DNA of 55,409 nucleotides, the filler included, from Jimgerdemannia flammicorona (lineage: Eukaryota): the NCBI GenBank assembly GCA_003990765.1. It is 3 parts of 3 records of this genome, joined end to end, with 100 filler letters (N's around TTAATTAATTAA, not from the genome) between each part and the next. Parts side by side here need not be neighbours in the genome. Positions count along the whole stretch, not along the records: positions 18,510 to 36,918 come from RBNJ01002219.1; 2 more parts are not named here. The stretch is one strand, 5' to 3'. The notes beneath the pieces were generated by a model. That model had not been told where the DNA came from. It made no database searches and saw nothing but the letters and a program-made list of their open reading frames with translations. Below are positions 1 to 55,409 of the stretch, piece by piece. The position numbers were made by a program, and so were the translations under genes. Every line of letters begins with the position of its first letter. The stretch's first letter is position 1.

Positions 1-610
1 ATGCCGGTCCCTGCACCACCCCACCCCCCACCAGCCAATCGAAAGGCCCCACCAAAATATTGTCCACCCCAGCTCTGATGACTGCCCCCAGCCTGGCACC
101 CCACTGGTTCATCGTAATCGCCCTTCCTCCTATCTGTGACGGCCATCTCCCCTCCCAACCCAACATCACCCGAAAAGCAGTCACCTATGCCAGAACCATG
201 CTCGCCGGGAAGCTCGCCAAAGCCAGAGGGCCCCACCACAGGCACCGAGGACCTGCAGGTAACCTATACTGAGCACTTGACACCCAAGGTCGGCCGACTC
301 CCTACGTAGCCTGAGACACACCAAGACAGCACCTTGTTGGCGATGGCAAAAGGAAGAAGGCGCCGCACCAAAACGGATGCACTCCAGACGCAGCCAAAGA
401 CACCAGAAACCACGAAAAAGTGGAGAAGACACCGATCGGATACCGATAAAAGGGCAACTCATCACCATTGCCCTCCTCCCACCATGCCCATGCAGGCACA
501 GCAAACCAACCCGAGGTAGAGGGGGTAATAATAGGGGAAAGGGGACTCGGAAGGTCGCTTACCAAACCTTGTGACTGGTAAGGTAGCGGAGAAAGGAGCT
601 GCCGGCCCTG
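1..610 (-). mobile_element. Non-autonomous poly(A) retroposon family R1, copy 1 (5' part; continues past the left window edge), inserted into the 3' LTR of Gypsy A
   Basis: 35-598 aligns with 13120-13683, the TSD-flanked copy. Both copies share nearly the same 5' end (plus strand ...gtaaggtagcggagaaaggag). LTR sequence resumes at 611 (acagattgtgttctcc = 9193 onward). Confidence 0.85.
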
Positions 611-1349
611 ACAGATTGTGTTCTCCGGTCTCTTCATTATAGTTGAAGTAATCGGGTGTGAATGCAGGTTGGTATTCATGCCAGTGATCATTGTTCCAAT
701 AAGTTTCATATACTGTTATGAACTGTTGTAAGTTCATTGGCAAGGTTGGTGGAGTGATCAGGGTTGGCAGAGATTCTTGGCTAGAGGTCATGTCAGCGTC
801 AGAGGGATCATTGTCTTCTGCTTCGTCTTCATCGAAGTGGATTATATCGTAGACATCCTTCATGGCATATCCAACTTGAGACATTTGCAGGATATGGTCA
901 TCAGGGTGTGGGAAGGTTCTGTCTGTAGTTTTGACGTACTCGAGGTACTTGTGGTTGAGTTCTTGTATCATGTCGTCGATTTGGCCATAGGACAGGGTAG
1001 CAACCATTTCACTGGTAGTGACTCGGAGGCAGGGAATAAAGGTGTTGTACTCATAGAAGAGTTCTCGATGTTTGCAGGTAATGAGCTTCTGGTGTTGAGA
1101 CATCTGTGTAATGTCTGTATAATGGTGATGTTCAACCATGTCTTCCAGGAGGTGGCCGATCTGGTAGTAGCTTGAGATTTGTCTGATTCGGTGGGCCTCG
1201 CTAAGTATGTTCAGAGCATTCCATCGGGTTTCCACAAAGTAGAGGAGTGCCAGATTATGGATATTCATGAGGGGCAGAGGGGGTGTGGCTTGGTTGACAA
1301 TGGCATTCCAAATGTCAGTGCGGATACAGTTGTAGATCTCAGTGGTCAT
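611..1349 (-). CDS. LTR(U3)-encoded accessory protein, stop-free N-terminal ~246 aa (MTTEIYNCIR...), truncated by the R1 insertion
   Basis: Part of ORF 462..1406. The same protein is encoded in all three LTR-A copies. TATATA and an A/C-rich leader precede the ATG. Confidence 0.75.
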
Positions 1350-1637
1350 GTTTGTGTGTTTGAAAGTTGTAGTTGTTGTTTGTTTTGGTTCTCTGATTCG
1401 ATGCATCTCGGTGCTTGGTATATATGCATTTGGTCCTGATTGGTAAGATTCCGTTTGTGTAAATCTTGTGTTCCATGACTTCGTATTGACTCAGCTTTGT
1501 GTGCTGTGACTTCAGTTTGACTCAGCTTTGTGATCGAGCAGGTGATTTCCAGGTTTGTTCAGAGGTCATGTGTGATTTCAGTGGCTTGTTCAGAGGGTGA
1601 CATGTAATTTCAGTAGCTTGGAGGTTGTGCGCTTACA
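611..1637 (-). repeat. 3' LTR of Gypsy A (U3 part; broken at 611 by retroposon R1)
   Basis: Near-identical to 9193-10219, differing mostly by transitions. Starts TGTAAGCGC on the minus strand directly after the PPT. Confidence 0.95.
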
Positions 1638-1653
1638 ACTCTCCTCTTCTTAG
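1638..1653 (-). other. Polypurine tract of Gypsy A
   Basis: Minus strand CTAAGAAGAGGAGAGT lies immediately before the TG of the 3' LTR. Confidence 0.85.
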
Positions 1654-4600
1654 CTTTCGACGTCCTCGTCAGGGCCTTCTAATTTGTTCTAGTGTTGTTA
1701 CATTGTTTGGGAGGTCAAAAGTCTGGTAAGGTCCATTTTCTCAGAAAGTGGTATGCTCGTAGTACAGTTGCCTAACACATTGGATTCACATGTTAAAGGG
1801 TCATGTGTTCAATGCCGTGTGCCAGAAGTGATTCTGACATCATTCACTGCTATAGAATTTCCTCTAAGGAATCTTCTTAAATGTCTATGCCTTGTTTCCC
1901 ACCAGTGGTACAGGGAGAATAGGCTTGCTTTCAGTTTTGCTATTTTTTCCAGAGGTCAGTATTCTTGTCCTGTTTTGCTGAGTTCTTGATTTGGTTCGTG
2001 ATAATTATAATGTTCAGGAGGATAATATATAGTATGTATGGATAGGTGTAGAGTATTTGGTTCTAGTTGTTCAAGGAATCATATTCCTGAACTAGGTCAG
2101 TAGCATTCTGAAGATTGGTCTTGGGTTCCCAGATTGCATCGTGGGTTGGGTAACCTTTCCATTTAACAAGGTACTCAGGGTGGTTCTTGTTACCACATTT
2201 GTTGAGGATTTGTTCAACTTCGTACTCTTCTTGATCATTAATGATGACAGGTACAGGTGGTTTGGTGATCTGATTTGGAAATAGTTCATCATTATTGTCA
2301 TTGTATTGCTTGAGATGCTGAACATTAAGGACTGGGTGAATCTTAATAGTGTCTGGTAGCGCCAGTTTGTAGGAGGTTGGAGAGACTTGTGTGATGACTT
2401 CAAATGGTCCAATGAACTTGCTGTTCAGCTTTGTAGATGGTCTGTGCTTGAGGTTGTCAACTCGGTATCCTCTGATGTCTAGTAGGACTTTTTCTCCAAT
2501 GTCAAAGGTTTCTTCTCGGCGGTGTTGGTTAACATACTGTGACTGTTGTTCTTGAGCTCGTGATAAATTCTCAATTGCAATCTGGTTTAGATTGCATATT
2601 CGGAGTAGGAATTCTTCAACAGCTTCGACTGTGGAGGGTTCATCGGTAGTTCGGAGAAGTGTCAGAGGGGTGTTTGGGTTTTGTCCAGTATTGGCAAAGA
2701 ATGGGGTCATTCCAAGAGAGGCTTGCTTGCTATTATTGTAGGCAAACTCAACTGCGGTGAGGTGTTCATGCAAATCATCTTGTCTGTAAGAGACATAGTT
2801 CCTTAGCATTTATTCTAGAGTTCGGTTCATTCTTTCGGTTTGGCCATCAGTTTCTGGATGAAAGGCTGTGGATAGTGCAAGTTTTGTTCCAAGGTGTGCA
2901 TGGAGGGCTTTCCAAAAGTGGCTGGTGAATTTCGGATCTCGGTCACTAACAATGATCTTAGGAAGACCATGATGGCAGAAGATGTTGTTAAACAAGAGTG
3001 TGGCTATGTCTGGTGCTGTTGCAGTAGTAGTAGTAGGCACAAAGTAGGCTTGTTTGCTGAGATAGTCCACAAAGACAACAATTGCATCTTTCCTATTCTT
3101 GGTTCAGGGTAGTTATATAATGAAGTCCATAGAGATTTGTTCCCAATTTGCAGATAGCACTGGGATAGGGTGAAGTAAGCCGGGTTTTGCTAGTGTTGAG
3201 GACTTGTTTCGTTGGCAGGCATCACAGGAAGTGATATAGGTTTTGAGCTGATCTGCTATGCGGGGCCAATAGAAGTTTTGGGAGATAACTTCATAGCATT
3301 TGTCAAATCCTAAATATCCAGCTGTAGGGGCATCATGACATTCAAATAGGATAGTCCTTCGGAGGTCTCGGTTGTTTGGAACATACAATCTGTCCTTGTA
3401 GTAGATAGCATTGTCCTTGAGTTGATATTGATTATACCAGGTATGCTTGTCAGCATTATCATTGTTCAGGATTTCTCGAAGTGCTTGAGCTTCTTTATCA
3501 TCAACACATGCTGCGATGATTTGTTCCATGATAGTGTTGGTAACCAAAGTCAGAGTTTGGATAACCTCTTCGATTGGTGGTCTGGAGATTGCATCAGCAA
3601 CAATATTTTCCTTGCCAGGGCAGTACTGGATTTCGTAGTCAAAGTTGGTGAGGACTTTCATCCATCTAGCTTGCTTTTGAGAAAGGGTAGCCTGTGTCTT
3701 GATGTTGACTAATGACTTGTGGTCAGTCAATACAGTGAAGTGTGCTCCTTCTAGGTATAGTTGCCATTTGATCAGAGTGTCTATGATGGCTAGCATTTCC
3801 TTCTCGTGAGTTACATAGTTGATTTTGGCATTGTTGAACTTGCGGGAGTGATAGGCCACAGGGTGTCCTTCTTGCATGAGCACTGCTCCAAGAGCTAGGT
3901 CAGAGGCATCAGTAGTGACTTTATATAGTAGGGCAGGGTTTGCTACTTGAAGTACTAGTGTGGTTATCAGGGCATCTTTCAGCACTTGAAAGGCGGTATC
4001 TTGTTCAGGTCCCCATGTTACAAGATTGTTGAAGTCTTTCTCTTATCTCATGGTCTAGGGTTGTTCTTGTTTCTTGCTGTGCTTGGTCATTTGGGTGAGG
4101 GCGGTAGCGATTTTAGCAAAGTTGGCAACAAATCACCTGTAATAGTTTGCTAATCCCAGGAATGACTGGAGGTCTTTCAGCTTCTTCGGTCTGGGCCAAT
4201 CTTTGATTGCAGAGATTTTGCTGGGGTCTACTTTGATTTCATTTGGTGTGACAATATGTCCAAGGAATTGAATTTCCTTCAGAAGAAATTCGCACTTGCT
4301 GAGTTTTGCAAAGAGTCTGTTTTCTCGGAGTTTCAGTAGTACTAGTTTAAGGTGTTCAAGATGTTCCTCCAGGGTTTTGCTGAAGACTAGGATGTCGTCA
4401 ATGTAGACAACAATGAATTTGTCCAAGTATGGGTGCAGAATAGTATTCATCAGTGTCTGGAAGGTTGCTAGAGCATTAGTTAAGCCAAAGGGCATAACCA
4501 GGAACTCGAAGTGTCTATAGCGAGTTCAGAAAGCTGTCTTGTAGATGTCTTCTTCTTTCATGGCAATTTGCCAGTAACCATTTCGCAGGTCAAAAGAGCT

Positions 4601-5718
4601 CATGAATTGTGGGTTGGTGAGCCTATCGAATATTTCATCAATTCTCAGTAGTGGGCAACAGTTCTTGATGGTCTGTTCATTGAGATTGCGGTAGTCAATG
4701 CACATTCGCAGATCTCCTCCTTTTTGACAACGAAGAGGACTGGTGCACTATAGAGTGATACGCTGGGTCTGATGAATCCTTGTTCTAGGAGTTCGTCGAT
4801 TTCCTTCTTGAGTACATCAATTTCTCTTGGAGACATATGGTAGATTGACTTGAAGGCTGGTTTGGCATCTGGGATAGTCTTGATAGCATGGTCAACTGCT
4901 CATTTGGGAGGTAGGCCTTTTGGGAGCTTCTTTGGGAATATGTCTCGGAATTTCTGGAGTAGTGGTCTGACATGGCTGTCAACTTTGGAAAAATCTTCTT
5001 CAGAGTTCTCGGGTTCTCCTTTGGATGGTCGGATGGAGATGGCGAAGAGAGGGCATTTCTTGGCCAATTTCTTGAGTTGTAGCTTGTTGATGTAGGTGAT
5101 CTTTGGTCCAGGGTCACTAGAGTTGAGTGGGTCCTTTTCGCCTTATAGTTTGAAGTTGTGGCGTCCTTTCTTGATGGTCAGAGAATGGTTTACCCAATCA
5201 ATCATGGGGTTCTCTTGTTTTAACCATGGGGTTCTAAGGATGATTTCATTGTCAGGGAGTGGTACGATCTGGAGGGTAACATGTACTTGATAGTTACCAA
5301 TTCGGAAGGGTAGATTGCAGACTTCTTTGCTAATAACATGTGAGGTTCCATCAGCTGTGGCAACTGCTTGAGTTTGCTATACTGGAGAGGTGAAGACCTT
5401 GAGTCTGTTGGCTGTCTCCTCATTAATGAAATTGTCTGAGGCACCACTGTCTATCATAATCTTGACAGGTGCTCCGTTGACAAAAGCTTTAAGGATGAGC
5501 AGTTTGTTTGATCCAATTGTGGTGATTTCAGTTGTAGGAGCCTTTCTTCTGTTGGTTCTCCTTTGAGCCAGTTCGTTGACACAAGAGAAGCAATCATCAA
5601 TCATTTGGGAAGAGTATATTCCAATGCCATGGGGACATCGGCCACTTGGTACATATCCATCTTCGATCTTCTTGTAGAATTGTTCTTCTTTGCTCATGGT
5701 AGGTTGGGCTGGGACCTT

Positions 5719-6129
5719 GCTTGATGAGCCAAATCCTTTGGATCCTCGGATGGTGGGTAGTAGTTCAGAGACTTCCTTGACTGTCAGGGTTGACTCGATT
5801 TTTTCAAATAGGATCTGGGTGATGCAGAAGCCAATAGGAATCTTGAAGAGTGTCCAACTGTGGTTTCGAATGAGGACAATAATTTCGCCTGTGTAATCCT
5901 CGTCAATGACTCCTCCTTCTACTGAGAGTCCTTTCAGTGCTAGGCTGCTGCGACAGCATATTCTTCCAACATGTCCTTCAGGGATTTGGATACTAATTCC
6001 TGTATAGACTTGTTTGACTTCTCGGTTGGAGACTGTAGCTTCTTTGGCTGCATACAGATCATATCCGGCTGCTTTTTGACTTCCTTTGATTGGGGCCTTA
6101 GCAGTTTGTCTTAGCTTGACAACGTCTAG
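5719..6129 (-). CDS. dut: dUTPase domain within Gag-Pol, between NC and protease
   Basis: Stop-free translation contains AGYDL, GRICCRSSLA, GGVIDEDYTGEI, ITQIL and RGSKGFGSS, the five trimeric-dUTPase motifs. In frame with gag and PR. Missed by the ORF track because it has no start codon. Confidence 0.93.
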
Positions 6130-8140
6130 TGTTCTGGTGGTCAGGTTGTTGAGATGGTGCAGAGTGGTAACAGTTGCTCATATTGCTGTTCGGGGTTTTT
6201 GGTTGGGGCAGGCACTGGCCATGTGTCCTGTCTTTTGGCAATAGAAGCATGCTCCACTTCTTCGAAGTTCATTTCTTTTACCTTCAGTAAGTTTCTTGAA
6301 GGTACTGGGCTGGGTGGGTTCATGATTTCTGAGTGTCCAAGAGGTGGATGTGGAGGGAGCTCGAGATGCTTTATGCTTGGGTTCTTCTTTCTTGGTCCAA
6401 GTCTTTTCCTTGTTGTTGAATTGCTTCCGGGGCAGAATTGGTCCAGCTGTTAGGATTCACTTGACCATAGTCTTGATTCTTGCCAGGCACCATTGTTGGT
6501 GATCACAACCAACTGGGCGGCCTTGTTCTTGGATTTTTCTAGTAAGCCATTCAGACAGGGCATCGAATAAATGGTCTGTTCTTGTACCATTTCGTGCTTC
6601 GTCATTGGCAATGTATCCTATGCCAACAGTATTCAGGAGTGACTCAAGTTTTGTACAGAAGGTTTCGAATTCTTCTTTGCTATGTATATCAAATTTGAGG
6701 TTGCAGAGTTTTACTCGAGATTCAGCAATCATGGTTTCGCTGTGGTATTGAGCAATCATGAGTTATTTGAGTCCAGGGGCTGCAGGATGGGCTCCATATC
6801 CTGGGGCATTGTTTGCTGCATTCTGGGCAATTACTGCAGGTTGGATATCCCATGTGAGGGGTTTTTCAGGAAGGGTTCGCCACCATTCTTCAGTAGGTCC
6901 TCGGAAGAATGTAACAACTCAGCGGACATAGGCTGTAGTGGTAGCAAAGAGTTGTTCCAGAGTGTGGTTTTGATTATTTGTCAGGATGCGGTCAGCAACT
7001 TGCTCATTAGTCCATTGATTGGCTTCGAAGTTGGTGTCAACTATACTAATGAAGCTTTGGACTTCTTGTGCAGTACCATTGAAGATAGGTAGGCTCAGAT
7101 TTTTGGTAGGTCAGGTCTGTTCAGCTAAGGCAATGATAGTTGCTGCCATTATAGCTACTTGGGCTGTGAGATCAAGAATCTGTTGGTTTGCTATATTGAT
7201 TGCTGGAGGTGGTTGGACTGCTGATAATGGTGTTACTGGTACTACTTGAGGTACTGGTGCAGAGTGTGATGGGGTTCTTTGAGTCTGTGTAAGCTGCTGG
7301 AGTAGTAGTTGTGGATCTGGAGTGAGGGCTTGATAGATAGCTGTTTGTTGCTGTGTAGGTATATTCTGTCCTGATGGATGTATGTCTCTTTCGGTGGTGT
7401 ATCCGGGATCGAATTCGGTGAGATACTCCTCCTCTTCTTCGGTTTGGTCCCCGTGTAATTGGGTTTGCTCAGCGTCAAAGTAGACAGAATCAGTTGTATA
7501 TCTGATTTCAGATGGACTTAATTCAAAGTCAAGTTCAGGTTCAGTATTAGTTTCAGATTCAGGTAGGGCTGTAGCAGGGCCTGCTTCAGGTTCGGGTTCA
7601 GGTAGTTGGTGAAGGGTTTTTCTTACTTCTTCCTTAAGGATATGGCAGGCCTTGCTGTTCTGGAATCGGTAGTATAAAGCGGTCTTAGTCCTGGTGTGGT
7701 GGAAGTCGGTAGAGTTGAGCCACTTAGCTATAGAGGCTTGGGCTTCATGAGGAACTAAGGCTAAAAAGACTGCTGCTGGTTGTCCTAGGTCGCTCAGATT
7801 TGTGGAGCTGACAAAACTCTTGTTGAGAAGAGTAAAGAAGACTTCAATAAGACCTTCTTCATCTTGACTTGCTGGGTGTAGTGCAAGGAGTTCAGTGAAT
7901 AGGGTTTCACCTATTTGCTGGTTTAACTGGAGTACTTCTTTCTTTGAATGAAGTTTGTCCCACTTGTTGTAGGTGTGGAGGTCAAATTGTCCTTGTACAT
8001 CAGGTTCAATTCTCTCCAGATTGTCAGATGGTTCAGATAAATTCCAGTTCAGAGGTTGGGCTTTATACCAACTTGTAGGAATTCGCAGAGGGTTTTGTAG
8101 CAGGGTGAGGAAGCATCTTGAAGTGGAATTGGATTGTAAA

Positions 8141-8152
8141 CTGCTGCTACCA
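8141..8152 (-). promoter_or_regulatory. Primer-binding site (probably initiator tRNA-Met)
   Basis: Minus strand TGGTAGCAGCAG begins 3 nt after the LTR-terminal CA. The tRNA identity is inferred from the TGGTAGC start. Confidence 0.8.
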
Positions 8153-8155
8153 AGT

Positions 8156-10219
8156 TGTAAGAGGGTTACTTTTTAGAGTGACTGTTACATAGTTCTGAAA
8201 AGGTTTTCTGGATATTCTGGATATTCTAGAAGACCATTTTCTTATGGTCAAGATCAATTTCATATGGAGTACATCCTCTACGCTTATTGATTTCAAGATC
8301 AGGTTGACATCTCAACCAAAGTCCTTTTTCGGACTAGTTCTGGATGTTCAGGATTTTCCGTATTTCAGGAAGTTCAAGAAACTAAGACCAGCTTAGTTAA
8401 ATTGGTGTATCGCTGCAGACAATACCCAATTAGGAAATTTTGTAATGGGGTTAGGAGTAGGACCTAACAGGGAGCAGATTTACTTAAGAGTAGTTTGTGG
8501 GTTATGGAATAGGTTTATTTGCTATTCATGATATTGCTATACTAGGAGTATTTGTGTGAAGGGATATTGTGGGGAAGTGCTCAGGAGTTGTGTTTGGATT
8601 GTTCAAGTCTGAGATTCTGAGGTCTGGGGGAGGGGGTATTTATACTAGTGAGGGGCTATCTGGACTATGCTGAATATGGATGTAGCACTAAGTGCCTTGC
8701 TGAGTCGGAATGCAGTCACGTAGTACAAGTGTGATCTGACATGTCAAGAGATCATCTGACTGCTGAGTCAGTTCACAGTCATGTCATACAAGGCTAATCT
8801 AACTATACTATGACTGCTAGGCTATTTATGGGTTTAGACACTGTCTAGGTAGTCTTCGATGACATCACTATCGATTACATCATCTCTGATGAAGTAGTTA
8901 TCTAGGAAGAGTGGTTCGCAGATTACTTCTCCTTGTTGGCTGAGGTAGTAATACATTGGAACTTCGTCTCTGTCCTACAGGATAGCATCGTCTGTCTCGT
9001 AGGCTAGATAAGGTGTTGGTGGGCGAAGGATGGGTGTATTGTCTTTGCTTTCATCAGATTCACTGTCTGCATATCTTCTATAGGTTACGGCACTATGAGT
9101 TGCAGGATTGTAGTATGCTGGCGGCTGTGATTCGTGTCGCTCGTACTCGGGTGATAGAGTGGTTGGTTCGATCTCGAGGGTTGTCTGGAGGTACAGATTG
9201 TGTTCTCCAGTCTCTTCATTGTAGTTGAAGTAATCAGGTGTGAATGCAGGTTGGTATTCGTGCCAGTGATCATTGTCCCAATAAGTTTCATATACTGTTA
9301 TGAACTGTTGTAAGTTCATTGGCAAGGTTGGTGGAGTGATCAGGGTTGGCAGAGATTCTTGGCTAGAGGTCATGTCGGCATCAGAGGGATCATTGTCTTC
9401 TGCTTCATCTTCATCGAAGTGGATTATATCGTAGATGTCCTTCATGACGTATCTGACTTGAGGCATTTGCAGGATATGGTCATCAGGGTGCGGGAAGGTT
9501 CTGTCTGTAGTTTCAACATACTTGAGGTACTTGTGGTTGAGTTCTTGTATCATGTCGTCGATTTGGCTATAGGACAGGGTAGCAACCATTTCACTGGTAG
9601 TGACTCGGAGGTGGGGAATAAAGGTGTTATACTCATAGAAGAGTTCTCAATGTTTGCGGGCAATGAGCTTCTGGTGTTAAGACATCTGTGTAATGTCTTT
9701 ATCATGGTGGTGTTCAACCATGTCTTCCAGGAGGTGGCCGATCTGGTAGTAGCTTGAGATTTGTCCGATTCGGTGGGCCTCGCTAAGCATGTTCAGAGCG
9801 TTCCATCAGGCTTCCACGAAGTAGAGGGGTGCCAGACTATGGATATTCATGAAGGGCAGAGGGGGTGTGGCTCGGTTGACAATGGCATTCCAAATGTCAG
9901 CGTGGATACAGTTGTAGATCTCAGTGGTCATGTTTGTGTGTTTGAAAGTTGTAGTTGTTGTTTGTTTTGGTTCTCTGATTCGACACATCTTGGTGCTCGG
10001 TATATATGCATTTGGTCCTGATTGGTAAGATTCCGTTTGTGTAAATCTTGTGTTCCATGACTTCGTATTGACTCAGCTTTGTGCACTGTGACTTCGGTTT
10101 GACTCAGCTTCGTGATTAAGCAGGTGATTTCCAGGTTTGTTCAGAGGTCGTGTGTGATTTCAGTGGCTTGTTCAGAGGGTGACATGTAATTTCAGTGGCT
10201 TGGAGGTTGTACACTTACA
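8156..10219 (-). repeat. 5' LTR of Gypsy A (2064 bp)
   Basis: TGTAAG/CTTACA inverted termini. Colinear with the solo LTR at 10920-14167. TATAAATA at 8637-8644 and TATATA near 10001-10006. Confidence 0.95.
8834..9931 (-). pseudogene. Full-length LTR(U3) accessory ORF (365 codons) with in-frame point stops
   Basis: Single frame from ATG (9931) to TAA (8834). Stops at ~9806 and ~9647 (CGA>TGA) and 8975 (TGG>TAG). Each stop is a sense codon in another LTR copy. Confidence 0.85.
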
Positions 10220-10919
10220 GAAATAATAGAAGTCTTTAATATTATCTATCATCCTTAGTTAGTAAAAGTTCTGAGTTATATTAGTAAGAGTTTTTTCATA
10301 ACCATAATATTTTATAAAAGGTATATCATAGTATTCTTATATAATCTGAAGTCTCAGTTTCTGATTTTCAGAGATTAAGACTCTTGTTTCATTATAGTAT
10401 AGTAATTTTTCTTTGAGGGTTAACTTCTTAATCAGTTCTTTAAGTCTTGAATTATTGATTGGATTTTGTAAAAATTTACAAATTTCTTAGTGAGTTAGAT
10501 TATAAACTTCTCTAATCTGATTCTTGAGATTATTAGTTATAATTGTAATAGCTATTATTTATTCTATTTATTTTATTCTTAAGAGAGCATTGGCTACTAT
10601 ATTTGATTCTCTAGGGTGATATTCTACTATTAAGTCATAATCTACTAAGACTTCTATCCATCTTACTTATCTTTTAGTCAAAGTAGATTGATAGTAAATA
10701 TAGATAAGAGATTGATAATCTATAATAACAAGAGAATGTTTTTCTATTAAGAAGTATCTTTATTCTTTAAGACTTCTAACTATAGCAAATAATTCCTTTT
10801 TATAGATAGTATATTTTATTTCTACTTCTTTTAACTTTTGAGAAAAATAGCTACTGAATATTTTTCTTAAGTAAGAACTGCTCTAATTGTATCAGTAATA
10901 ACTTCAAAGAAGCCTTTTG
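10220..10919 (-). mobile_element. Old AT-rich Gypsy pol relic (RNase H to integrase zinc finger); host of Gypsy A and solo LTR A
   Basis: Minus-strand translation includes RWIEVLVDYDLIVEYHPRESNIVANAL and YGYEKTLTNITQNFY. Continues across the solo LTR into 14168. Confidence 0.8.
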
Positions 10920-11207
10920 TGTAAGCACACAACCTCCAAGCCACTGAAATTATACATCACCCTCTAAACAAGCCACTGAAATTACACATGACCTCTGAAC
11001 AAATCTGGAAATCACCTGCTTGATCATGAAGCTGAGTCAAACCAAAGTCATAGCATACAAAGCTGAGTCAATATGAAGTCACAGAACACAATATTTATAT
11101 AAATAGAATCTTACCAATCAGAACCAAATGCATATATACCAAACACCAAGATGCGTCGAATCAGAGAACCAAAACAAACAACAACCACAACTTCCAAACA
11201 CACAAAC

Positions 11208-12304
11208 ATGACCACCAAGATCTATACCCATATCTGCACTGACATTTGGAATACCATTGTCAACAGAGCCATACTCCCTCTGCCCCTTATGAATATCCAT
11301 AGCCTAGCACCCTTCTACTTTGTGGAAGCCTGATGGAATGCTCTGAACATGCTTAGCAAGGCCCACCGAATCAGACAAATCTCAAGCTACTACCAGATCG
11401 GCCACCTTCTAGAAGATATGATTGAACACCACCACGATACAGACATTACCCAGATGTCTCAACACCAGAAGCTCATTGCCCACAAACATCGAGAACTCTT
11501 CTATGAGTATAGCACTGTTATTCCCTACCTCCAAGTTACCATAGCTGAAATGGTTGCTACTCTGTCCTATGGCCAAATCGATGACATGATATAAGAACTC
11601 AACCACAAGTACCTTGAGTATGTCGAAACCACAGATAGAACCTTCTCACACCCCAATGATCATATCCTGCAAATACCCCAAGTTGGATATACTATAAAGG
11701 ATATCTATAATATAATCTACTTCGATGAAGATAAAGCAGAAGACAATGATCCCTCTAATGCCAACATGACCTCTAGCCAAGGATTTCTGCCAACTCTGAT
11801 CATACCGCCAATCTTGCCAATGAACTTACAATAATTTATAACAGCATACAAGACTTATTGGAACAATGACCACTGGCATAAATACCAACCCGCCTTTATC
11901 TCTGATTACTTCAACTACAATGAAGAGACTGGAGAACACAACCTGTACCTCCAGACAACCCTCGAGATTGAACCAACCACTCCACTACCCGAGTATGAGC
12001 AATATGAACATGGCCACCAGCTTACTACAACCCTATGACTCATAGTGCTGTAACCTACAGAAGGTATGCAGACAGTGAATCTGATGAAAGTGAAGATGAT
12101 GCACCCCTCCTTTGCCCACCAATACCTTATTCAGTATATGAGACAGATGATGCCATCTTATGGGATGGAGATGAAGTTCCAATATATTATTATCTTAATG
12201 AACAAGGAGAAGTAATCCATGAACCACTCTTCCTAGATGACTACTTCATCAGAGATAATGCAATTAATGGTGATGTTATTGAAGACTACCCAGACAGTAC
12301 CTAA
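11208..12304 (+). pseudogene. Third copy of the LTR(U3) accessory ORF
   Basis: ORF fragments 11151-11333, 11349-11594 and 12035-12304 match the other copies. Several C>T stops and a 1-nt deletion near 12008. Confidence 0.85.
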
Positions 12305-12441
12305 ACCTATAAATAGTCTAGCAGTCATAGTATAGTTAGATTAGCCTTGTACTACATGACTGCATTCCAACTCAGCAAGGCACTTAGTGCTACATCCATA
12401 TTTAGTATAGTCCAGATAGCCCCTCACTAGTATAAATACCC

Positions 12442-12446
<5 letters not shown>

Positions 12447-12514
<68 letters not shown>

Positions 12515-13686
12515 TTTTACAGACTCATGTCCCGCGGATTTTTATTAGAAGGGAACCTAGACTATATAGGCCAAAACCCTCCCCCACCACCCACCAAGCA
12601 CTGCCCCCTCATTAACCTAGGCTAGCTATTGTCCAGCAGCTTGACCATACCAGGTGCAGCAGGGCTAATAAGCCCACACCTCATTCTGCACACCATGCTC
12701 TCCCTACCACCAGGGGAAACCCAACTATATGCCAACGACCAAAAGCACATGCCTGAGAACCCAACGTATGTATAAGGCTATACCCGAGCTGAATAGAATA
12801 GTCCCTGCCACCCCAAAGAGAATGACAGGTAAATAAAAAACCCTCATCAAAGCACAACATGGTGGGTAGGGCCTGGTTCTCCCAGTCGAGGTGAGTAAAG
12901 GACTTACATATGAGGTAGGAGGAAACCCCCAATACCCCACTACTCAAGCCTGTGGGCCTCGATCACATTGCCATGTCAGCTCCCAGTTCCAGTTGAGTGC
13001 AGCCAAGATGCCTGAAATGGGTAGCCTTGGGCCTCCTGACCCCTCCTGATGACTGGGGCCCAACCCTACTGACCGCCAAAAGAAGCCGATAGTGACACCT
13101 ACCACCTAACCACGCTGCACCAATCAAAAGACCCCACCAAAGCAGCACCTGCCCCAGCCCCGATGACTGCCCCCAGCCTAGCACCCTACTGGTTCACTGT
13201 AATCACCCTTCCACCTATCTGTGATGGCCATCTCCCCTCCCATCCCGACAACACCCAAAAAGCAGTCACCTATGCCAGAACTGTGCTTGCCAGGAAGCTC
13301 GCCAAAGCCAAAGGGCCCCACTACAGGTACTGAGAACCTGCAGGTAACCTATACTGAGCACTTGACGCCCAAGGTCGGCCGACTCCCTATGTAGCCCGAG
13401 ACACACCAAGACAACTCCTTGTTGGCGACGGCAAAAGGAAGAAGGCACTGCACCAAAATGAGTATACCCCAGATGCAGCTAAAGGTACCAGAATCCGCGA
13501 AAAAGTGAAGGAAGCACTGATCCGACACTGATAAAGGGGCAACTCATCACTATTGCCCTCCTCCCACCATGCCCCTGTAGGCACAGCAAACCAACCCGAG
13601 GTAGAGGGGATAATATTAGGAGAAAGGGGACTTGGAAGGTCGCCTACCAAACCTTGTGACCAGTAAGGTAGCGGAGAAAGGAGTCG
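12447..13686 (-). mobile_element. Retroposon R1, complete copy (~1.17 kb plus poly(A))
   Basis: 18-bp TSD AGTATAAATACCCCCTCT at 12429-12446 and 13687-13704. Poly(T) on plus at 12447-12513. AATAAA about 25-30 nt before the tail. No recognisable coding domain. Confidence 0.9.
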
Positions 13687-14167
13687 AGTATAAATACCCC
13701 CTCTCCCAGACCTCAGAATCCTAGACTTGAGTATACAAGAACATTCCTGAATACTTCCCCACAATATCCCTTCATATAACTACTCCTAGTATAGCAATAG
13801 CATGAATAGCAAATAAACCTATTTGATAACCCACAAACCACTCTTAAGTAAATCCACTCCCTGTTAGGTCCCACTCCTAACCCCATCATGAAATTTCCTA
13901 ATTGGGTATTGTCTGCAGTGATATACCAATTCAACTAAGCTGGTCTTAGTTTCTTGAACTTCCTGAAATATGGAAAATCCTGAACATCCAGAACTAGTCC
14001 CAAAAAAGGACTTTGGTTGAGATGTCAACCTGATCTTGAAATCAATAAGCATAGAGGATATACTCTATATAAAATTGATCTTGACCATAAGAAAACGGTC
14101 TTCCAGAATTTCCAGAAAACCTTTCCAGAACTATGTAATGGTTACCCTAAAAAGCAACCCTCTTATA

Positions 14168-14616
14168 TTTTGGATCAAAGATCACCGGTATTGGTACATT
14201 AGTGAGAAGTCTTTTTAGATAATTAAAGGCTTGAGTTTGAATAGAAGTCTAATGTTTTTTAACATCCATAGATTTTTGAGTCAGTATTGTTAAAGAGACT
14301 GCTACTCTAGAGAATCCTTCTATAAATTATCTAAAGAAGTTGACCAATCCTAAGAATTCTTATAATCCTTTAAGGTTTTCTAATTGGGACCAATCTTCTA
14401 TGGGTTTAATTAGTCTGGGAGACATTTTGGCTGTTTCTTTTCCAATAATATGTCCAAGGTATTCTACTTTTTCTTGTAAGAAGTGATATTTTTCAAGCTT
14501 CAGATATAACTGATTTTTTCTCAGTATAGTGAAGATTTCTCTCAGATGTTAAAGGTGGTCCTTTTGAGTTGTACTATAGATGAGAATGTCATCTATATAA
14601 ACTAGTACACACTTGA
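14168..14616 (-). mobile_element. Old Gypsy pol relic (RT C-terminal half)
   Basis: Minus strand reads CVLVYIDDILIYSTTQKDHL...LKLEKYHFLQEKVEYLGHII. Confidence 0.85.
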
Positions 14617-15009
14617 CTGTACAGAAGAATAGGATTGGGATTAAATAAACACCAAAGAACAACAGCGAATACAAACTGTCATATAAACCCTACAAACGGC
14701 TTGATGAGGTCATTGACCTCCTACCATACTGCATCAGGAGGGTCACACAATACTTGACATCAAATGTGGCCAGCATGACGAGCCTTGTGAGTGTACCCAG
14801 GGTGATCTTGAGAAACTTAATGGGATCAATCTTGGTAGAGTAACCAATGTCTATGGCAGTGGCATTCATTGCCTCTGTAGAACAATGAACCATGCTTGTT
14901 AAATATATCCTCTAATACAAACCAAAAACATGACCCTCACAAAAACCCACTTTTATCTCCATTCTTCGAGGGAAACAATTTTCATACATTATTTAGTACA
15001 GAACGACAC

Positions 15010-15290
15010 ACTTTTCGGGATTGAAATCGCGGAAAAGCTCAGATGGTGCGGGTGACTCATCTCCACAGTGAACGATATAAACCTTATATTCGCAATATAT
15101 TACCCATTTTCTATACACCTTCGATGGAAATCATATATCTACTATCAAAAATAATACACCTTCTGTAAAGATTGCTATTTAAAATTCGAAGATTGTGAAC
15201 GGGGGTGTCGGTGAAAATCTTGGCTTATACAGAGCAAGGCAAGTACGACAAAGGCGGAGCTTTACGAACGGACGCTGGCAATTCGCCGGT
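15010..15290 (+). pseudogene. Short TPR (kinesin-light-chain/NLR-type) remnant
   Basis: LAYTEQGKYDK-AELYERTLAIR with a frameshift. 15010-15075 resembles 17993-18046. Confidence 0.45.
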
Positions 15291-16079
15291 CGTGTTAGAG
15301 AGGGGAGGTGTTTACGTTTTTGTTGAGTTCCCGTTTGCAACAAGTGCTTTGCTCTTTTGCAAGTTGCACTACTGCCAATGGCTATAAATATTGTTGTGAA
15401 TGTAAACTGGAGCGTCAAGATGTTGAATCTCTGATGCATTTTGTTCTTTCTTTTCCGGCCATTCGTTTATTTGCTTGGGTTACACGTTTCGTACGCCGTC
15501 ATGCCCAAAAACGTTCGCATAAAGAACACGGAATCGGACCCTGTTGGATCGTGGATCGTGGATATTGACAGCTGCGCATGCCAGTTTTTTTTTTTTTTTT
15601 TTTTTTCGGGGATATGTGAATGGGTTGAACCCCGTCAATAGGACGCACTGGTTATGAGCTGCGCATGTTGGTCTGGGTCTTTTAAGGGGACGTGAGGTGC
15701 GATGAAGCTGTAGTTCAACGGTTGATCAATAGACAGCGCGAAAGGGGGGCGTGTGAGCGAATGACATGTCCGGTGTAATGGCATTCTCAACTCGAACCAG
15801 ATTGACTCGAATCTACTCGTTTGAAGCACCATTAGAAACTGGGATTTTGCATATGCATGCACACCAGAGATGGCACCGCCTGATATGGGCAGTACCAAGT
15901 ATCGGCAACAAAGGAGCTCGGCAACAAAGAGACTCATCGCTGGAATATAGATCATTTGGCCCGAGATTGAGACCCATACCATTTTTACCCATACAACCTC
16001 TCCATACAACTTCCATCCATACGACTTCTACCCATGCTTTCGATGCGTTTGGGATTCTTCCACTCACCTCGGTTTCAAA

Positions 16080-17470
16080 ATGTCGGTCCCGCTTACGGCT
16101 TCGGGGTCACAGGTCGCCCTCTATCCCAAGGATACCGCCACCAAGGTACCCATCCTCAGTGCGCACCCTAACAATTATAAGTCAAATGCGATTGTGTCGC
16201 CAGCAGCTAATATGTTATGCAATACCATCTCAAGCATTAATTCCTGCAACAAAGCTTGCTGCTTCGAATGTCAAAGTCTCTAGCGTCACTTTCGAATGGA
16301 AACTTGACGCTTTCAACAAATTGGCGCCAAAGAAGTACGTGAGCGAACTCTTTTGGACGAGTGAAAGACATCCGTGGCGGTTGGCGTTCTATCCGGTAAA
16401 GTGCCGCTAGTTTTAATTGAATTAGTGGATGGCTAATAAATTGATTGGTTTAACCACTCTAATTAAGTGTGTATTTTAACAGTATGGCAACGCTAAAAGA
16501 AACACATATGATAATATGTCATTCTATTAGGAAAGTTCATATAATGACACTTTCCAGCAAGTCTATTTCAAAAGAAAAGACGTCGCGCTCGACTTATTTG
16601 CTCGCGTTGGAGAGGTTGAAGCACATCACTTTGCGAGGTGCCTTACCTTTGACGAAAAGAACATTAGTTGGGGTATGTTTCTGCTCATGCTCATGCTCAT
16701 TTTACTCCGTTTCCCGCAACACATTTCCCATGCTGGTCGATTCACCTTTCTTGTGGTTCCAAGGATCTAGCCAATTCCAACTTCGAAAAAAGCTGGTTGA
16801 CGCGCTCAAGACCGACGAGGACCCCATCTTGTTGAAAGCAGTCATCCAAATACCGAACGTTGAAATGTTAGTCCTGGCTCCAAACCCCTACTCCAAAGCC
16901 GCCACCGCCACTTTTCTTCAGAACTGTCAACACCGCGACGTCATCTTTCACGTCGACGGAAGGATTATGTACGCCCACGGAGGCCTCCTCGCCGCCCACA
17001 GCAAACACTTTGCTGCTCTGCTCAACGACAGCAAGGAAACTGCTCACAGTATCCCCACTGAAAAAGCGATTATTACCGTCACAGACGATAACCACGAAGC
17101 CTTCCTCTTGATGCTAAGGTATCTGTACACGGGCTCTTTGGACTTTCGCGGATGCCCCGAGGTCAAGGTAGTGGATCTATTCAAAGTTGCTGATAAATAC
17201 GATGTGTGGGCCTTGAGAGATGCGATGGAGGACTGCATCAATAACCTCACAGTTGGGAGCGTCGTCCCATTGCTCTTTGAGTTCGCATACAGTTACGCGC
17301 CCCTGCGCAAGGGGTATTTAAATTTCATTGGCAACAACTTCGAGGCCGTCAGGAAGACAGGCGCTTTCAACAAGTTAGAGAGGAATCCCTGTGGCTGGGA
17401 AGTTTACTCCGAGCTGATGAGGGAAATTGTTGAATGTGTCCCGACCAGAGATGCGGAAATGGAAAGCTGA
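16080..17470 (+). pseudogene. MATH-BTB/POZ (SPOP-like) gene with a premature TAG
   Basis: MATH motifs TFEWKLDAF, WRLAFYP-YGN, MSFY*E, WGSSQF. BTB motifs DVIFHVDG..YAH..LLAAHSKHF, FLLMLRYLYTG, ADKY. GT-AG introns 16396-16482 and 16673-16763; first intron uncertain. TAG at 16528-16530. Confidence 0.8.
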
Positions 17471-17989
17471 TGTGTTGTTCAAGAGGAAAACAGGAAAGTG
17501 GAGGGTTCGACTATTGCTTCATTGTGAGGAGTAGTTCGTGTTGTAATATTTAAAAGCTCGAAAATTCAAAATGTATAGCACGTTATCGCAATGATTCACT
17601 GTTAGTAACTCTACGATAACGTATATCAGAAGTTATTATCCACAGTGACGCATGCAAGGGGAGTATGATTGATCACCGCTTTTGTGTATTGACTTCAACC
17701 AACCAAACGCCTACTACTATTTGTATAGGATTTTCGCTCTTATTGGCATATCGAGTCCCGGTGCTATCATTTAAATCGGCCAACGGATGTAGCGATTCGT
17801 TCTAATTACAATCGCCCGATCTTAAGTCCCATGCTCGAAACGGACCAAAAAAAAAAAAAAAAATCGAGTTACGGTATTTACCGAACCTTGACAGTCGTCT
17901 TCCACAATTCCAATCAATTGTTTTTAAAACCAGTGATAAGACCGATGATAATCCCACCGATCCTATGAGGAAGTTTGACGCAGAACGTC

Positions 17990-18392
17990 ATACTTTTCGG
18001 GATCGAAAACGCGGAAAGAGTTGGGGACTCATCTCCATCCTGAACGAAGAGTTCGGCGAATCATCTGGCCAGTACGACAAGAGCAGAACCGCTTTGTGAA
18101 CGGGCGCCGGCGATTCGCACCCTGACACGGGCTGATCCCCTGAACAATCTACATAAGCCAGGGCCACTGGTCCGACAGTCGCTGGTGATACGTGAGAAGG
18201 TGTTGGGGAACAGACACATCAACAATGTGGCTGGGCCCCACGCCACCCCAGGAAAGCATATACGACGAGGCGACAAGAGCACCCGAGTACGGCATCAACT
18301 CTAATCTGGCTGGGTTTTATAAACGCCAGAGGGCGCTGCCGATCGGAGAGAAAGTGTTTGGATCAGAGCACCGGAATGCAGCACAATCTCGC
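17990..18392 (+). pseudogene. Degenerate TPR-repeat gene fragment (kinesin-light-chain/NLR-type)
   Basis: Frameshifted GQYDK-AEPLCERAPAIR, QSLVIREKVLG, NLAGFYKRQRALPIGEKVFGSEH. Confidence 0.65.
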
Positions 18393-18409
18393 AAACCCCC
18401 TCCCCCCCC

Positions 18410-18509
18410 NNNNNNNNNNNNNNNNNNNNNNNNNNNNNNNNNNNNNNNNNNNNTTAATTAATTAANNNNNNNNNNNNNNNNNNNNNNNNNNNNNNNNNNN
18501 NNNNNNNNN
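18410..18509. other. Assembly gap / artificial contig linker
   Basis: 44 N + TTAATTAATTAA + 44 N; the 12-mer has stops in all six frames. Confidence 0.97.
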
Positions 18510-20770
18510 AAAAAAAAAAAGGAATTGAGATCATCTTTACCATTCAAATAAAGAGACTCTTCTGCAAAAAAGGAAACACCTACTTCATCTGTACTATACA
18601 AGAAGTCACCAAAGCCCTGAGTAGCCCAATTCTATCAGAAGCTCAAGAATTATTTGAGGAATTTCAAGATATATTTCAGAAATCCAAAGGACTTCCACCC
18701 AAGTACCAAATCCAATATGGAATTAATCTCATTCCAGGATCTAAACCTCTATATAAGAGTATCTATCAACTGGTCCAATCTGAACTCAAGATCCTTGAGA
18801 ATGAGTTGACCAAACTATTGGCCCAAGGATATATTGAATCTAGCTGCTCTTTATTTAGAGCCTCTATTCTATTTATCAAGAAGAAGGATAGCTCTATGCA
18901 AATGTGCATTGACTATAGAGCTCTCAACAAGATCACTATTAAGAACTGATATATCTTATCTAGAATTGATGAGTTGTTATACCAGATCTAAGGCCAAGAC
19001 CTTTTCTTTACTGAACTTATGAAATAGTTACCACCAGATCCTCATTGATGAGAAGGACATTGAGAAGATAGCTTTCCAAATACAGTTTGAACACTACTAG
19101 TTCCAAGTCATGCTCTTTGATTTAACTAATATACTAGTAACATTCTAGTATCTGATGAATAACATCTTTAGACCATTGCTTAACATTTGTATTCTTGTGA
19201 TATACTAATCTACAGCACAACAGTAAAGCTATACTATACCTACCTCAGGCAGATACTGATCCTTCTATAAGAACACCAGCCTTATGCTAAGATGAGTAAG
19301 TACAAGTTCTATTAAGACCAGATTGAGTATCTAGAACATATTATCTCTACTGAAAGAATTAACATAAACCTCTGAAATATATCAGCTCTCAAGAATATTT
19401 ACATTTCTACTCCTCTCAAGCTACTTTAGTGCTTCTTGGATATTGCTAGTTACTACTGAAGATTCATTCAAAGATACTCTGCTATTATATCCCCACTGAT
19501 CAGCCTAGCCTACAAAGGAGTAAATATCAAAACTGAATAGACCCCCAAGTATACCCAGGCTATAGACTACCTTAAGAGGCTCCTTACTGAGGCCCCAGTA
19601 CTAATTGTATCTAACTTTACCAGATTATTTACTCTGATCACAGATGCCTCTGATATTGCTATTGAGACAGTACTCAGCCAAGAATATCACCCAGTGGTCT
19701 ATCTCTCCCAAAAGCTCAAGCCAGCTGAGATCTAGTATATTATCTATGAGAAAAAACTTCTGGCCATTATCACTGCACTCTAGGAATAGCACTATTTTCT
19801 CCTAGAACAACTATTTATAGCCTATATATATTACCATACTCTGTAGTACATTTACATACAGCTCATGCTGATCTACAGACAAGCCTGCTGGATGGAAATT
19901 ATTACCAACTTTAAAATAGAAATCACATATATCTCAGATAAAACCAACTGTGTGGCTGATGGTTTCTCCAGATATATAGAAGATGAACTTGTCTTCATAG
20001 TTGAGATAATTGAAGACCTCACTCAGATGATCAAGAATGACTACTAACAGAATAGTCCTCTGGTGAAATTCCTTCAATTCTGCCAAGACCCAGAGGCTAA
20101 GGTCCCAGGACTCATGAGACAAATGTTCAAAAGATTCACTTACTATGATAGACTTATCTACAAAGACTATAATAGAGTAGTTATATCTAATAATAATACT
20201 CTATAGCTCAAGATCATACAGGAACTCTATGATACTTCTGCAGCAAGATATTTTAGCTTTAAGAAGACCTACAATCTCCTCTCAAGAGAGTTCTACAGAC
20301 CAAAGATGACCAAGAATATCAAAGATTTCATGGCCTCATAGGAGATATATTAAAGATTTAAAAGTAGTAATAAACTACCAGCAGGACTTCTGCAACCCCT
20401 GCCTATCCTAAGTTACAACTAGGATCAGATTGCAATAGACTTCATTGTCCAGCTCTCCAAGACTAAGGCAGAATAGGATACTATTATAGTATTTATAGAC
20501 TGCCTAAGCAAACAAGCCCATTTTGCACTCACTAAGACTACTGTCACAGTACCAGAGATTACTGAGATCTTCTTCAATCAAGTATTCAGTCTATATAGTA
20601 TATCTAGCACCATTGTATCTAACTGAGATGCCAAGTTTACAAGCAACTTCTGGAAGACATTCTTCCCCTTCCATGAGACCAAGCTGAAGTTCTCTACTAT
20701 CTACTACCTCCAGACTGATGGTCAGACTGAGCAAATCAACAGGACTCTCAAGCAGATACTTAGCATCTTC

Positions 20771-20772
<2 letters not shown>

Positions 20773-20805
<33 letters not shown>

Positions 20806-22101
20806 TTTTTTTTTTTTTTTTTTTTCTATAGGCTGTAGTCTCATTTATTAACTATCTATAATATGTCACTTATCCTTATACAATATCAGTAGCCCCATTC
20901 TCAATCTCAACCTACCTTCACACTCACCCAGTCTTACATCTTTAGAGTATGAGTTGTAACCTTACTACTTGAGTAACTAAATCCTTCTATCTAGCCTGCC
21001 CCACCCAGTGGGTATGGGTTGTGAGTCCCAACTACCTCAAGTACTTGGCATCTAGTGTATCTGACCTACTTCTATTAGTACCTTCTGTCTTGTCCATCTA
21101 GCCTATCTTACCTATCTTATCTGCCTATGTTGCCTATATTGTCTATATTGCTATCTTACCATCTTGCCTATCTTGCCTATCTTGCCCATCTTGCCCATCT
21201 TGCCCACCTGTATTGCCTGTATTACTCATGTTGCCCATGTTGTCCATATTTCCTATATTGCCCATATTGCCTATTTTGCCCATTTTGTCTATTTTGCCCA
21301 TCTTGCCTATATTACCTGTCTTGTCATCTGCCTGTCTTGCCCATATTGCCCATGTTGCTATCTTGTCTGTCTTGCCCATCTTGTCTATCTTGCCCACCAA
21401 TATTGTCCATATTGCCTATATTGTCTATGTTACCCATATTTCCTATATTGCCTGTATTGCTCATATTGCCTGCTATGTTATCTATATTATCCATATTGCC
21501 TATATTGCCTGTATTGCCTATATTATCTGTATTATCTACCTATATTGCCTGTGTTATCTGTGTTGCCCATTTTATCCATTTTACCCATTTTGCTCATCTT
21601 GCCCATATTGCCTATCTTACTATCTATCTATCTTGCCTATATTACCCATCTTGCTGTCTTGCCATCTTACCCATCTTGCCTGTCTTGCCCATCTTGCCTA
21701 TCTTACCTATCTTGTCTGTCTTGCCCATATCACTCATCTTGTTATCTTGCCATTTTGCCCATCTTACCTATCTTGCCTATCTTATCCATCTTACCTATCT
21801 TGCCCACCTGTATTACCCATGTTACTTATGTTGCCCATGTTGCCCATATTGCCCATATTGCCCATATTGCCCATTTTGCCCATTTTGCCCATATCACCAC
21901 CTGTCTTACTATCTACCTGTCTTGCCTATATCACCTGTCTTGCTATCTTGTCATCTTACTTGTCTGGCCCATCTTGCCCATCTTGCTTATCTTGTCTGCC
22001 CATGTTGCCCATGTTGCCCATATTGCCTATATTGCCTATGTTGCCCATATTGCCTGTAGCCTACCAAACTATTATGACTGATAAGGTAGTAGAGAAAGGG
22101 G
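20773..22101 (-). mobile_element. Non-autonomous poly(A) retroposon R2 carrying a 9-bp minisatellite, inserted in the Gypsy B integrase
   Basis: ~15-bp TSD TACTTAG(C/T)ATCTTCT at 20757-20771 and 22102-22116. Poly(T) on plus at 20773-20824 with AATAAA upstream on minus. 5' head matches R1. Confidence 0.85.
21085..22056. repeat. Degenerate 9-bp tandem repeat (TTGCCYATN), about 100 units
   Basis: Units such as ttgcccata, ttgcctata, ttgcccatc and ttgcccatg; produces the low-complexity ORFs at 21127-22139. Confidence 0.95.
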
Positions 22102-23429
22102 TACTTAGTATCTTCTGCTATTACAAGCAGAATAATTGAGACAAGTACTTAGCCTATACCAAGTTTATCTATAATAATAGCCAGCAAACCTCTATAAAGA
22201 AGACTCTATTCTTCCTAAACCATGGTTAACATCCAAGAACCCCAAGCATTACTTAAAATTAGTAGTTCCAATAGCCTAAGATTTGGCTGAGACTATTTCT
22301 GATCTTATGCAAATGACAAGAGATACTCTTATAGAAGTACAGGACTATCAGACCAAGTATGTGAACTTGAAGTGAAGAGAAGTCTTCTATAATATTGGTA
22401 ATATAGTTATACTTAGAACAGACCATCTTACTCTGGTATAGCAATCAGCCAAGAAACTCTATGCTAAAAGAATTAGACTATATAAGATTATGAAAAAAGT
22501 CAGCAGAGTCAACTATAAGTTAGAACTCTCCTATAATATTCAAGTATATCCAGTATTCCATATCAGCCAATTGGTAGACTACTATGAGAACATATTCTCT
22601 AAGTATATAGTTCCACCACTACTCCCAATTAGGATCAATGATGATGAGGAATTTGAAATCAAGAAAATACTTAACCACAAGATCCACAAACATACCAAAA
22701 CAGTCAAGTAGTTTTCCTCATCAAGTGAAAGAGTTATCCCATCTATGATGCTATCTGGGAAAAAGAAGAAGCTCTAGAGAATGCATATAAAGCCCTTCAG
22801 GACTATATGGAAATACTTACTCCTCAGCAGAGGAAGGAACTATAGCTCTAAAACTTAGAACACATAGTAAAGAAAGAAGATACAATATATTTAGCTAGAA
22901 TATACAATACTGAATATTACAAAAAAAGAAATACTATAGTTAATCAACAATAGGATACTCAGGTGAAGAACAACCCAGCAAGGTATAGCAAAATATATTT
23001 GAATAACTCTGTTTCATACTATTTATATCATCTCTGCTAGAGAGTGACAGATGCTTCATATAGAACTTAAGAAAGCTGACAATGTTAAATCCAATCTCAG
23101 CCCATCTATATGATAGATATTGTTACTAGGAATTACCTCAGATTACAAAAAATATTATTTTTGAGAGATTTGAACTCCCAGCTATAACAATAAGAGCCCT
23201 TGCCCTAGATAAGAATGGCCAGTTCTCACAAATGCATAATAAGATAAAAAAAAAGAGAACCAAGATCTGTTAACTGTATATAACTATAATCATAATATAG
23301 TAATATCTCAGGTGACCAGCATATACTCTGCTTAGAGTAATAAGTTATATATTCTATCAGAAAAGGTAATTGAATTAAAGTCACACCAAATAGGTGAATA
23401 AGTATAAATATCTAGAGCAAGAATATACT

Positions 23430-24298
23430 GCAACCCTCATCTCTCTCTCTAAAGAAAAGATAAGACAAGAATATCTGCTACTTACTGCCAAATAGTCTGC
23501 TATAGCCAGCTCCTTTCAAGTCAGATTGACTGCCTTTTCAGACACATTCAGATTTCTATTTAAGGAAGAAACTGCTACTTAGAGACCCTTAACCTCTCTA
23601 GCTAGAACTTAGAACAGTATGTCCTTGACTGCTGTAAACTTATAGAAAGGACCTATCTTGCTACCAGCTACCTAGAAATCTGGTATGAATACAAAATTGG
23701 TCATCAACTTCTTTAACATGCAAATGATCTACTCACTGATCAGGTCTCAGACTAGACCAACCTAAATAGGTATAAGTAAAGACTAGCCAAGAAGGTCTAT
23801 CAAATTATATGCCATATACTCTTTGCAATCTCCAATCTCAACTATATATAACTAAAGGACTTTTAAAACCTTTTCTTCCCTAAGGTTGATGAACTGGAAA
23901 TCAAGATTGCCTAAGAAGTCAACTTTTAGATTACTCTCAAATCCACTAACTACAAACCCCACTAGAGCTCCCTCTTGAATAATAACTCAGACCAATGGCT
24001 CTAAGGCCTCTCTGATCTCTTCGAAAGATTGCCCATTCAAATGGATATCCTCAGACATAAGGATCAAGAACTCTACTTAGATGGTCCCAACTATATTAGA
24101 TAGAGAACTCCTATCCCACTACCTATACCAGTTTAAGAACTATTTATAGATCTCATTAACTTCTCTATCCTAGATACCAAGTCATCAGCAACTATCTCTC
24201 CAACCACTGGTGGGGATAGTAATAACACTGAGAAGGATTCCCCACCTTTCTCTCCCCTCATTCTCAATTTCCAAATCAATAAGAATGTTGATTTTTAA
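23430..24298 (+). pseudogene. Extra ORF of Gypsy B between pol and PPT, homologous to the LTR-A accessory protein
   Basis: One frame 23606-24298: NLEQYVLDCCKLIERTYLATSYLEIWYEYKIGHQLL*...RLAKKVYQII...ISNL...NLFFPKVDEL. All stops are TAA/TAG, consistent with transitions. TATAAATA at ~23403. Start not resolved. Confidence 0.7.
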
Positions 24299-24309
24299 GG
24301 AGAGAAGAA

Positions 24310-25072
24310 TATAATAGAATGAGTGAACAGATGAGACATAATATATGATGAGTGATTATGTGACCCAGTAATGATGTCACCATAAATTGAGTATAACATA
24401 TGATATATAAATATAATAAATAATATGAATAATGTGAAAAATAATATCCAGCTTATTCTCAACAATTAGTACTACAGTAACAAGTACTGCAGTAACTCTA
24501 ATCATTGTCTAACAATTGAGGTCCTGATAATAAAGTATATTTGATTACAAACCACCTGATAAAAGTTGTGATTACAAATCTCACTATAGTTATCAAATTA
24601 GTTACTTATACTTAGTCAGAAATTACAGATCAACTTATATAAATACTCCTCAGTTTCTATCTAAAATAAAGTAGTTTTAGTTCAGTCCTTGATACAAGAA
24701 TCAAGTCTCTCTCTACATATATACATTCTCCTGAGTCTTAGTAATGACATCTAACTGACTCTAATATTTCTGACTAAACTTCAGAAGCCTAGCTAACTTC
24801 TACCAGAACTAAGACTAGTATATAAATTACAAAGACTTAAGTAAATCCATTGAACCTGAATTCCAAGGTGAATTCAGTCTATATATAGTAAAGAACAAGT
24901 CTCTTACAACTAAGGTTGATAAGAAGGATACTGCTACTATAACTACTTTCAAGTAAGTACTTTCTTAAACTGAAGACTTCTTGATATATATTGTGTATCA
25001 AGTCTCTAAGTAATATCTTGTTTCTCTAATTATCCAAAGAATAAGAGAGGGATAGAAATAAGAGTTATTACA
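24310..25072 (+). repeat. 3' LTR of Gypsy B
   Basis: Follows the PPT. TATAATA (decayed TGTAATA)...TATTACA. Inverted homologue at 25949-26721. Confidence 0.88.
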
Positions 25073-26776
25073 ATATTATAGAGGCCTGGCTGGCCATGGG
25101 ATTAGCAGAGCTAGAGATGAGTAAGAGTGAGGATTTAAAGCAAAGATGGTGGCAATTAGAAGACCTTTAAGTTGGTGGCCACTAGTTGGCAGTATACTTT
25201 CTGTCTGAGACAATAGAATGGATCAGGTCTGGCCCCCTTGAGAGATAGTCAGTAGGTTGGCAGAAGACTGGATTTAGTGAAGACTAGGAATAAGGACAGG
25301 TCTGGAGCTAGGGGACTTCCTTGCTTAAGATTGTAATGCCTAAGTATTGAGTAGTATGGTGGTGATTCTTGAGGAGAAATGTGATACTAGGTTACTGGAT
25401 AAGATAGATAGAGGTAGAAGGTAGTCAGAAATATAAATAGTGTAGTGAGGTAGATAGAGGGGTGATTAGACACCAGAGTATATCCTGGCAGTCTGTCCTG
25501 GTGTAGAGGGGTATTAATAGATATTGGAGGATTATTAGAGCTCTGAGAGTAGATAGACAGGAGATTCCACTAGTCTGGTAGTCAAACTGTAGCTAGTGGA
25601 AGAGACTGGTAATATTTAGGGTAGTCTGGGTTGAGTTCTGAGAGTCTGGATCCTGATGGCAGTACATTGGTAATGGGTGTTTGAGTAGGATTTATAGATA
25701 GAAATTAGTTAATTGATTGAGCAGTGGAGGTGACTTCTCCAGAAAGTAGTGTAAGAGTGGTAGTATCAGAGGAAGTAATATCAGCTGAGAGCTATGAGGA
25801 AGATACAGGACATTGTACAGAGGAGCCAAGGTCATCTGGTACTGGATGGTCAGAGGGTTCAGTAGAAGGAGAGTATTGGCTAATAGATCTTTTATTTGTA
25901 TATTATCATTATAGCCATTAATATATAGGGTTTGTTATTGTATTAGATTGTAATAACTCTTATTTCTATCCCTCTCTTGTCCTTTTGATACTTAGGGAAA
26001 TAAGGTATTACTTAGGGACTTAATATACAATATATACCAAGAAGTCTTCAGTTTGAAGAAGTGCTCACGAAAGTAGTTATAGTAGTATCCTTCTATCAAT
26101 CTTGGTTATAAGGGACTTGTTCTTTGCTGTGTACAGACTGAATTTGCCTTGGAATTCAAGTTCAATGGGTTTACTTAAGTCTTTTGTGATTTATATACTA
26201 GTCTCAGTTTGGGCAGAAGTTAACTAGGCTTCTAGAGTTTAGTCAGAAATACTAGAGTCACTTAGATGTCATTACTAAGACTCAGGGAAATGTGTGTGTG
26301 TGGAGGGAGACTTGATTCTTGTATCAAGGACTGAACTAAAACTGCTTTATTTCAGATAGAAACTGAGGAGTATTTATACAAGTTGATCTGTGATTTCTGA
26401 CTAAGTATAAGGGACTAATTTGGTAACTATAGTGAGGTTTGTGATTGCAACTTTTGTCAGGTGGTTTGTAGCAAAAAACACTTTGTGATTAGGACCTCAA
26501 TTGCTAGGCAATTATCAGCATTGCTAGGCAATTATCAGCATTGCTGTGGTGCTGGTTGCTGTAGTGCCGATTGCTGGGGATAAGCTGGATATCGTTTATT
26601 CGCATCGTTCGTATCGTTCGTATCGTTCGTTACGTTCATATATCGTATGTCGCGCTCGATCGTGACGTCATCGCCGGGTCACGTGATCTCTCGTCGCGTC
26701 TCATCTGTTCGCTCTATTACATAGATATTCTTAGGTAATAAAGGAGTCCAAGTAACTATAAAAAAAAAAAAAAAAA
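25073..26776 (+). mobile_element. Decayed LINE 3' end (ORF2 C-terminus, 3' UTR, poly(A)), interrupted by solo LTR B
   Basis: MPKY*VVWW*FLRRNV and TPEYILAVCPGVEGY match LINE ORF2 at 36270-36460. Tail ggtaataaaggagtccaagtaactat(A)n matches 36887-36918. Confidence 0.75.
25949..26721 (-). mobile_element. Solo LTR of family B
   Basis: TGTAATA...TATTACA termini. 5-bp TSD TAGAT at 25944-25948 and 26722-26726. Confidence 0.92.
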
Positions 26777-27545
26777 GGTAGTGGACTGGTATGAGGTGTA
26801 CTCTGGAGCAAAACTCAACTAGCATAAGTATGAGACAATGGTGCTTGGAAATGATCTGGTGGGTAGGGACATCATTGGAACAATTGTCTCTACTGGTGAA
26901 TCTTGGCATCTTCCTCTCAGTATATGGATCTGTCCTGCCTCAAGCTTGGTGAGAGCAGAGGGGGGGTCACTACATCTTCCTGGCAGGCCAGGTGTCAATT
27001 CTGAATGTTTACTAGTTTCCTAAACTATGATATGTAGTATATCATTTAGATTTCCTAGCTTAGATGGTGGCTAGGTTGTTGAAGCTTGCTAAGGACTGGA
27101 TCTGGGCTGGGAGGTAATCTCAGATCAGTTGGAATATTCTGTCATTACCAGTGAACTGAGGGGGGCTGGAGCTGATAGACTTCTCTAGATAGCTATACTG
27201 TCTGAGAGTATGGTGATTGAAATTGGCTGTTGAACTATAAGGGGGTAGATGGGTGCCTCTGTTGCAGAAGGTCTGGGAGATGAGATACCCCCCCAGGGGG
27301 TCCTCAGGAGACCTGCTGTCCTTGGTGGGTCTGGGTAGCAGCAGATAGTTACATTATAAGGGTTTCTGGTAGAGAGTAGTGGATGGTGCACACTGTATAG
27401 ATCTATGCTAGCATAGCAATGAAGGAGAGATTCAGTGAGGACCAGCAATGTGGAGATGGGATAGGCTGTTACTGGAGGGTTGATTTTGACATTGGGGAAG
27501 GAGTGGAGTATCAATGGGAATTGAGGCAGGATCTATCCCATCCTG
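26777..27545 (+). mobile_element. Decayed LINE ORF2 fragment (post-RT region)
   Basis: Colinear with 35365-36185 (KYETMVL..., IGTIV.TGE, ILNVY..PKL..., GGL.L.DF). Confidence 0.85.
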
Positions 27546-27614
27546 CCTGGGTCTTTAGTAATCACCAGCCAACCTAATATGAGCAATACTTGCAAACTTG
27601 AAGACCTGCACAAG

Positions 27615-27770
27615 GTCACCCCTGTGAGTATCTTCACCTTGACATAGCTCTTCTCCACTGCCCAATGTAATGGTGTCAATTCTCTATAGTTCTTTGTGTT
27701 CACATCTGCCCCAAACTTGGGCACAAGCAACCTCACCACCTCATCATTTCTATCACTGTTCTGCACTATG
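27615..27770 (-). pseudogene. Ankyrin-repeat fragment
   Basis: EVVRLLVPKFGADVNTKNYRELTPLHWAVEKSYV. Confidence 0.7.
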
Positions 27771-28577
27771 TCATCGTTCATTGCTATTCTGCACTTAGTT
27801 ATCATCACCATTCTGCACTGTAGTTATCATCATCATTCTGCGCTTAGTCTTCATTGTGTGCTTAGTCATCTATCATCATCATTCTGCATTTAGACCTCCG
27901 TCATCCGTCGTCCATTGTCGTCGTCATCGTTTGGTCTCAGTTCATCGTCATTCTGTGCTCTGGACTCAGTCGTCGTTTATCACCATTTGGTGTTTAGTTG
28001 GCCGTCATCCATCATCCATTGTCATCATCTGTTGTCCATCATCCATCATCCACCATCCATCTTCTAACTCATTATTAGAAAATTAGCTTTAGTATCAAAT
28101 ATTTTATTATTATATAATAATAAAAAGAGAATTAAGACACATCTCTAGGCGAGCTAAATCCGGAGACACATGCATCGGGAATATTAGCATCTACATCCCT
28201 ACGCATCTAGGAACATCTGCATCGGGGCATCGGATATCTGCATTTAAGACATCTGCATCGGGGCCATCGTGCATCCCGACTGACACTCTATGTGACATCT
28301 GGCATCTAGGACATCTGCGACATCTGAGATTGCATTGTCATACTCCAGATGTCCAAAAAATTTTCATGAAAGGATCATACGTAAATCTTGCCAAGTAGTA
28401 TGATCAAAGGTGTTTCTAGAGAGTAGAATATTTTGGTCTTTAGGATTTATTTGCACTACCGCTACGTTTCGCAATGACACTAGCCCTAAGTATTTATATT
28501 AATATATGAAGGACGATTAACCGTATTTTTTACAGGTTGATTATGCTAAAAGCTTTCAACTTGTATTTATATCTCTA

Positions 28578-30732
28578 TCATTCAATTTTTGTTGACTGCA
28601 GCAATTCATGAGTCGACAAGCACCGAGGTCGTTGACTAGGTATCCCTTCAGAACTTCCCAGTGGTGTTTCGGTGAGGCGTTTTTTGGGCAGAGAGGACAA
28701 ATCGCTAGCGATAGACGTGAATTGTTTATGCCAGTATTCATAATCTGGGATCGCGGCAATGTCGAGATCGTAGACGTAGCGAAAAAACTCCTCGAATACA
28801 TGCGGAAGACTGTCAAAGAGACAGAGGATATTAGAAATTTCTTCTTTTTCATGCAAGGCCTTGAACGGGTCTTGAGCAGCGGCGCGCCAATATTCCTTGT
28901 TCCGATTGTGCATGAAAGCGACGGTATAACAAAGTGCCTCTAGGTCGTCTCCAGCCCCAAGATATTTGCCCCGATTGTGAGATGAGTAAATGATATGGCC
29001 CATTGGCCAGTCGATAGGAGCAGCGTCTCTCTTGTCGCATCGCGGAACCGCAAGGCCAAAATCGATCAATTGGAATTTGTCTCCGACTTTCATGATGTTG
29101 CCGGGGTTGATGTCATTGTGGATGTAGTGGTGGTCATGAAGGTCTTTCAGAACTTCGAGGATGCCGATTATAATGTTGCAGGCAATCGGTGCATCAATCT
29201 TAGTGACTTTTCGGCCGACCATGCTAGTGACAATGTAGGGGGTCACACCATCGAAGTCTTTGTGTAGCAACCTCGGAATGCCCTTGACCTCGTTGAGTTT
29301 CTTCAATGTTTCCGCTTCACGTCGCAGAGGATCATGATGGAAGCTGTACTTGATGGCGACTTGTACATTGTCCGTAGTGAGTCCTTCGAAGACTACGGTA
29401 TCTGACCCGGTGCCCAAAGGTCGACGCGCTTCTATGTCGCCAATATTGGTTGTCACAATCGGAAGGCGCGATGGAGTAAGCTTTTTTGCCCATTTCACGA
29501 CCATGTCATACAAAATCTTGTCTCTGACGCAAGGATCCAAAAAAAAGTCTGGTGGACGAGTGACTGGGTTCATTGCTGAAATATCTTTGCTTGCACCAAG
29601 GTTCCCAAAATCTCCAGGAGAAGCATTGGCACGAAAAATGTTAGCTTTTTTGAAAGTCTTGAAAACACGCCCTAGGATCTCCACGGTGTTCGGACTCCAG
29701 TCATAATCCTGTGTCAGACCGCCTTCCATCTCTTGACCACAATGTGCATACCACAACCTGTACTTCCTGGCATCGGTGATGATTGATACGTATTTGCTAC
29801 TGCGGTTCAAATCATTTTCGAAGTATTTGACAGAATACCCATGGCACTGGACAAGCGCAGTGCTCAAATGGGTGGGCTGCCAGGATGGTTTGTCCTCGAA
29901 TGCCCAGCATTTTGTGAAGTCGATGCTGGAACATTCAACGTTGCAGGAATGACTCCATTCTGTATGCGTAAGATAGTGATCTGCGAAATTTTCATCATAC
30001 TGACCGCCATGCCGGTTATCCCAGTTCACAGTCAGTTGAAAAATTTTAGCCAATTTCTCGCACATGCCCTGGACCCATGGTTGCACTTCCTCAATTTCCT
30101 TTCTCCATGCAGAATGGGGTCTCGCTATTTCGTTGTAGATTTTTCTGACCTGGCGGGTTTCCCTGTTGGTCAGCACTTCCAGAAATGAGAGATCCGACTT
30201 GAGGAATCGAAAATTTCTATGATCTTTAATGCGATTGGCAATGACGGACGTCGACCTTGAGGTGAAAAGATTTTCGAACGCGGTAGAAACCGCTAAAGAA
30301 TATGAGATCGATAGATGGATAAGCAGATGGATCGAGCAACACTTGCACATATGGGGAAAAGTACAATCATTACGCACGGGTGGGTGGTTGGACGATGATA
30401 TGAATGTGCATATCAAATGGTTGAGTGTTAAAGTAGTATGAGATACGCCGCGCCGCCAGTAACTTTGTGCCGTTCAGATAATTCTCGACATCGATGTTGA
30501 TAGCGGTGACATTGTCCTTCAAAGCTGTGAACTTATCATTAGGCACGTCGAGAGGGATGTCGACTTTCCAGAGATCGATCATGTCTGCTTCGGTTTGGGC
30601 AAACGTTAAAAACTTCTTTCCCTTGATTGCTTCCTTGAGATCGCTAGCGAGCAGATTCTTGTCAATTGTGATTGTGAAGGTTTGGTCGGGATCCCCACCG
30701 AGGACGAGACAGTTGAGTTTGATGTCAGTCAT
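28578..30732 (-). CDS. Crinkler (CRN)-type protein: CRN ubiquitin-like N-domain, putative REase-fold domain, Ser/Thr kinase; 689 aa
   Basis: Exon 1 30378-30732 (IKLNCLVLG, LKEAIK, LWKV, HIHIIVQPP). 85-nt intron GTGCGT..TTAG at 30293-30377. Exon 2 28578-30292 has D..FEDK..IITDA, LGTGS, VAIK, HNDINPGN, DFG, DDLEAL. Spliced length 2070 nt, in frame. Confidence 0.9.
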
Positions 30733-31361
30733 GGCTAAAAAAAGAGGTTGAGTTGGTTAATCTCTCCATATACAGGTCGCCGTCTGCAAAATTACAATAT
30801 GGAGTGTGCAAAGCTAGACATTGTCGCCACCATAAGGTGCCTGAACTACTTTGATTCCTTCCTGAGGTTTTGTTTGAAAGACTTTTTGCTGAAATTATAG
30901 GACGTGATTTATATTGGGTGGCTCAAATGACAAATAGGGGCTCCCAAATCGGGCATAGATCACTAGGTCGAATGGATGGAAAGATGACGCTTTTATTCTT
31001 TTATTCTCTCTCATATAATTAGATTGTGAGATACCTAAGAGTCCCTGCATCACTAGGACTCAAGATTTCGTGATGATTGTCTTTCATCAGATTACCGCCA
31101 GGGTGACGTAACGTCAGCTAACTATTATATTCCTTTTGATAAGAGCATGTTAAGTATATATATAGTTTATTTTTTTTCTTTAAAATTATCAAAGAAAATA
31201 ATGGCTATTTTCCTTTAATATGAAAGTGAATTATATTCTTATTGATGACAATACAGTTATAATGCAAAAAGCAAAGAAAATGTTCCCTGAGAAATGTTTT
31301 ATTCTATCTAGTTATACTCTCAATAGATATATCAAAGCCCTGAATATTTATTATCTAGAAA

Positions 31362-31556
31362 TAGTGCTCTGCAAACCCGACCCGATTAACCCGAAACCTG
31401 ACCCGTAAAACAGCCAACCCAGAATTAGACGTCACCCGTCTTTAACCCAACCCGGAATTATATGTCACCCGTCTTTAACCCAACCCGGAATTATACATCA
31501 CCCATCTTTAACCCGACCCAGAATTGTACGTCACCCGTCTTTAACCTGACCCGGAA
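31362..31556 (+). repeat. About 4 copies of a 33-bp repeat after a TAGTGCTCTG end; possible DNA-transposon subterminal region
   Basis: gtcacccgtctttaacccaacccggaattatat at 31431, 31464, 31497 and 31530. Confidence 0.7.
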
Positions 31557-31568
31557 AGATACATTACC

Positions 31569-34500
31569 CCTGGCAGATGGTGTAATGGGACTGGCGGTGG
31601 CGCCATTACTCAAGAAGTCGATCTCGGCATTTGCAGTCATGCTGTGCCACTGGGGCTTAGCAGTGACGACAAAAATGGTGTTGGGGCTTATCACTAAGCA
31701 GGTGGCAGGAGTGGCTTTAGTGAAGTTTCTGAAGGGACTGGAGGGGATGGAGGTGGGATTTGAGGAGGTTGAACCACTAGAGGAGGCACTGAAGGTTGAG
31801 TTAGTGTTTGGGGAGGTGTGTGTTCCGATAGCGAGGTATTTGAAATGAGATCTGAGGGTGGTCCAACTGCTGGTAAAAGGAGTACCTATGGTGATGGCGA
31901 TGGAGATGAGGAAGAGAGTGGAGGATGTCATGGTGGAGTATAGAGAGGTGGTGGATATCAGATTCAGGGTCTGGGAAGGGACCACGCTCAGGACTGGGGA
32001 TGTAGATGTGAGGATTCGGCTAGCTGGGAAAGAGGCTACCAGGAAGATGAGAGACTGGCCTTTGGTGTTAGTCTGGGGAGCTTTTCTGTGCAAGGTGATG
32101 CAGGTGAAAGGAAGTGAAGAGGAGGAAGATTTATTGGAAGCGCTGGAGGAGCTGGATGGGACTGTGGAACAGCGAGCTAAGGCCTAGAAGACTTTCAAGG
32201 AGTCAATGCACCTGGAGGTGGTGGATGGAAAGAGGATTCGAGTGGACAAGGTGCAGTGGGAAAGGGCTCAGGGATGGAAGAGGCAGAAGGATCTGCTGGC
32301 TAAACTGAGGGGTGGACCACAGAAGGATGTGAGCATGAAGACAGGTGCAGAAGGGGCCAGAGTGAGTATCTGGGCTGGTGAGAGGAGTGGGAACAATGGG
32401 GCAAAGTCAGGGAAGGCTAAGGAGGTGAAGATTAGCGACCTATATGCTGACGGCACCTTGGAGGTTTGGGAGGAAGTCTGGGAGAATTCCCCCACCCCTT
32501 CCCCTCTTATCAGGTATGGCCCAGCTTCCAGGAACAAGTCTGGGGAGGATGTGACGATGCTGGGGACCCAGCAGGTGAAATTTAGCATTCCGGATGTATT
32601 GGATAGAGACTGAGTAGTGGCGGCAGGGGAGGAGGAACTAGTGGATGTCCCAGAGGTGTAGGATGAGGATGCAAGTGCAGGAGCTGACACCATAATGCTG
32701 GATGGAGAGAGGCTGGTGACCCCTGGTGGAAAGGAGGTGGGGAACCTACTTTGGATATGCTGGATGATGAATAACCTGGCAGAGAAGAGCTGGGGAAGGT
32801 GGACTTGCGGGGGATGAGTGACGAGTACTGGACGAGAATTTTGCAGGGGGAAGGAGTGGCAATGGCACTGAAGGCGGAAATTCTTACGGTGTATCTGGAG
32901 GAGGAAGGGTATGAGGTGGATAAGGAGAGGGAGGCAGAGTTGGCGGTGGTCGCTGGGGAGAAGACTGAGTACTGTTGGAACAGGCATCATGGGTTGCAGC
33001 TTTGACAGGAGGCTTGCATCGAGTACTGAGAGGAGTTTGAGGAGAAGGCTGATGAGGAGATGAATGAGCTATTGGCTGGACTGGAGGCTCAGAGGGCTGA
33101 AGAGGAGGAGGTGATGGCTGAATGTAATCTGGACATGGCACAGGAGGAGAGGGACATGGAGCAGTAGGGATTGATTGAGAACAAACCATATTTTACTATG
33201 AACAGTACAACCAACATTTTTTCTTTGAACATGAATGGGCTGAGGGGCATGGTTCAACACAGGAACATTTTTATTTGGTTAAAGGGATTGGAGGCCAATC
33301 TCTTTCTCTTGCAGGATGTCAGGTATAAGGATGATGCTGATAGGTTAGAATAGACTAAGGAATGGGGTGGTATGGTGATTTGGAATAGCAAGGTCAGAAT
33401 TCTGGTTCGGAAAGGCAGAGGGGAGATAAAGGATGTGAGGAGCTGGGAGAAGAGACTGGTCTGGGGTGAGTGGATTCATGCAGGTTGGGAGCCAGTCACA
33501 GTTGGCTCCTATTACTGCCCTGCTGTGCGGGGGGAGCATGTGGATTAGATGAAAGGGCTTCCAGAGAGTGGGATCCTTGCTGAAGCTGGGTTGGATATAC
33601 TTGGAGGAGATTTCAATATAGTTTGGGATGTATGGCTGGATAGAACTGATGGAGGACAGGGTGCGGAGAGCAGGAGTGGGGGGTTAGCAATGTGGGAGGA
33701 GGTTGAAAGGCTAGGAGCACTGGTGGATGCTGGTAGGGAGCACTGGGGGGACAGGAAGATATATACGCATTGGGCTGGAGGTCTGGGGACAAGGATTGAC
33801 TGGATTCTGATGGCCGACTGTTGGGGCCATGATGTTTGGAAGGTGATAGAGGTAGAATGGTGTCCGTGGTCAGATCACTGGGGCCTCTTGGGACAGGGGT
33901 GTTTTGGGGGAAGTAGAGATGGGCCTGGACATTGGTGCCTAAATTCCTCCTTGTTGGATGATGAGGCCTGGTGAGAGGAGTGGGTGAAAGACATTCAGCT
34001 GAAGGTGGCAAATTGGCAGTAGGAAGGGGTCGCGATTGGGGTTTGGTGGAAGAGGATGAAAGAGATGGCCAGGATGTATTGGAGTGAGGCTGGCAGAGTG
34101 GCTGAGAAGCAGCGAAGGCAGAAAGTGCATTGGGCTTCTACTAGATTGGCTAGGCTCCTGGAGGAGTGGGTGAGACTGGCAGCAGTGGAGGGAGAAGAGG
34201 ATTGGAGAATAATGAGGGTGAGGATGGAGGTTGGGAAACTGCAACAGGTGCTGCGGGAAGAGAAAGAGTCAAGGGTGCAAGGCCTGGTGGCACGGCTTCA
34301 TTGGCAGGGGCTGGAGGAAGGGGAGAGGCCTTCCAAGTTTCTCACAAGGACACTTTGAGTGAGAAGGGTACAGCAGCGGTGGGAAGGGGTACTTGACTCG
34401 GATGATGTACTAGTGCATGGTATACAGGACATCCTTGAAACACTGAAGGCGTGATGGAGTGGATTGTGGAGTGAGGAGGAGGGTGGGGTGGATGCTACAG

Positions 34501-36918
34501 CCATTGACCAAACATTAGAAGATTGGCACCCACCACAAGCTGAGGGACTAAGTGATCTGATGATACCTGTAAAGGAGGACGAGATCCACCAGGTTCTTGC
34601 CACGACAGCCTTGGGTATGGCATCTGGGGAGGATGGCCTCCCCTAGGACTTCTGGAAGCAAATGGTTAGAGTCCCAGGTATATTGGGGGAGTTGACAGCA
34701 CTGTGTGACTCTATATTGCAGTCAGGGAGATGAGTGGGGGAGCAAGACCTTGGGCTGGTGATGCTGCTTTATAAGAACAAGAGAAGGCAAGAGGATTGGA
34801 TGAACTGGCAGCCGATAATGTTGCTAGATATGGACAGGAAGTTGGTGACTAAGGTGGTGGTTGCAAGGCTACAGAAGGTAACCCAGCAAATTGTGGGGGT
34901 TGAGCAGAGGGGCTTCATAGGGGGTCAGCTTATTAGAGATGGCACAGCCTAGGTACATGGAGTTATTGAAGGTGCTTGAGCCTGTAGACTAGATGGGCAT
35001 CTTGTCTTCTTGGATCAGGAGAAGGCTTATGACTGGGTACAGCGAGTCTGGCTGGCGAAAGTATTAGATAGAATTAGAGTTCTGGGCCCATTTTGGTCTG
35101 TAATGGTCAGCCTACTGGAAAGGAGTAGGGCTGTGCTCATGTACAATGGGCATCAAGGGGTGGCTTTCTCTCTGGGTAGGGGAGTGCCCCAGGGGGACCC
35201 ACTGTTCCCCATTTTGTATACTCTTTCCTTGGAACCTATAATGGATAGGATTCGGCAGAAGATCATGGGGCTCTCTATCTATGGCATTGGCTGAAGGTTG
35301 GAGCCTTTGTGGATGATATGGTGGTTGGTTTGGGAGTGACTGCAGATGTCAAGGAGCTCTGGAAGACAGTAGAGTGGTATGAGGAGAACTCTGGAGTGAA
35401 GCTGAATTGGCACAAGTATGAAACAATGGTGCTGGACAATGGCTTGGTGGGCAGAGAAGTTATTGGAACAATTGTCCCCACTGGAGAGGCAGTGTGGTAC
35501 TTGGACATCTATTTGTCAGTCTATGGGTCTGTTTTGCCCAGGCTGTGGTGGGAGCAGAGGATTGGCATTTGGGAGGAGGACCTGCAGGGTTGGGAGGGTA
35601 GACACTCCTCTCTGGCAGGAAGAATCTCGATTTTGAATGTATACTGGCTGCCGAAGCTATGGTATTTAGCCTATCATCTGGACTTCCCAGCCTGGGTAGT
35701 GAAGAGATTGGTGAAGGTGGCCAAGGGATGGATTTGGGCTGGCAGATAGAGTCAGATTGGTTGGGAGACTTTGTCCCTACTGGTGGCAAGAGGTGGTCTT
35801 GGGCTGGTGGACTTCCCCAAAAGACTACACTGCTTGAGGGCTTGGTGGCTGAGGAGGGCGGTGGAGTTGTATGGAGGGGGCTGGGTCCCCCTGCTGCAGA
35901 AGATATGGGAGAGGCGGACATCGTCTAGAGGCTTGACTGGTGATCTTCTTTCATTAGTTGGGCTTCAGAACACTGTGCAACTGAGATATAAAGGCTTCTG
36001 GTGGGGGATAGCCGAAGGGGCACACTGCATTGGTATTCGCTGGCAAGGGGATGAGGGGGAGAGAGCTTGGGGCCCGGTGATGTGGAGATGGGATAGCATT
36101 CTTCTGGGAGGTATACCTTTACTGGAGTTTAACATTAGTGATGACATCGAATGCCAAAGGGGTCCAGGCCAGGATCTGTGGCCTAGTGATTGGCAAGGAG
36201 TTGGAATTGGTGAGGAGTTGGACTGGCATGGGGTTTGGACCTAGAGTGCCACAGTGAAAAATTGGATGCCGCCGAAGTACTGGGTAGTCTGGTGGCATGT
36301 GCTGAGGAGGAATGTGATGCTTAACTTCTGCTCAGGACACCTTATTGTAGGGGACTGCTTTGACTGTGAGGAGTGCCATAATGTAGGGCAGGAAGGGGGA
36401 TTGGTACAGATGCCGGAACATTGGCTAGGGGAGTGTGAGGTGTTGGGAGACTTTTGGCAGGCTATTGGAGACCGCTTGGGGGTAAGGCATAGGGGTGATG
36501 ATGTACGGGAGAGGTGGGAGGACCTGAGGAATAGATTGATAGGAGGGGTAGGAGAAGAGTGGATTACTCTAGGCTGGGCATTGGCTATTTGGGTTGGGCT
36601 GGCTGGACACTGGCTATTTGTATTTGAGGAAGAGAAGCGACAGAGCTTGGGAAGCTGGTTAGCAAGGTGGCAGTTCCTTATGGAGGATACCTTGACAGGC
36701 TGGTGGCTTGGTTGGGGGCTGCAGGGGGGTTGGAGGTGCTACTTGGTGATGAAAATCTGTGGTCAGAGTGGTGGAAGAGTTGGAGTTATTGGTGAGAGGG
36801 TGGTCTTTATATATGAAGAGGTGGGGTGAGGCCCCCCGATGGGGATTGGATAGTAGGTGGTGATATTGTATACTTATTCATAGACTGGTAATAAAGATGG
36901 AGTCCAAGGAACTATAAA
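31569..36918 (+). mobile_element. L1/Tx1-type LINE, probably 5'-truncated, decayed (ORF1 remnant, ORF2, 3' UTR with AATAAA running into the gap)
   Basis: G-rich sense strand. APE and RT motifs in ORF2. Many CGA>TGA and TGG>TAG type stops. Confidence 0.92.
33198..36829 (+). pseudogene. LINE ORF2 (APE endonuclease, RT, C-terminal CCHC)
   Basis: SLNMNGL, LLQD, GGDFN, RIDW, SDH; SGEDGLP, QRGF, DQEKAYD, GVPQGDPL, AFVDD; CEEC...EHWLGEC. Confidence 0.93.
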
Positions 36919-37018
36919 NNNNNNNNNNNNNNNNNNNNNNNNNNNNNNNNNNNNNNNNNNNNTTAATTAATTAANNNNNNNNNNNNNNNNNNNNNNNNNN
37001 NNNNNNNNNNNNNNNNNN
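36919..37018. other. Assembly gap / artificial contig linker
   Basis: Same 100-bp N-TTAATTAATTAA-N linker. Confidence 0.97.
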
Positions 37019-37540
37019 CCTTCCACATCGGGAGCCCCTGCCCCACCTGGCCATCAGCCGTCACATCTCTTTTTTTTTCTTGATTCCCCGTCACACTCCC
37101 ATCAGCAGTCACGCCCCCAGCCACTGCCCCTCCAGCCCCTACACTCGCACCCCCAGCCTGGGGACCTCCCCCCCTCCCAAGGCTCGCCTTGCCCTTCCCC
37201 ACAGCAGCACCAGCCCTGTCTCCAGCAGGCCATCTACTCCCCTTCACCTTGTCAGCAAAGCTCGAGGGACCAGCCTTTCCGCCACCACCACCTGTCGCCA
37301 GTCCTCCATGAGAGCCCTCACCACCGTTCGACCCTCCAAAGGCCCCATCCCCAGGCCATAACCCCTCCCCACTTGCTGCCAGCCGAAAGCCCCAGCTCCC
37401 CCCGACCCAGTACGCCCGTCGGAACTCTTGCTTGAAGACATATTGCTAGTACCTTTACTCCTAGTTGTGTTGAGAACTGTTGCTTGAAGGTTTGTGTAAC
37501 GTGAATTGTACGTCCAGCTATGCCTGTCAAACATTGGCTA
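37019..37540 (-). mobile_element. Probable 5' end (5' UTR and ORF1 start) of another LINE
   Basis: A/C-rich leader, then ATG at 37443 (MSSSKSSDGRTGSGG...). G-rich sense strand like the adjacent LINE. No diagnostic domain. Confidence 0.45.
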
Positions 37541-37929
37541 TATTGATCCCTACAACATAGACTAGACTTGTCTGCTCACTAGGATTGGATCATCATTTAC
37601 ATGTGAGAGCACACCTATACATCAGATCTAGCAGTATCAGGACTGAATAAAGAATAGCCCCCCAGACTCCAAAAGAAAGCCTGAGACAAAGAAAAAACCC
37701 CCCAACTAACCAACAGAGAGCAGAATAGATTCAAAGTGAGTGAGTAAAGAACTTATATGTAGAACCTTCTACAAAGGACTTACACATGGGCAGTATCATT
37801 GGTACTGTGAACTGTTGAAGACTGATCTGTCAATATGTATATTTGTATGTTTACATGTACATGTATATGTTTGTATATATGTATATTATATATGTGAATA
37901 TGTCCAGCATATGAGTCATGTGGAGAATT

Positions 37930-38175
37930 TGGATTGAAGGATTCAGTTGAAGGATTCAGATGAGGATTCAGATTGAAGGATTTGAATTGGAGGATTTAAA
38001 TTAAAGGATTTAAATTAGAGGATTTGGATTAAGTGATTCAGATTGAGTGATTCAGATGTAGTGATTCAGATTAATCTGAGTTGATTTGGATGGCTTCAGA
38101 TTTGAGATTCAGATCAAACCATCATGTGATGAATTGAATCTGGATTTGATTCAAATTAACTCATTCAGAGCACTA
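37930..38175. repeat. Degenerate ~15-bp repeats (gaaggattcagatt) ending in CAGAGCACTA; possible DNA-transposon end
   Basis: Visible periodicity. The terminal 10 nt are the reverse complement of 31362-31371. Confidence 0.5.
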
Positions 38176-38224
38176 GTTATAGATATCAAATATAATATAA
38201 CTATATATAAATATATCCAGTGCA

Positions 38225-38535
38225 CTCTATTTAGTTATAGCTTCAAATCTGTATAAATATCCTCTGTACTGAGTATGTTGTAACCTCAGTTCTGCTTTCT
38301 CCAAACATAAGAATAAAGCAGTATTCTTATTACAGAACCCTCAGATCCAACTTGTTAATAATTTTGAGCCTGATCAACTTGGGATAAGTACAGTACTTCC
38401 ACAAAAACCCAAAAGTAATACTTGGACTATACTGCCATGACAGGCAATTGGAACTTAGTGCTTCCTCAAAGCTTAGAGCTGATAATTATCTTGATTATCC
38501 ACAACATATTAATTCTATCAGTATATAGTTTTATT
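38225..38535 (+). repeat. Dispersed repeat; inverted homologue at ~53868-54200
   Basis: For example cttgattatccacaacatattaattctatcagtatatagtttt matches the reverse complement of 53868-53910. Confidence 0.8.
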
Positions 38536-40129
38536 ACAGAGTCTGTGTATTTAATTTGTTGAAAATAACTAAATATGACTGCTATGTGCAAGAATTCCAA
38601 CTGATTTGTCGTCCATGTAATTATTTGTATCTAAAGTCCATCCACAACAATAAATATAATGGACCAAAAGGTTTAACAGTATTCATAGGAATTGTGACCA
38701 CCCGCGAACTGGATCTAAGACGATATATCCTGATGGATAAAGTCATGTATACTTTTATGGAGAAGTGCATGTGGAGTAAATTGTACCGGGTACTATCTTG
38801 TACTTGGACGTGATGATCAGGGAACAGGGGTTCGGACAAATGCTAATCCTCTGGTTAGAGATTTGAGCGTAACAAAAGTCAACCCTGAGTAGTGCTCCTA
38901 AATGAACGAATCGAGCTCCAATTCGATCCGATTCGAACTCAGGACGAGGTCTTTCCTAGATAGCATAGATGGAGACAGTCTTGAAAAAGGAGAGTTTTAG
39001 AAAAATGATATCTTTTAGCCTTTAGGTGTGTTGGTGTTGCAGGTAAATGGTGCTTGAAGTTAGATGGAGATTTGTCTGTCCATTGCTATGTTGAATTTGT
39101 AGTATTGCGACATTGTGTGTAAATACTTTGATGGCTTTGCACTGCCCGAACCCCTGTTCAGCTGGAAGCAAAAGACCATGCCTAAAGATTTATCCGGTTG
39201 CTGCGCGTCGATTGTCCAGCGAACTGGTCGATGCCGTTACAAATCAGCATTGCCTAGATATGGGAGTCGAGTTAGATTTGATGTGTCAAAGTAATCTGCG
39301 GTTCCTAATTATGTTCGTAATGACAAGGATAAGCAGCCACAGCTGAGAACCCTATAGAGATCGACTAGAAATCACCTAAAAACCGAACATGACGGGGCGA
39401 TGATTTGAACGCATTATCTGTTGAGCAGTCTATCACATGAAAGGGAATTTGCGCCATAATTTCCTGTGCCACTTGCCACCGTCGTCTCAATAGCCTGCAT
39501 TTATTATCACCATCACTTCATCACTTAATAGCCTGTCTCTCTGCTATCATTCAGCCTTAGTCTTATTTCATTTCATTAACATCGTTTGCTGTGACACACA
39601 ATAGACCGAGAATTAACGATTACAACTCGATTAGACTAGATCTTGGTCGACTAAATGACTTAGTCAGTCCCCAGCCCTAGATGTGAAAGGAAAAAAATGT
39701 TGCTTACATTTACATGCAGGCTCAAAGCATGACGTACGACGGTATCAATATCCGATGGTAATGGCCAACATGACAGGAGTCAGATGACATTCCCTCTCCC
39801 ACGACACACAACCCGCCAAGCAATAGGGTACATTCAGAGACCCGCATGTCCATAATAATAGAATTCATTTTTGACACATACTATTTGAAGGTCTCACTCA
39901 GATTGAAGCGAGAGATACTATATATTGCATAAGTGTTTGCAGTGCAGAGTTAGATGAGAATATAACGTTTACATTGTGGTAAGATATATTACTGAGATGG
40001 AGCGTAAATGTATTTCTTGATAAGTTGCTTGGATAAAACATTGCTGATATCATACGCAGGAAACAACTTATTACATTTCATCACCGTAAATATTGATATT
40101 GGTATTATCGTCTAGCAAGTGGCATCCGC

Positions 40130-40477
40130 GTCGCATGGATTGCTGGGTAATCTGTGTCTCTAATACAGCGGGTTTCATTGTGCGAGGTGAAGGGGGACAC
40201 GCCCCTGCAAGGCCCACACCACGTGGAACCTTGCTGTGGAACGTTCGTGGACCCGAAAAAACAAAAAACAAAAACAAAAAAAAACACTTGTTACGCTTCT
40301 GCACGTTGATCACATCATCTTTCTACACGCGAACAGAAAGACAGACGTTTTGGATATTGTGTCGAACACCACCGCTACCGCCGTTCCCCAACGAGTAATG
40401 AGTTCTACGATTCTCACTTTCATGTGCTATCGTTTGTTATTTGTGACTCAACAATATATTTATATTTGATATTTTGT

Positions 40478-40548
<71 letters not shown>

Positions 40549-42433
40549 AATCTCGTGCTTTCTGTAAACTTTTGTATATTTCCAATACTTCAAATTTTAA
40601 CAATGGTGTTATTTATTTGTTATTTTCGAAGATGACCAAAACACGGAGTATGTTACACCCTCGAATCTTTGGTGTCAATACATTTGTGGTGTGGAATTCC
40701 ACAAAATTGAGGTGCACTCATCACTTCATTCCAAACACCCTGTTTGATTCGCATTACCTCACATTCGAGCCTTTCGAGACCTCCTTATACCGAAATAATT
40801 GTTGCTACGCCGATTTACGCTATGCTGATTATTGCTGCCTTCGTGCAGGAAGTATTCGCAGATGTTTGCTGGCCGAGTCTGATGCGATGTCGGTATAGTA
40901 CCACAATCGTTGTCTACGAAAAATGGTGCAATTAAAGTCAAATATGCGGGACGGGATATAAATTTCAAAGAGTTCATACCCAAGGGCCAACGGTATTTAA
41001 CATACCATCATACATGCGACTGTACGAGTATTCGTCTCTGACAACAAGGCTCGTGGTGAAGTCAATTGAACTCCATTGCTCCTTGCCCTGAGCTAGTTTA
41101 TTAATGGGCTCGTCGTAGTCAATCAGCACGCAGTTTCTGTGGCAGGAATACCAGAAAGCGTTATATTCAATGCGTGATAGCAGGCGGAAATGGCAGGTAT
41201 ACACAGTAGGAAAAGATATTTACGGGTCGATGTTGTACCAAAAGTAGTCGATCAAGGCGCCGAATTGGTTACCTATCGGATACATGGGTTAGTATTGCGC
41301 TTCCAAGCGTAGCAGGAAAGCGGTATAGACAAGTAAAATATCCGCTGACGGAGTCATGGATTTTTAAGCACACGCAACGACAATACGGGATCAAATCGTT
41401 TTGCAATATCACGTCAACTTCATCCACAGTAATATTTGGAACGATGTCACTGCATTCAGGGTTCGTACGAGCACCATCGCATGTATGCCCATATCCGATC
41501 GCTAGTTCATGGTCATTAAAGCTTCAGGGATGATTTCTTTGCGAGTGCAACCCAATCATCTGGAACAGCCAGTCTGACGGACGCAACAAATGGTACATAC
41601 ATTGGAAGCGTTTTATTAACTTCTGGCGATGGGGTAGGCAATAATCCCATTCTGAATCAACCCGCATTTTTATTACAACACGCTCCGATCTTGACCACTG
41701 AATTTTATTTTGGTTGCATCATTACTATCAGTCAAGCAACGGGTTCCGCAGTTTTTATTGTGCCTTTCGAGCTGTGTGGTTTTTTTCAAGCGGAGACTAG
41801 GGTGAGTATCATGACCATTAAAGAGTATTCGAGCCCCCACAATTATTAATATTTCCTTTCATCGATTCGCAGGACCCGCTGATGCTATTACAAACAGCCT
41901 TCTCCTTCAAATATTTGTTGGAATATACTCATTGGTCGTAGTCGTCGTTTTGCTCAACATCCGTAAGTAAACATCTATCCTGTTCCGTCATGAAGAATTC
42001 TATATAGTAAACTTAATACGTCACTTTTATGATTGCCATGATCAACGATGTGTTCACCGACACCAAGGAACAAGGTACAGGCTTGGCCAAACTTTGCCAA
42101 TTTCCGCCTTGCACTTAGAATGCGTTTTCTCACAAATAAATCTCTTTCGCAGGCAAGCGAGTATGGCTACGTATGTTTGCTGAGGTCATAGCCGAAATTG
42201 AAACGACTTTGTAGGTTATACAAATACAGAGCTAGGTTTCCCTTGAAGGGTCACGGTTTTCTTTTTGTTTTGATGAACAATACCGAGCTAACTCATTCAT
42301 TCGTAGGTCAACCGAAGCCTTGAGACAAGACAAGAATAAGCATCCAGCAATTCTATACTACGTAGACCCGACGAATGAGGTGAAGAAATGGAGGGAGATG
42401 GTTAAAAAATGGAAACAGGAAGGCAGGCAGTAA
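40130..42433 (+). pseudogene. TRP-type cation channel pseudogene (membrane and C-terminal part)
   Basis: AFRAVWFFSSGD*G (TAG 41798-41800), VVVVLLNI/IAMINDVFTDTKEQG/KRVWLRMFAEVIAEIE, HPAILYY. Paralogous to 46485-47260. 5' boundary uncertain. Confidence 0.75.
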
Positions 42434-42791
42434 AGTTAAAATTCGGGCCAAAATATTGGCAAGGACATTGGAGTCATGGCATATTGAGTTCAGGATGTAG
42501 TGGTCTGGGCGGATTGGCAACATGAAGTATGTGGCTTATTTATATTTGTTGACGCTTTTAGATGAGCAATTGTTGGCTAGTTATTACATTCATTGTAATT
42601 AGATTAGAATATCATGTGTGTCTTTGCATTTGAATAAATACACAATTCCGATTGAAGGTAGAAGGGATAACAACTTTAGTAAGACCCAAACGGTGGCACA
42701 TTCGTTTTCTCGAAACACATGGCGTAATTAAGCCCCTGGGTGGCTTGGCAAGTTCCTATCTTTCAGAAATGGACATATTGACAGCCCAACG

Positions 42792-44683
42792 ATGGATCTA
42801 CGAACCATGCAACAATCAAGCAGCCCCAGCAACAAGGACTGGATCCAGTCCGCCATCGAGCAGGGCCATATAGACTACCTTGAATTAGATAAAGAGCTTA
42901 ACGAGGGCCCCGTCTTCTACGCACGAGAAGGATTTCTCGTCATGTATCTCGCCGCAGGCAAGAAGCACACCAAACAGATGCATGCACTAAAGTGCCTGCG
43001 GGAGCAACCGAAATCAGTTGAAGCGGATCCTGTTGGTTATAAGAATTTTATAAATGAGGTACGGTTCTGCGTGTATGCGGTCGGGGTACTGCAGCATAAA
43101 ACTAGATGGAGAGGAATTCACAAGAGTCAATTTTGGACGCTCATCAAACTGATTATGGTGTATTTTGTCCAGCTACAATTTCTCCGCCAGATCGACGACG
43201 AAAACTTCGTCGCACGGTACCACGGGATATCACGACGTAAGTATATACCTAGCTTATTCGGCGACTGTTTTTTTGTTGAATTACACAGTATGTACCTTCC
43301 TTACAATGTTTCTCCCACAAAGATCCTACGACAAACGCTTACCTAATGGTGATGAAGCATGTCGAGCAGGGTTCTCTCACCAACTACCTAAAGAAGAACG
43401 CCGGCAGGCTGACCTGGGCAGAGCGGTTGAGGCTCGCGTGTCAGGTCGCCGAGGCACTCAACTACATCCATAACAAGGGGGCAATCCACCGCAACCTGCA
43501 CAGCGATAATATCTTGTGGGTATCTTTTTGTATGCTTTCGCGATAAAGAACAGGCCTTTAATTTGATAATTTAACTGTGCACGACGATAGAATTAATGAT
43601 AAGGGAAGAGCGCTCATTGCCGATTTGGGTCTAAGCGGAGTAACCGTCTCTAAAATATCAAAACTTACCATATCAGCACACATTCCGTACGTATGTATAA
43701 CCTTATTTACTTCCAACTCGTAATTCTCTCGCTAATCCTCCCTCCCTCTTGCGCTCATTTGAACAGTCTCACAATCACGCCTCCTAACGTCCCTCCCGTT
43801 CCATTACGCCTAAGATTCCTCCCGAACTCATCGCCCGCTCGCGCATCCCCATTAAAGATGACGCCCGAAGTGACATTTATAGCCTGGGCGTGGTCCTCTG
43901 GGATATCAGCGGGGACGGGACGCCTCCCTTCCCGGACGTCGACTTCCTTACGGCCGAGCACATTTTCCAAGGCCTACGCGCGGACCCCATTGAGGGCACG
44001 CCTCAAGAATACATTGAGCTCTACATGCAGTGCTGGGACGGCGACCCGTCCAAGAGACCCGGCATGATTGAAATATTGACACGGTTGCACACGATGGCGA
44101 AGGCGGCTAGGAGGCAAGGGTGGGGTTCGAAGTTTGCGATAGATGCAGGTATGTGTAGGGAAGAGTGGTGCTGTTGAAGCGGAGTTTGAGATCGGTTTTT
44201 TGGATGTCCTATCGATATTTTCAGGGTTGATGGATTTTATTATGCACAAACCCCTAATCTTCACATTTAATAATAGCATATGCAGGACGGCATTTGCAGG
44301 AGAAAACAGCTGTCGACAACGAGCCAGCTACCATCCAAGAAGATAATCTCGTCCTGAGTGAAGGCTTCATGTCCAAGATGAAAAACCTTGCACTCAAATG
44401 GCTCACGGGCCCTGACCAGAAGGATAAGGTGAGAAAGGGCAAGGGAAAAGAGGGAAAACTTGGACAGCAATCCGTTATGTCGCCGTTGGCGTGGATATCG
44501 GACAATCTCTCTGGTAAAGTGGATGAAAAGGGCAATTGTGATAAAGATGGACACAAGACGAAAGACAAGAATGCTGAACAACGGCTCGAGAAGCCTTATG
44601 AAGAACAGCCGAAGTTGGAGGATGGGACGCCAATTATAGGACACAGTGAGTATTATATCCATGAGATGCTTGCCATTGGCTGA
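42792..44683 (+). CDS. Tyrosine-kinase-like (TKL) protein, probable pseudokinase; multi-exon; 3' end uncertain
   Basis: WIQSAIEQGHI, ALK, FINE, GSL..YL, LTWAERL, HRNLHSDNIL, IADLGLS, SDIYSLGVVLWDI, CWDGDPSKRP. GT-AG introns at ~43059, 43237, 43519 and 44149. Confidence 0.85.
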
Positions 44684-45481
44684 ATATTATTCAATTTTTT
44701 GATTGGCATTTATTTTATTTTCTCACCAACTTTTGCAAATGGAGTCCAAGCATTATGGTGTTATCTGAGCTATTATCACCCTGCCCCATCAAGACGTCAC
44801 TCACCAAAATAGCTTTCTACTTCTCTTCCACACCAGATTGACACAGATATTGTTCCGGGAAGGCGATGTGATAGTAAGAAGACGGATGGTGGGAGGACCA
44901 GTTATTAAAGCTGGGTTGATTCCGAGTAATTTCTCTATGATCTTGGAGGACTGATTTTGGTAGACTACCTGAACATATCCGAATGCCCGCGAAATCCTGG
45001 TGATGACGTCACACCCGATCCGCGCTGACTTAACCGTTTAACCGTTCAAGTATACGCCATCCCATTCTCCATCAGAGAATCCCACCTTCAAGCCACCAGG
45101 AACCAGCTTATTAGTAGATATTGTGATACCCCTGTTTTCGTAATTGATCAGCGATAGGAAAAAAAATAAAATAAAAAACATGGGGCTTGTATCTTCTTCG
45201 CCCTCTCGTCTTTTTGTTTTATATATTTTATGTTCATTTTTTGTTTGTATTTGTAACATTGTGTAGAGGATAGCATTTATATCACAAAATTATGAAGTTC
45301 GCACTAAATGGATTTTACTTGTAAACGCCATGACGTCTACGATAACCTACTTGCCATCATTCGCTCAATAGGAATAGGATTTCTGTATGGCGCAAATCAA
45401 GTACTCGTGGAGCAAGATTGTCAACGCATTCAGGTCGTTTGGTTTCTAGTTCAACCACGTATCATGGATAACGATTGCTGG

Positions 45482-45523
<42 letters not shown>

Positions 45524-46484
45524 ATACTATGGATGACCTGGATGTGAAAAGAAAGAGAGAATGACTATTAGCGTGATCGTAGGTTTTCAGGCCCCCCCCT
45601 CCCCCTTGGTCTCTGTCTTCTTCCGCACAAAAACTCCTCCAGCATTGCTTCTCTGCCGGCCCCCTCCGTTTACAAATACAGCTAGATCCTCGTGCAAGGT
45701 GCAACGGTGCATACGGTATTGTTGGCTGCGTGAATTAAACAGATGTTGGTTTAAAAAGGCTAGCTCTGTAAGGATCAGTATCGTGCGGGAGAGAGGGGGG
45801 ACAATAGTGGTACCGGGGATGTGGGAGATAAAACCGAACAAGAACTGGGTAGAGAGTAACAACTCTTTCGCCGTCGCGGATCCGCTGGCCGCGCAGGGCA
45901 CGCGTAACTCCTTCAAATCCGTATCAAGGACCTCGAGGACGCACCAATGCCTCGTTCTCCACTTCTGGTGCGAAGACCGGTTTGTAGAGCATCATATCAA
46001 AGCTGTCTGTCGATAGAGAGGGGAACATGATCCTGACTTGGGTGAAAACGTTCGTGTGACCAGAGCCACGTTCTCCTTTGTCAACAGCCAGGCGGTTTCG
46101 AAAATACGGTTTCTTTAGCTGCTGGTGGCCAGATTACCGATTTTGAATTCACGTCAACCCTTCTAAAGTTTTAAGGATTGTGGCATTTTGAGTTACTCAT
46201 TCTGTGGAAGCCCCGGCAAAGCCAAAGCATTTAATTCCGCGGTATGATTTCTTTGACGAGCGAAGGTATCCCAGACAACACTACAAAACAAAAATGCGTT
46301 GAATCTCGATTCCAATTCCCTTTCTTCGACCGACCGACCGTCCTAACTACCCAATTACGCACTTCCTCGGTGGACATAGGCTCTCGGCAGTTTATTACGC
46401 AAAATATAAAAAGATACATCCATGCTTGAACTTATGGACTTGGTAGAAGATAATACAACAAACAACAACAATAATATAAAAGAA

Positions 46485-47452
46485 TCAATCCTTCTTCCCG
46501 CCCGTTTCGGGCGTTTTGGCTAACATCATCTCCAACCCTTCCAAACTCTTTTTCATCTCCTCTAGCCGTGTCTTCAGATCGTCAACGGCAGGCTGAGTGG
46601 CAGTATCTGGTTGCGGGCGGAACGCACGCACCCATTCGTCGACAGTGTCGGCAGCCGCATAGTAATATATGTACGTCGGAAACCAGTGACTGTTTTGGCG
46701 TTGTGTTGGGGTCATCATGTACACCTAGTTCGTGAACATATAAGTTAAGCAAAATATGTACTAAAAGACTCGCGAGACCGCCACTATGGAAGAATTAGCA
46801 AGACGCACCTCAACCTCCGCAATTACACTGGCCAATTGTCCCAACCAAGCCTTGTGTCCAGTCTCTTTGGTATCTGAGACAACATCGCTCATGAGTGAAA
46901 TCAGCATGTTAAGCAAGAGGATGACTGAAAAGAAAGAATAGATTAAATTTAAGCCAGATTGTTGTGGAAATGGAAAATGACGGTTGTGGTCAGACTTACC
47001 CGTCAAGAACGAAAACACCACTTTGAGAAAATCGAGAGTAGGTTTGCCCTCAATCATTGAGATACCACCATAATCGCCCGTGACGAAGAAGTAGGTGGAC
47101 ATGAGGGCGGTCATCACTGAATTTTTTTGGTAGGGGCTTCCCCCGATGTCCTCTTCCGGAAAAGAACTTATCAAAAAAATGAGTGCGTGTGTGTAACCCT
47201 GAAGGGTGACGAAGAGGCGATTAAAAAAATTATAGAAGTCGAATTGGCTTGGAGGCAAAGTTGCATTAAGGAGAACTTACAAAGACAACAAAGCCCATCA
47301 CAACCAAGAACCAAAAAATTTTCTTGCTGATCTCGATTATTGTAAAAATGAGATGGCCAATTTCCTTGAAGACGCGCGTTTGCATCAACTACGAGGGAGC
47401 AGCATCAGTATGAGCAACGTGTTTATTTTACAAGGGCTCGCGCATTCGGGTG

Positions 47453-47487
<35 letters not shown>

Positions 47488-50400
47488 TAAAATACCATCT
47501 CAAACCAAAGGAGGAGGATCGTGTAGCTTTGGAGCCATGAGTAACCGTCTGCGTATTTCGGAAGGCTTCCCTGCAAAGATTCGATGCAAATTCGTTTAAA
47601 CCCTATATATCCCATGGACAAAAATGACAGCACATGAAATCAAGTTTCTACCTGGGCCAGCACATACGAGCAAGTAACGATCGGAAGTGTATAGGTGCAT
47701 AAGTCGAGATAATTGTAAACCTAAAAAGATTTAAGTCAAACAGAGGTGTCACATTTTTGAAATGGACACTGGATATGCAAGCAAATGAATCAGTACGATA
47801 CAAAAACTTACACTATAGAAATATGCTTTCGGCTCGGCCGTCATCTGCCTGAATTCTTGAAACAGGAAAAAGCACGCAATGACAATAGAGATACACATGA
47901 CGGCGTATAAGGTGAGGGAGGTGAGGGTGTCAGGCGGCTGTACGCTGGCCAGACCAATCCCGACAGAAACAGTAATAGCAAAGAACAAGTGGAGGAAGAA
48001 AATGAAGTACACGTAGTACTTTGCGTAGGTGTTCCTATAAGAGAAAAGAGTATTGCCGAATGAGCTATATACGAGCCCTGCCGGACACGGCAAAAATAAT
48101 GTTATAAAATTTAACTTGCCACTTGAAAGCTAGTGTCGCCTCCATCACCGCTGAATCAAACAATGGATCTCTGCCGGCGAGAGCTTCCCTTGAGAAAGGG
48201 CTTCTTGGCTTGATCCAAGTATCCCAAAAGCTGCTTTTTTCGTGGGGGTAGATGCAAAGGTCCGCGAGAGGAACTGTTTGACGAGAAGTGTTATTATCAA
48301 GATGTATCACAAGAAGGTTGCACACATCAATTTTTTTTTTTTTTTTTTTTTTGCACTTACCAACGCAAACTCGCAACGGTAGCCCATCGTCGTCCAATTT
48401 TTCAATCAAATCGCTGCTTTCTTCCGCTCTTTCGTGGAAGAATGTATTGGCGAACATTCGGTATGACAATTTCACACTCAGTTGCTCGTTGATGAAAATG
48501 GGTTGGAGCGCGTCCGTGACGTTTGGACCATAATGCGACAGGACCTTGCCATTCTCGTTCACGAACTGCTCCATCGCAGACGGCAGATAAGAAACGCGTT
48601 TGAGCATGTACGTGACGACTGACGGGTAAGTGATACAGAGGTCGCTGATGTTGGCGGCAATGAGCACCATGTACGCGGCGTCGGTGTGGCCGCCAGGTTC
48701 GTTGTGGAATCGCTGAAAGTAATTCATCAATTTAAGAACCATCTGGGTGTTCCTATTCTTGATGGCCAATGCAAGTGAGGTCGAGTCGGTGGACAGTCGC
48801 GAATGGTGACAGCGCGGCAGATAGGTGTTTTTCTTAAGGATCATGATGGCTAGCTCGTTGAGGCGTGGATCCAAGTGGGTGTTCTCTTGAATGAGCTTGC
48901 CAATCAAGGTGACGCCTTTGCCAGCATGCGTGAAATTATTGATCCTGCTCGCATAATAGCCACAAAATCCCACAACAGCCTCTATCTGTACTGCGCAATT
49001 CCCTTCTGGAATAGCGGCGACTAGATCGACAGCATCAAAGAGATGATCGACAATGAAGTGGCTGAAACGATCGCCTAGGTCGGGAAGAGTGAGTTCGTAC
49101 TGGAGGTACATGGCGGTAGTTTCATCACGGATGGTAATATCCTCGCCTTCAACACACCGCAGCCGCAGTTTGACGTGCCCGGAGCTGTTAATAAGCACAA
49201 TGGCGTGGATAATCCTCTGCCGCTCCAACTTTTTGAGAAGCTTTTTTGCTTTGAAATTTTTGGCGCTAACCGCGTTGCCGTTCGGTTCGACGAGGGGAGT
49301 GGACCAAATATACTGTAGTGCCAGCGGCGAGTTTTCTTGTGGTGTTATCCAAACCTAAGCCGCCGCATAAATCGTGAGCAATTATACTCAAAGGGCTGCT
49401 CACAATGAATTTCAATAAAAACGCGAACGAGCGCAAAAATACCTGGACAGTATTGCTGCCGACAATCAGGCACCTCTTCCCATCCTCCAGCAGATAAGCG
49501 GAAAGCAAATCGCCTATACCATTTTCGTTGTCCGAACTACTTCTCATCCACGGCTCAGGATATAGCACGACGCTGGGCTGCCCTTGGACTTCGATGCAGA
49601 CGAAATGTTTCAAGTACCTCAACTCGGAGTTGCTGAGTTCGGCGGTGACTACATCAATTTTGATGGAAACATTTCCGTTTTTGCTTTGCATTGGCGTGGT
49701 GTATCTGAACACGTCATCATTGTCGTAATCCTTAGATCCGCTGGGAAGATGGCAAGAAAACATGAATCAATTTGCGTGGCGAGGGGAAATATAAAGAAAA
49801 TATAAGATCTTGTCGTAACTCACCTCGGATGTTCTGCTATACAGCAAAAATGTTCAGAAATTGTCTTTGTCAGCTCGACTGTCGATGTTGTAATGTCGAA
49901 TCCGTCAATCGCAATGATCGTCCCTCTGTTGAATAAAACGCGGCCAAAAACCGGCACAGCATCACACCGCGTGGTGGCAATGACCTGACAGTCGTTATAA
50001 ATGTCTCTGATCTGAGCCTCAATTATTGCGGCGCTGTTTTCACCTTCGCCGGCAGGACGCCGAATCAAGGTTACGATACGATCCTCAATGTCCGTGAAAC
50101 CGACGTAGCTAATGTCTCCCCTTTCCACATTCTCCACCCTCTCCCCTAACCGAAGTCCCGTGCGAGCGTCAAAAACGGTTAATTTGCCTCGGATCCCGGC
50201 GATAACTGCAAGATCTCCGGAGGCGGAGATGGCCATCTTGCTATAACCGTAGAAAGAGGATCCCATGTGCTTGTATCCTTCAGCACTTTGTAGTCGCATT
50301 TTCATGCGGCCGGACTTCACGGAGAAGATGGACGCAATGTTCTCGGACTCGAGTCGAATCATGGAGAGGTTAATTGCAGAGTTGATCATGATATTGGTCG

Positions 50401-53306
50401 TGATATGCTTTGAGATAGAATCTCCCGTTTGGAAGGAGCGCAGGTCTAGCCAGTGGTCGAGCTTCCAGGTCGTCGCGTCAAACACATAGAGATAGTCTGT
50501 GGTGGAGAATAAGAACTTTTCCGATGTGTGGGGGGTCTGCGGCATTGCGAAGGAAGATCCACGAACGTTTTCGCTCGATTTTTGTACGGACGTGGGCTGA
50601 AGTATATTCCTGGGGTTTATTTGTTGGAGAGTAGTGCTACTTTCGGTCATCATATGCGCTTGGATCTCGGCCTGATCGACTTGTGGGTGAACGAACTTGG
50701 CAAATCCTGCGAGGTTTCTGATACTCGGCAGCCTGACGATTTTCTTCGGATTGTTCAGCGTCGGATCGATCGAGTAGGCCGTGCACGAAAGCGATGCCTG
50801 ATGCTGATCGGAACTCTCTGTGACAATATCGCTCCGCGGGATGGGCTCCTCGTAGATGACCAGACTTCGAGCGTCGTTGCGGATGGCGACGGAGGTGGCC
50901 GCGTACGGGGTGCTGATATAAAGGTCAGCGATGGCGGCGAACTTCCAGTTGGTGTATCTCTCCAGTGAGCCGTCGTGGACGGACCAGACAGTGACGTGAC
51001 CGTCCTGCCGCGACAGCGAGACCAGATGGGTGCCAGACTCCGAAAGCGAGATCCGATCGATGGGGCTTTGATGCGGCGTCGAAACCGACTTGTGGTGGTT
51101 CTGTTCTGAGTCCGAGCTCTTATCACTTTTCTGGCTTTCGTTTTCATTGATGCGGTTTCGCGGCCTTAGCTCGACCCAATCGAAGTGCTGCAGGAAGGAG
51201 ACCCAACCAGTCGTGTCAGATTCACACCTATCAAAATCCTGATGGCAAAGCCTTTAAACAATTCCCCCCATTCACGTACCAGCCCATAATATTCATCTCG
51301 GTCATTGCCTTTCCTTGTGCGAAAGGTCACTGCGCTCCATCCCAGTGTCGGTTGCAGTACAAAAGCCTCCGGCATCGGCCATTCGAACCAGCCTAGACAT
51401 TAAATTGAGGATTTTTTTCTTAGAAGCAGGGAACATGCGGAAAAATTATTCAAAAATGGTAGGATGTCACCATCACCATACCTTCACCTTTGTGCCTATT
51501 TAATTCCTCGGCCTTTATGTCGAGAGTCAGCTGACTGGCGCCATTTGGAGTCTGGTCCTGGAGAATTGGATGTCACAGGTATTTAGTCCCGCTCTCATGT
51601 CACGAATGCGATTGTTTCTCAAATTCCGACTTACTGGAAACAAGCCTTGCACGGTAAATTGTATCTCCATGTCATCTAGTTGAATTTATCAATGAGAGGT
51701 GTCTTAGAGTGTGAGTGTCTGATTGGTGAGGCAATTTCATTGTGAGCGATCGATGGCAACAAACGAATAATCGACTACATGCCTGTTCCAACGAAACTAT
51801 CTGCGTCAATTTTTATTCTCCATATCACATCGTAGGTGTTTGCGGGGATGTATCTCAAATAGCCAGCAAACTGAAAATCAAAGAAGTAGTGATGTAAGCA
51901 ATCTTGCAAGATATCGAATAGCCGCGAAGTGATTAGAGGAAACGGGTTTGGTCAAACTATAATACATACATCCCATTCATGCGCGCGATGGATATACACA
52001 ACTTTCCCAAACTCACTGTTAACACGTGGGAGCGAGCGTATGTCAATATATATTCTTGTTTGTCGCCTCAAAACTTTGCCTGCGACTCATTTACCTCTCT
52101 TCATGATCCATAATCTGATAACCCGCACCCGCACAGTGGTCATCGTCTTTGCGCGTGTCGAAATTTTCGCCAGCGAAAAATATTCGGTATGATTCCTTGG
52201 GGTCAAATAGAGATAGGATGGTGGGGTCAAGCAACGAGTCGCTGGAGAAGTTCTCTTCAATGTTCGTCTTGGGGGGTAGAGTTTGCTGAATTCTGGCTGG
52301 TGATTTTTGTTGGTGTTTCGTCAGCCGCCTCAATTCGACGTAGTCGAATGACTTAACGGAGAGTTGGGATTAGAATATGTGTACGGTCAGGTTGGTATCA
52401 ATCCCCGATCCTTCATTATTGAAGGCAACCAAATAAGAGCTTACCAGATTCCTCTTGTAATCGCCGTTGGTGTTATAAATAACAAACTTGACGTCGACGC
52501 CCCCATAGCAAGGCTCGATATAGACACAGTCAGGGAGAATGTACTCGACCCAGCCTACAAATAGGAGACGGTATGAGCTCCAATGCTATATAGGACGAGC
52601 GGAATTCAAAAGGTCAAATTGGTATCTCCACACCTTTGCCATTATTGTCCTTAAAAATTTGCTCATCCACCGGGTGGTTGATGTCACCGGATTTATTGGC
52701 AGGATCGGTCTAAAGGAAATGCAACAAGAGACCGTTTGAGTACTCCATTGAAATCTCGGATGGCAATAATCAATCCATGCAAGAGCGCGCACCTTTCTGC
52801 GAGGTTCGACCAAGAAACTTAGTCCCCCAGGAAGGTCTGTATCAGGACGATTGTCTGTCTCCGTTCGAATCGATGCCACCAGGTGGTAGGTTCCCGAGAG
52901 GACGCCGTGAAAATATCCTTCGACCTGCCATAAAGCTTACTTTAGTATCCGAATCGCCGTTCATAAGAAGAACACATTAAATTCAAATGCACTAACCCAC
53001 ATCCAACTAGCTTCCTTGCATAATGCAACTTTACCCCCACGTTCGCTGTGATGCAATATGAGTAAGTATGCGGACGCGATGATGGAAGACATAGCATTTA
53101 TTGAATCAAGCGCACCTAGTGTGATCCTCCGGCAAGCCCCAGCTCTCACCCAAGAAATTGTCAATGACGAGCGCGTCCTTGCCTGAGTCGTTGCTATAGG
53201 TATCAGGGGTGTAGTCGGCAGCGTAGACGCGGTAGAGCACTTCGTCCGTCTTCTCAAATTCGCCCTCCATGGGGATCACGACTGCGTTGTTTCTCCGGTT
53301 CGACAT
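46485..53306 (-). CDS. Large multi-exon protein: two PP2-like lectin domains, WD40-like propeller region, helical linker, TRP-type 6TM channel, coiled coil
   Basis: Spliced translation: WGLPED..VALCKEASWMW/VEGYFHGV..GTY..G/WVEY..YKRNL/SFDYVELRR. Second copy FAGYLRYIPANTYDVIWRIK..G/WFEWPMP..YYGL/HFDWVELRP. Then GHVTVWS, MAISASGD, LTVFDARTG; ATLAFKW, FLFQEFRQM, TYFFVTGDY, LLNMLISLMSDV, WLGQLASVIAEVE, WFPTYIYY. Not every exon junction was checked. Confidence 0.8.
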
Positions 53307-53699
53307 ATTGACGATGGGCTCAAGAGAAGGAAGTCAACGTCTGGGAAAGAAAGAAAAAAAAACCCCCCCCGATCTCATAAAAATATATCAGCGAGAGCCG
53401 CAGTCATTCCACGAGATCCCAAAAATAGAAACGCGTGTAAAGCCGAATAGCACTATCTTGTATCCACCCTTACCTTATTCAGCCCATCAAATTACTGTCC
53501 ATATGCAGGGTTACCCAAGTGGGACTTTAGCAGTCCCAGATTTACGTAATTACAATGTGACCAACCATACGAAAACCGCAAGCCGCAAGCCGCAAGCAAG
53601 CCGTAAACCCCAAACCCCAAGGGCAAGCCCCAAGCTACTCAAGCCATAAGCTGCTCAAGCCATAAAAGCTGCAATTCTGGCCTAAACTATATTGAAAAA

Positions 53700-55205
53700 A
53701 AAAAAAACTTTTAAATATTCTGACTAATAATAAAATAAAATAAAAGTGATGATTATTAATATATATAAATCAATGTCTATATATTATAATATTTAAAATA
53801 CAATATATAATATAGTTATAAATATAATTCAAATTATAGCAAAGTAGTCAAAGTTATTTATTATAATAAAACTATATACTGATAGAATTAATATGTTGTA
53901 GATAATCAAGATGACTATGTATCAGTTCTAAGTTCTGAGTTTTTGTAAGAAAGTGCTGAGTTCTAATTACCTGTTATGGCAGAGTCTAGGTATTGCTTTT
54001 GGATTCTTATACTGATAGAAGTGCCATACTTGTATCTCAAGTTAATCAGGCTCAGAATTATTAACAAGTCAGATCTGTGGGTTCTATAATAAGAATACTA
54101 CTTTATTTTTATATTTAAAAAAAGCAGAGCTGAGGTTATAATATACTTATTATAGAGAATATTTATATATTTGAGGCTATGACTAAATATAATATGCTGG
54201 ATATATCTATATATATTTATACTATTTTAGATAACTATAACTACTAGTTAGAAATTCTATAGGAATTTCTATAGAAATTTCAGTAGCTTGTAAATATGTA
54301 AAAAATTATTATATATATTCTTTCCTTCTTTGTCTGAGCCTACTCATTAGACTCAGTACTAAACTCTAGATACTTATCAAATTGCAAAGCAGTATATTAG
54401 ACTATTTGAAAAACAATATCACTCTATTATTCATTATTTAAATTAATAATATTCTTAGAGAATATTCTATAGAAGTAGTCAAGAACTTGAGATTAGATAC
54501 AGAAAAGGACATAAAGTCTTTTGGCAATAATGTAAATGTAATTATTAATAAAAAGATAGGTTTATTATTTGATAATACTGAGAGTAGCTTTTGATAGATA
54601 AGATATTTTATATTATAATACTTCTTTAATTCTTATTAGTACTTCTCTTCATTAGAGGTATTCAGAAATATGACTGTCTTTCAGAAATTCTATCAGAATT
54701 TCTATTATATCAGATGTTTATATTGGATTACTATATACTTCTTCTATATTTGGCAAAAGATTGTCTTCTTTTTCTTAGATAGTATTATACTCAAGATATC
54801 CTTTCTATTTTATAAAATAGTACTAGGTAAACTTGTAGCTCATTCAAATTAGTAGTTCTTATAATTTAGAATATAGTTTATTTTATATTCTAGTTACTGA
54901 TTAATAATTACTGAATTTAGAGATAATATAGTTCTTCCTTCAAAGGTGTTTAGGATATATAGCTAAAGTTGAGATATATATAAAATACTGAGTAAATTCT
55001 TCTTAATATTGCTAGGAGATCTAACTTATATATAATAGATTATATTTTTCAAGGATCTTAAATAGTCCAATATAGTAGAGTCTAAGCTTTATTTTGAAAT
55101 CTATATTATCTAGAGTCAGATATTAGATATTGAGTAATACTTGTTTTTCTTTTTTGTAGATGACTTTTTTTCTATTTTTATCAGTATATACTACTTATAT
55201 CTTTG
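53700..55205. mobile_element. Extremely AT-rich, CpG-free transposon relic of unresolved class
   Basis: TpA-rich. Contains the inverted homologue of 38225-38535. Preceded by short (c)aagcc repeats at 53575-53670. Confidence 0.5.
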
Positions 55206-55207
<2 letters not shown>

Positions 55208-55283
<76 letters not shown>

Positions 55284-55409
55284 GAACTCATGTTCTATGG
55301 ATTTTTATTGGAAGAGAACCTAGACTATATAGGCCAAAACCCTCCTCCACCACCCACCAAGCACTGCCCTCTCATTAACCTAGGCTAGTTATTTTTTTGT
55401 TGTTTGTCC
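55208..55409 (-). mobile_element. Retroposon R1, copy 3 (3' end and poly(A); probably cut by the window edge)
   Basis: 55285-55392 matches 12522-12630, following a ~70-nt T run. Confidence 0.88.

Follow-up and report, generated by a model that had tools for sequence, protein, structure and literature searches.

LTRs are usually treated as non-coding control regions and are masked by annotation pipelines, and solo LTRs are usually counted as inert scars or enhancers. Among the closest described systems, the sag gene of mouse mammary tumor virus (MMTV) constitutes a superantigen ORF in the U3 of the viral LTR, and foamy virus Tas/Bet and HIV/SIV nef are 3′-terminal accessory genes that overlap U3 and begin upstream of the polypurine tract (PPT); foamy viruses also have a second, internal promoter. 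The messages for retroviral sag, nef, and env are spliced or subgenomic RNAs. The LTRs of Cassandra TRIM elements carry a 5S rRNA gene that has its own polymerase III promoter and was captured from the host.

For LTR retrotransposons, the available part of PMC7264820 describes aORFs, including the env-like ORFs of Athila and Bagy2, the antisense ORFs of Grande, RIRE2, and Retand, and brtn of Boty, all of which are located internally (i.e., either ahead of gag or in the interval from pol to the 3′ LTR). The dUTPase-bearing fungal chromoviruses treated in the accessible part of PMC2864245 include PosPlaTy3 of Postia placenta and elements of Phanerochaete and Tuber. No LTR-internal ORF is described in the available parts of PMC4299795, PMC5408684, a Botrytis preprint (10.1101/2021.04.13.439636), and a Blumeria preprint (10.64898/2026.05.04.722472). 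The literature searched, including the available part of PMC7264820, contains no description of a sense ORF inside a fungal Ty3/Gypsy LTR, in agreement with the original prediction, which knew of no such case, and our searches on LTR ORFs returned retroviral (MMTV) cases only.

Here, we describe an LTR family, LTR-A, in a window of 55,409 nucleotides (the whole stretch of Jimgerdemannia flammicorona DNA analysed, filler included), and we conclude that the long ORF inside this LTR is probably a real accessory protein-coding gene of a chromodomain Ty3/Gypsy element, situated in the presumed U3. The host of LTR-A is a decayed Ty3/Gypsy chromovirus with a dUTPase, lying on the minus strand; it is of a fungal-looking type, probably with basidiomycete affinity. 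Direct LTRs with TG...CA ends bracket its internal region (10219..9193 versus 1637..611, 94.45% identity), and the Pfam matches follow one another on the minus strand in the order aspartyl protease, RVT_1, RT_RNaseH, Integrase_H2C2, SH3_Tf2-1, and Chromo, in broken frames. The element and the neighbouring LTR copy comprise the following features:

8441..10219, minus strand: 5′ LTR, 1779 bp, with termini TGTAA...TTACA and repeat structure
1659..8440, minus strand: decayed internal region with many broken frames
7114-8172, minus strand: gag-like ORF without a Pfam match
5380-6177, minus strand: dUTPase and start of PR
4136-4525, minus strand: RT
3116-4042, minus strand: RNase H and integrase zinc finger
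2066-2809, minus strand: Tf2-type SH3 and chromodomain
1639-1658, minus strand: PPT, GAAAGCTAAGAAGAGGAGAG, adjoining the 3′ LTR with one T between
611..1637, minus strand: visible part of the 3′ LTR, 94.45% identical to 9193-10219
1..610, minus strand: 5′ part of a nested poly(A) retroposon, which breaks the 3′ LTR at ORF codon 246 (611/610) and runs off the window
10920..12445, plus strand: first part of a third, inverted LTR-A copy (copy 3), ~87% identity
12446..13686, minus strand: nested poly(A) retroposon, 1241 bp, with a 68-nt T run on the plus strand
13687..14165, plus strand: rest of copy 3, which continues through the 3′ part of the LTR into ~280 bp of internal sequence before its truncation

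The start of the window cuts off the 3′ end of the 3′ LTR. In the sequence after the 5′ LTR edge at 8441, where a primer binding site would be expected, a TGG occurs only 12 nt downstream, and no tRNA gene for comparison with the primer binding site was found within the window. There is no room for an env gene, since only ~400 nt separate the end of the chromodomain ORF (2066) from the PPT (1658). Contigs of run X3 likewise have a purine run identical to the PPT directly ahead of the LTR edge. Copy 3, with ~280 bp of internal sequence attached, is not a solo LTR, and the retroposon within it (12446..13686) has a 17-bp target duplication on either side (12429-12445 and 13687-13703), whose sequence is the TATAAATA box of the LTR. 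As judged from contigs of public runs, the family is abundant, being present in public soil metagenomes and in two organisms.

The ORF occurs in all three local LTR-A copies, and its region is also covered by contigs of all four public runs (3537, 400, 414, and 283 contigs, respectively, aligned to the whole 2-kb stretch). The local copies, together with an alternative start, are located as follows:

8834..9931, minus strand: LTR-borne ORF, 5′ LTR copy, 365 codons plus TAA, with four in-frame stops (codons 42, 85, 95, and 319)
612..1349, minus strand: LTR ORF, 3′ LTR copy (P0001), codons 1-246 without a stop
11208..12304, plus strand: LTR ORF, copy 3, with three stops and a 1-bp deletion, stop position unchanged
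9986..9988, minus strand: alternative start, an in-frame ATG that precedes the main ATG by 19 codons

The ORF runs in the sense direction and begins 288 nt into the LTR, on the downstream side of both the PPT and the LTR 5′ edge; its stop codon is 190 nt away from the TATAAATA box. Because it comes after the PPT and 190 nt ahead of this box, we place it in the presumed U3, and because it lies 3′ of the PPT, reverse transcription copies it into both LTRs. The original prediction likewise placed the ORF in the presumed U3. It also had a TATATA followed by an A/C-rich leader ahead of the ORF and the second box, TATAAATA, at 8637-8644 beyond it, and the sequence bears out both of these motifs, with the TATATA at 10001-10006.

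None of the three copies is intact. All four stops in the 5′ LTR copy (X42 TGA, X85 TAA, X95 TGA, and X319 TAG) are C>T or G>A changes, and at every one of these sites at least one sister copy has a sense codon: the 3′ LTR copy reads CGA at codon 42, both sister copies read CAA at codon 85 and CGA at codon 95, and copy 3 reads TGG at codon 319, where the homolog P0002 has W. The stop at codon 42 is common to the 5′ LTR copy and copy 3 and could therefore be ancestral, as opposed to two parallel CpG hits. The 3′ LTR copy is ended by the nested retroposon (611/610) and then by the window edge. When the three copies are used for a reconstruction polarised by deamination, the result is open over its whole length; the ancestral frame was open, as had been proposed together with the sense counterparts of the four stops. 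The further claim that the three copies each encode a ~365-aa protein survives in part: the ORF is there in all three, but none is intact and one is visible to codon 246 only.

Might the open frame and its third-position bias be mere by-products of an A/C-rich strand and of CpG placement, with no gene behind them? The sense strand is 61% A+C, which lowers the stop frequency, but the 3′ LTR copy contains a stop-free run of 293 codons, and none of 5000 composition-keeping, first-order Markov simulations reaches this length (maximum 228). Transitions make up nearly all of the changes, and naive dN/dS tests are inflated as a result. The Nei-Gojobori dN/dS of 0.22-0.32, a range seen even between the two LTRs of one element, was discarded as biased because the differences are mostly transitions (41 of 43 between the 5′ and 3′ LTRs and 88-89 of 98-99 between LTR and copy 3), and expectations for the mutation class were used instead. 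Eighteen C>T/G>A changes are common to both LTRs as compared with copy 3; 13 of these are synonymous and 5 missense (p = 0.006), against an expectation of 40% synonymous for this class of mutation in this very sequence, and in the other two frames the same changes are synonymous in 2/18 and 3/18 cases.

The public runs point in the same direction. Among the 40 best-supported of 438 variants, 24 fall in the ORF; 17 are polymorphic among family copies (runs X1 and X3), with 14 of the 17 being synonymous third-position changes (p = 4.8e-4 versus 40%; p = 4.7e-5 versus one third), and at the other 7 the 5′ LTR copy is the odd one out (6/7 missense). CpG-type mutable sites number 47 at position 3 and 56 at position 1, yet the polymorphic variants number 14 at position 3 and 2 at position 1. 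It should be noted that 18 and 17 changes, respectively, form the whole basis of these two selection tests. Private changes are without such a bias (synonymous in 1/9 cases for the 5′ LTR only, 3/12 for the 3′ LTR only, and 19/50 for copy 3 only) and look neutral or worse. When copy 3 is compared with the element, the ORF displays no extra conservation (13.3% and 17%, versus 10.8% upstream and 4.3% downstream), which we attribute to post-insertion decay and which provides no positive evidence for constraint. Changes arising in replicating lineages have been under purifying selection in the ORF frame, while neutral C>T/G>A decay after insertion has killed all three local ORF copies as well as gag-pol. 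Although the predicted disorder of the C-terminal half of the product would also suit a reading without any gene, we regard that reading as highly improbable.

Homologs of the ORF product are rare. A search of ~15 billion proteins yielded two only, both on short contigs: P0002 (247 aa, 67-68% identity), which is open to the same C-terminus with two 2-residue in-frame indels, and P0003 (128 aa, 86-88% identity), in which all three of the N-terminal stop positions are open. Protein searches, in libraries in which eukaryotic genomes are thin, found no cellular homolog or paralog outside the element. A 436-aa repeat protein (P0004, E 4e-8) was rejected, since the match consists of one 36-residue motif with 36% identity, repeated six times; P0004 also draws 24 spurious Pfam rows. 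Pattern searches gave no confirmed copies: 74 matches to a peptide pattern and none to a 23-base DNA pattern in JGI metagenome contigs, and 10 pattern matches in viral contigs, with none confirmed in either set.

These data also bear on whether the ORF is a passenger, i.e., a captured host gene or mobile-element piece that has no role and is open only through youth. Gene capture by LTR elements is documented (available part of PMC7264820), the protein lacks a recognisable TE domain, and the inverted 31-nt modules flanking the TATATA-ORF block might represent cassette ends. However, a role-less passenger does not account for a synonymous excess that is confined to lineage-level changes and to the ORF frame, or for a P0002 that is open despite 67% identity; the ORF matches gag-pol in base composition by codon position and in codon use (RSCU r = 0.82), and the protein searches turned up no cellular paralog for it. 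Checked as a possible separate insertion, the block shows no flanking target duplication, and the modules form tandem pairs on both sides of it and are not termini. A passenger origin of this kind is therefore very unlikely.

If the ORF is a selected gene, as we favour, how would it be expressed? The LTR contains the following candidate control motifs:

10137..10202, minus strand: pair of 32-nt tandem repeats at the LTR 5′ end
10048..10109, minus strand: 31-nt module in two tandem copies, both containing GCTGAGTCA, 42-100 nt upstream of TATATA
10001..10006, minus strand: TATATA box, candidate ORF promoter, ~70 nt upstream of the ORF ATG
8698..8803, minus strand: two 43-nt modules upstream of TATAAATA, related to the upstream modules and inverted
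8637..8644, minus strand: TATAAATA box, presumed genomic RNA promoter
8514..8519, minus strand: AATAAA, candidate polyadenylation signal in the presumed R region

The 43-nt modules are 71-77% complementary to the upstream modules over 30-31 nt (the fourth pairing is 75% over 20 nt). Each TATA box is preceded by a related, GCTGAGTCA-bearing module pair at 42-53 nt; one downstream module (63 bp) is absent from copy 3 and from one run X3 contig. All seven exact GCTGAGTCA matches in the window are within LTR-A copies. The gene is located between the upstream repeats with TATATA on one side and, on the other, the TATAAATA box, from which genomic RNA is expected to be driven. From the motif layout, a promoter of the ORF's own at TATATA is plausible: transcription of the gene may start from the upstream TATATA with its own GCTGAGTCA module pair and may end at the LTR's own AATAAA, in which case the LTR would be a self-contained promoter-ORF-terminator unit. 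Every genomic RNA would, in addition, carry the gene at its 3′ end.

This last feature also suits a different mode of expression, in which the gene, likewise real and selected, has as its message a spliced or subgenomic RNA begun at the TATAAATA box of the 5′ LTR, with TATATA and the modules acting as enhancers. The ORF is located at the 3′ end of any full-length RNA, U3 repeats like those at 10048-10202 are usual enhancer material, and the copy number of the downstream module varies in the fashion of enhancer repeats. Against this, no splice donor/acceptor pair was identified, TATATA is at a workable distance of ~70 nt from the ATG, and its own module pair is spaced like that of the main promoter; on balance, we consider expression from such an RNA somewhat unlikely. 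Separately, contig depth in runs X18 and X20 (RNA by guess) is high at 8367-8567 and low over the ORF, a measure that cannot rank parts of the stretch. A scan for bacterial-type promoters and terminators was set aside, the host being a eukaryote.

The predicted product of the ORF is acidic (pI 4.4), with an N-terminal half predicted to be helical and a C-terminal half predicted to be disordered; the latter (193 residues) contains 44 D+E, 7 K+R, 18 P, and 18 Y, and both the helical-looking N-half and the acidic, Pro- and Tyr-rich C-half of the original prediction are thereby recovered. There is no Pfam family for P0005, P0002, or P0003 at E up to 5, the best match in a PDB sequence search has E 0.28, and the ESM Atlas contains no usable match for the protein. 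An AlphaFold model from a 4-row alignment is poor (mean pLDDT 34.4), and kinship with the element's own gag was rejected (hhalign probability 0.06). One may guess that the product is a soluble, very acidic protein, and the conservation of two acidic-hydrophobic clusters suggests a nuclear role for it in the expression of the element itself, whether through co-activation or through anti-silencing; we think this specific role unlikely to be the right one. We find it quite unlikely that the LTR is a free-standing gene whose acidic product acts in trans on the family, either as an LTR activator or as a blocker of heterochromatin/RNAi silencing.

Should the LTR gene be a selected one, it would be doubled with each insertion and would outlive the LTR-LTR recombination that deletes gag-pol, and its product could be supplied in trans from thousands of otherwise dead copies. 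Were it also free-standing, each insertion would provide two expression units and each solo LTR one, dead and solo copies would keep aiding live ones, and fungi would have independently evolved, in a retrotransposon, an equivalent of the regulatory genes of retroviruses. A simple route to U3 genes may also be envisaged, in which a PPT upstream of a 3′ accessory ORF shifts that ORF into the LTR.

Compared with the aORFs in the available part of PMC7264820, the LTR-A ORF is likewise a family-specific extra ORF, present in most copies, with no cellular homolog, and on the 3′ side of pol; unlike them, it is downstream of the PPT, and it is hence part of the LTR and duplicated. The element as such resembles the PosPlaTy3 group, in which the dUTPase is N-terminal in Pol, ahead of PR, RT, RH, IN, and the chromodomain; in the accessible part of that paper (PMC2864245), an 'additional ORF' appears in a figure legend only, and the text is silent on an LTR ORF.

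As in Cassandra, a complete gene is contained in the LTR and is present in two copies per insertion, its own promoter being putative in LTR-A, but the gene is a protein-coding ORF without a host counterpart and not a host-derived RNA gene. With foamy virus Tas/Bet and with nef, LTR-A shares a 3′ accessory gene that reaches or lies in U3, a U3 that is presumed in LTR-A, and, possibly, a second internal promoter; by analogy, the product could be guessed to be an acidic activator of the element's own LTR. It differs from them in that the whole ORF and its putative promoter are inside the LTR, and no homology to them was found. MMTV sag and the LTR-A ORF resemble each other in being complete, in the sense direction, a few hundred codons long, within the LTR, present in both LTRs, and extra to gag-pol. 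In LTR-A, by contrast, the ORF is without sequence likeness to Sag or Nef in the Pfam and PDB searches given above, the host is fungus-like, the element is an env-less Ty3/Gypsy chromovirus, and the product is acidic with no evident membrane segment. In the LTR-A ORF, the U3 genes of complex retroviruses would have a parallel outside the vertebrates.

The LTR ORF, a 365-codon sense frame in the presumed U3 of LTR-A, was open and under purifying selection in the replicating lineages of its host element, and its local copies have decayed. The host is an LTR retrotransposon on the minus strand (window 611-10219), a Ty3/Gypsy chromovirus whose internal Pfam matches fall in the order dUTPase/protease, RVT_1, RNase H/integrase, SH3/chromodomain; it is dead, since its frames are broken into many pieces.

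Features of the host element
10219..8441, minus: 5' LTR, 1779 bp, termini TGTAA...TTACA
7114-8172, minus: gag-sized frame, 353 residues, without Pfam match
5380-6177, minus: dUTPase and start of aspartyl protease (Pfam)
4136-4525, minus: RVT_1 (Pfam)
3116-4042, minus: RNase H and integrase zinc finger (Pfam)
2066-2809, minus: Tf2-type SH3 and chromodomain (Pfam)
1639-1658, minus: polypurine tract (PPT), adjoining the 3' LTR with a single T between
1637, minus: start of 3' LTR, 94.45% identity to 10219..9193

The dUTPase domain (E 3e-33) immediately precedes the aspartyl protease within the polyprotein, a placement described for some basidiomycete chromoviruses in PMC2864245, which names dUTPase-bearing chromoviruses from Postia, Phanerochaete and Tuber.

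Features of LTR-A and its copies
10202-10137, minus: two 32-nt tandem repeats
10109-10048, minus: two 31-nt modules, GCTGAGTCA in each
10006-10001, minus: TATATA
9988, minus: in-frame ATG
9931, minus: main ATG, A at -3
9931..8834, minus: LTR ORF of the 5' LTR copy, 365 codons plus TAA, ending at 8834
8803-8698, minus: two 43-nt modules, inverted kin of the upstream ones (71-77% over 30-31 nt)
8644-8637, minus: TATAAATA box
8519-8514, minus: AATAAA
8441, minus: LTR end
1349..612, minus: LTR ORF of the 3' LTR copy (translated as P0001), codons 1-246 open
10920-12445 and 13687-14165, plus (inverted): copy 3 of LTR-A, about 87% identical
11208-12304, plus: LTR ORF of copy 3, three stops and a 1-bp deletion
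12446-13686: non-LTR poly(A)-tailed retroposon in copy 3, 1241 bp, 68-nt T run on the plus strand

The original prediction had all three LTR-A copies encode the protein. The frame is indeed present in each, but it carries stops in the 5' LTR and copy 3, and in the 3' LTR it is cut after codon 246 by a nested retroposon and then the window edge; no intact LTR ORF was found among the copies seen. The claim that the ancestral frame was open is borne out, as all four stops of the 5' LTR copy, at codons 42 (TGA), 85 (TAA), 95 (TGA) and 319 (TAG), are sense codons elsewhere: the 3' LTR copy has CGA, CAA and CGA at the first three, while at codon 319 copy 3 has TGG and the homologous protein P0002 a W. 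The codon-42 stop is common to two copies, and past its 1-bp deletion the copy 3 frame resumes to the identical stop position. Transitions make up 41/43 differences between the 5' and 3' LTRs (codons 1-246) and 88/98 between the 5' LTR and copy 3 ORFs, many inter-copy differences lying at CpG sites, which fits methylation-driven deamination.

The stop-free run of the 3' LTR copy, 293 codons, was reached in 0/5000 composition-matched simulations (maximum 228). A Nei-Gojobori ratio of 0.22-0.32 was set aside; because near-all-transition changes make it untrustworthy, observed C>T/G>A changes were instead set against every change of this class that the same sequence allows (expected in the ORF frame: 40% synonymous, 7% nonsense). 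Numbers are small, and among changes common to both LTRs relative to copy 3, that is, fixed before insertion, 13/18 are synonymous (p=0.006), compared with 2/18 and 3/18 when these changes are read in the other two frames. Private changes (synonymous in 1/9 for the 5' LTR, 3/12 for the 3' LTR and 19/50 for copy 3) fit neutral decay after insertion. The same picture emerges from separate data, contigs of four public sequencing runs aligned to 8300-10300 (3537, 400, 414 and 283 contigs), from whose filtered variant table the best-supported 40 of 438 variants were taken, 24 of them inside the ORF. At 7 of these 24, nearly all contigs differ from the 5' LTR copy, and 6/7 are missense, indicating private damage to that copy. 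Family copies are polymorphic at the remaining 17, with 14 synonymous third-position changes (p=4.8e-4 against 40%; p=4.7e-5 against an even codon-position spread) and three missense (I>V, E>Q, H>R). The third-position excess is not accounted for by mutation bias, since CpG-type mutable sites in the ORF are about equal at codon positions 1 (56) and 3 (47). Between copy 3 and the element, no extra conservation was found, the ORF being no better kept than non-coding LTR parts. This weighs against coding, as do the lack of an intact copy, the codon-42 stop common to two copies, and the small numbers and filtered variant table behind the tests.

Searches of ~15 billion proteins returned only two relatives, both encoded on short contigs (1180 and 998 bp). 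All three N-terminal stop sites are open in P0003 (128 aa, 86-88% identical). The frame of P0002 (247 aa, 67-68% identical) stays open as far as the shared C-terminus, its sole length differences being two 2-residue indels. No relative was found in Pfam, PDB sequences or Atlas. The protein is acidic (pI 4.4), and the anticipated acidic, Pro/Tyr-rich C-half is confirmed by count (44 D+E, 7 K+R, 18 P and 18 Y in 193 residues, predicted disordered), the N-half being helical only by low-confidence prediction. Two acidic-hydrophobic clusters (residues ~165-180 and ~338-362), kept in P0002 as well as in the window copies, are the sole basis for our guess at an activator-like or anti-silencing role. 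In codon use and in composition by codon position the ORF matches gag-pol, and it has therefore probably resided in the element for a long time rather than being captured recently. No target duplication, the mark of a separate insertion named in the original prediction, was seen around the ORF block.

With the ORF placed 3' of the PPT, both LTRs receive a copy of it at reverse transcription. The promoter ascribed to it is a candidate, with TATATA and an upstream module pair present. Related module pairs lie 42-53 nt upstream of each TATA box, an arrangement that fits two promoters; every exact GCTGAGTCA match across the 55 kb of the window (7/7) falls within an LTR-A copy. TGAGTCA is presumably the Gcn4/AP-1 type site. 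Copy 3 and one contig of run X3 have only one of the two downstream modules. In the favoured reading, to which we give somewhat less than an even chance, transcription would run from the candidate TATATA promoter to the LTR's AATAAA, making each LTR a self-contained gene. The main alternative is that the ORF is expressed from a subgenomic RNA of the main promoter. That the product is nuclear and acts on expression of its own family is an unlikely guess.

Copy 3 is what remains of a second element, not a solo LTR, because ~280 bp of element internal sequence follows it. The two elements stand head to head across ~700 bp of AT-rich DNA (10220-10919; GC 0.29 in the 10001-11000 bin). The retroposon within copy 3, whose frames have no Pfam match, has a 17-bp target duplication on either side, which coincides exactly with LTR-A's TATAAATA box. 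Its 5' part recurs at window 1-610 (88% identical), where it breaks the 3' LTR at 611/610; its 3' end is found again at 55208-55393 (93%). In contigs of other carriers (runs X18 and X20), one foreign end (beginning TGTAATGG...) abuts LTR-A at 8744, 9293 and 10027, a pattern suggesting that another LTR element has nested in this LTR more than once. Elsewhere, degenerate internal repeats fill ~1 kb at 21065-22139, with self-identity of 71-79% at many offsets, three open plus-strand frames and strong C and T excess. Two long inverted repeat pairs, 24504-25080/25941-26512 (579 bp, 87%, flanking ~860 bp) and 38174-38536/53864-54243 (~380 bp, 80%), may be what is left of other transposons. Two neighbouring frames look host-like: one has a BTB/POZ domain (16463-17467, plus; E 7e-16), the other a protein kinase domain (28581-30473, minus; E 3e-9) along with a weak fungal-kinase match.

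ORFs inside U3 are known in retroviruses such as MMTV, and LTR-A of this Ty3/Gypsy chromovirus carries one in what is presumed to be U3. In the literature searched, mostly outside subscription journals, no sense ORF was reported within an LTR of any fungal Ty3/Gypsy element. PMC7264820 places the accessory ORFs of LTR retrotransposons in the internal region, whereas the LTR ORF lies inside the LTR itself.

Follow-up and report, generated by a model that had tools for sequence, protein, structure and literature searches.

To our knowledge, plants and animals are the main sources of known extra genes in LTR retrotransposons, and the majority of these genes have no known function. The placement of a gene in U3 is known from a few retroviruses, in which MMTV sag, lentiviral nef and foamy-virus bel/tas, the last with an internal promoter, lie in or overlap U3. 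Additional sense-oriented ORFs lying between pol and the 3' LTR in LTR retrotransposons have been described in plants and insects under the name aORF-3S (PMC7264820). In bdelloid rotifers, ORF3 types are common to diverse retroelements, and the 3' region is modular (PMC5408684). The Ty3/Gypsy element Cer1 of C. elegans carries, beside Gag and Pol, the accessory protein CERV, which is needed for the export of genomic RNA (PMC10309623).

The window analyzed here, meaning the whole stretch of DNA under study, consists of 55,409 nt of Jimgerdemannia flammicorona DNA in 3 joined parts, and element B lies in the part taken from RBNJ01002219.1 (18,510-36,918). Its candidate third gene resembles the aORF-3S, and the "add. 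ORF" depicted in fungal chromoviruses, in its sense position between pol and the 3' LTR, its conservation within the family and its unassigned function. However, the described sense aORFs are mostly Env-like, whereas the accessory protein of elements A and B has no membrane segment. As with the bdelloid ORF3, the same extra gene appears to accompany distinct retroelement lineages; the bdelloid ORF3s are a GDSL esterase, a DEDDy exonuclease and a paramyxovirus-type fusion protein, whereas the A/B protein matches no known family. Like CERV, it would be a novel accessory protein of a Ty3/Gypsy-type element, and CERV shows that regulators, not envelopes, are possible in this role. CERV is made from a spliced mRNA of Cer1, and the A/B gene is likened to it as an accessory gene, not by sequence. 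The layout of element A is similar to that of the retroviral U3 genes, in which the coding sequence lies in U3, is carried at the genomic RNA's 3' end and is duplicated along with the LTR. The layout of element B recalls the foamy-virus internal promoter in that a TATA box of its own, with a putative promoter role, precedes the 3' accessory gene, and the acidic C-terminal part of the A/B protein is like that of retroviral U3-gene products. Unlike in the retroviral cases, the elements here are chromoviruses, and the protein has no sequence similarity to any solved protein. A literature search returned no paper describing this protein family, or the same aORF inside the LTR of a sister lineage. 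The explanation favored here, which is considered likely, is that the frame in element B is the dead third gene of a chromovirus, homologous to the ORF in the LTR of element A, and that the two layouts differ by the position of the polypurine tract (PPT).

Element B and its third gene

The features of both elements and of the outside copy L001 are collected in Table 1. On the 5' side, element B is cut off by the linker (N runs 18410-18509) that joins the parts of the window, and its pol, which ends near 22842, is heavily decayed: the product P0003 contains 29 stops in 740 codons, and 0 CpG are observed in pol vs 70 expected. In Pfam, P0003 is matched by RT_RNaseH_2 (1.2e-20), RT_RNaseH (1.8e-16) and Integrase_H2C2 (9.1e-8); the first and third of these, together with SH3_Tf2-1, exceed the cut-off. 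The frameshifted remnant is matched by PF00385 Chromo at E=3.2e-4 and 21 bits, below the 25.1-bit cut-off. By its Gypsy-type RNase H, its integrase and this sub-cut-off chromodomain remnant, element B can be classed as a chromovirus, i.e., a Ty3/Gypsy element with a chromodomain.

Table 1. Coordinates of the features of elements A and B in the window and of the outside copy L001
Feature	Position	Strand	Basis or remark
Element A 3' LTR, truncated at 611 by another repeat; PPT 1658-1639 before the LTR	611-1637	-	
A-type ORF copy, open 314-codon frame	462-1406	-	
Element A 5' LTR, 2064 bp, TGTAAG to CTTACA	8156-10219	-	self-BLAST
Family A accessory ORF (P0011) in U3 of the 5' LTR; 384 codons + stop; 4 internal stops	8834-9988	-	
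Third A-type LTR, with insertion of ~1.3 kb	10916-14173	+	
Accessory ORF of the third A-type LTR; 3 stops, one frameshift	11151-12301	+	
Element B pol: RT (partial), RNase H, integrase	18512-20731	+	Pfam
Element B integrase C-terminus (SH3_Tf2-1) and frameshifted chromodomain remnant	22061-22842	+	PF24626 3e-13
Spacer between pol and accessory ORF of element B	22843-23461	+	stop-rich in all frames
TATAAATA, candidate internal promoter of the B accessory gene	23403-23410	+	position; role putative
Decayed accessory ORF of element B	23462-24298	+	phmmer matches, alignments
Polypurine tract AAGGAGAGAAGAA of element B, overlapping the stop codon	24297-24309	+	sequence
Element B 3' LTR, 771 bp, ends TATAATA...TATTATA	24310-25080	+	self-BLAST
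Second B-type LTR, inverted, apparently solo	25941-26732	-	self-BLAST
L001 intact accessory ORF, 291 codons	376-1251 of L001		ATG start

At the 3' end of the element, self-BLAST pairs 24305-25080 with 26732-25941 at 79.6% identity, and the measured length of the LTR agrees with the short LTR of about 770 bp given in an earlier sequence-only reading of this DNA. The start of the LTR aligns with TTGTAATAAG of L001, and the base composition shifts sharply at 25081, beyond the LTR. An HMM scan of all 738 six-frame tiles of the window gave no B-ORF match beside the inverted LTR; a second B-type internal region at that place was rejected, the neighborhood being a kinase-like ORF and a non-LTR element.

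The sequence-only reading had reported a decayed frame with quoted motifs between pol and the PPT, preceded by a TATAAATA. Both were found, the frame being that of 23402-24298 and the TATAAATA lying 59 nt upstream of the start-equivalent codon. The ORF comprises 278 codons and a stop, with 13 internal stops; its natural stop is the TAA at 24296-24298, and its start codon is lost, AAG standing opposite the ATG of L001. Stop counts do not pick out the coding frame (16 in 299 codons of the frame named in that reading, 12 in 298 of the +1 frame). The evidence for a gene comes from its relatives. When 1,835,955,588 representatives were searched with phmmer, the stop-riddled frame obtained 3 matches of nearly full length (E 7.6e-57, 4.8e-36 and 4.6e-19), all of them open reading frames and 42-49% identical to P0014. 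Clustered at 50% identity, the matching proteins form 3 clusters of sizes 1-2, all of unnamed metagenome proteins. A word-index protein search gave 1 match in 321 candidates with P0001 as query and 2 in 1830 with the A alignment; with the B alignment it returned P0007 only among 1569 candidates and missed the known members P0006 and P0008.

The B-type ORF is open in L001, P0007 and P0008/P0010, and flanking DNA comes from L001 only. This contig of 1535 bp, without pol, is the sole outside copy with DNA context and the single relative among 175 pattern matches in a scan of metagenome contigs; locus scans confirmed none of 136 pattern matches in viral contigs and none of 103 in prokaryote genome contigs. 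The intact relative L001 retains the ORF in place, which goes against the refuting condition of the earlier reading that intact B copies lack an ORF here: as in the window, the ORF lies in sense orientation in the same order, and its stop is followed directly by a purine tract, GGAGGGAGGA, and then by an LTR-like start. A TATAAAAG stands at 296-303 of L001, 80 nt upstream of the ATG. The DNA of the window copy and L001 is about 39% diverged; the position of the ORF is kept, the stop is flush with the PPT in both, and the terminal residues are identical (...DF, stop). At six of the 13 internal stops of the B ORF, L001 has a Gln or Trp codon, and of the 326 differences between the two ORFs, 143 are C>T or G>A changes on the window side, with 45 in the reverse direction. 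The two spacers align poorly, with 55% identity over 276 aligned bases. These comparisons confirm window 23462-24298 (+) as the mutated, dead copy of a protein-coding third gene of a chromovirus family, and this gene is shown to be kept open in diverged relatives.

The frame could also be read as a C-terminal extension of Pol, reached by read-through and without a separate gene, since it lies in sense with pol and decay masks the original frames. However, the chromodomain and the ORF are set apart by a spacer of 619 nt with stops in every frame, and its stretch 22871-23401 contains 11-16 stops per ~176 codons in each of the six frames. In addition, the frame of L001 extends no further than 51 nt upstream of the ATG (open frame 325-1251), the outside gene calls P0006 and P0007 begin at the aligned Met, and a TATA box is retained before the ORF. 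The probability given to a Pol extension is consequently close to negligible, and the frame is treated below as a separate third gene.

Homology with the frame inside the LTR of element A

In element A, the 5' LTR is followed by a PBS-like TGGTAGCAGCAG (8152-8141), a putative match to an initiator tRNA. The whole accessory ORF is contained in the LTR, at a distance of 231 nt from the LTR start, and the main TATAAATA at 8644-8637 follows 190 nt downstream of it. The LTR-A protein is present in three copies in the window, at 462-1406 (-), 8837-9988 (-) and 11151-12301 (+); the frame at 462-1406 is chimeric after residue ~265 because of the truncation of the 3' LTR. P0011 shares 67% identity with P0005 and 88% with P0015, both of them outside proteins. 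The pol products of A and B are 33-35% identical, which supports the assignment of the two elements to distinct Gypsy lineages, as the earlier reading had proposed for the carriers of this gene.

That reading had aligned the A and B proteins by eye, with one 3-residue gap. Taken alone, the sequences of the window do not bear out the alignment. BLASTP of the A protein against the B protein reaches at best E=2.0 over 7 residues, tblastx gives no match, and the Smith-Waterman alignment scores 32, a value that 329 of 500 shuffles attain and that falls short of their mean of 34.0. The longer A copies score 46 and 45 against B, values reached by 19 and 22 of 500 shuffles, respectively. In contrast, the family profiles do support it. 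In the profile-profile comparison suggested with the by-eye alignment, hhalign aligns the A and B families over 128 columns with P=1.1e-4 to 2.4e-4 and a probability of 43-56%, from profiles that are shallow (Neff 1.4 and 2.1-2.2). The match covers A 24-152 and B 22-152, and is thus co-linear and at the same distance from the N-terminus. In 195 column shuffles (mean 15.2, sd 2.6, max 27.1), its score of 39.6 is never attained, and reversed profiles score 14.3 and 15.6.

An HMM built from outside B proteins only gives the same result by another route. In hmmsearch, 6 tiles spanning the three A copies (E 3.6e-4 to 0.071) rank directly behind B itself among the 738 six-frame tiles, and the next tile has E=10. 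The same HMM also picks up P0015, an outside A protein, with E 2.6e-4 and reproduces the 3-residue gap. In the reverse direction, from A to B, the B proteins come first after A's own sequence, with weak E values of 0.08-0.19. A MAFFT alignment of 9 sequences places A and B in the same register and also aligns a tail motif, F-T-P-x-x-hydrophobic-N-F/Y.

An alternative is that the B ORF is real and conserved but unrelated to the LTR-A ORF, the match being one between two helical proteins of similar composition. The lack of significance in the pairwise comparisons, the hhalign probability of about 50% and the weak A-to-B search would be in line with this. Moreover, the folds of A and B are not comparable, because AlphaFold2 gave a poor model for each of them (for B, mean pLDDT 43.6; for A, 35.7; low confidence, with agreement in predicted helix order alone). 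Similar composition, however, does not reproduce the signal: composition-preserving shuffles and reversed profiles stay at or below 27.1 vs 39.6, and the 729 other tiles of the window reach at most 0.8 bits vs 7.8-15.4 for the six A tiles. The match is also co-linear at equal offset, recurs with outside sequences only and is reproduced by MAFFT. Unrelated ORFs are therefore considered quite unlikely, and the evidence supports the B accessory gene as a distant homologue of the LTR-A ORF. A by-eye alignment that fails every pairwise test can prove real once family profiles exist.

Outside the coding region, the LTR core, the spacers and the upstream parts of A were compared with those of B, and none of the 6 comparisons rose above shuffles. 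A relation of the accessory ORF to gag was also considered and rejected, there being no HMM match to gag tiles.

Predicted protein, layout and possible role

The acidic tail noted in the earlier reading recurs in five family members (three B, two A), whose C-terminal parts carry net charges of -16 to -39. In five family proteins, the maximum 19-residue Kyte-Doolittle hydropathy is 0.59-0.97, so that the accessory protein is not an Env. An Env-like third gene of the errantivirus or Athila type was rejected, given that there is no hydrophobic segment and no Pfam or PDB match: Pfam returned nothing credible for the accessory proteins, and PDB sequence profiles gave 0 matches at E up to 10. Of the term "env-like" used in the sequence-only reading, the position consequently stands, while the protein does not fit it. 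The predicted product is soluble and ~250-340 residues long; its N-terminal domain (~190 residues) is mainly helical, and its tail is strongly acidic. A likeness to a helical domain common in Glomeromycotina hypothetical proteins, suggested in the earlier reading, would have the Atlas lead given below as its only hint: the search of the representatives gave just the 3 clusters, and Pfam gave no family.

The accessory ORF may also be a host gene transduced into one element lineage, carried as a passenger without a role in the life cycle of the element. Public protein sets contain very few members of the family, as the 3 small clusters indicate, no full-length outside element was seen, and an Atlas score of 0.89, which is a lead only, points to a cluster of hypothetical proteins, with Mucoromycota making up most of its recorded taxa. 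A passenger, however, would have to be reconciled with the position and the flush stop retained between the window and L001 at their DNA divergence, with relatives at 42-49% identity that remain open, with a homologue in a second lineage and with the absence of matches to cellular families in Pfam and PDB. This origin is regarded as very improbable. The favored alternative, an accessory gene that serves the element, is argued from its conservation across lineages with pol about one-third identical. These proteins would then constitute a previously unnamed family conserved across chromovirus lineages.

In both families, the accessory gene would occupy the final portion of the genomic RNA and lie upstream of the LTR's main TATA box. 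The sole difference in layout would be the PPT, which determines where U3 begins on its left side and is placed after the gene in B and before it in A. Because the position of the gene is otherwise equal, one relocation of the PPT/LTR edge, in either direction, may account for both layouts, and the anatomy of A would fit a boundary moved either way, the absorption of the gene into U3 proposed in the earlier reading being one of the two. The accessory gene probably has its own short mRNA, starting from the TATA box in front and ending at the LTR polyadenylation site. The two elements would thus form a natural pair of layouts, internal and in the LTR, showing how a moved plus-strand primer site can draw a gene into U3.

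As for function, a regulator or adaptor comparable to the accessory proteins of retroviruses (a transactivator, an RNA-handling protein or a host-factor adaptor) is a tentative guess, based on composition and analogy; of the traits of a retroviral transactivator, those observed are the conserved TATA box and the acidic tail. In such a protein, the helical domain might bind the nucleic acid or proteins of the element, while the acidic tail might recruit a host factor. The more specific proposal that the family is a trans-acting regulator, carried by chromoviruses either as a third gene of the internal region or within U3, is considered rather unlikely. If it were true, each LTR with the U3 layout would hold the gene, preceded by a promoter-like stretch and followed by the LTR end signals. 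The solo LTRs that remain when an element is deleted would then be stand-alone expression units, and LTR debris could supply an activator, an RNA-export helper or a silencing antagonist to active copies. That LTRs, solo LTRs included, can encode protein is a testable idea.

In the ESM Atlas, the best scores are 0.86 for A and 0.92, to an unnamed cluster, for B; both are leads only.

The accessory gene of element B

Element B is a decayed Gypsy chromovirus whose remnants, together with those of a second chromovirus, element A, are listed in the table. A 619-nt spacer lies between the chromodomain remnant of element B and its accessory ORF (23462-24298, +). The reading frame that contains it, 23402-24298, has 16 stops in 299 codons (2 upstream of the start, 13 internal and 1 natural), and the start codon of the window copy has been lost. 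A phmmer search with the stop-riddled read-through protein, P0014, against 1,835,955,588 representative proteins returned three matches: P0006 (7.6e-57, 48% identity), P0007 (4.8e-36) and P0008 (4.6e-19). All three are unnamed metagenome proteins with cluster sizes of 1-2, encoded by open frames that span nearly the whole accessory frame.

When metagenome contigs were scanned with the B family, one locus was obtained, L001 (1535 bp). It holds an intact ORF (291 codons, 376-1251) at the corresponding place, so this one copy does not bear out the refuting case named in the sequence-only reading, intact B copies that lack an ORF here. The motif TATAAAAG is located 80 nt 5' of its ATG, the reading frame is closed 51 nt 5' of the ATG, and the stop is followed directly by GGAGGGAGGA and then by the LTR-like TTGTAATAAG, which is the feature order of element B in the window. 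The two ORFs align over 835 bases with 61% identity and share their last two residues, and 6 of the 13 internal stops of the window copy are aligned with Gln or Trp codons in L001. Sequence comparison identifies the decayed frame between pol and the PPT as a gene.

Coordinates of features of elements A and B in the window
Feature	Position	Strand	Remarks
Element A 5' LTR, 2064 bp	10219 (TGTAAG) to 8156 (CTTACA)	-	
Element A 3' LTR	start 1637, behind PPT 1658-1639	-	cut at 611 by another repeat
Third A-type LTR copy	10916-14173		1.3-kb insertion; also bears the accessory ORF
TGAGTCA/TATATA region before LTR-A ORF	10001-10106; likewise 1487-1524, 11033-11070	- (10001-10106)	TATATA 10006-10001 in 5' LTR
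Element A dUTPase domain	5380-6177	-	PF00692, E 3.4e-33; just upstream of aspartic protease
Element B RT/RNase H/integrase	18512-20731	+	29 stops/740 codons; Pfam RT_RNaseH_2 1.2e-20, Integrase_H2C2 9.1e-8
Insertion in element B integrase gene	~20730-22100		poly-T run and degenerate tandem repeats (9-nt unit) over ~1 kb
Element B integrase SH3 domain	3' of the insertion	+	3e-13
Element B chromodomain remnant, frameshifted	end ~22842	+	E 3.2e-4, under Pfam cut-off
TATAAATA (TATA box) before element B accessory frame	23403-23410	+	
Stop of element B accessory frame	24296-24298	+	TAA
Element B purine tract	24297-24309	+	
Element B LTR, 771 bp	24310-25080	+	
Second element B-type LTR	25941-26732	inverted	79.6% identity to 24310-25080 copy

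The accessory ORF in the LTR of element A

Element A, a chromovirus that encodes a dUTPase, has a pol 33-35% identical to that of element B. For Gypsy elements, dUTPase is described in some basidiomycete and Tuber cases (PMC2864245). The accessory ORF of element A (LTR-A ORF) has its start 231 nt into the LTR and its end 190 nt 5' of the main TATAAATA (8644-8637), which places it wholly in U3. Directly 3' of the 5' LTR is the PBS-like TGGTAGCAGCAG, a putative initiator-tRNA site.

The native LTR-A protein has 384 residues (8837-9988, 4 stops), a length confirmed by the outside A-family proteins P0005 (67% identity) and P0015 (88%). The only stop-free copy (462-1406, -, 314 codons) is chimeric after about residue 265, because the 3' LTR is cut by another repeat, and its last ~50 residues are non-native. 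The cutting repeat (15-598) recurs inside the third LTR copy (13101-13683), with its orientation to the LTR reversed.

Before the ORF, every LTR-A copy carries a TATATA and a pair of TGAGTCA motifs spaced by 31 bp; across the whole window, TGAGTCA is not enriched (13 found vs 10 expected). The distance from the TATATA to the first ATG is only 13-18 nt, against ~70 nt for the second in-frame one, and the gene call of P0015 begins at the second in-frame Met. The second Met may therefore be the true start.

Relationship and possible role of the accessory proteins

Pairwise comparison of the window proteins of A and B gave null results: the best BLASTP match had E 2.0 over 7 residues, tblastx found no match, and the Smith-Waterman score of 32 was below the shuffle mean and was reached by 329/500 shuffles. 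Longer A copies scored 46 and 45 against B, values reached by 19/500 and 22/500 shuffles. Profile methods were applied to alignments of five A rows and six B rows, both of which give shallow profiles (Neff 1.4 and ~2.1). A single co-linear hhalign match of 128 columns was obtained, joining A 24-152 to B 22-152 (P 1.9e-4, probability 47%), with repeat runs at P 1.1e-4 (56%) and, with the L001 protein as first row, P 2.4e-4 (43%). The profile-profile comparison proposed by the sequence-only reading is significant, its score of 39.6 standing against a maximum of 27.1 (mean 15.2, sd 2.6) when the columns of the B alignment were shuffled 195 times; reversed profiles scored 14.3 and 15.6.

An HMM built from outside B proteins only was run over 738 six-frame window tiles. 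It ranked the three tiles of B first and then exactly the six that span the N-terminal domain in all three A copies (E 3.6e-4 to 0.071, 15.4 to 7.8 bits); the tile after these had E=10 (0.8 bits). The outside A fragment P0015 matched this HMM with E 2.6e-4, reproducing the 3-residue gap earlier drawn by eye. In the reverse search, P0007, P0006 and P0014 came top after A-derived tiles, with weak values (E 0.08-0.19). MAFFT placed nine sequences in the same A/B register and aligned F-T-P-x-x-hydrophobic-N-F/Y as a tail motif common to A and B. The AlphaFold2 models are of low quality (pLDDT 43.6 for B and 35.7 for A), which leaves the order of the predicted helices as the one point of visible agreement. 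The observation itself is confirmed, and the profile evidence bears out the proposal of a shared accessory gene, and the B gene and the LTR-A ORF are very probably homologous.

The accessory proteins match no Pfam family, and a PDB search extended to E 10 found no relative. The link to Glomeromycotina hypothetical proteins suggested by the sequence-only reading may serve as a lead. In three B-family proteins and in P0011, the 5' LTR copy of A, the first 160 residues are close to neutral, whereas the net charge of the remainder lies between -16 and -39; the tail contains recurrent short hydrophobic-acidic motifs. The position in B had been called env-like, which holds for its location between pol and the PPT but not for the protein, which has no hydrophobic segment (highest 19-residue hydropathy <=0.97).

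The position of the gene, its conservation and that of its TATA box are established. Both layouts would place the gene at the 3' end of the genomic RNA, 5' of the LTR promoter core, and a transcript begun at the TATA box of the gene would run to the LTR poly(A) site. The two layouts would yield the same mRNA and would differ solely in the U3 edge set by plus-strand priming, a difference that could be explained if the PPT and the LTR end had moved once. Non-coding similarity between A and B, sought to tell the older layout, was not found. Tentatively, and with somewhat less than even confidence, the protein might be a regulatory or adaptor protein of retroviral accessory type; candidate roles would be a transactivator, a host-factor adaptor or an RNA-export helper like Cer1 CERV (PMC10309623).

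Additional ORFs in sense orientation, located between pol and the 3' LTR, have been reviewed for plants (PMC7264820), a chromovirus structure figure legend covering fungal elements and one spikemoss element mentions an 'additional ORF with unknown function' (PMC2864245), and extra ORFs common to unlike retroelements are described in rotifers (PMC5408684). The literature search found no paper on this protein family, nor one on a retrotransposon gene whose place differs between lineages, in the LTR or before the PPT; such absence is not proof.

Hypermutation and surroundings

In the ORF, 326 differences separate the window B copy from L001; read from L001 to the window copy, 143 of them are C>T or G>A, compared with 45 in the reverse direction. 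CpG is nearly absent from element B (18512-25080; 0-1 found vs 64-70 expected) and is at expectation in the host-like genes at 15766-17470 (89 vs 94) and 28578-30473 (101 vs 103), so the decay is ascribed to C-to-T hypermutation. CpG is also lowered in element A (97 vs 289 expected) and in a non-LTR element (34 vs 184), which indicates that this hypermutation is transposon-specific. The latter element is a CpG-poor remnant of a non-LTR retrotransposon with RT-like frames (33500-36800, +).

The window consists of three ~18.4-kb pieces joined by two identical linkers, N44-TTAATTAATTAA-N44, at 18410-18509 and 36919-37018. The element B RT is interrupted by a piece edge, not by biology, and adjacency of elements A (piece 1) and B (piece 2) is not shown, as they lie on different pieces. 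Window genes of fungal appearance comprise a BTB protein and a kinase-like ORF, the latter a 631-codon open frame (28578-30473, -) with a protein-kinase domain and a weak Pkinase_fungal match. Poly-T/simple-repeat blocks resembling the element B insertion are present at ~12400-12630, ~40420-40610 and ~55140-55390.
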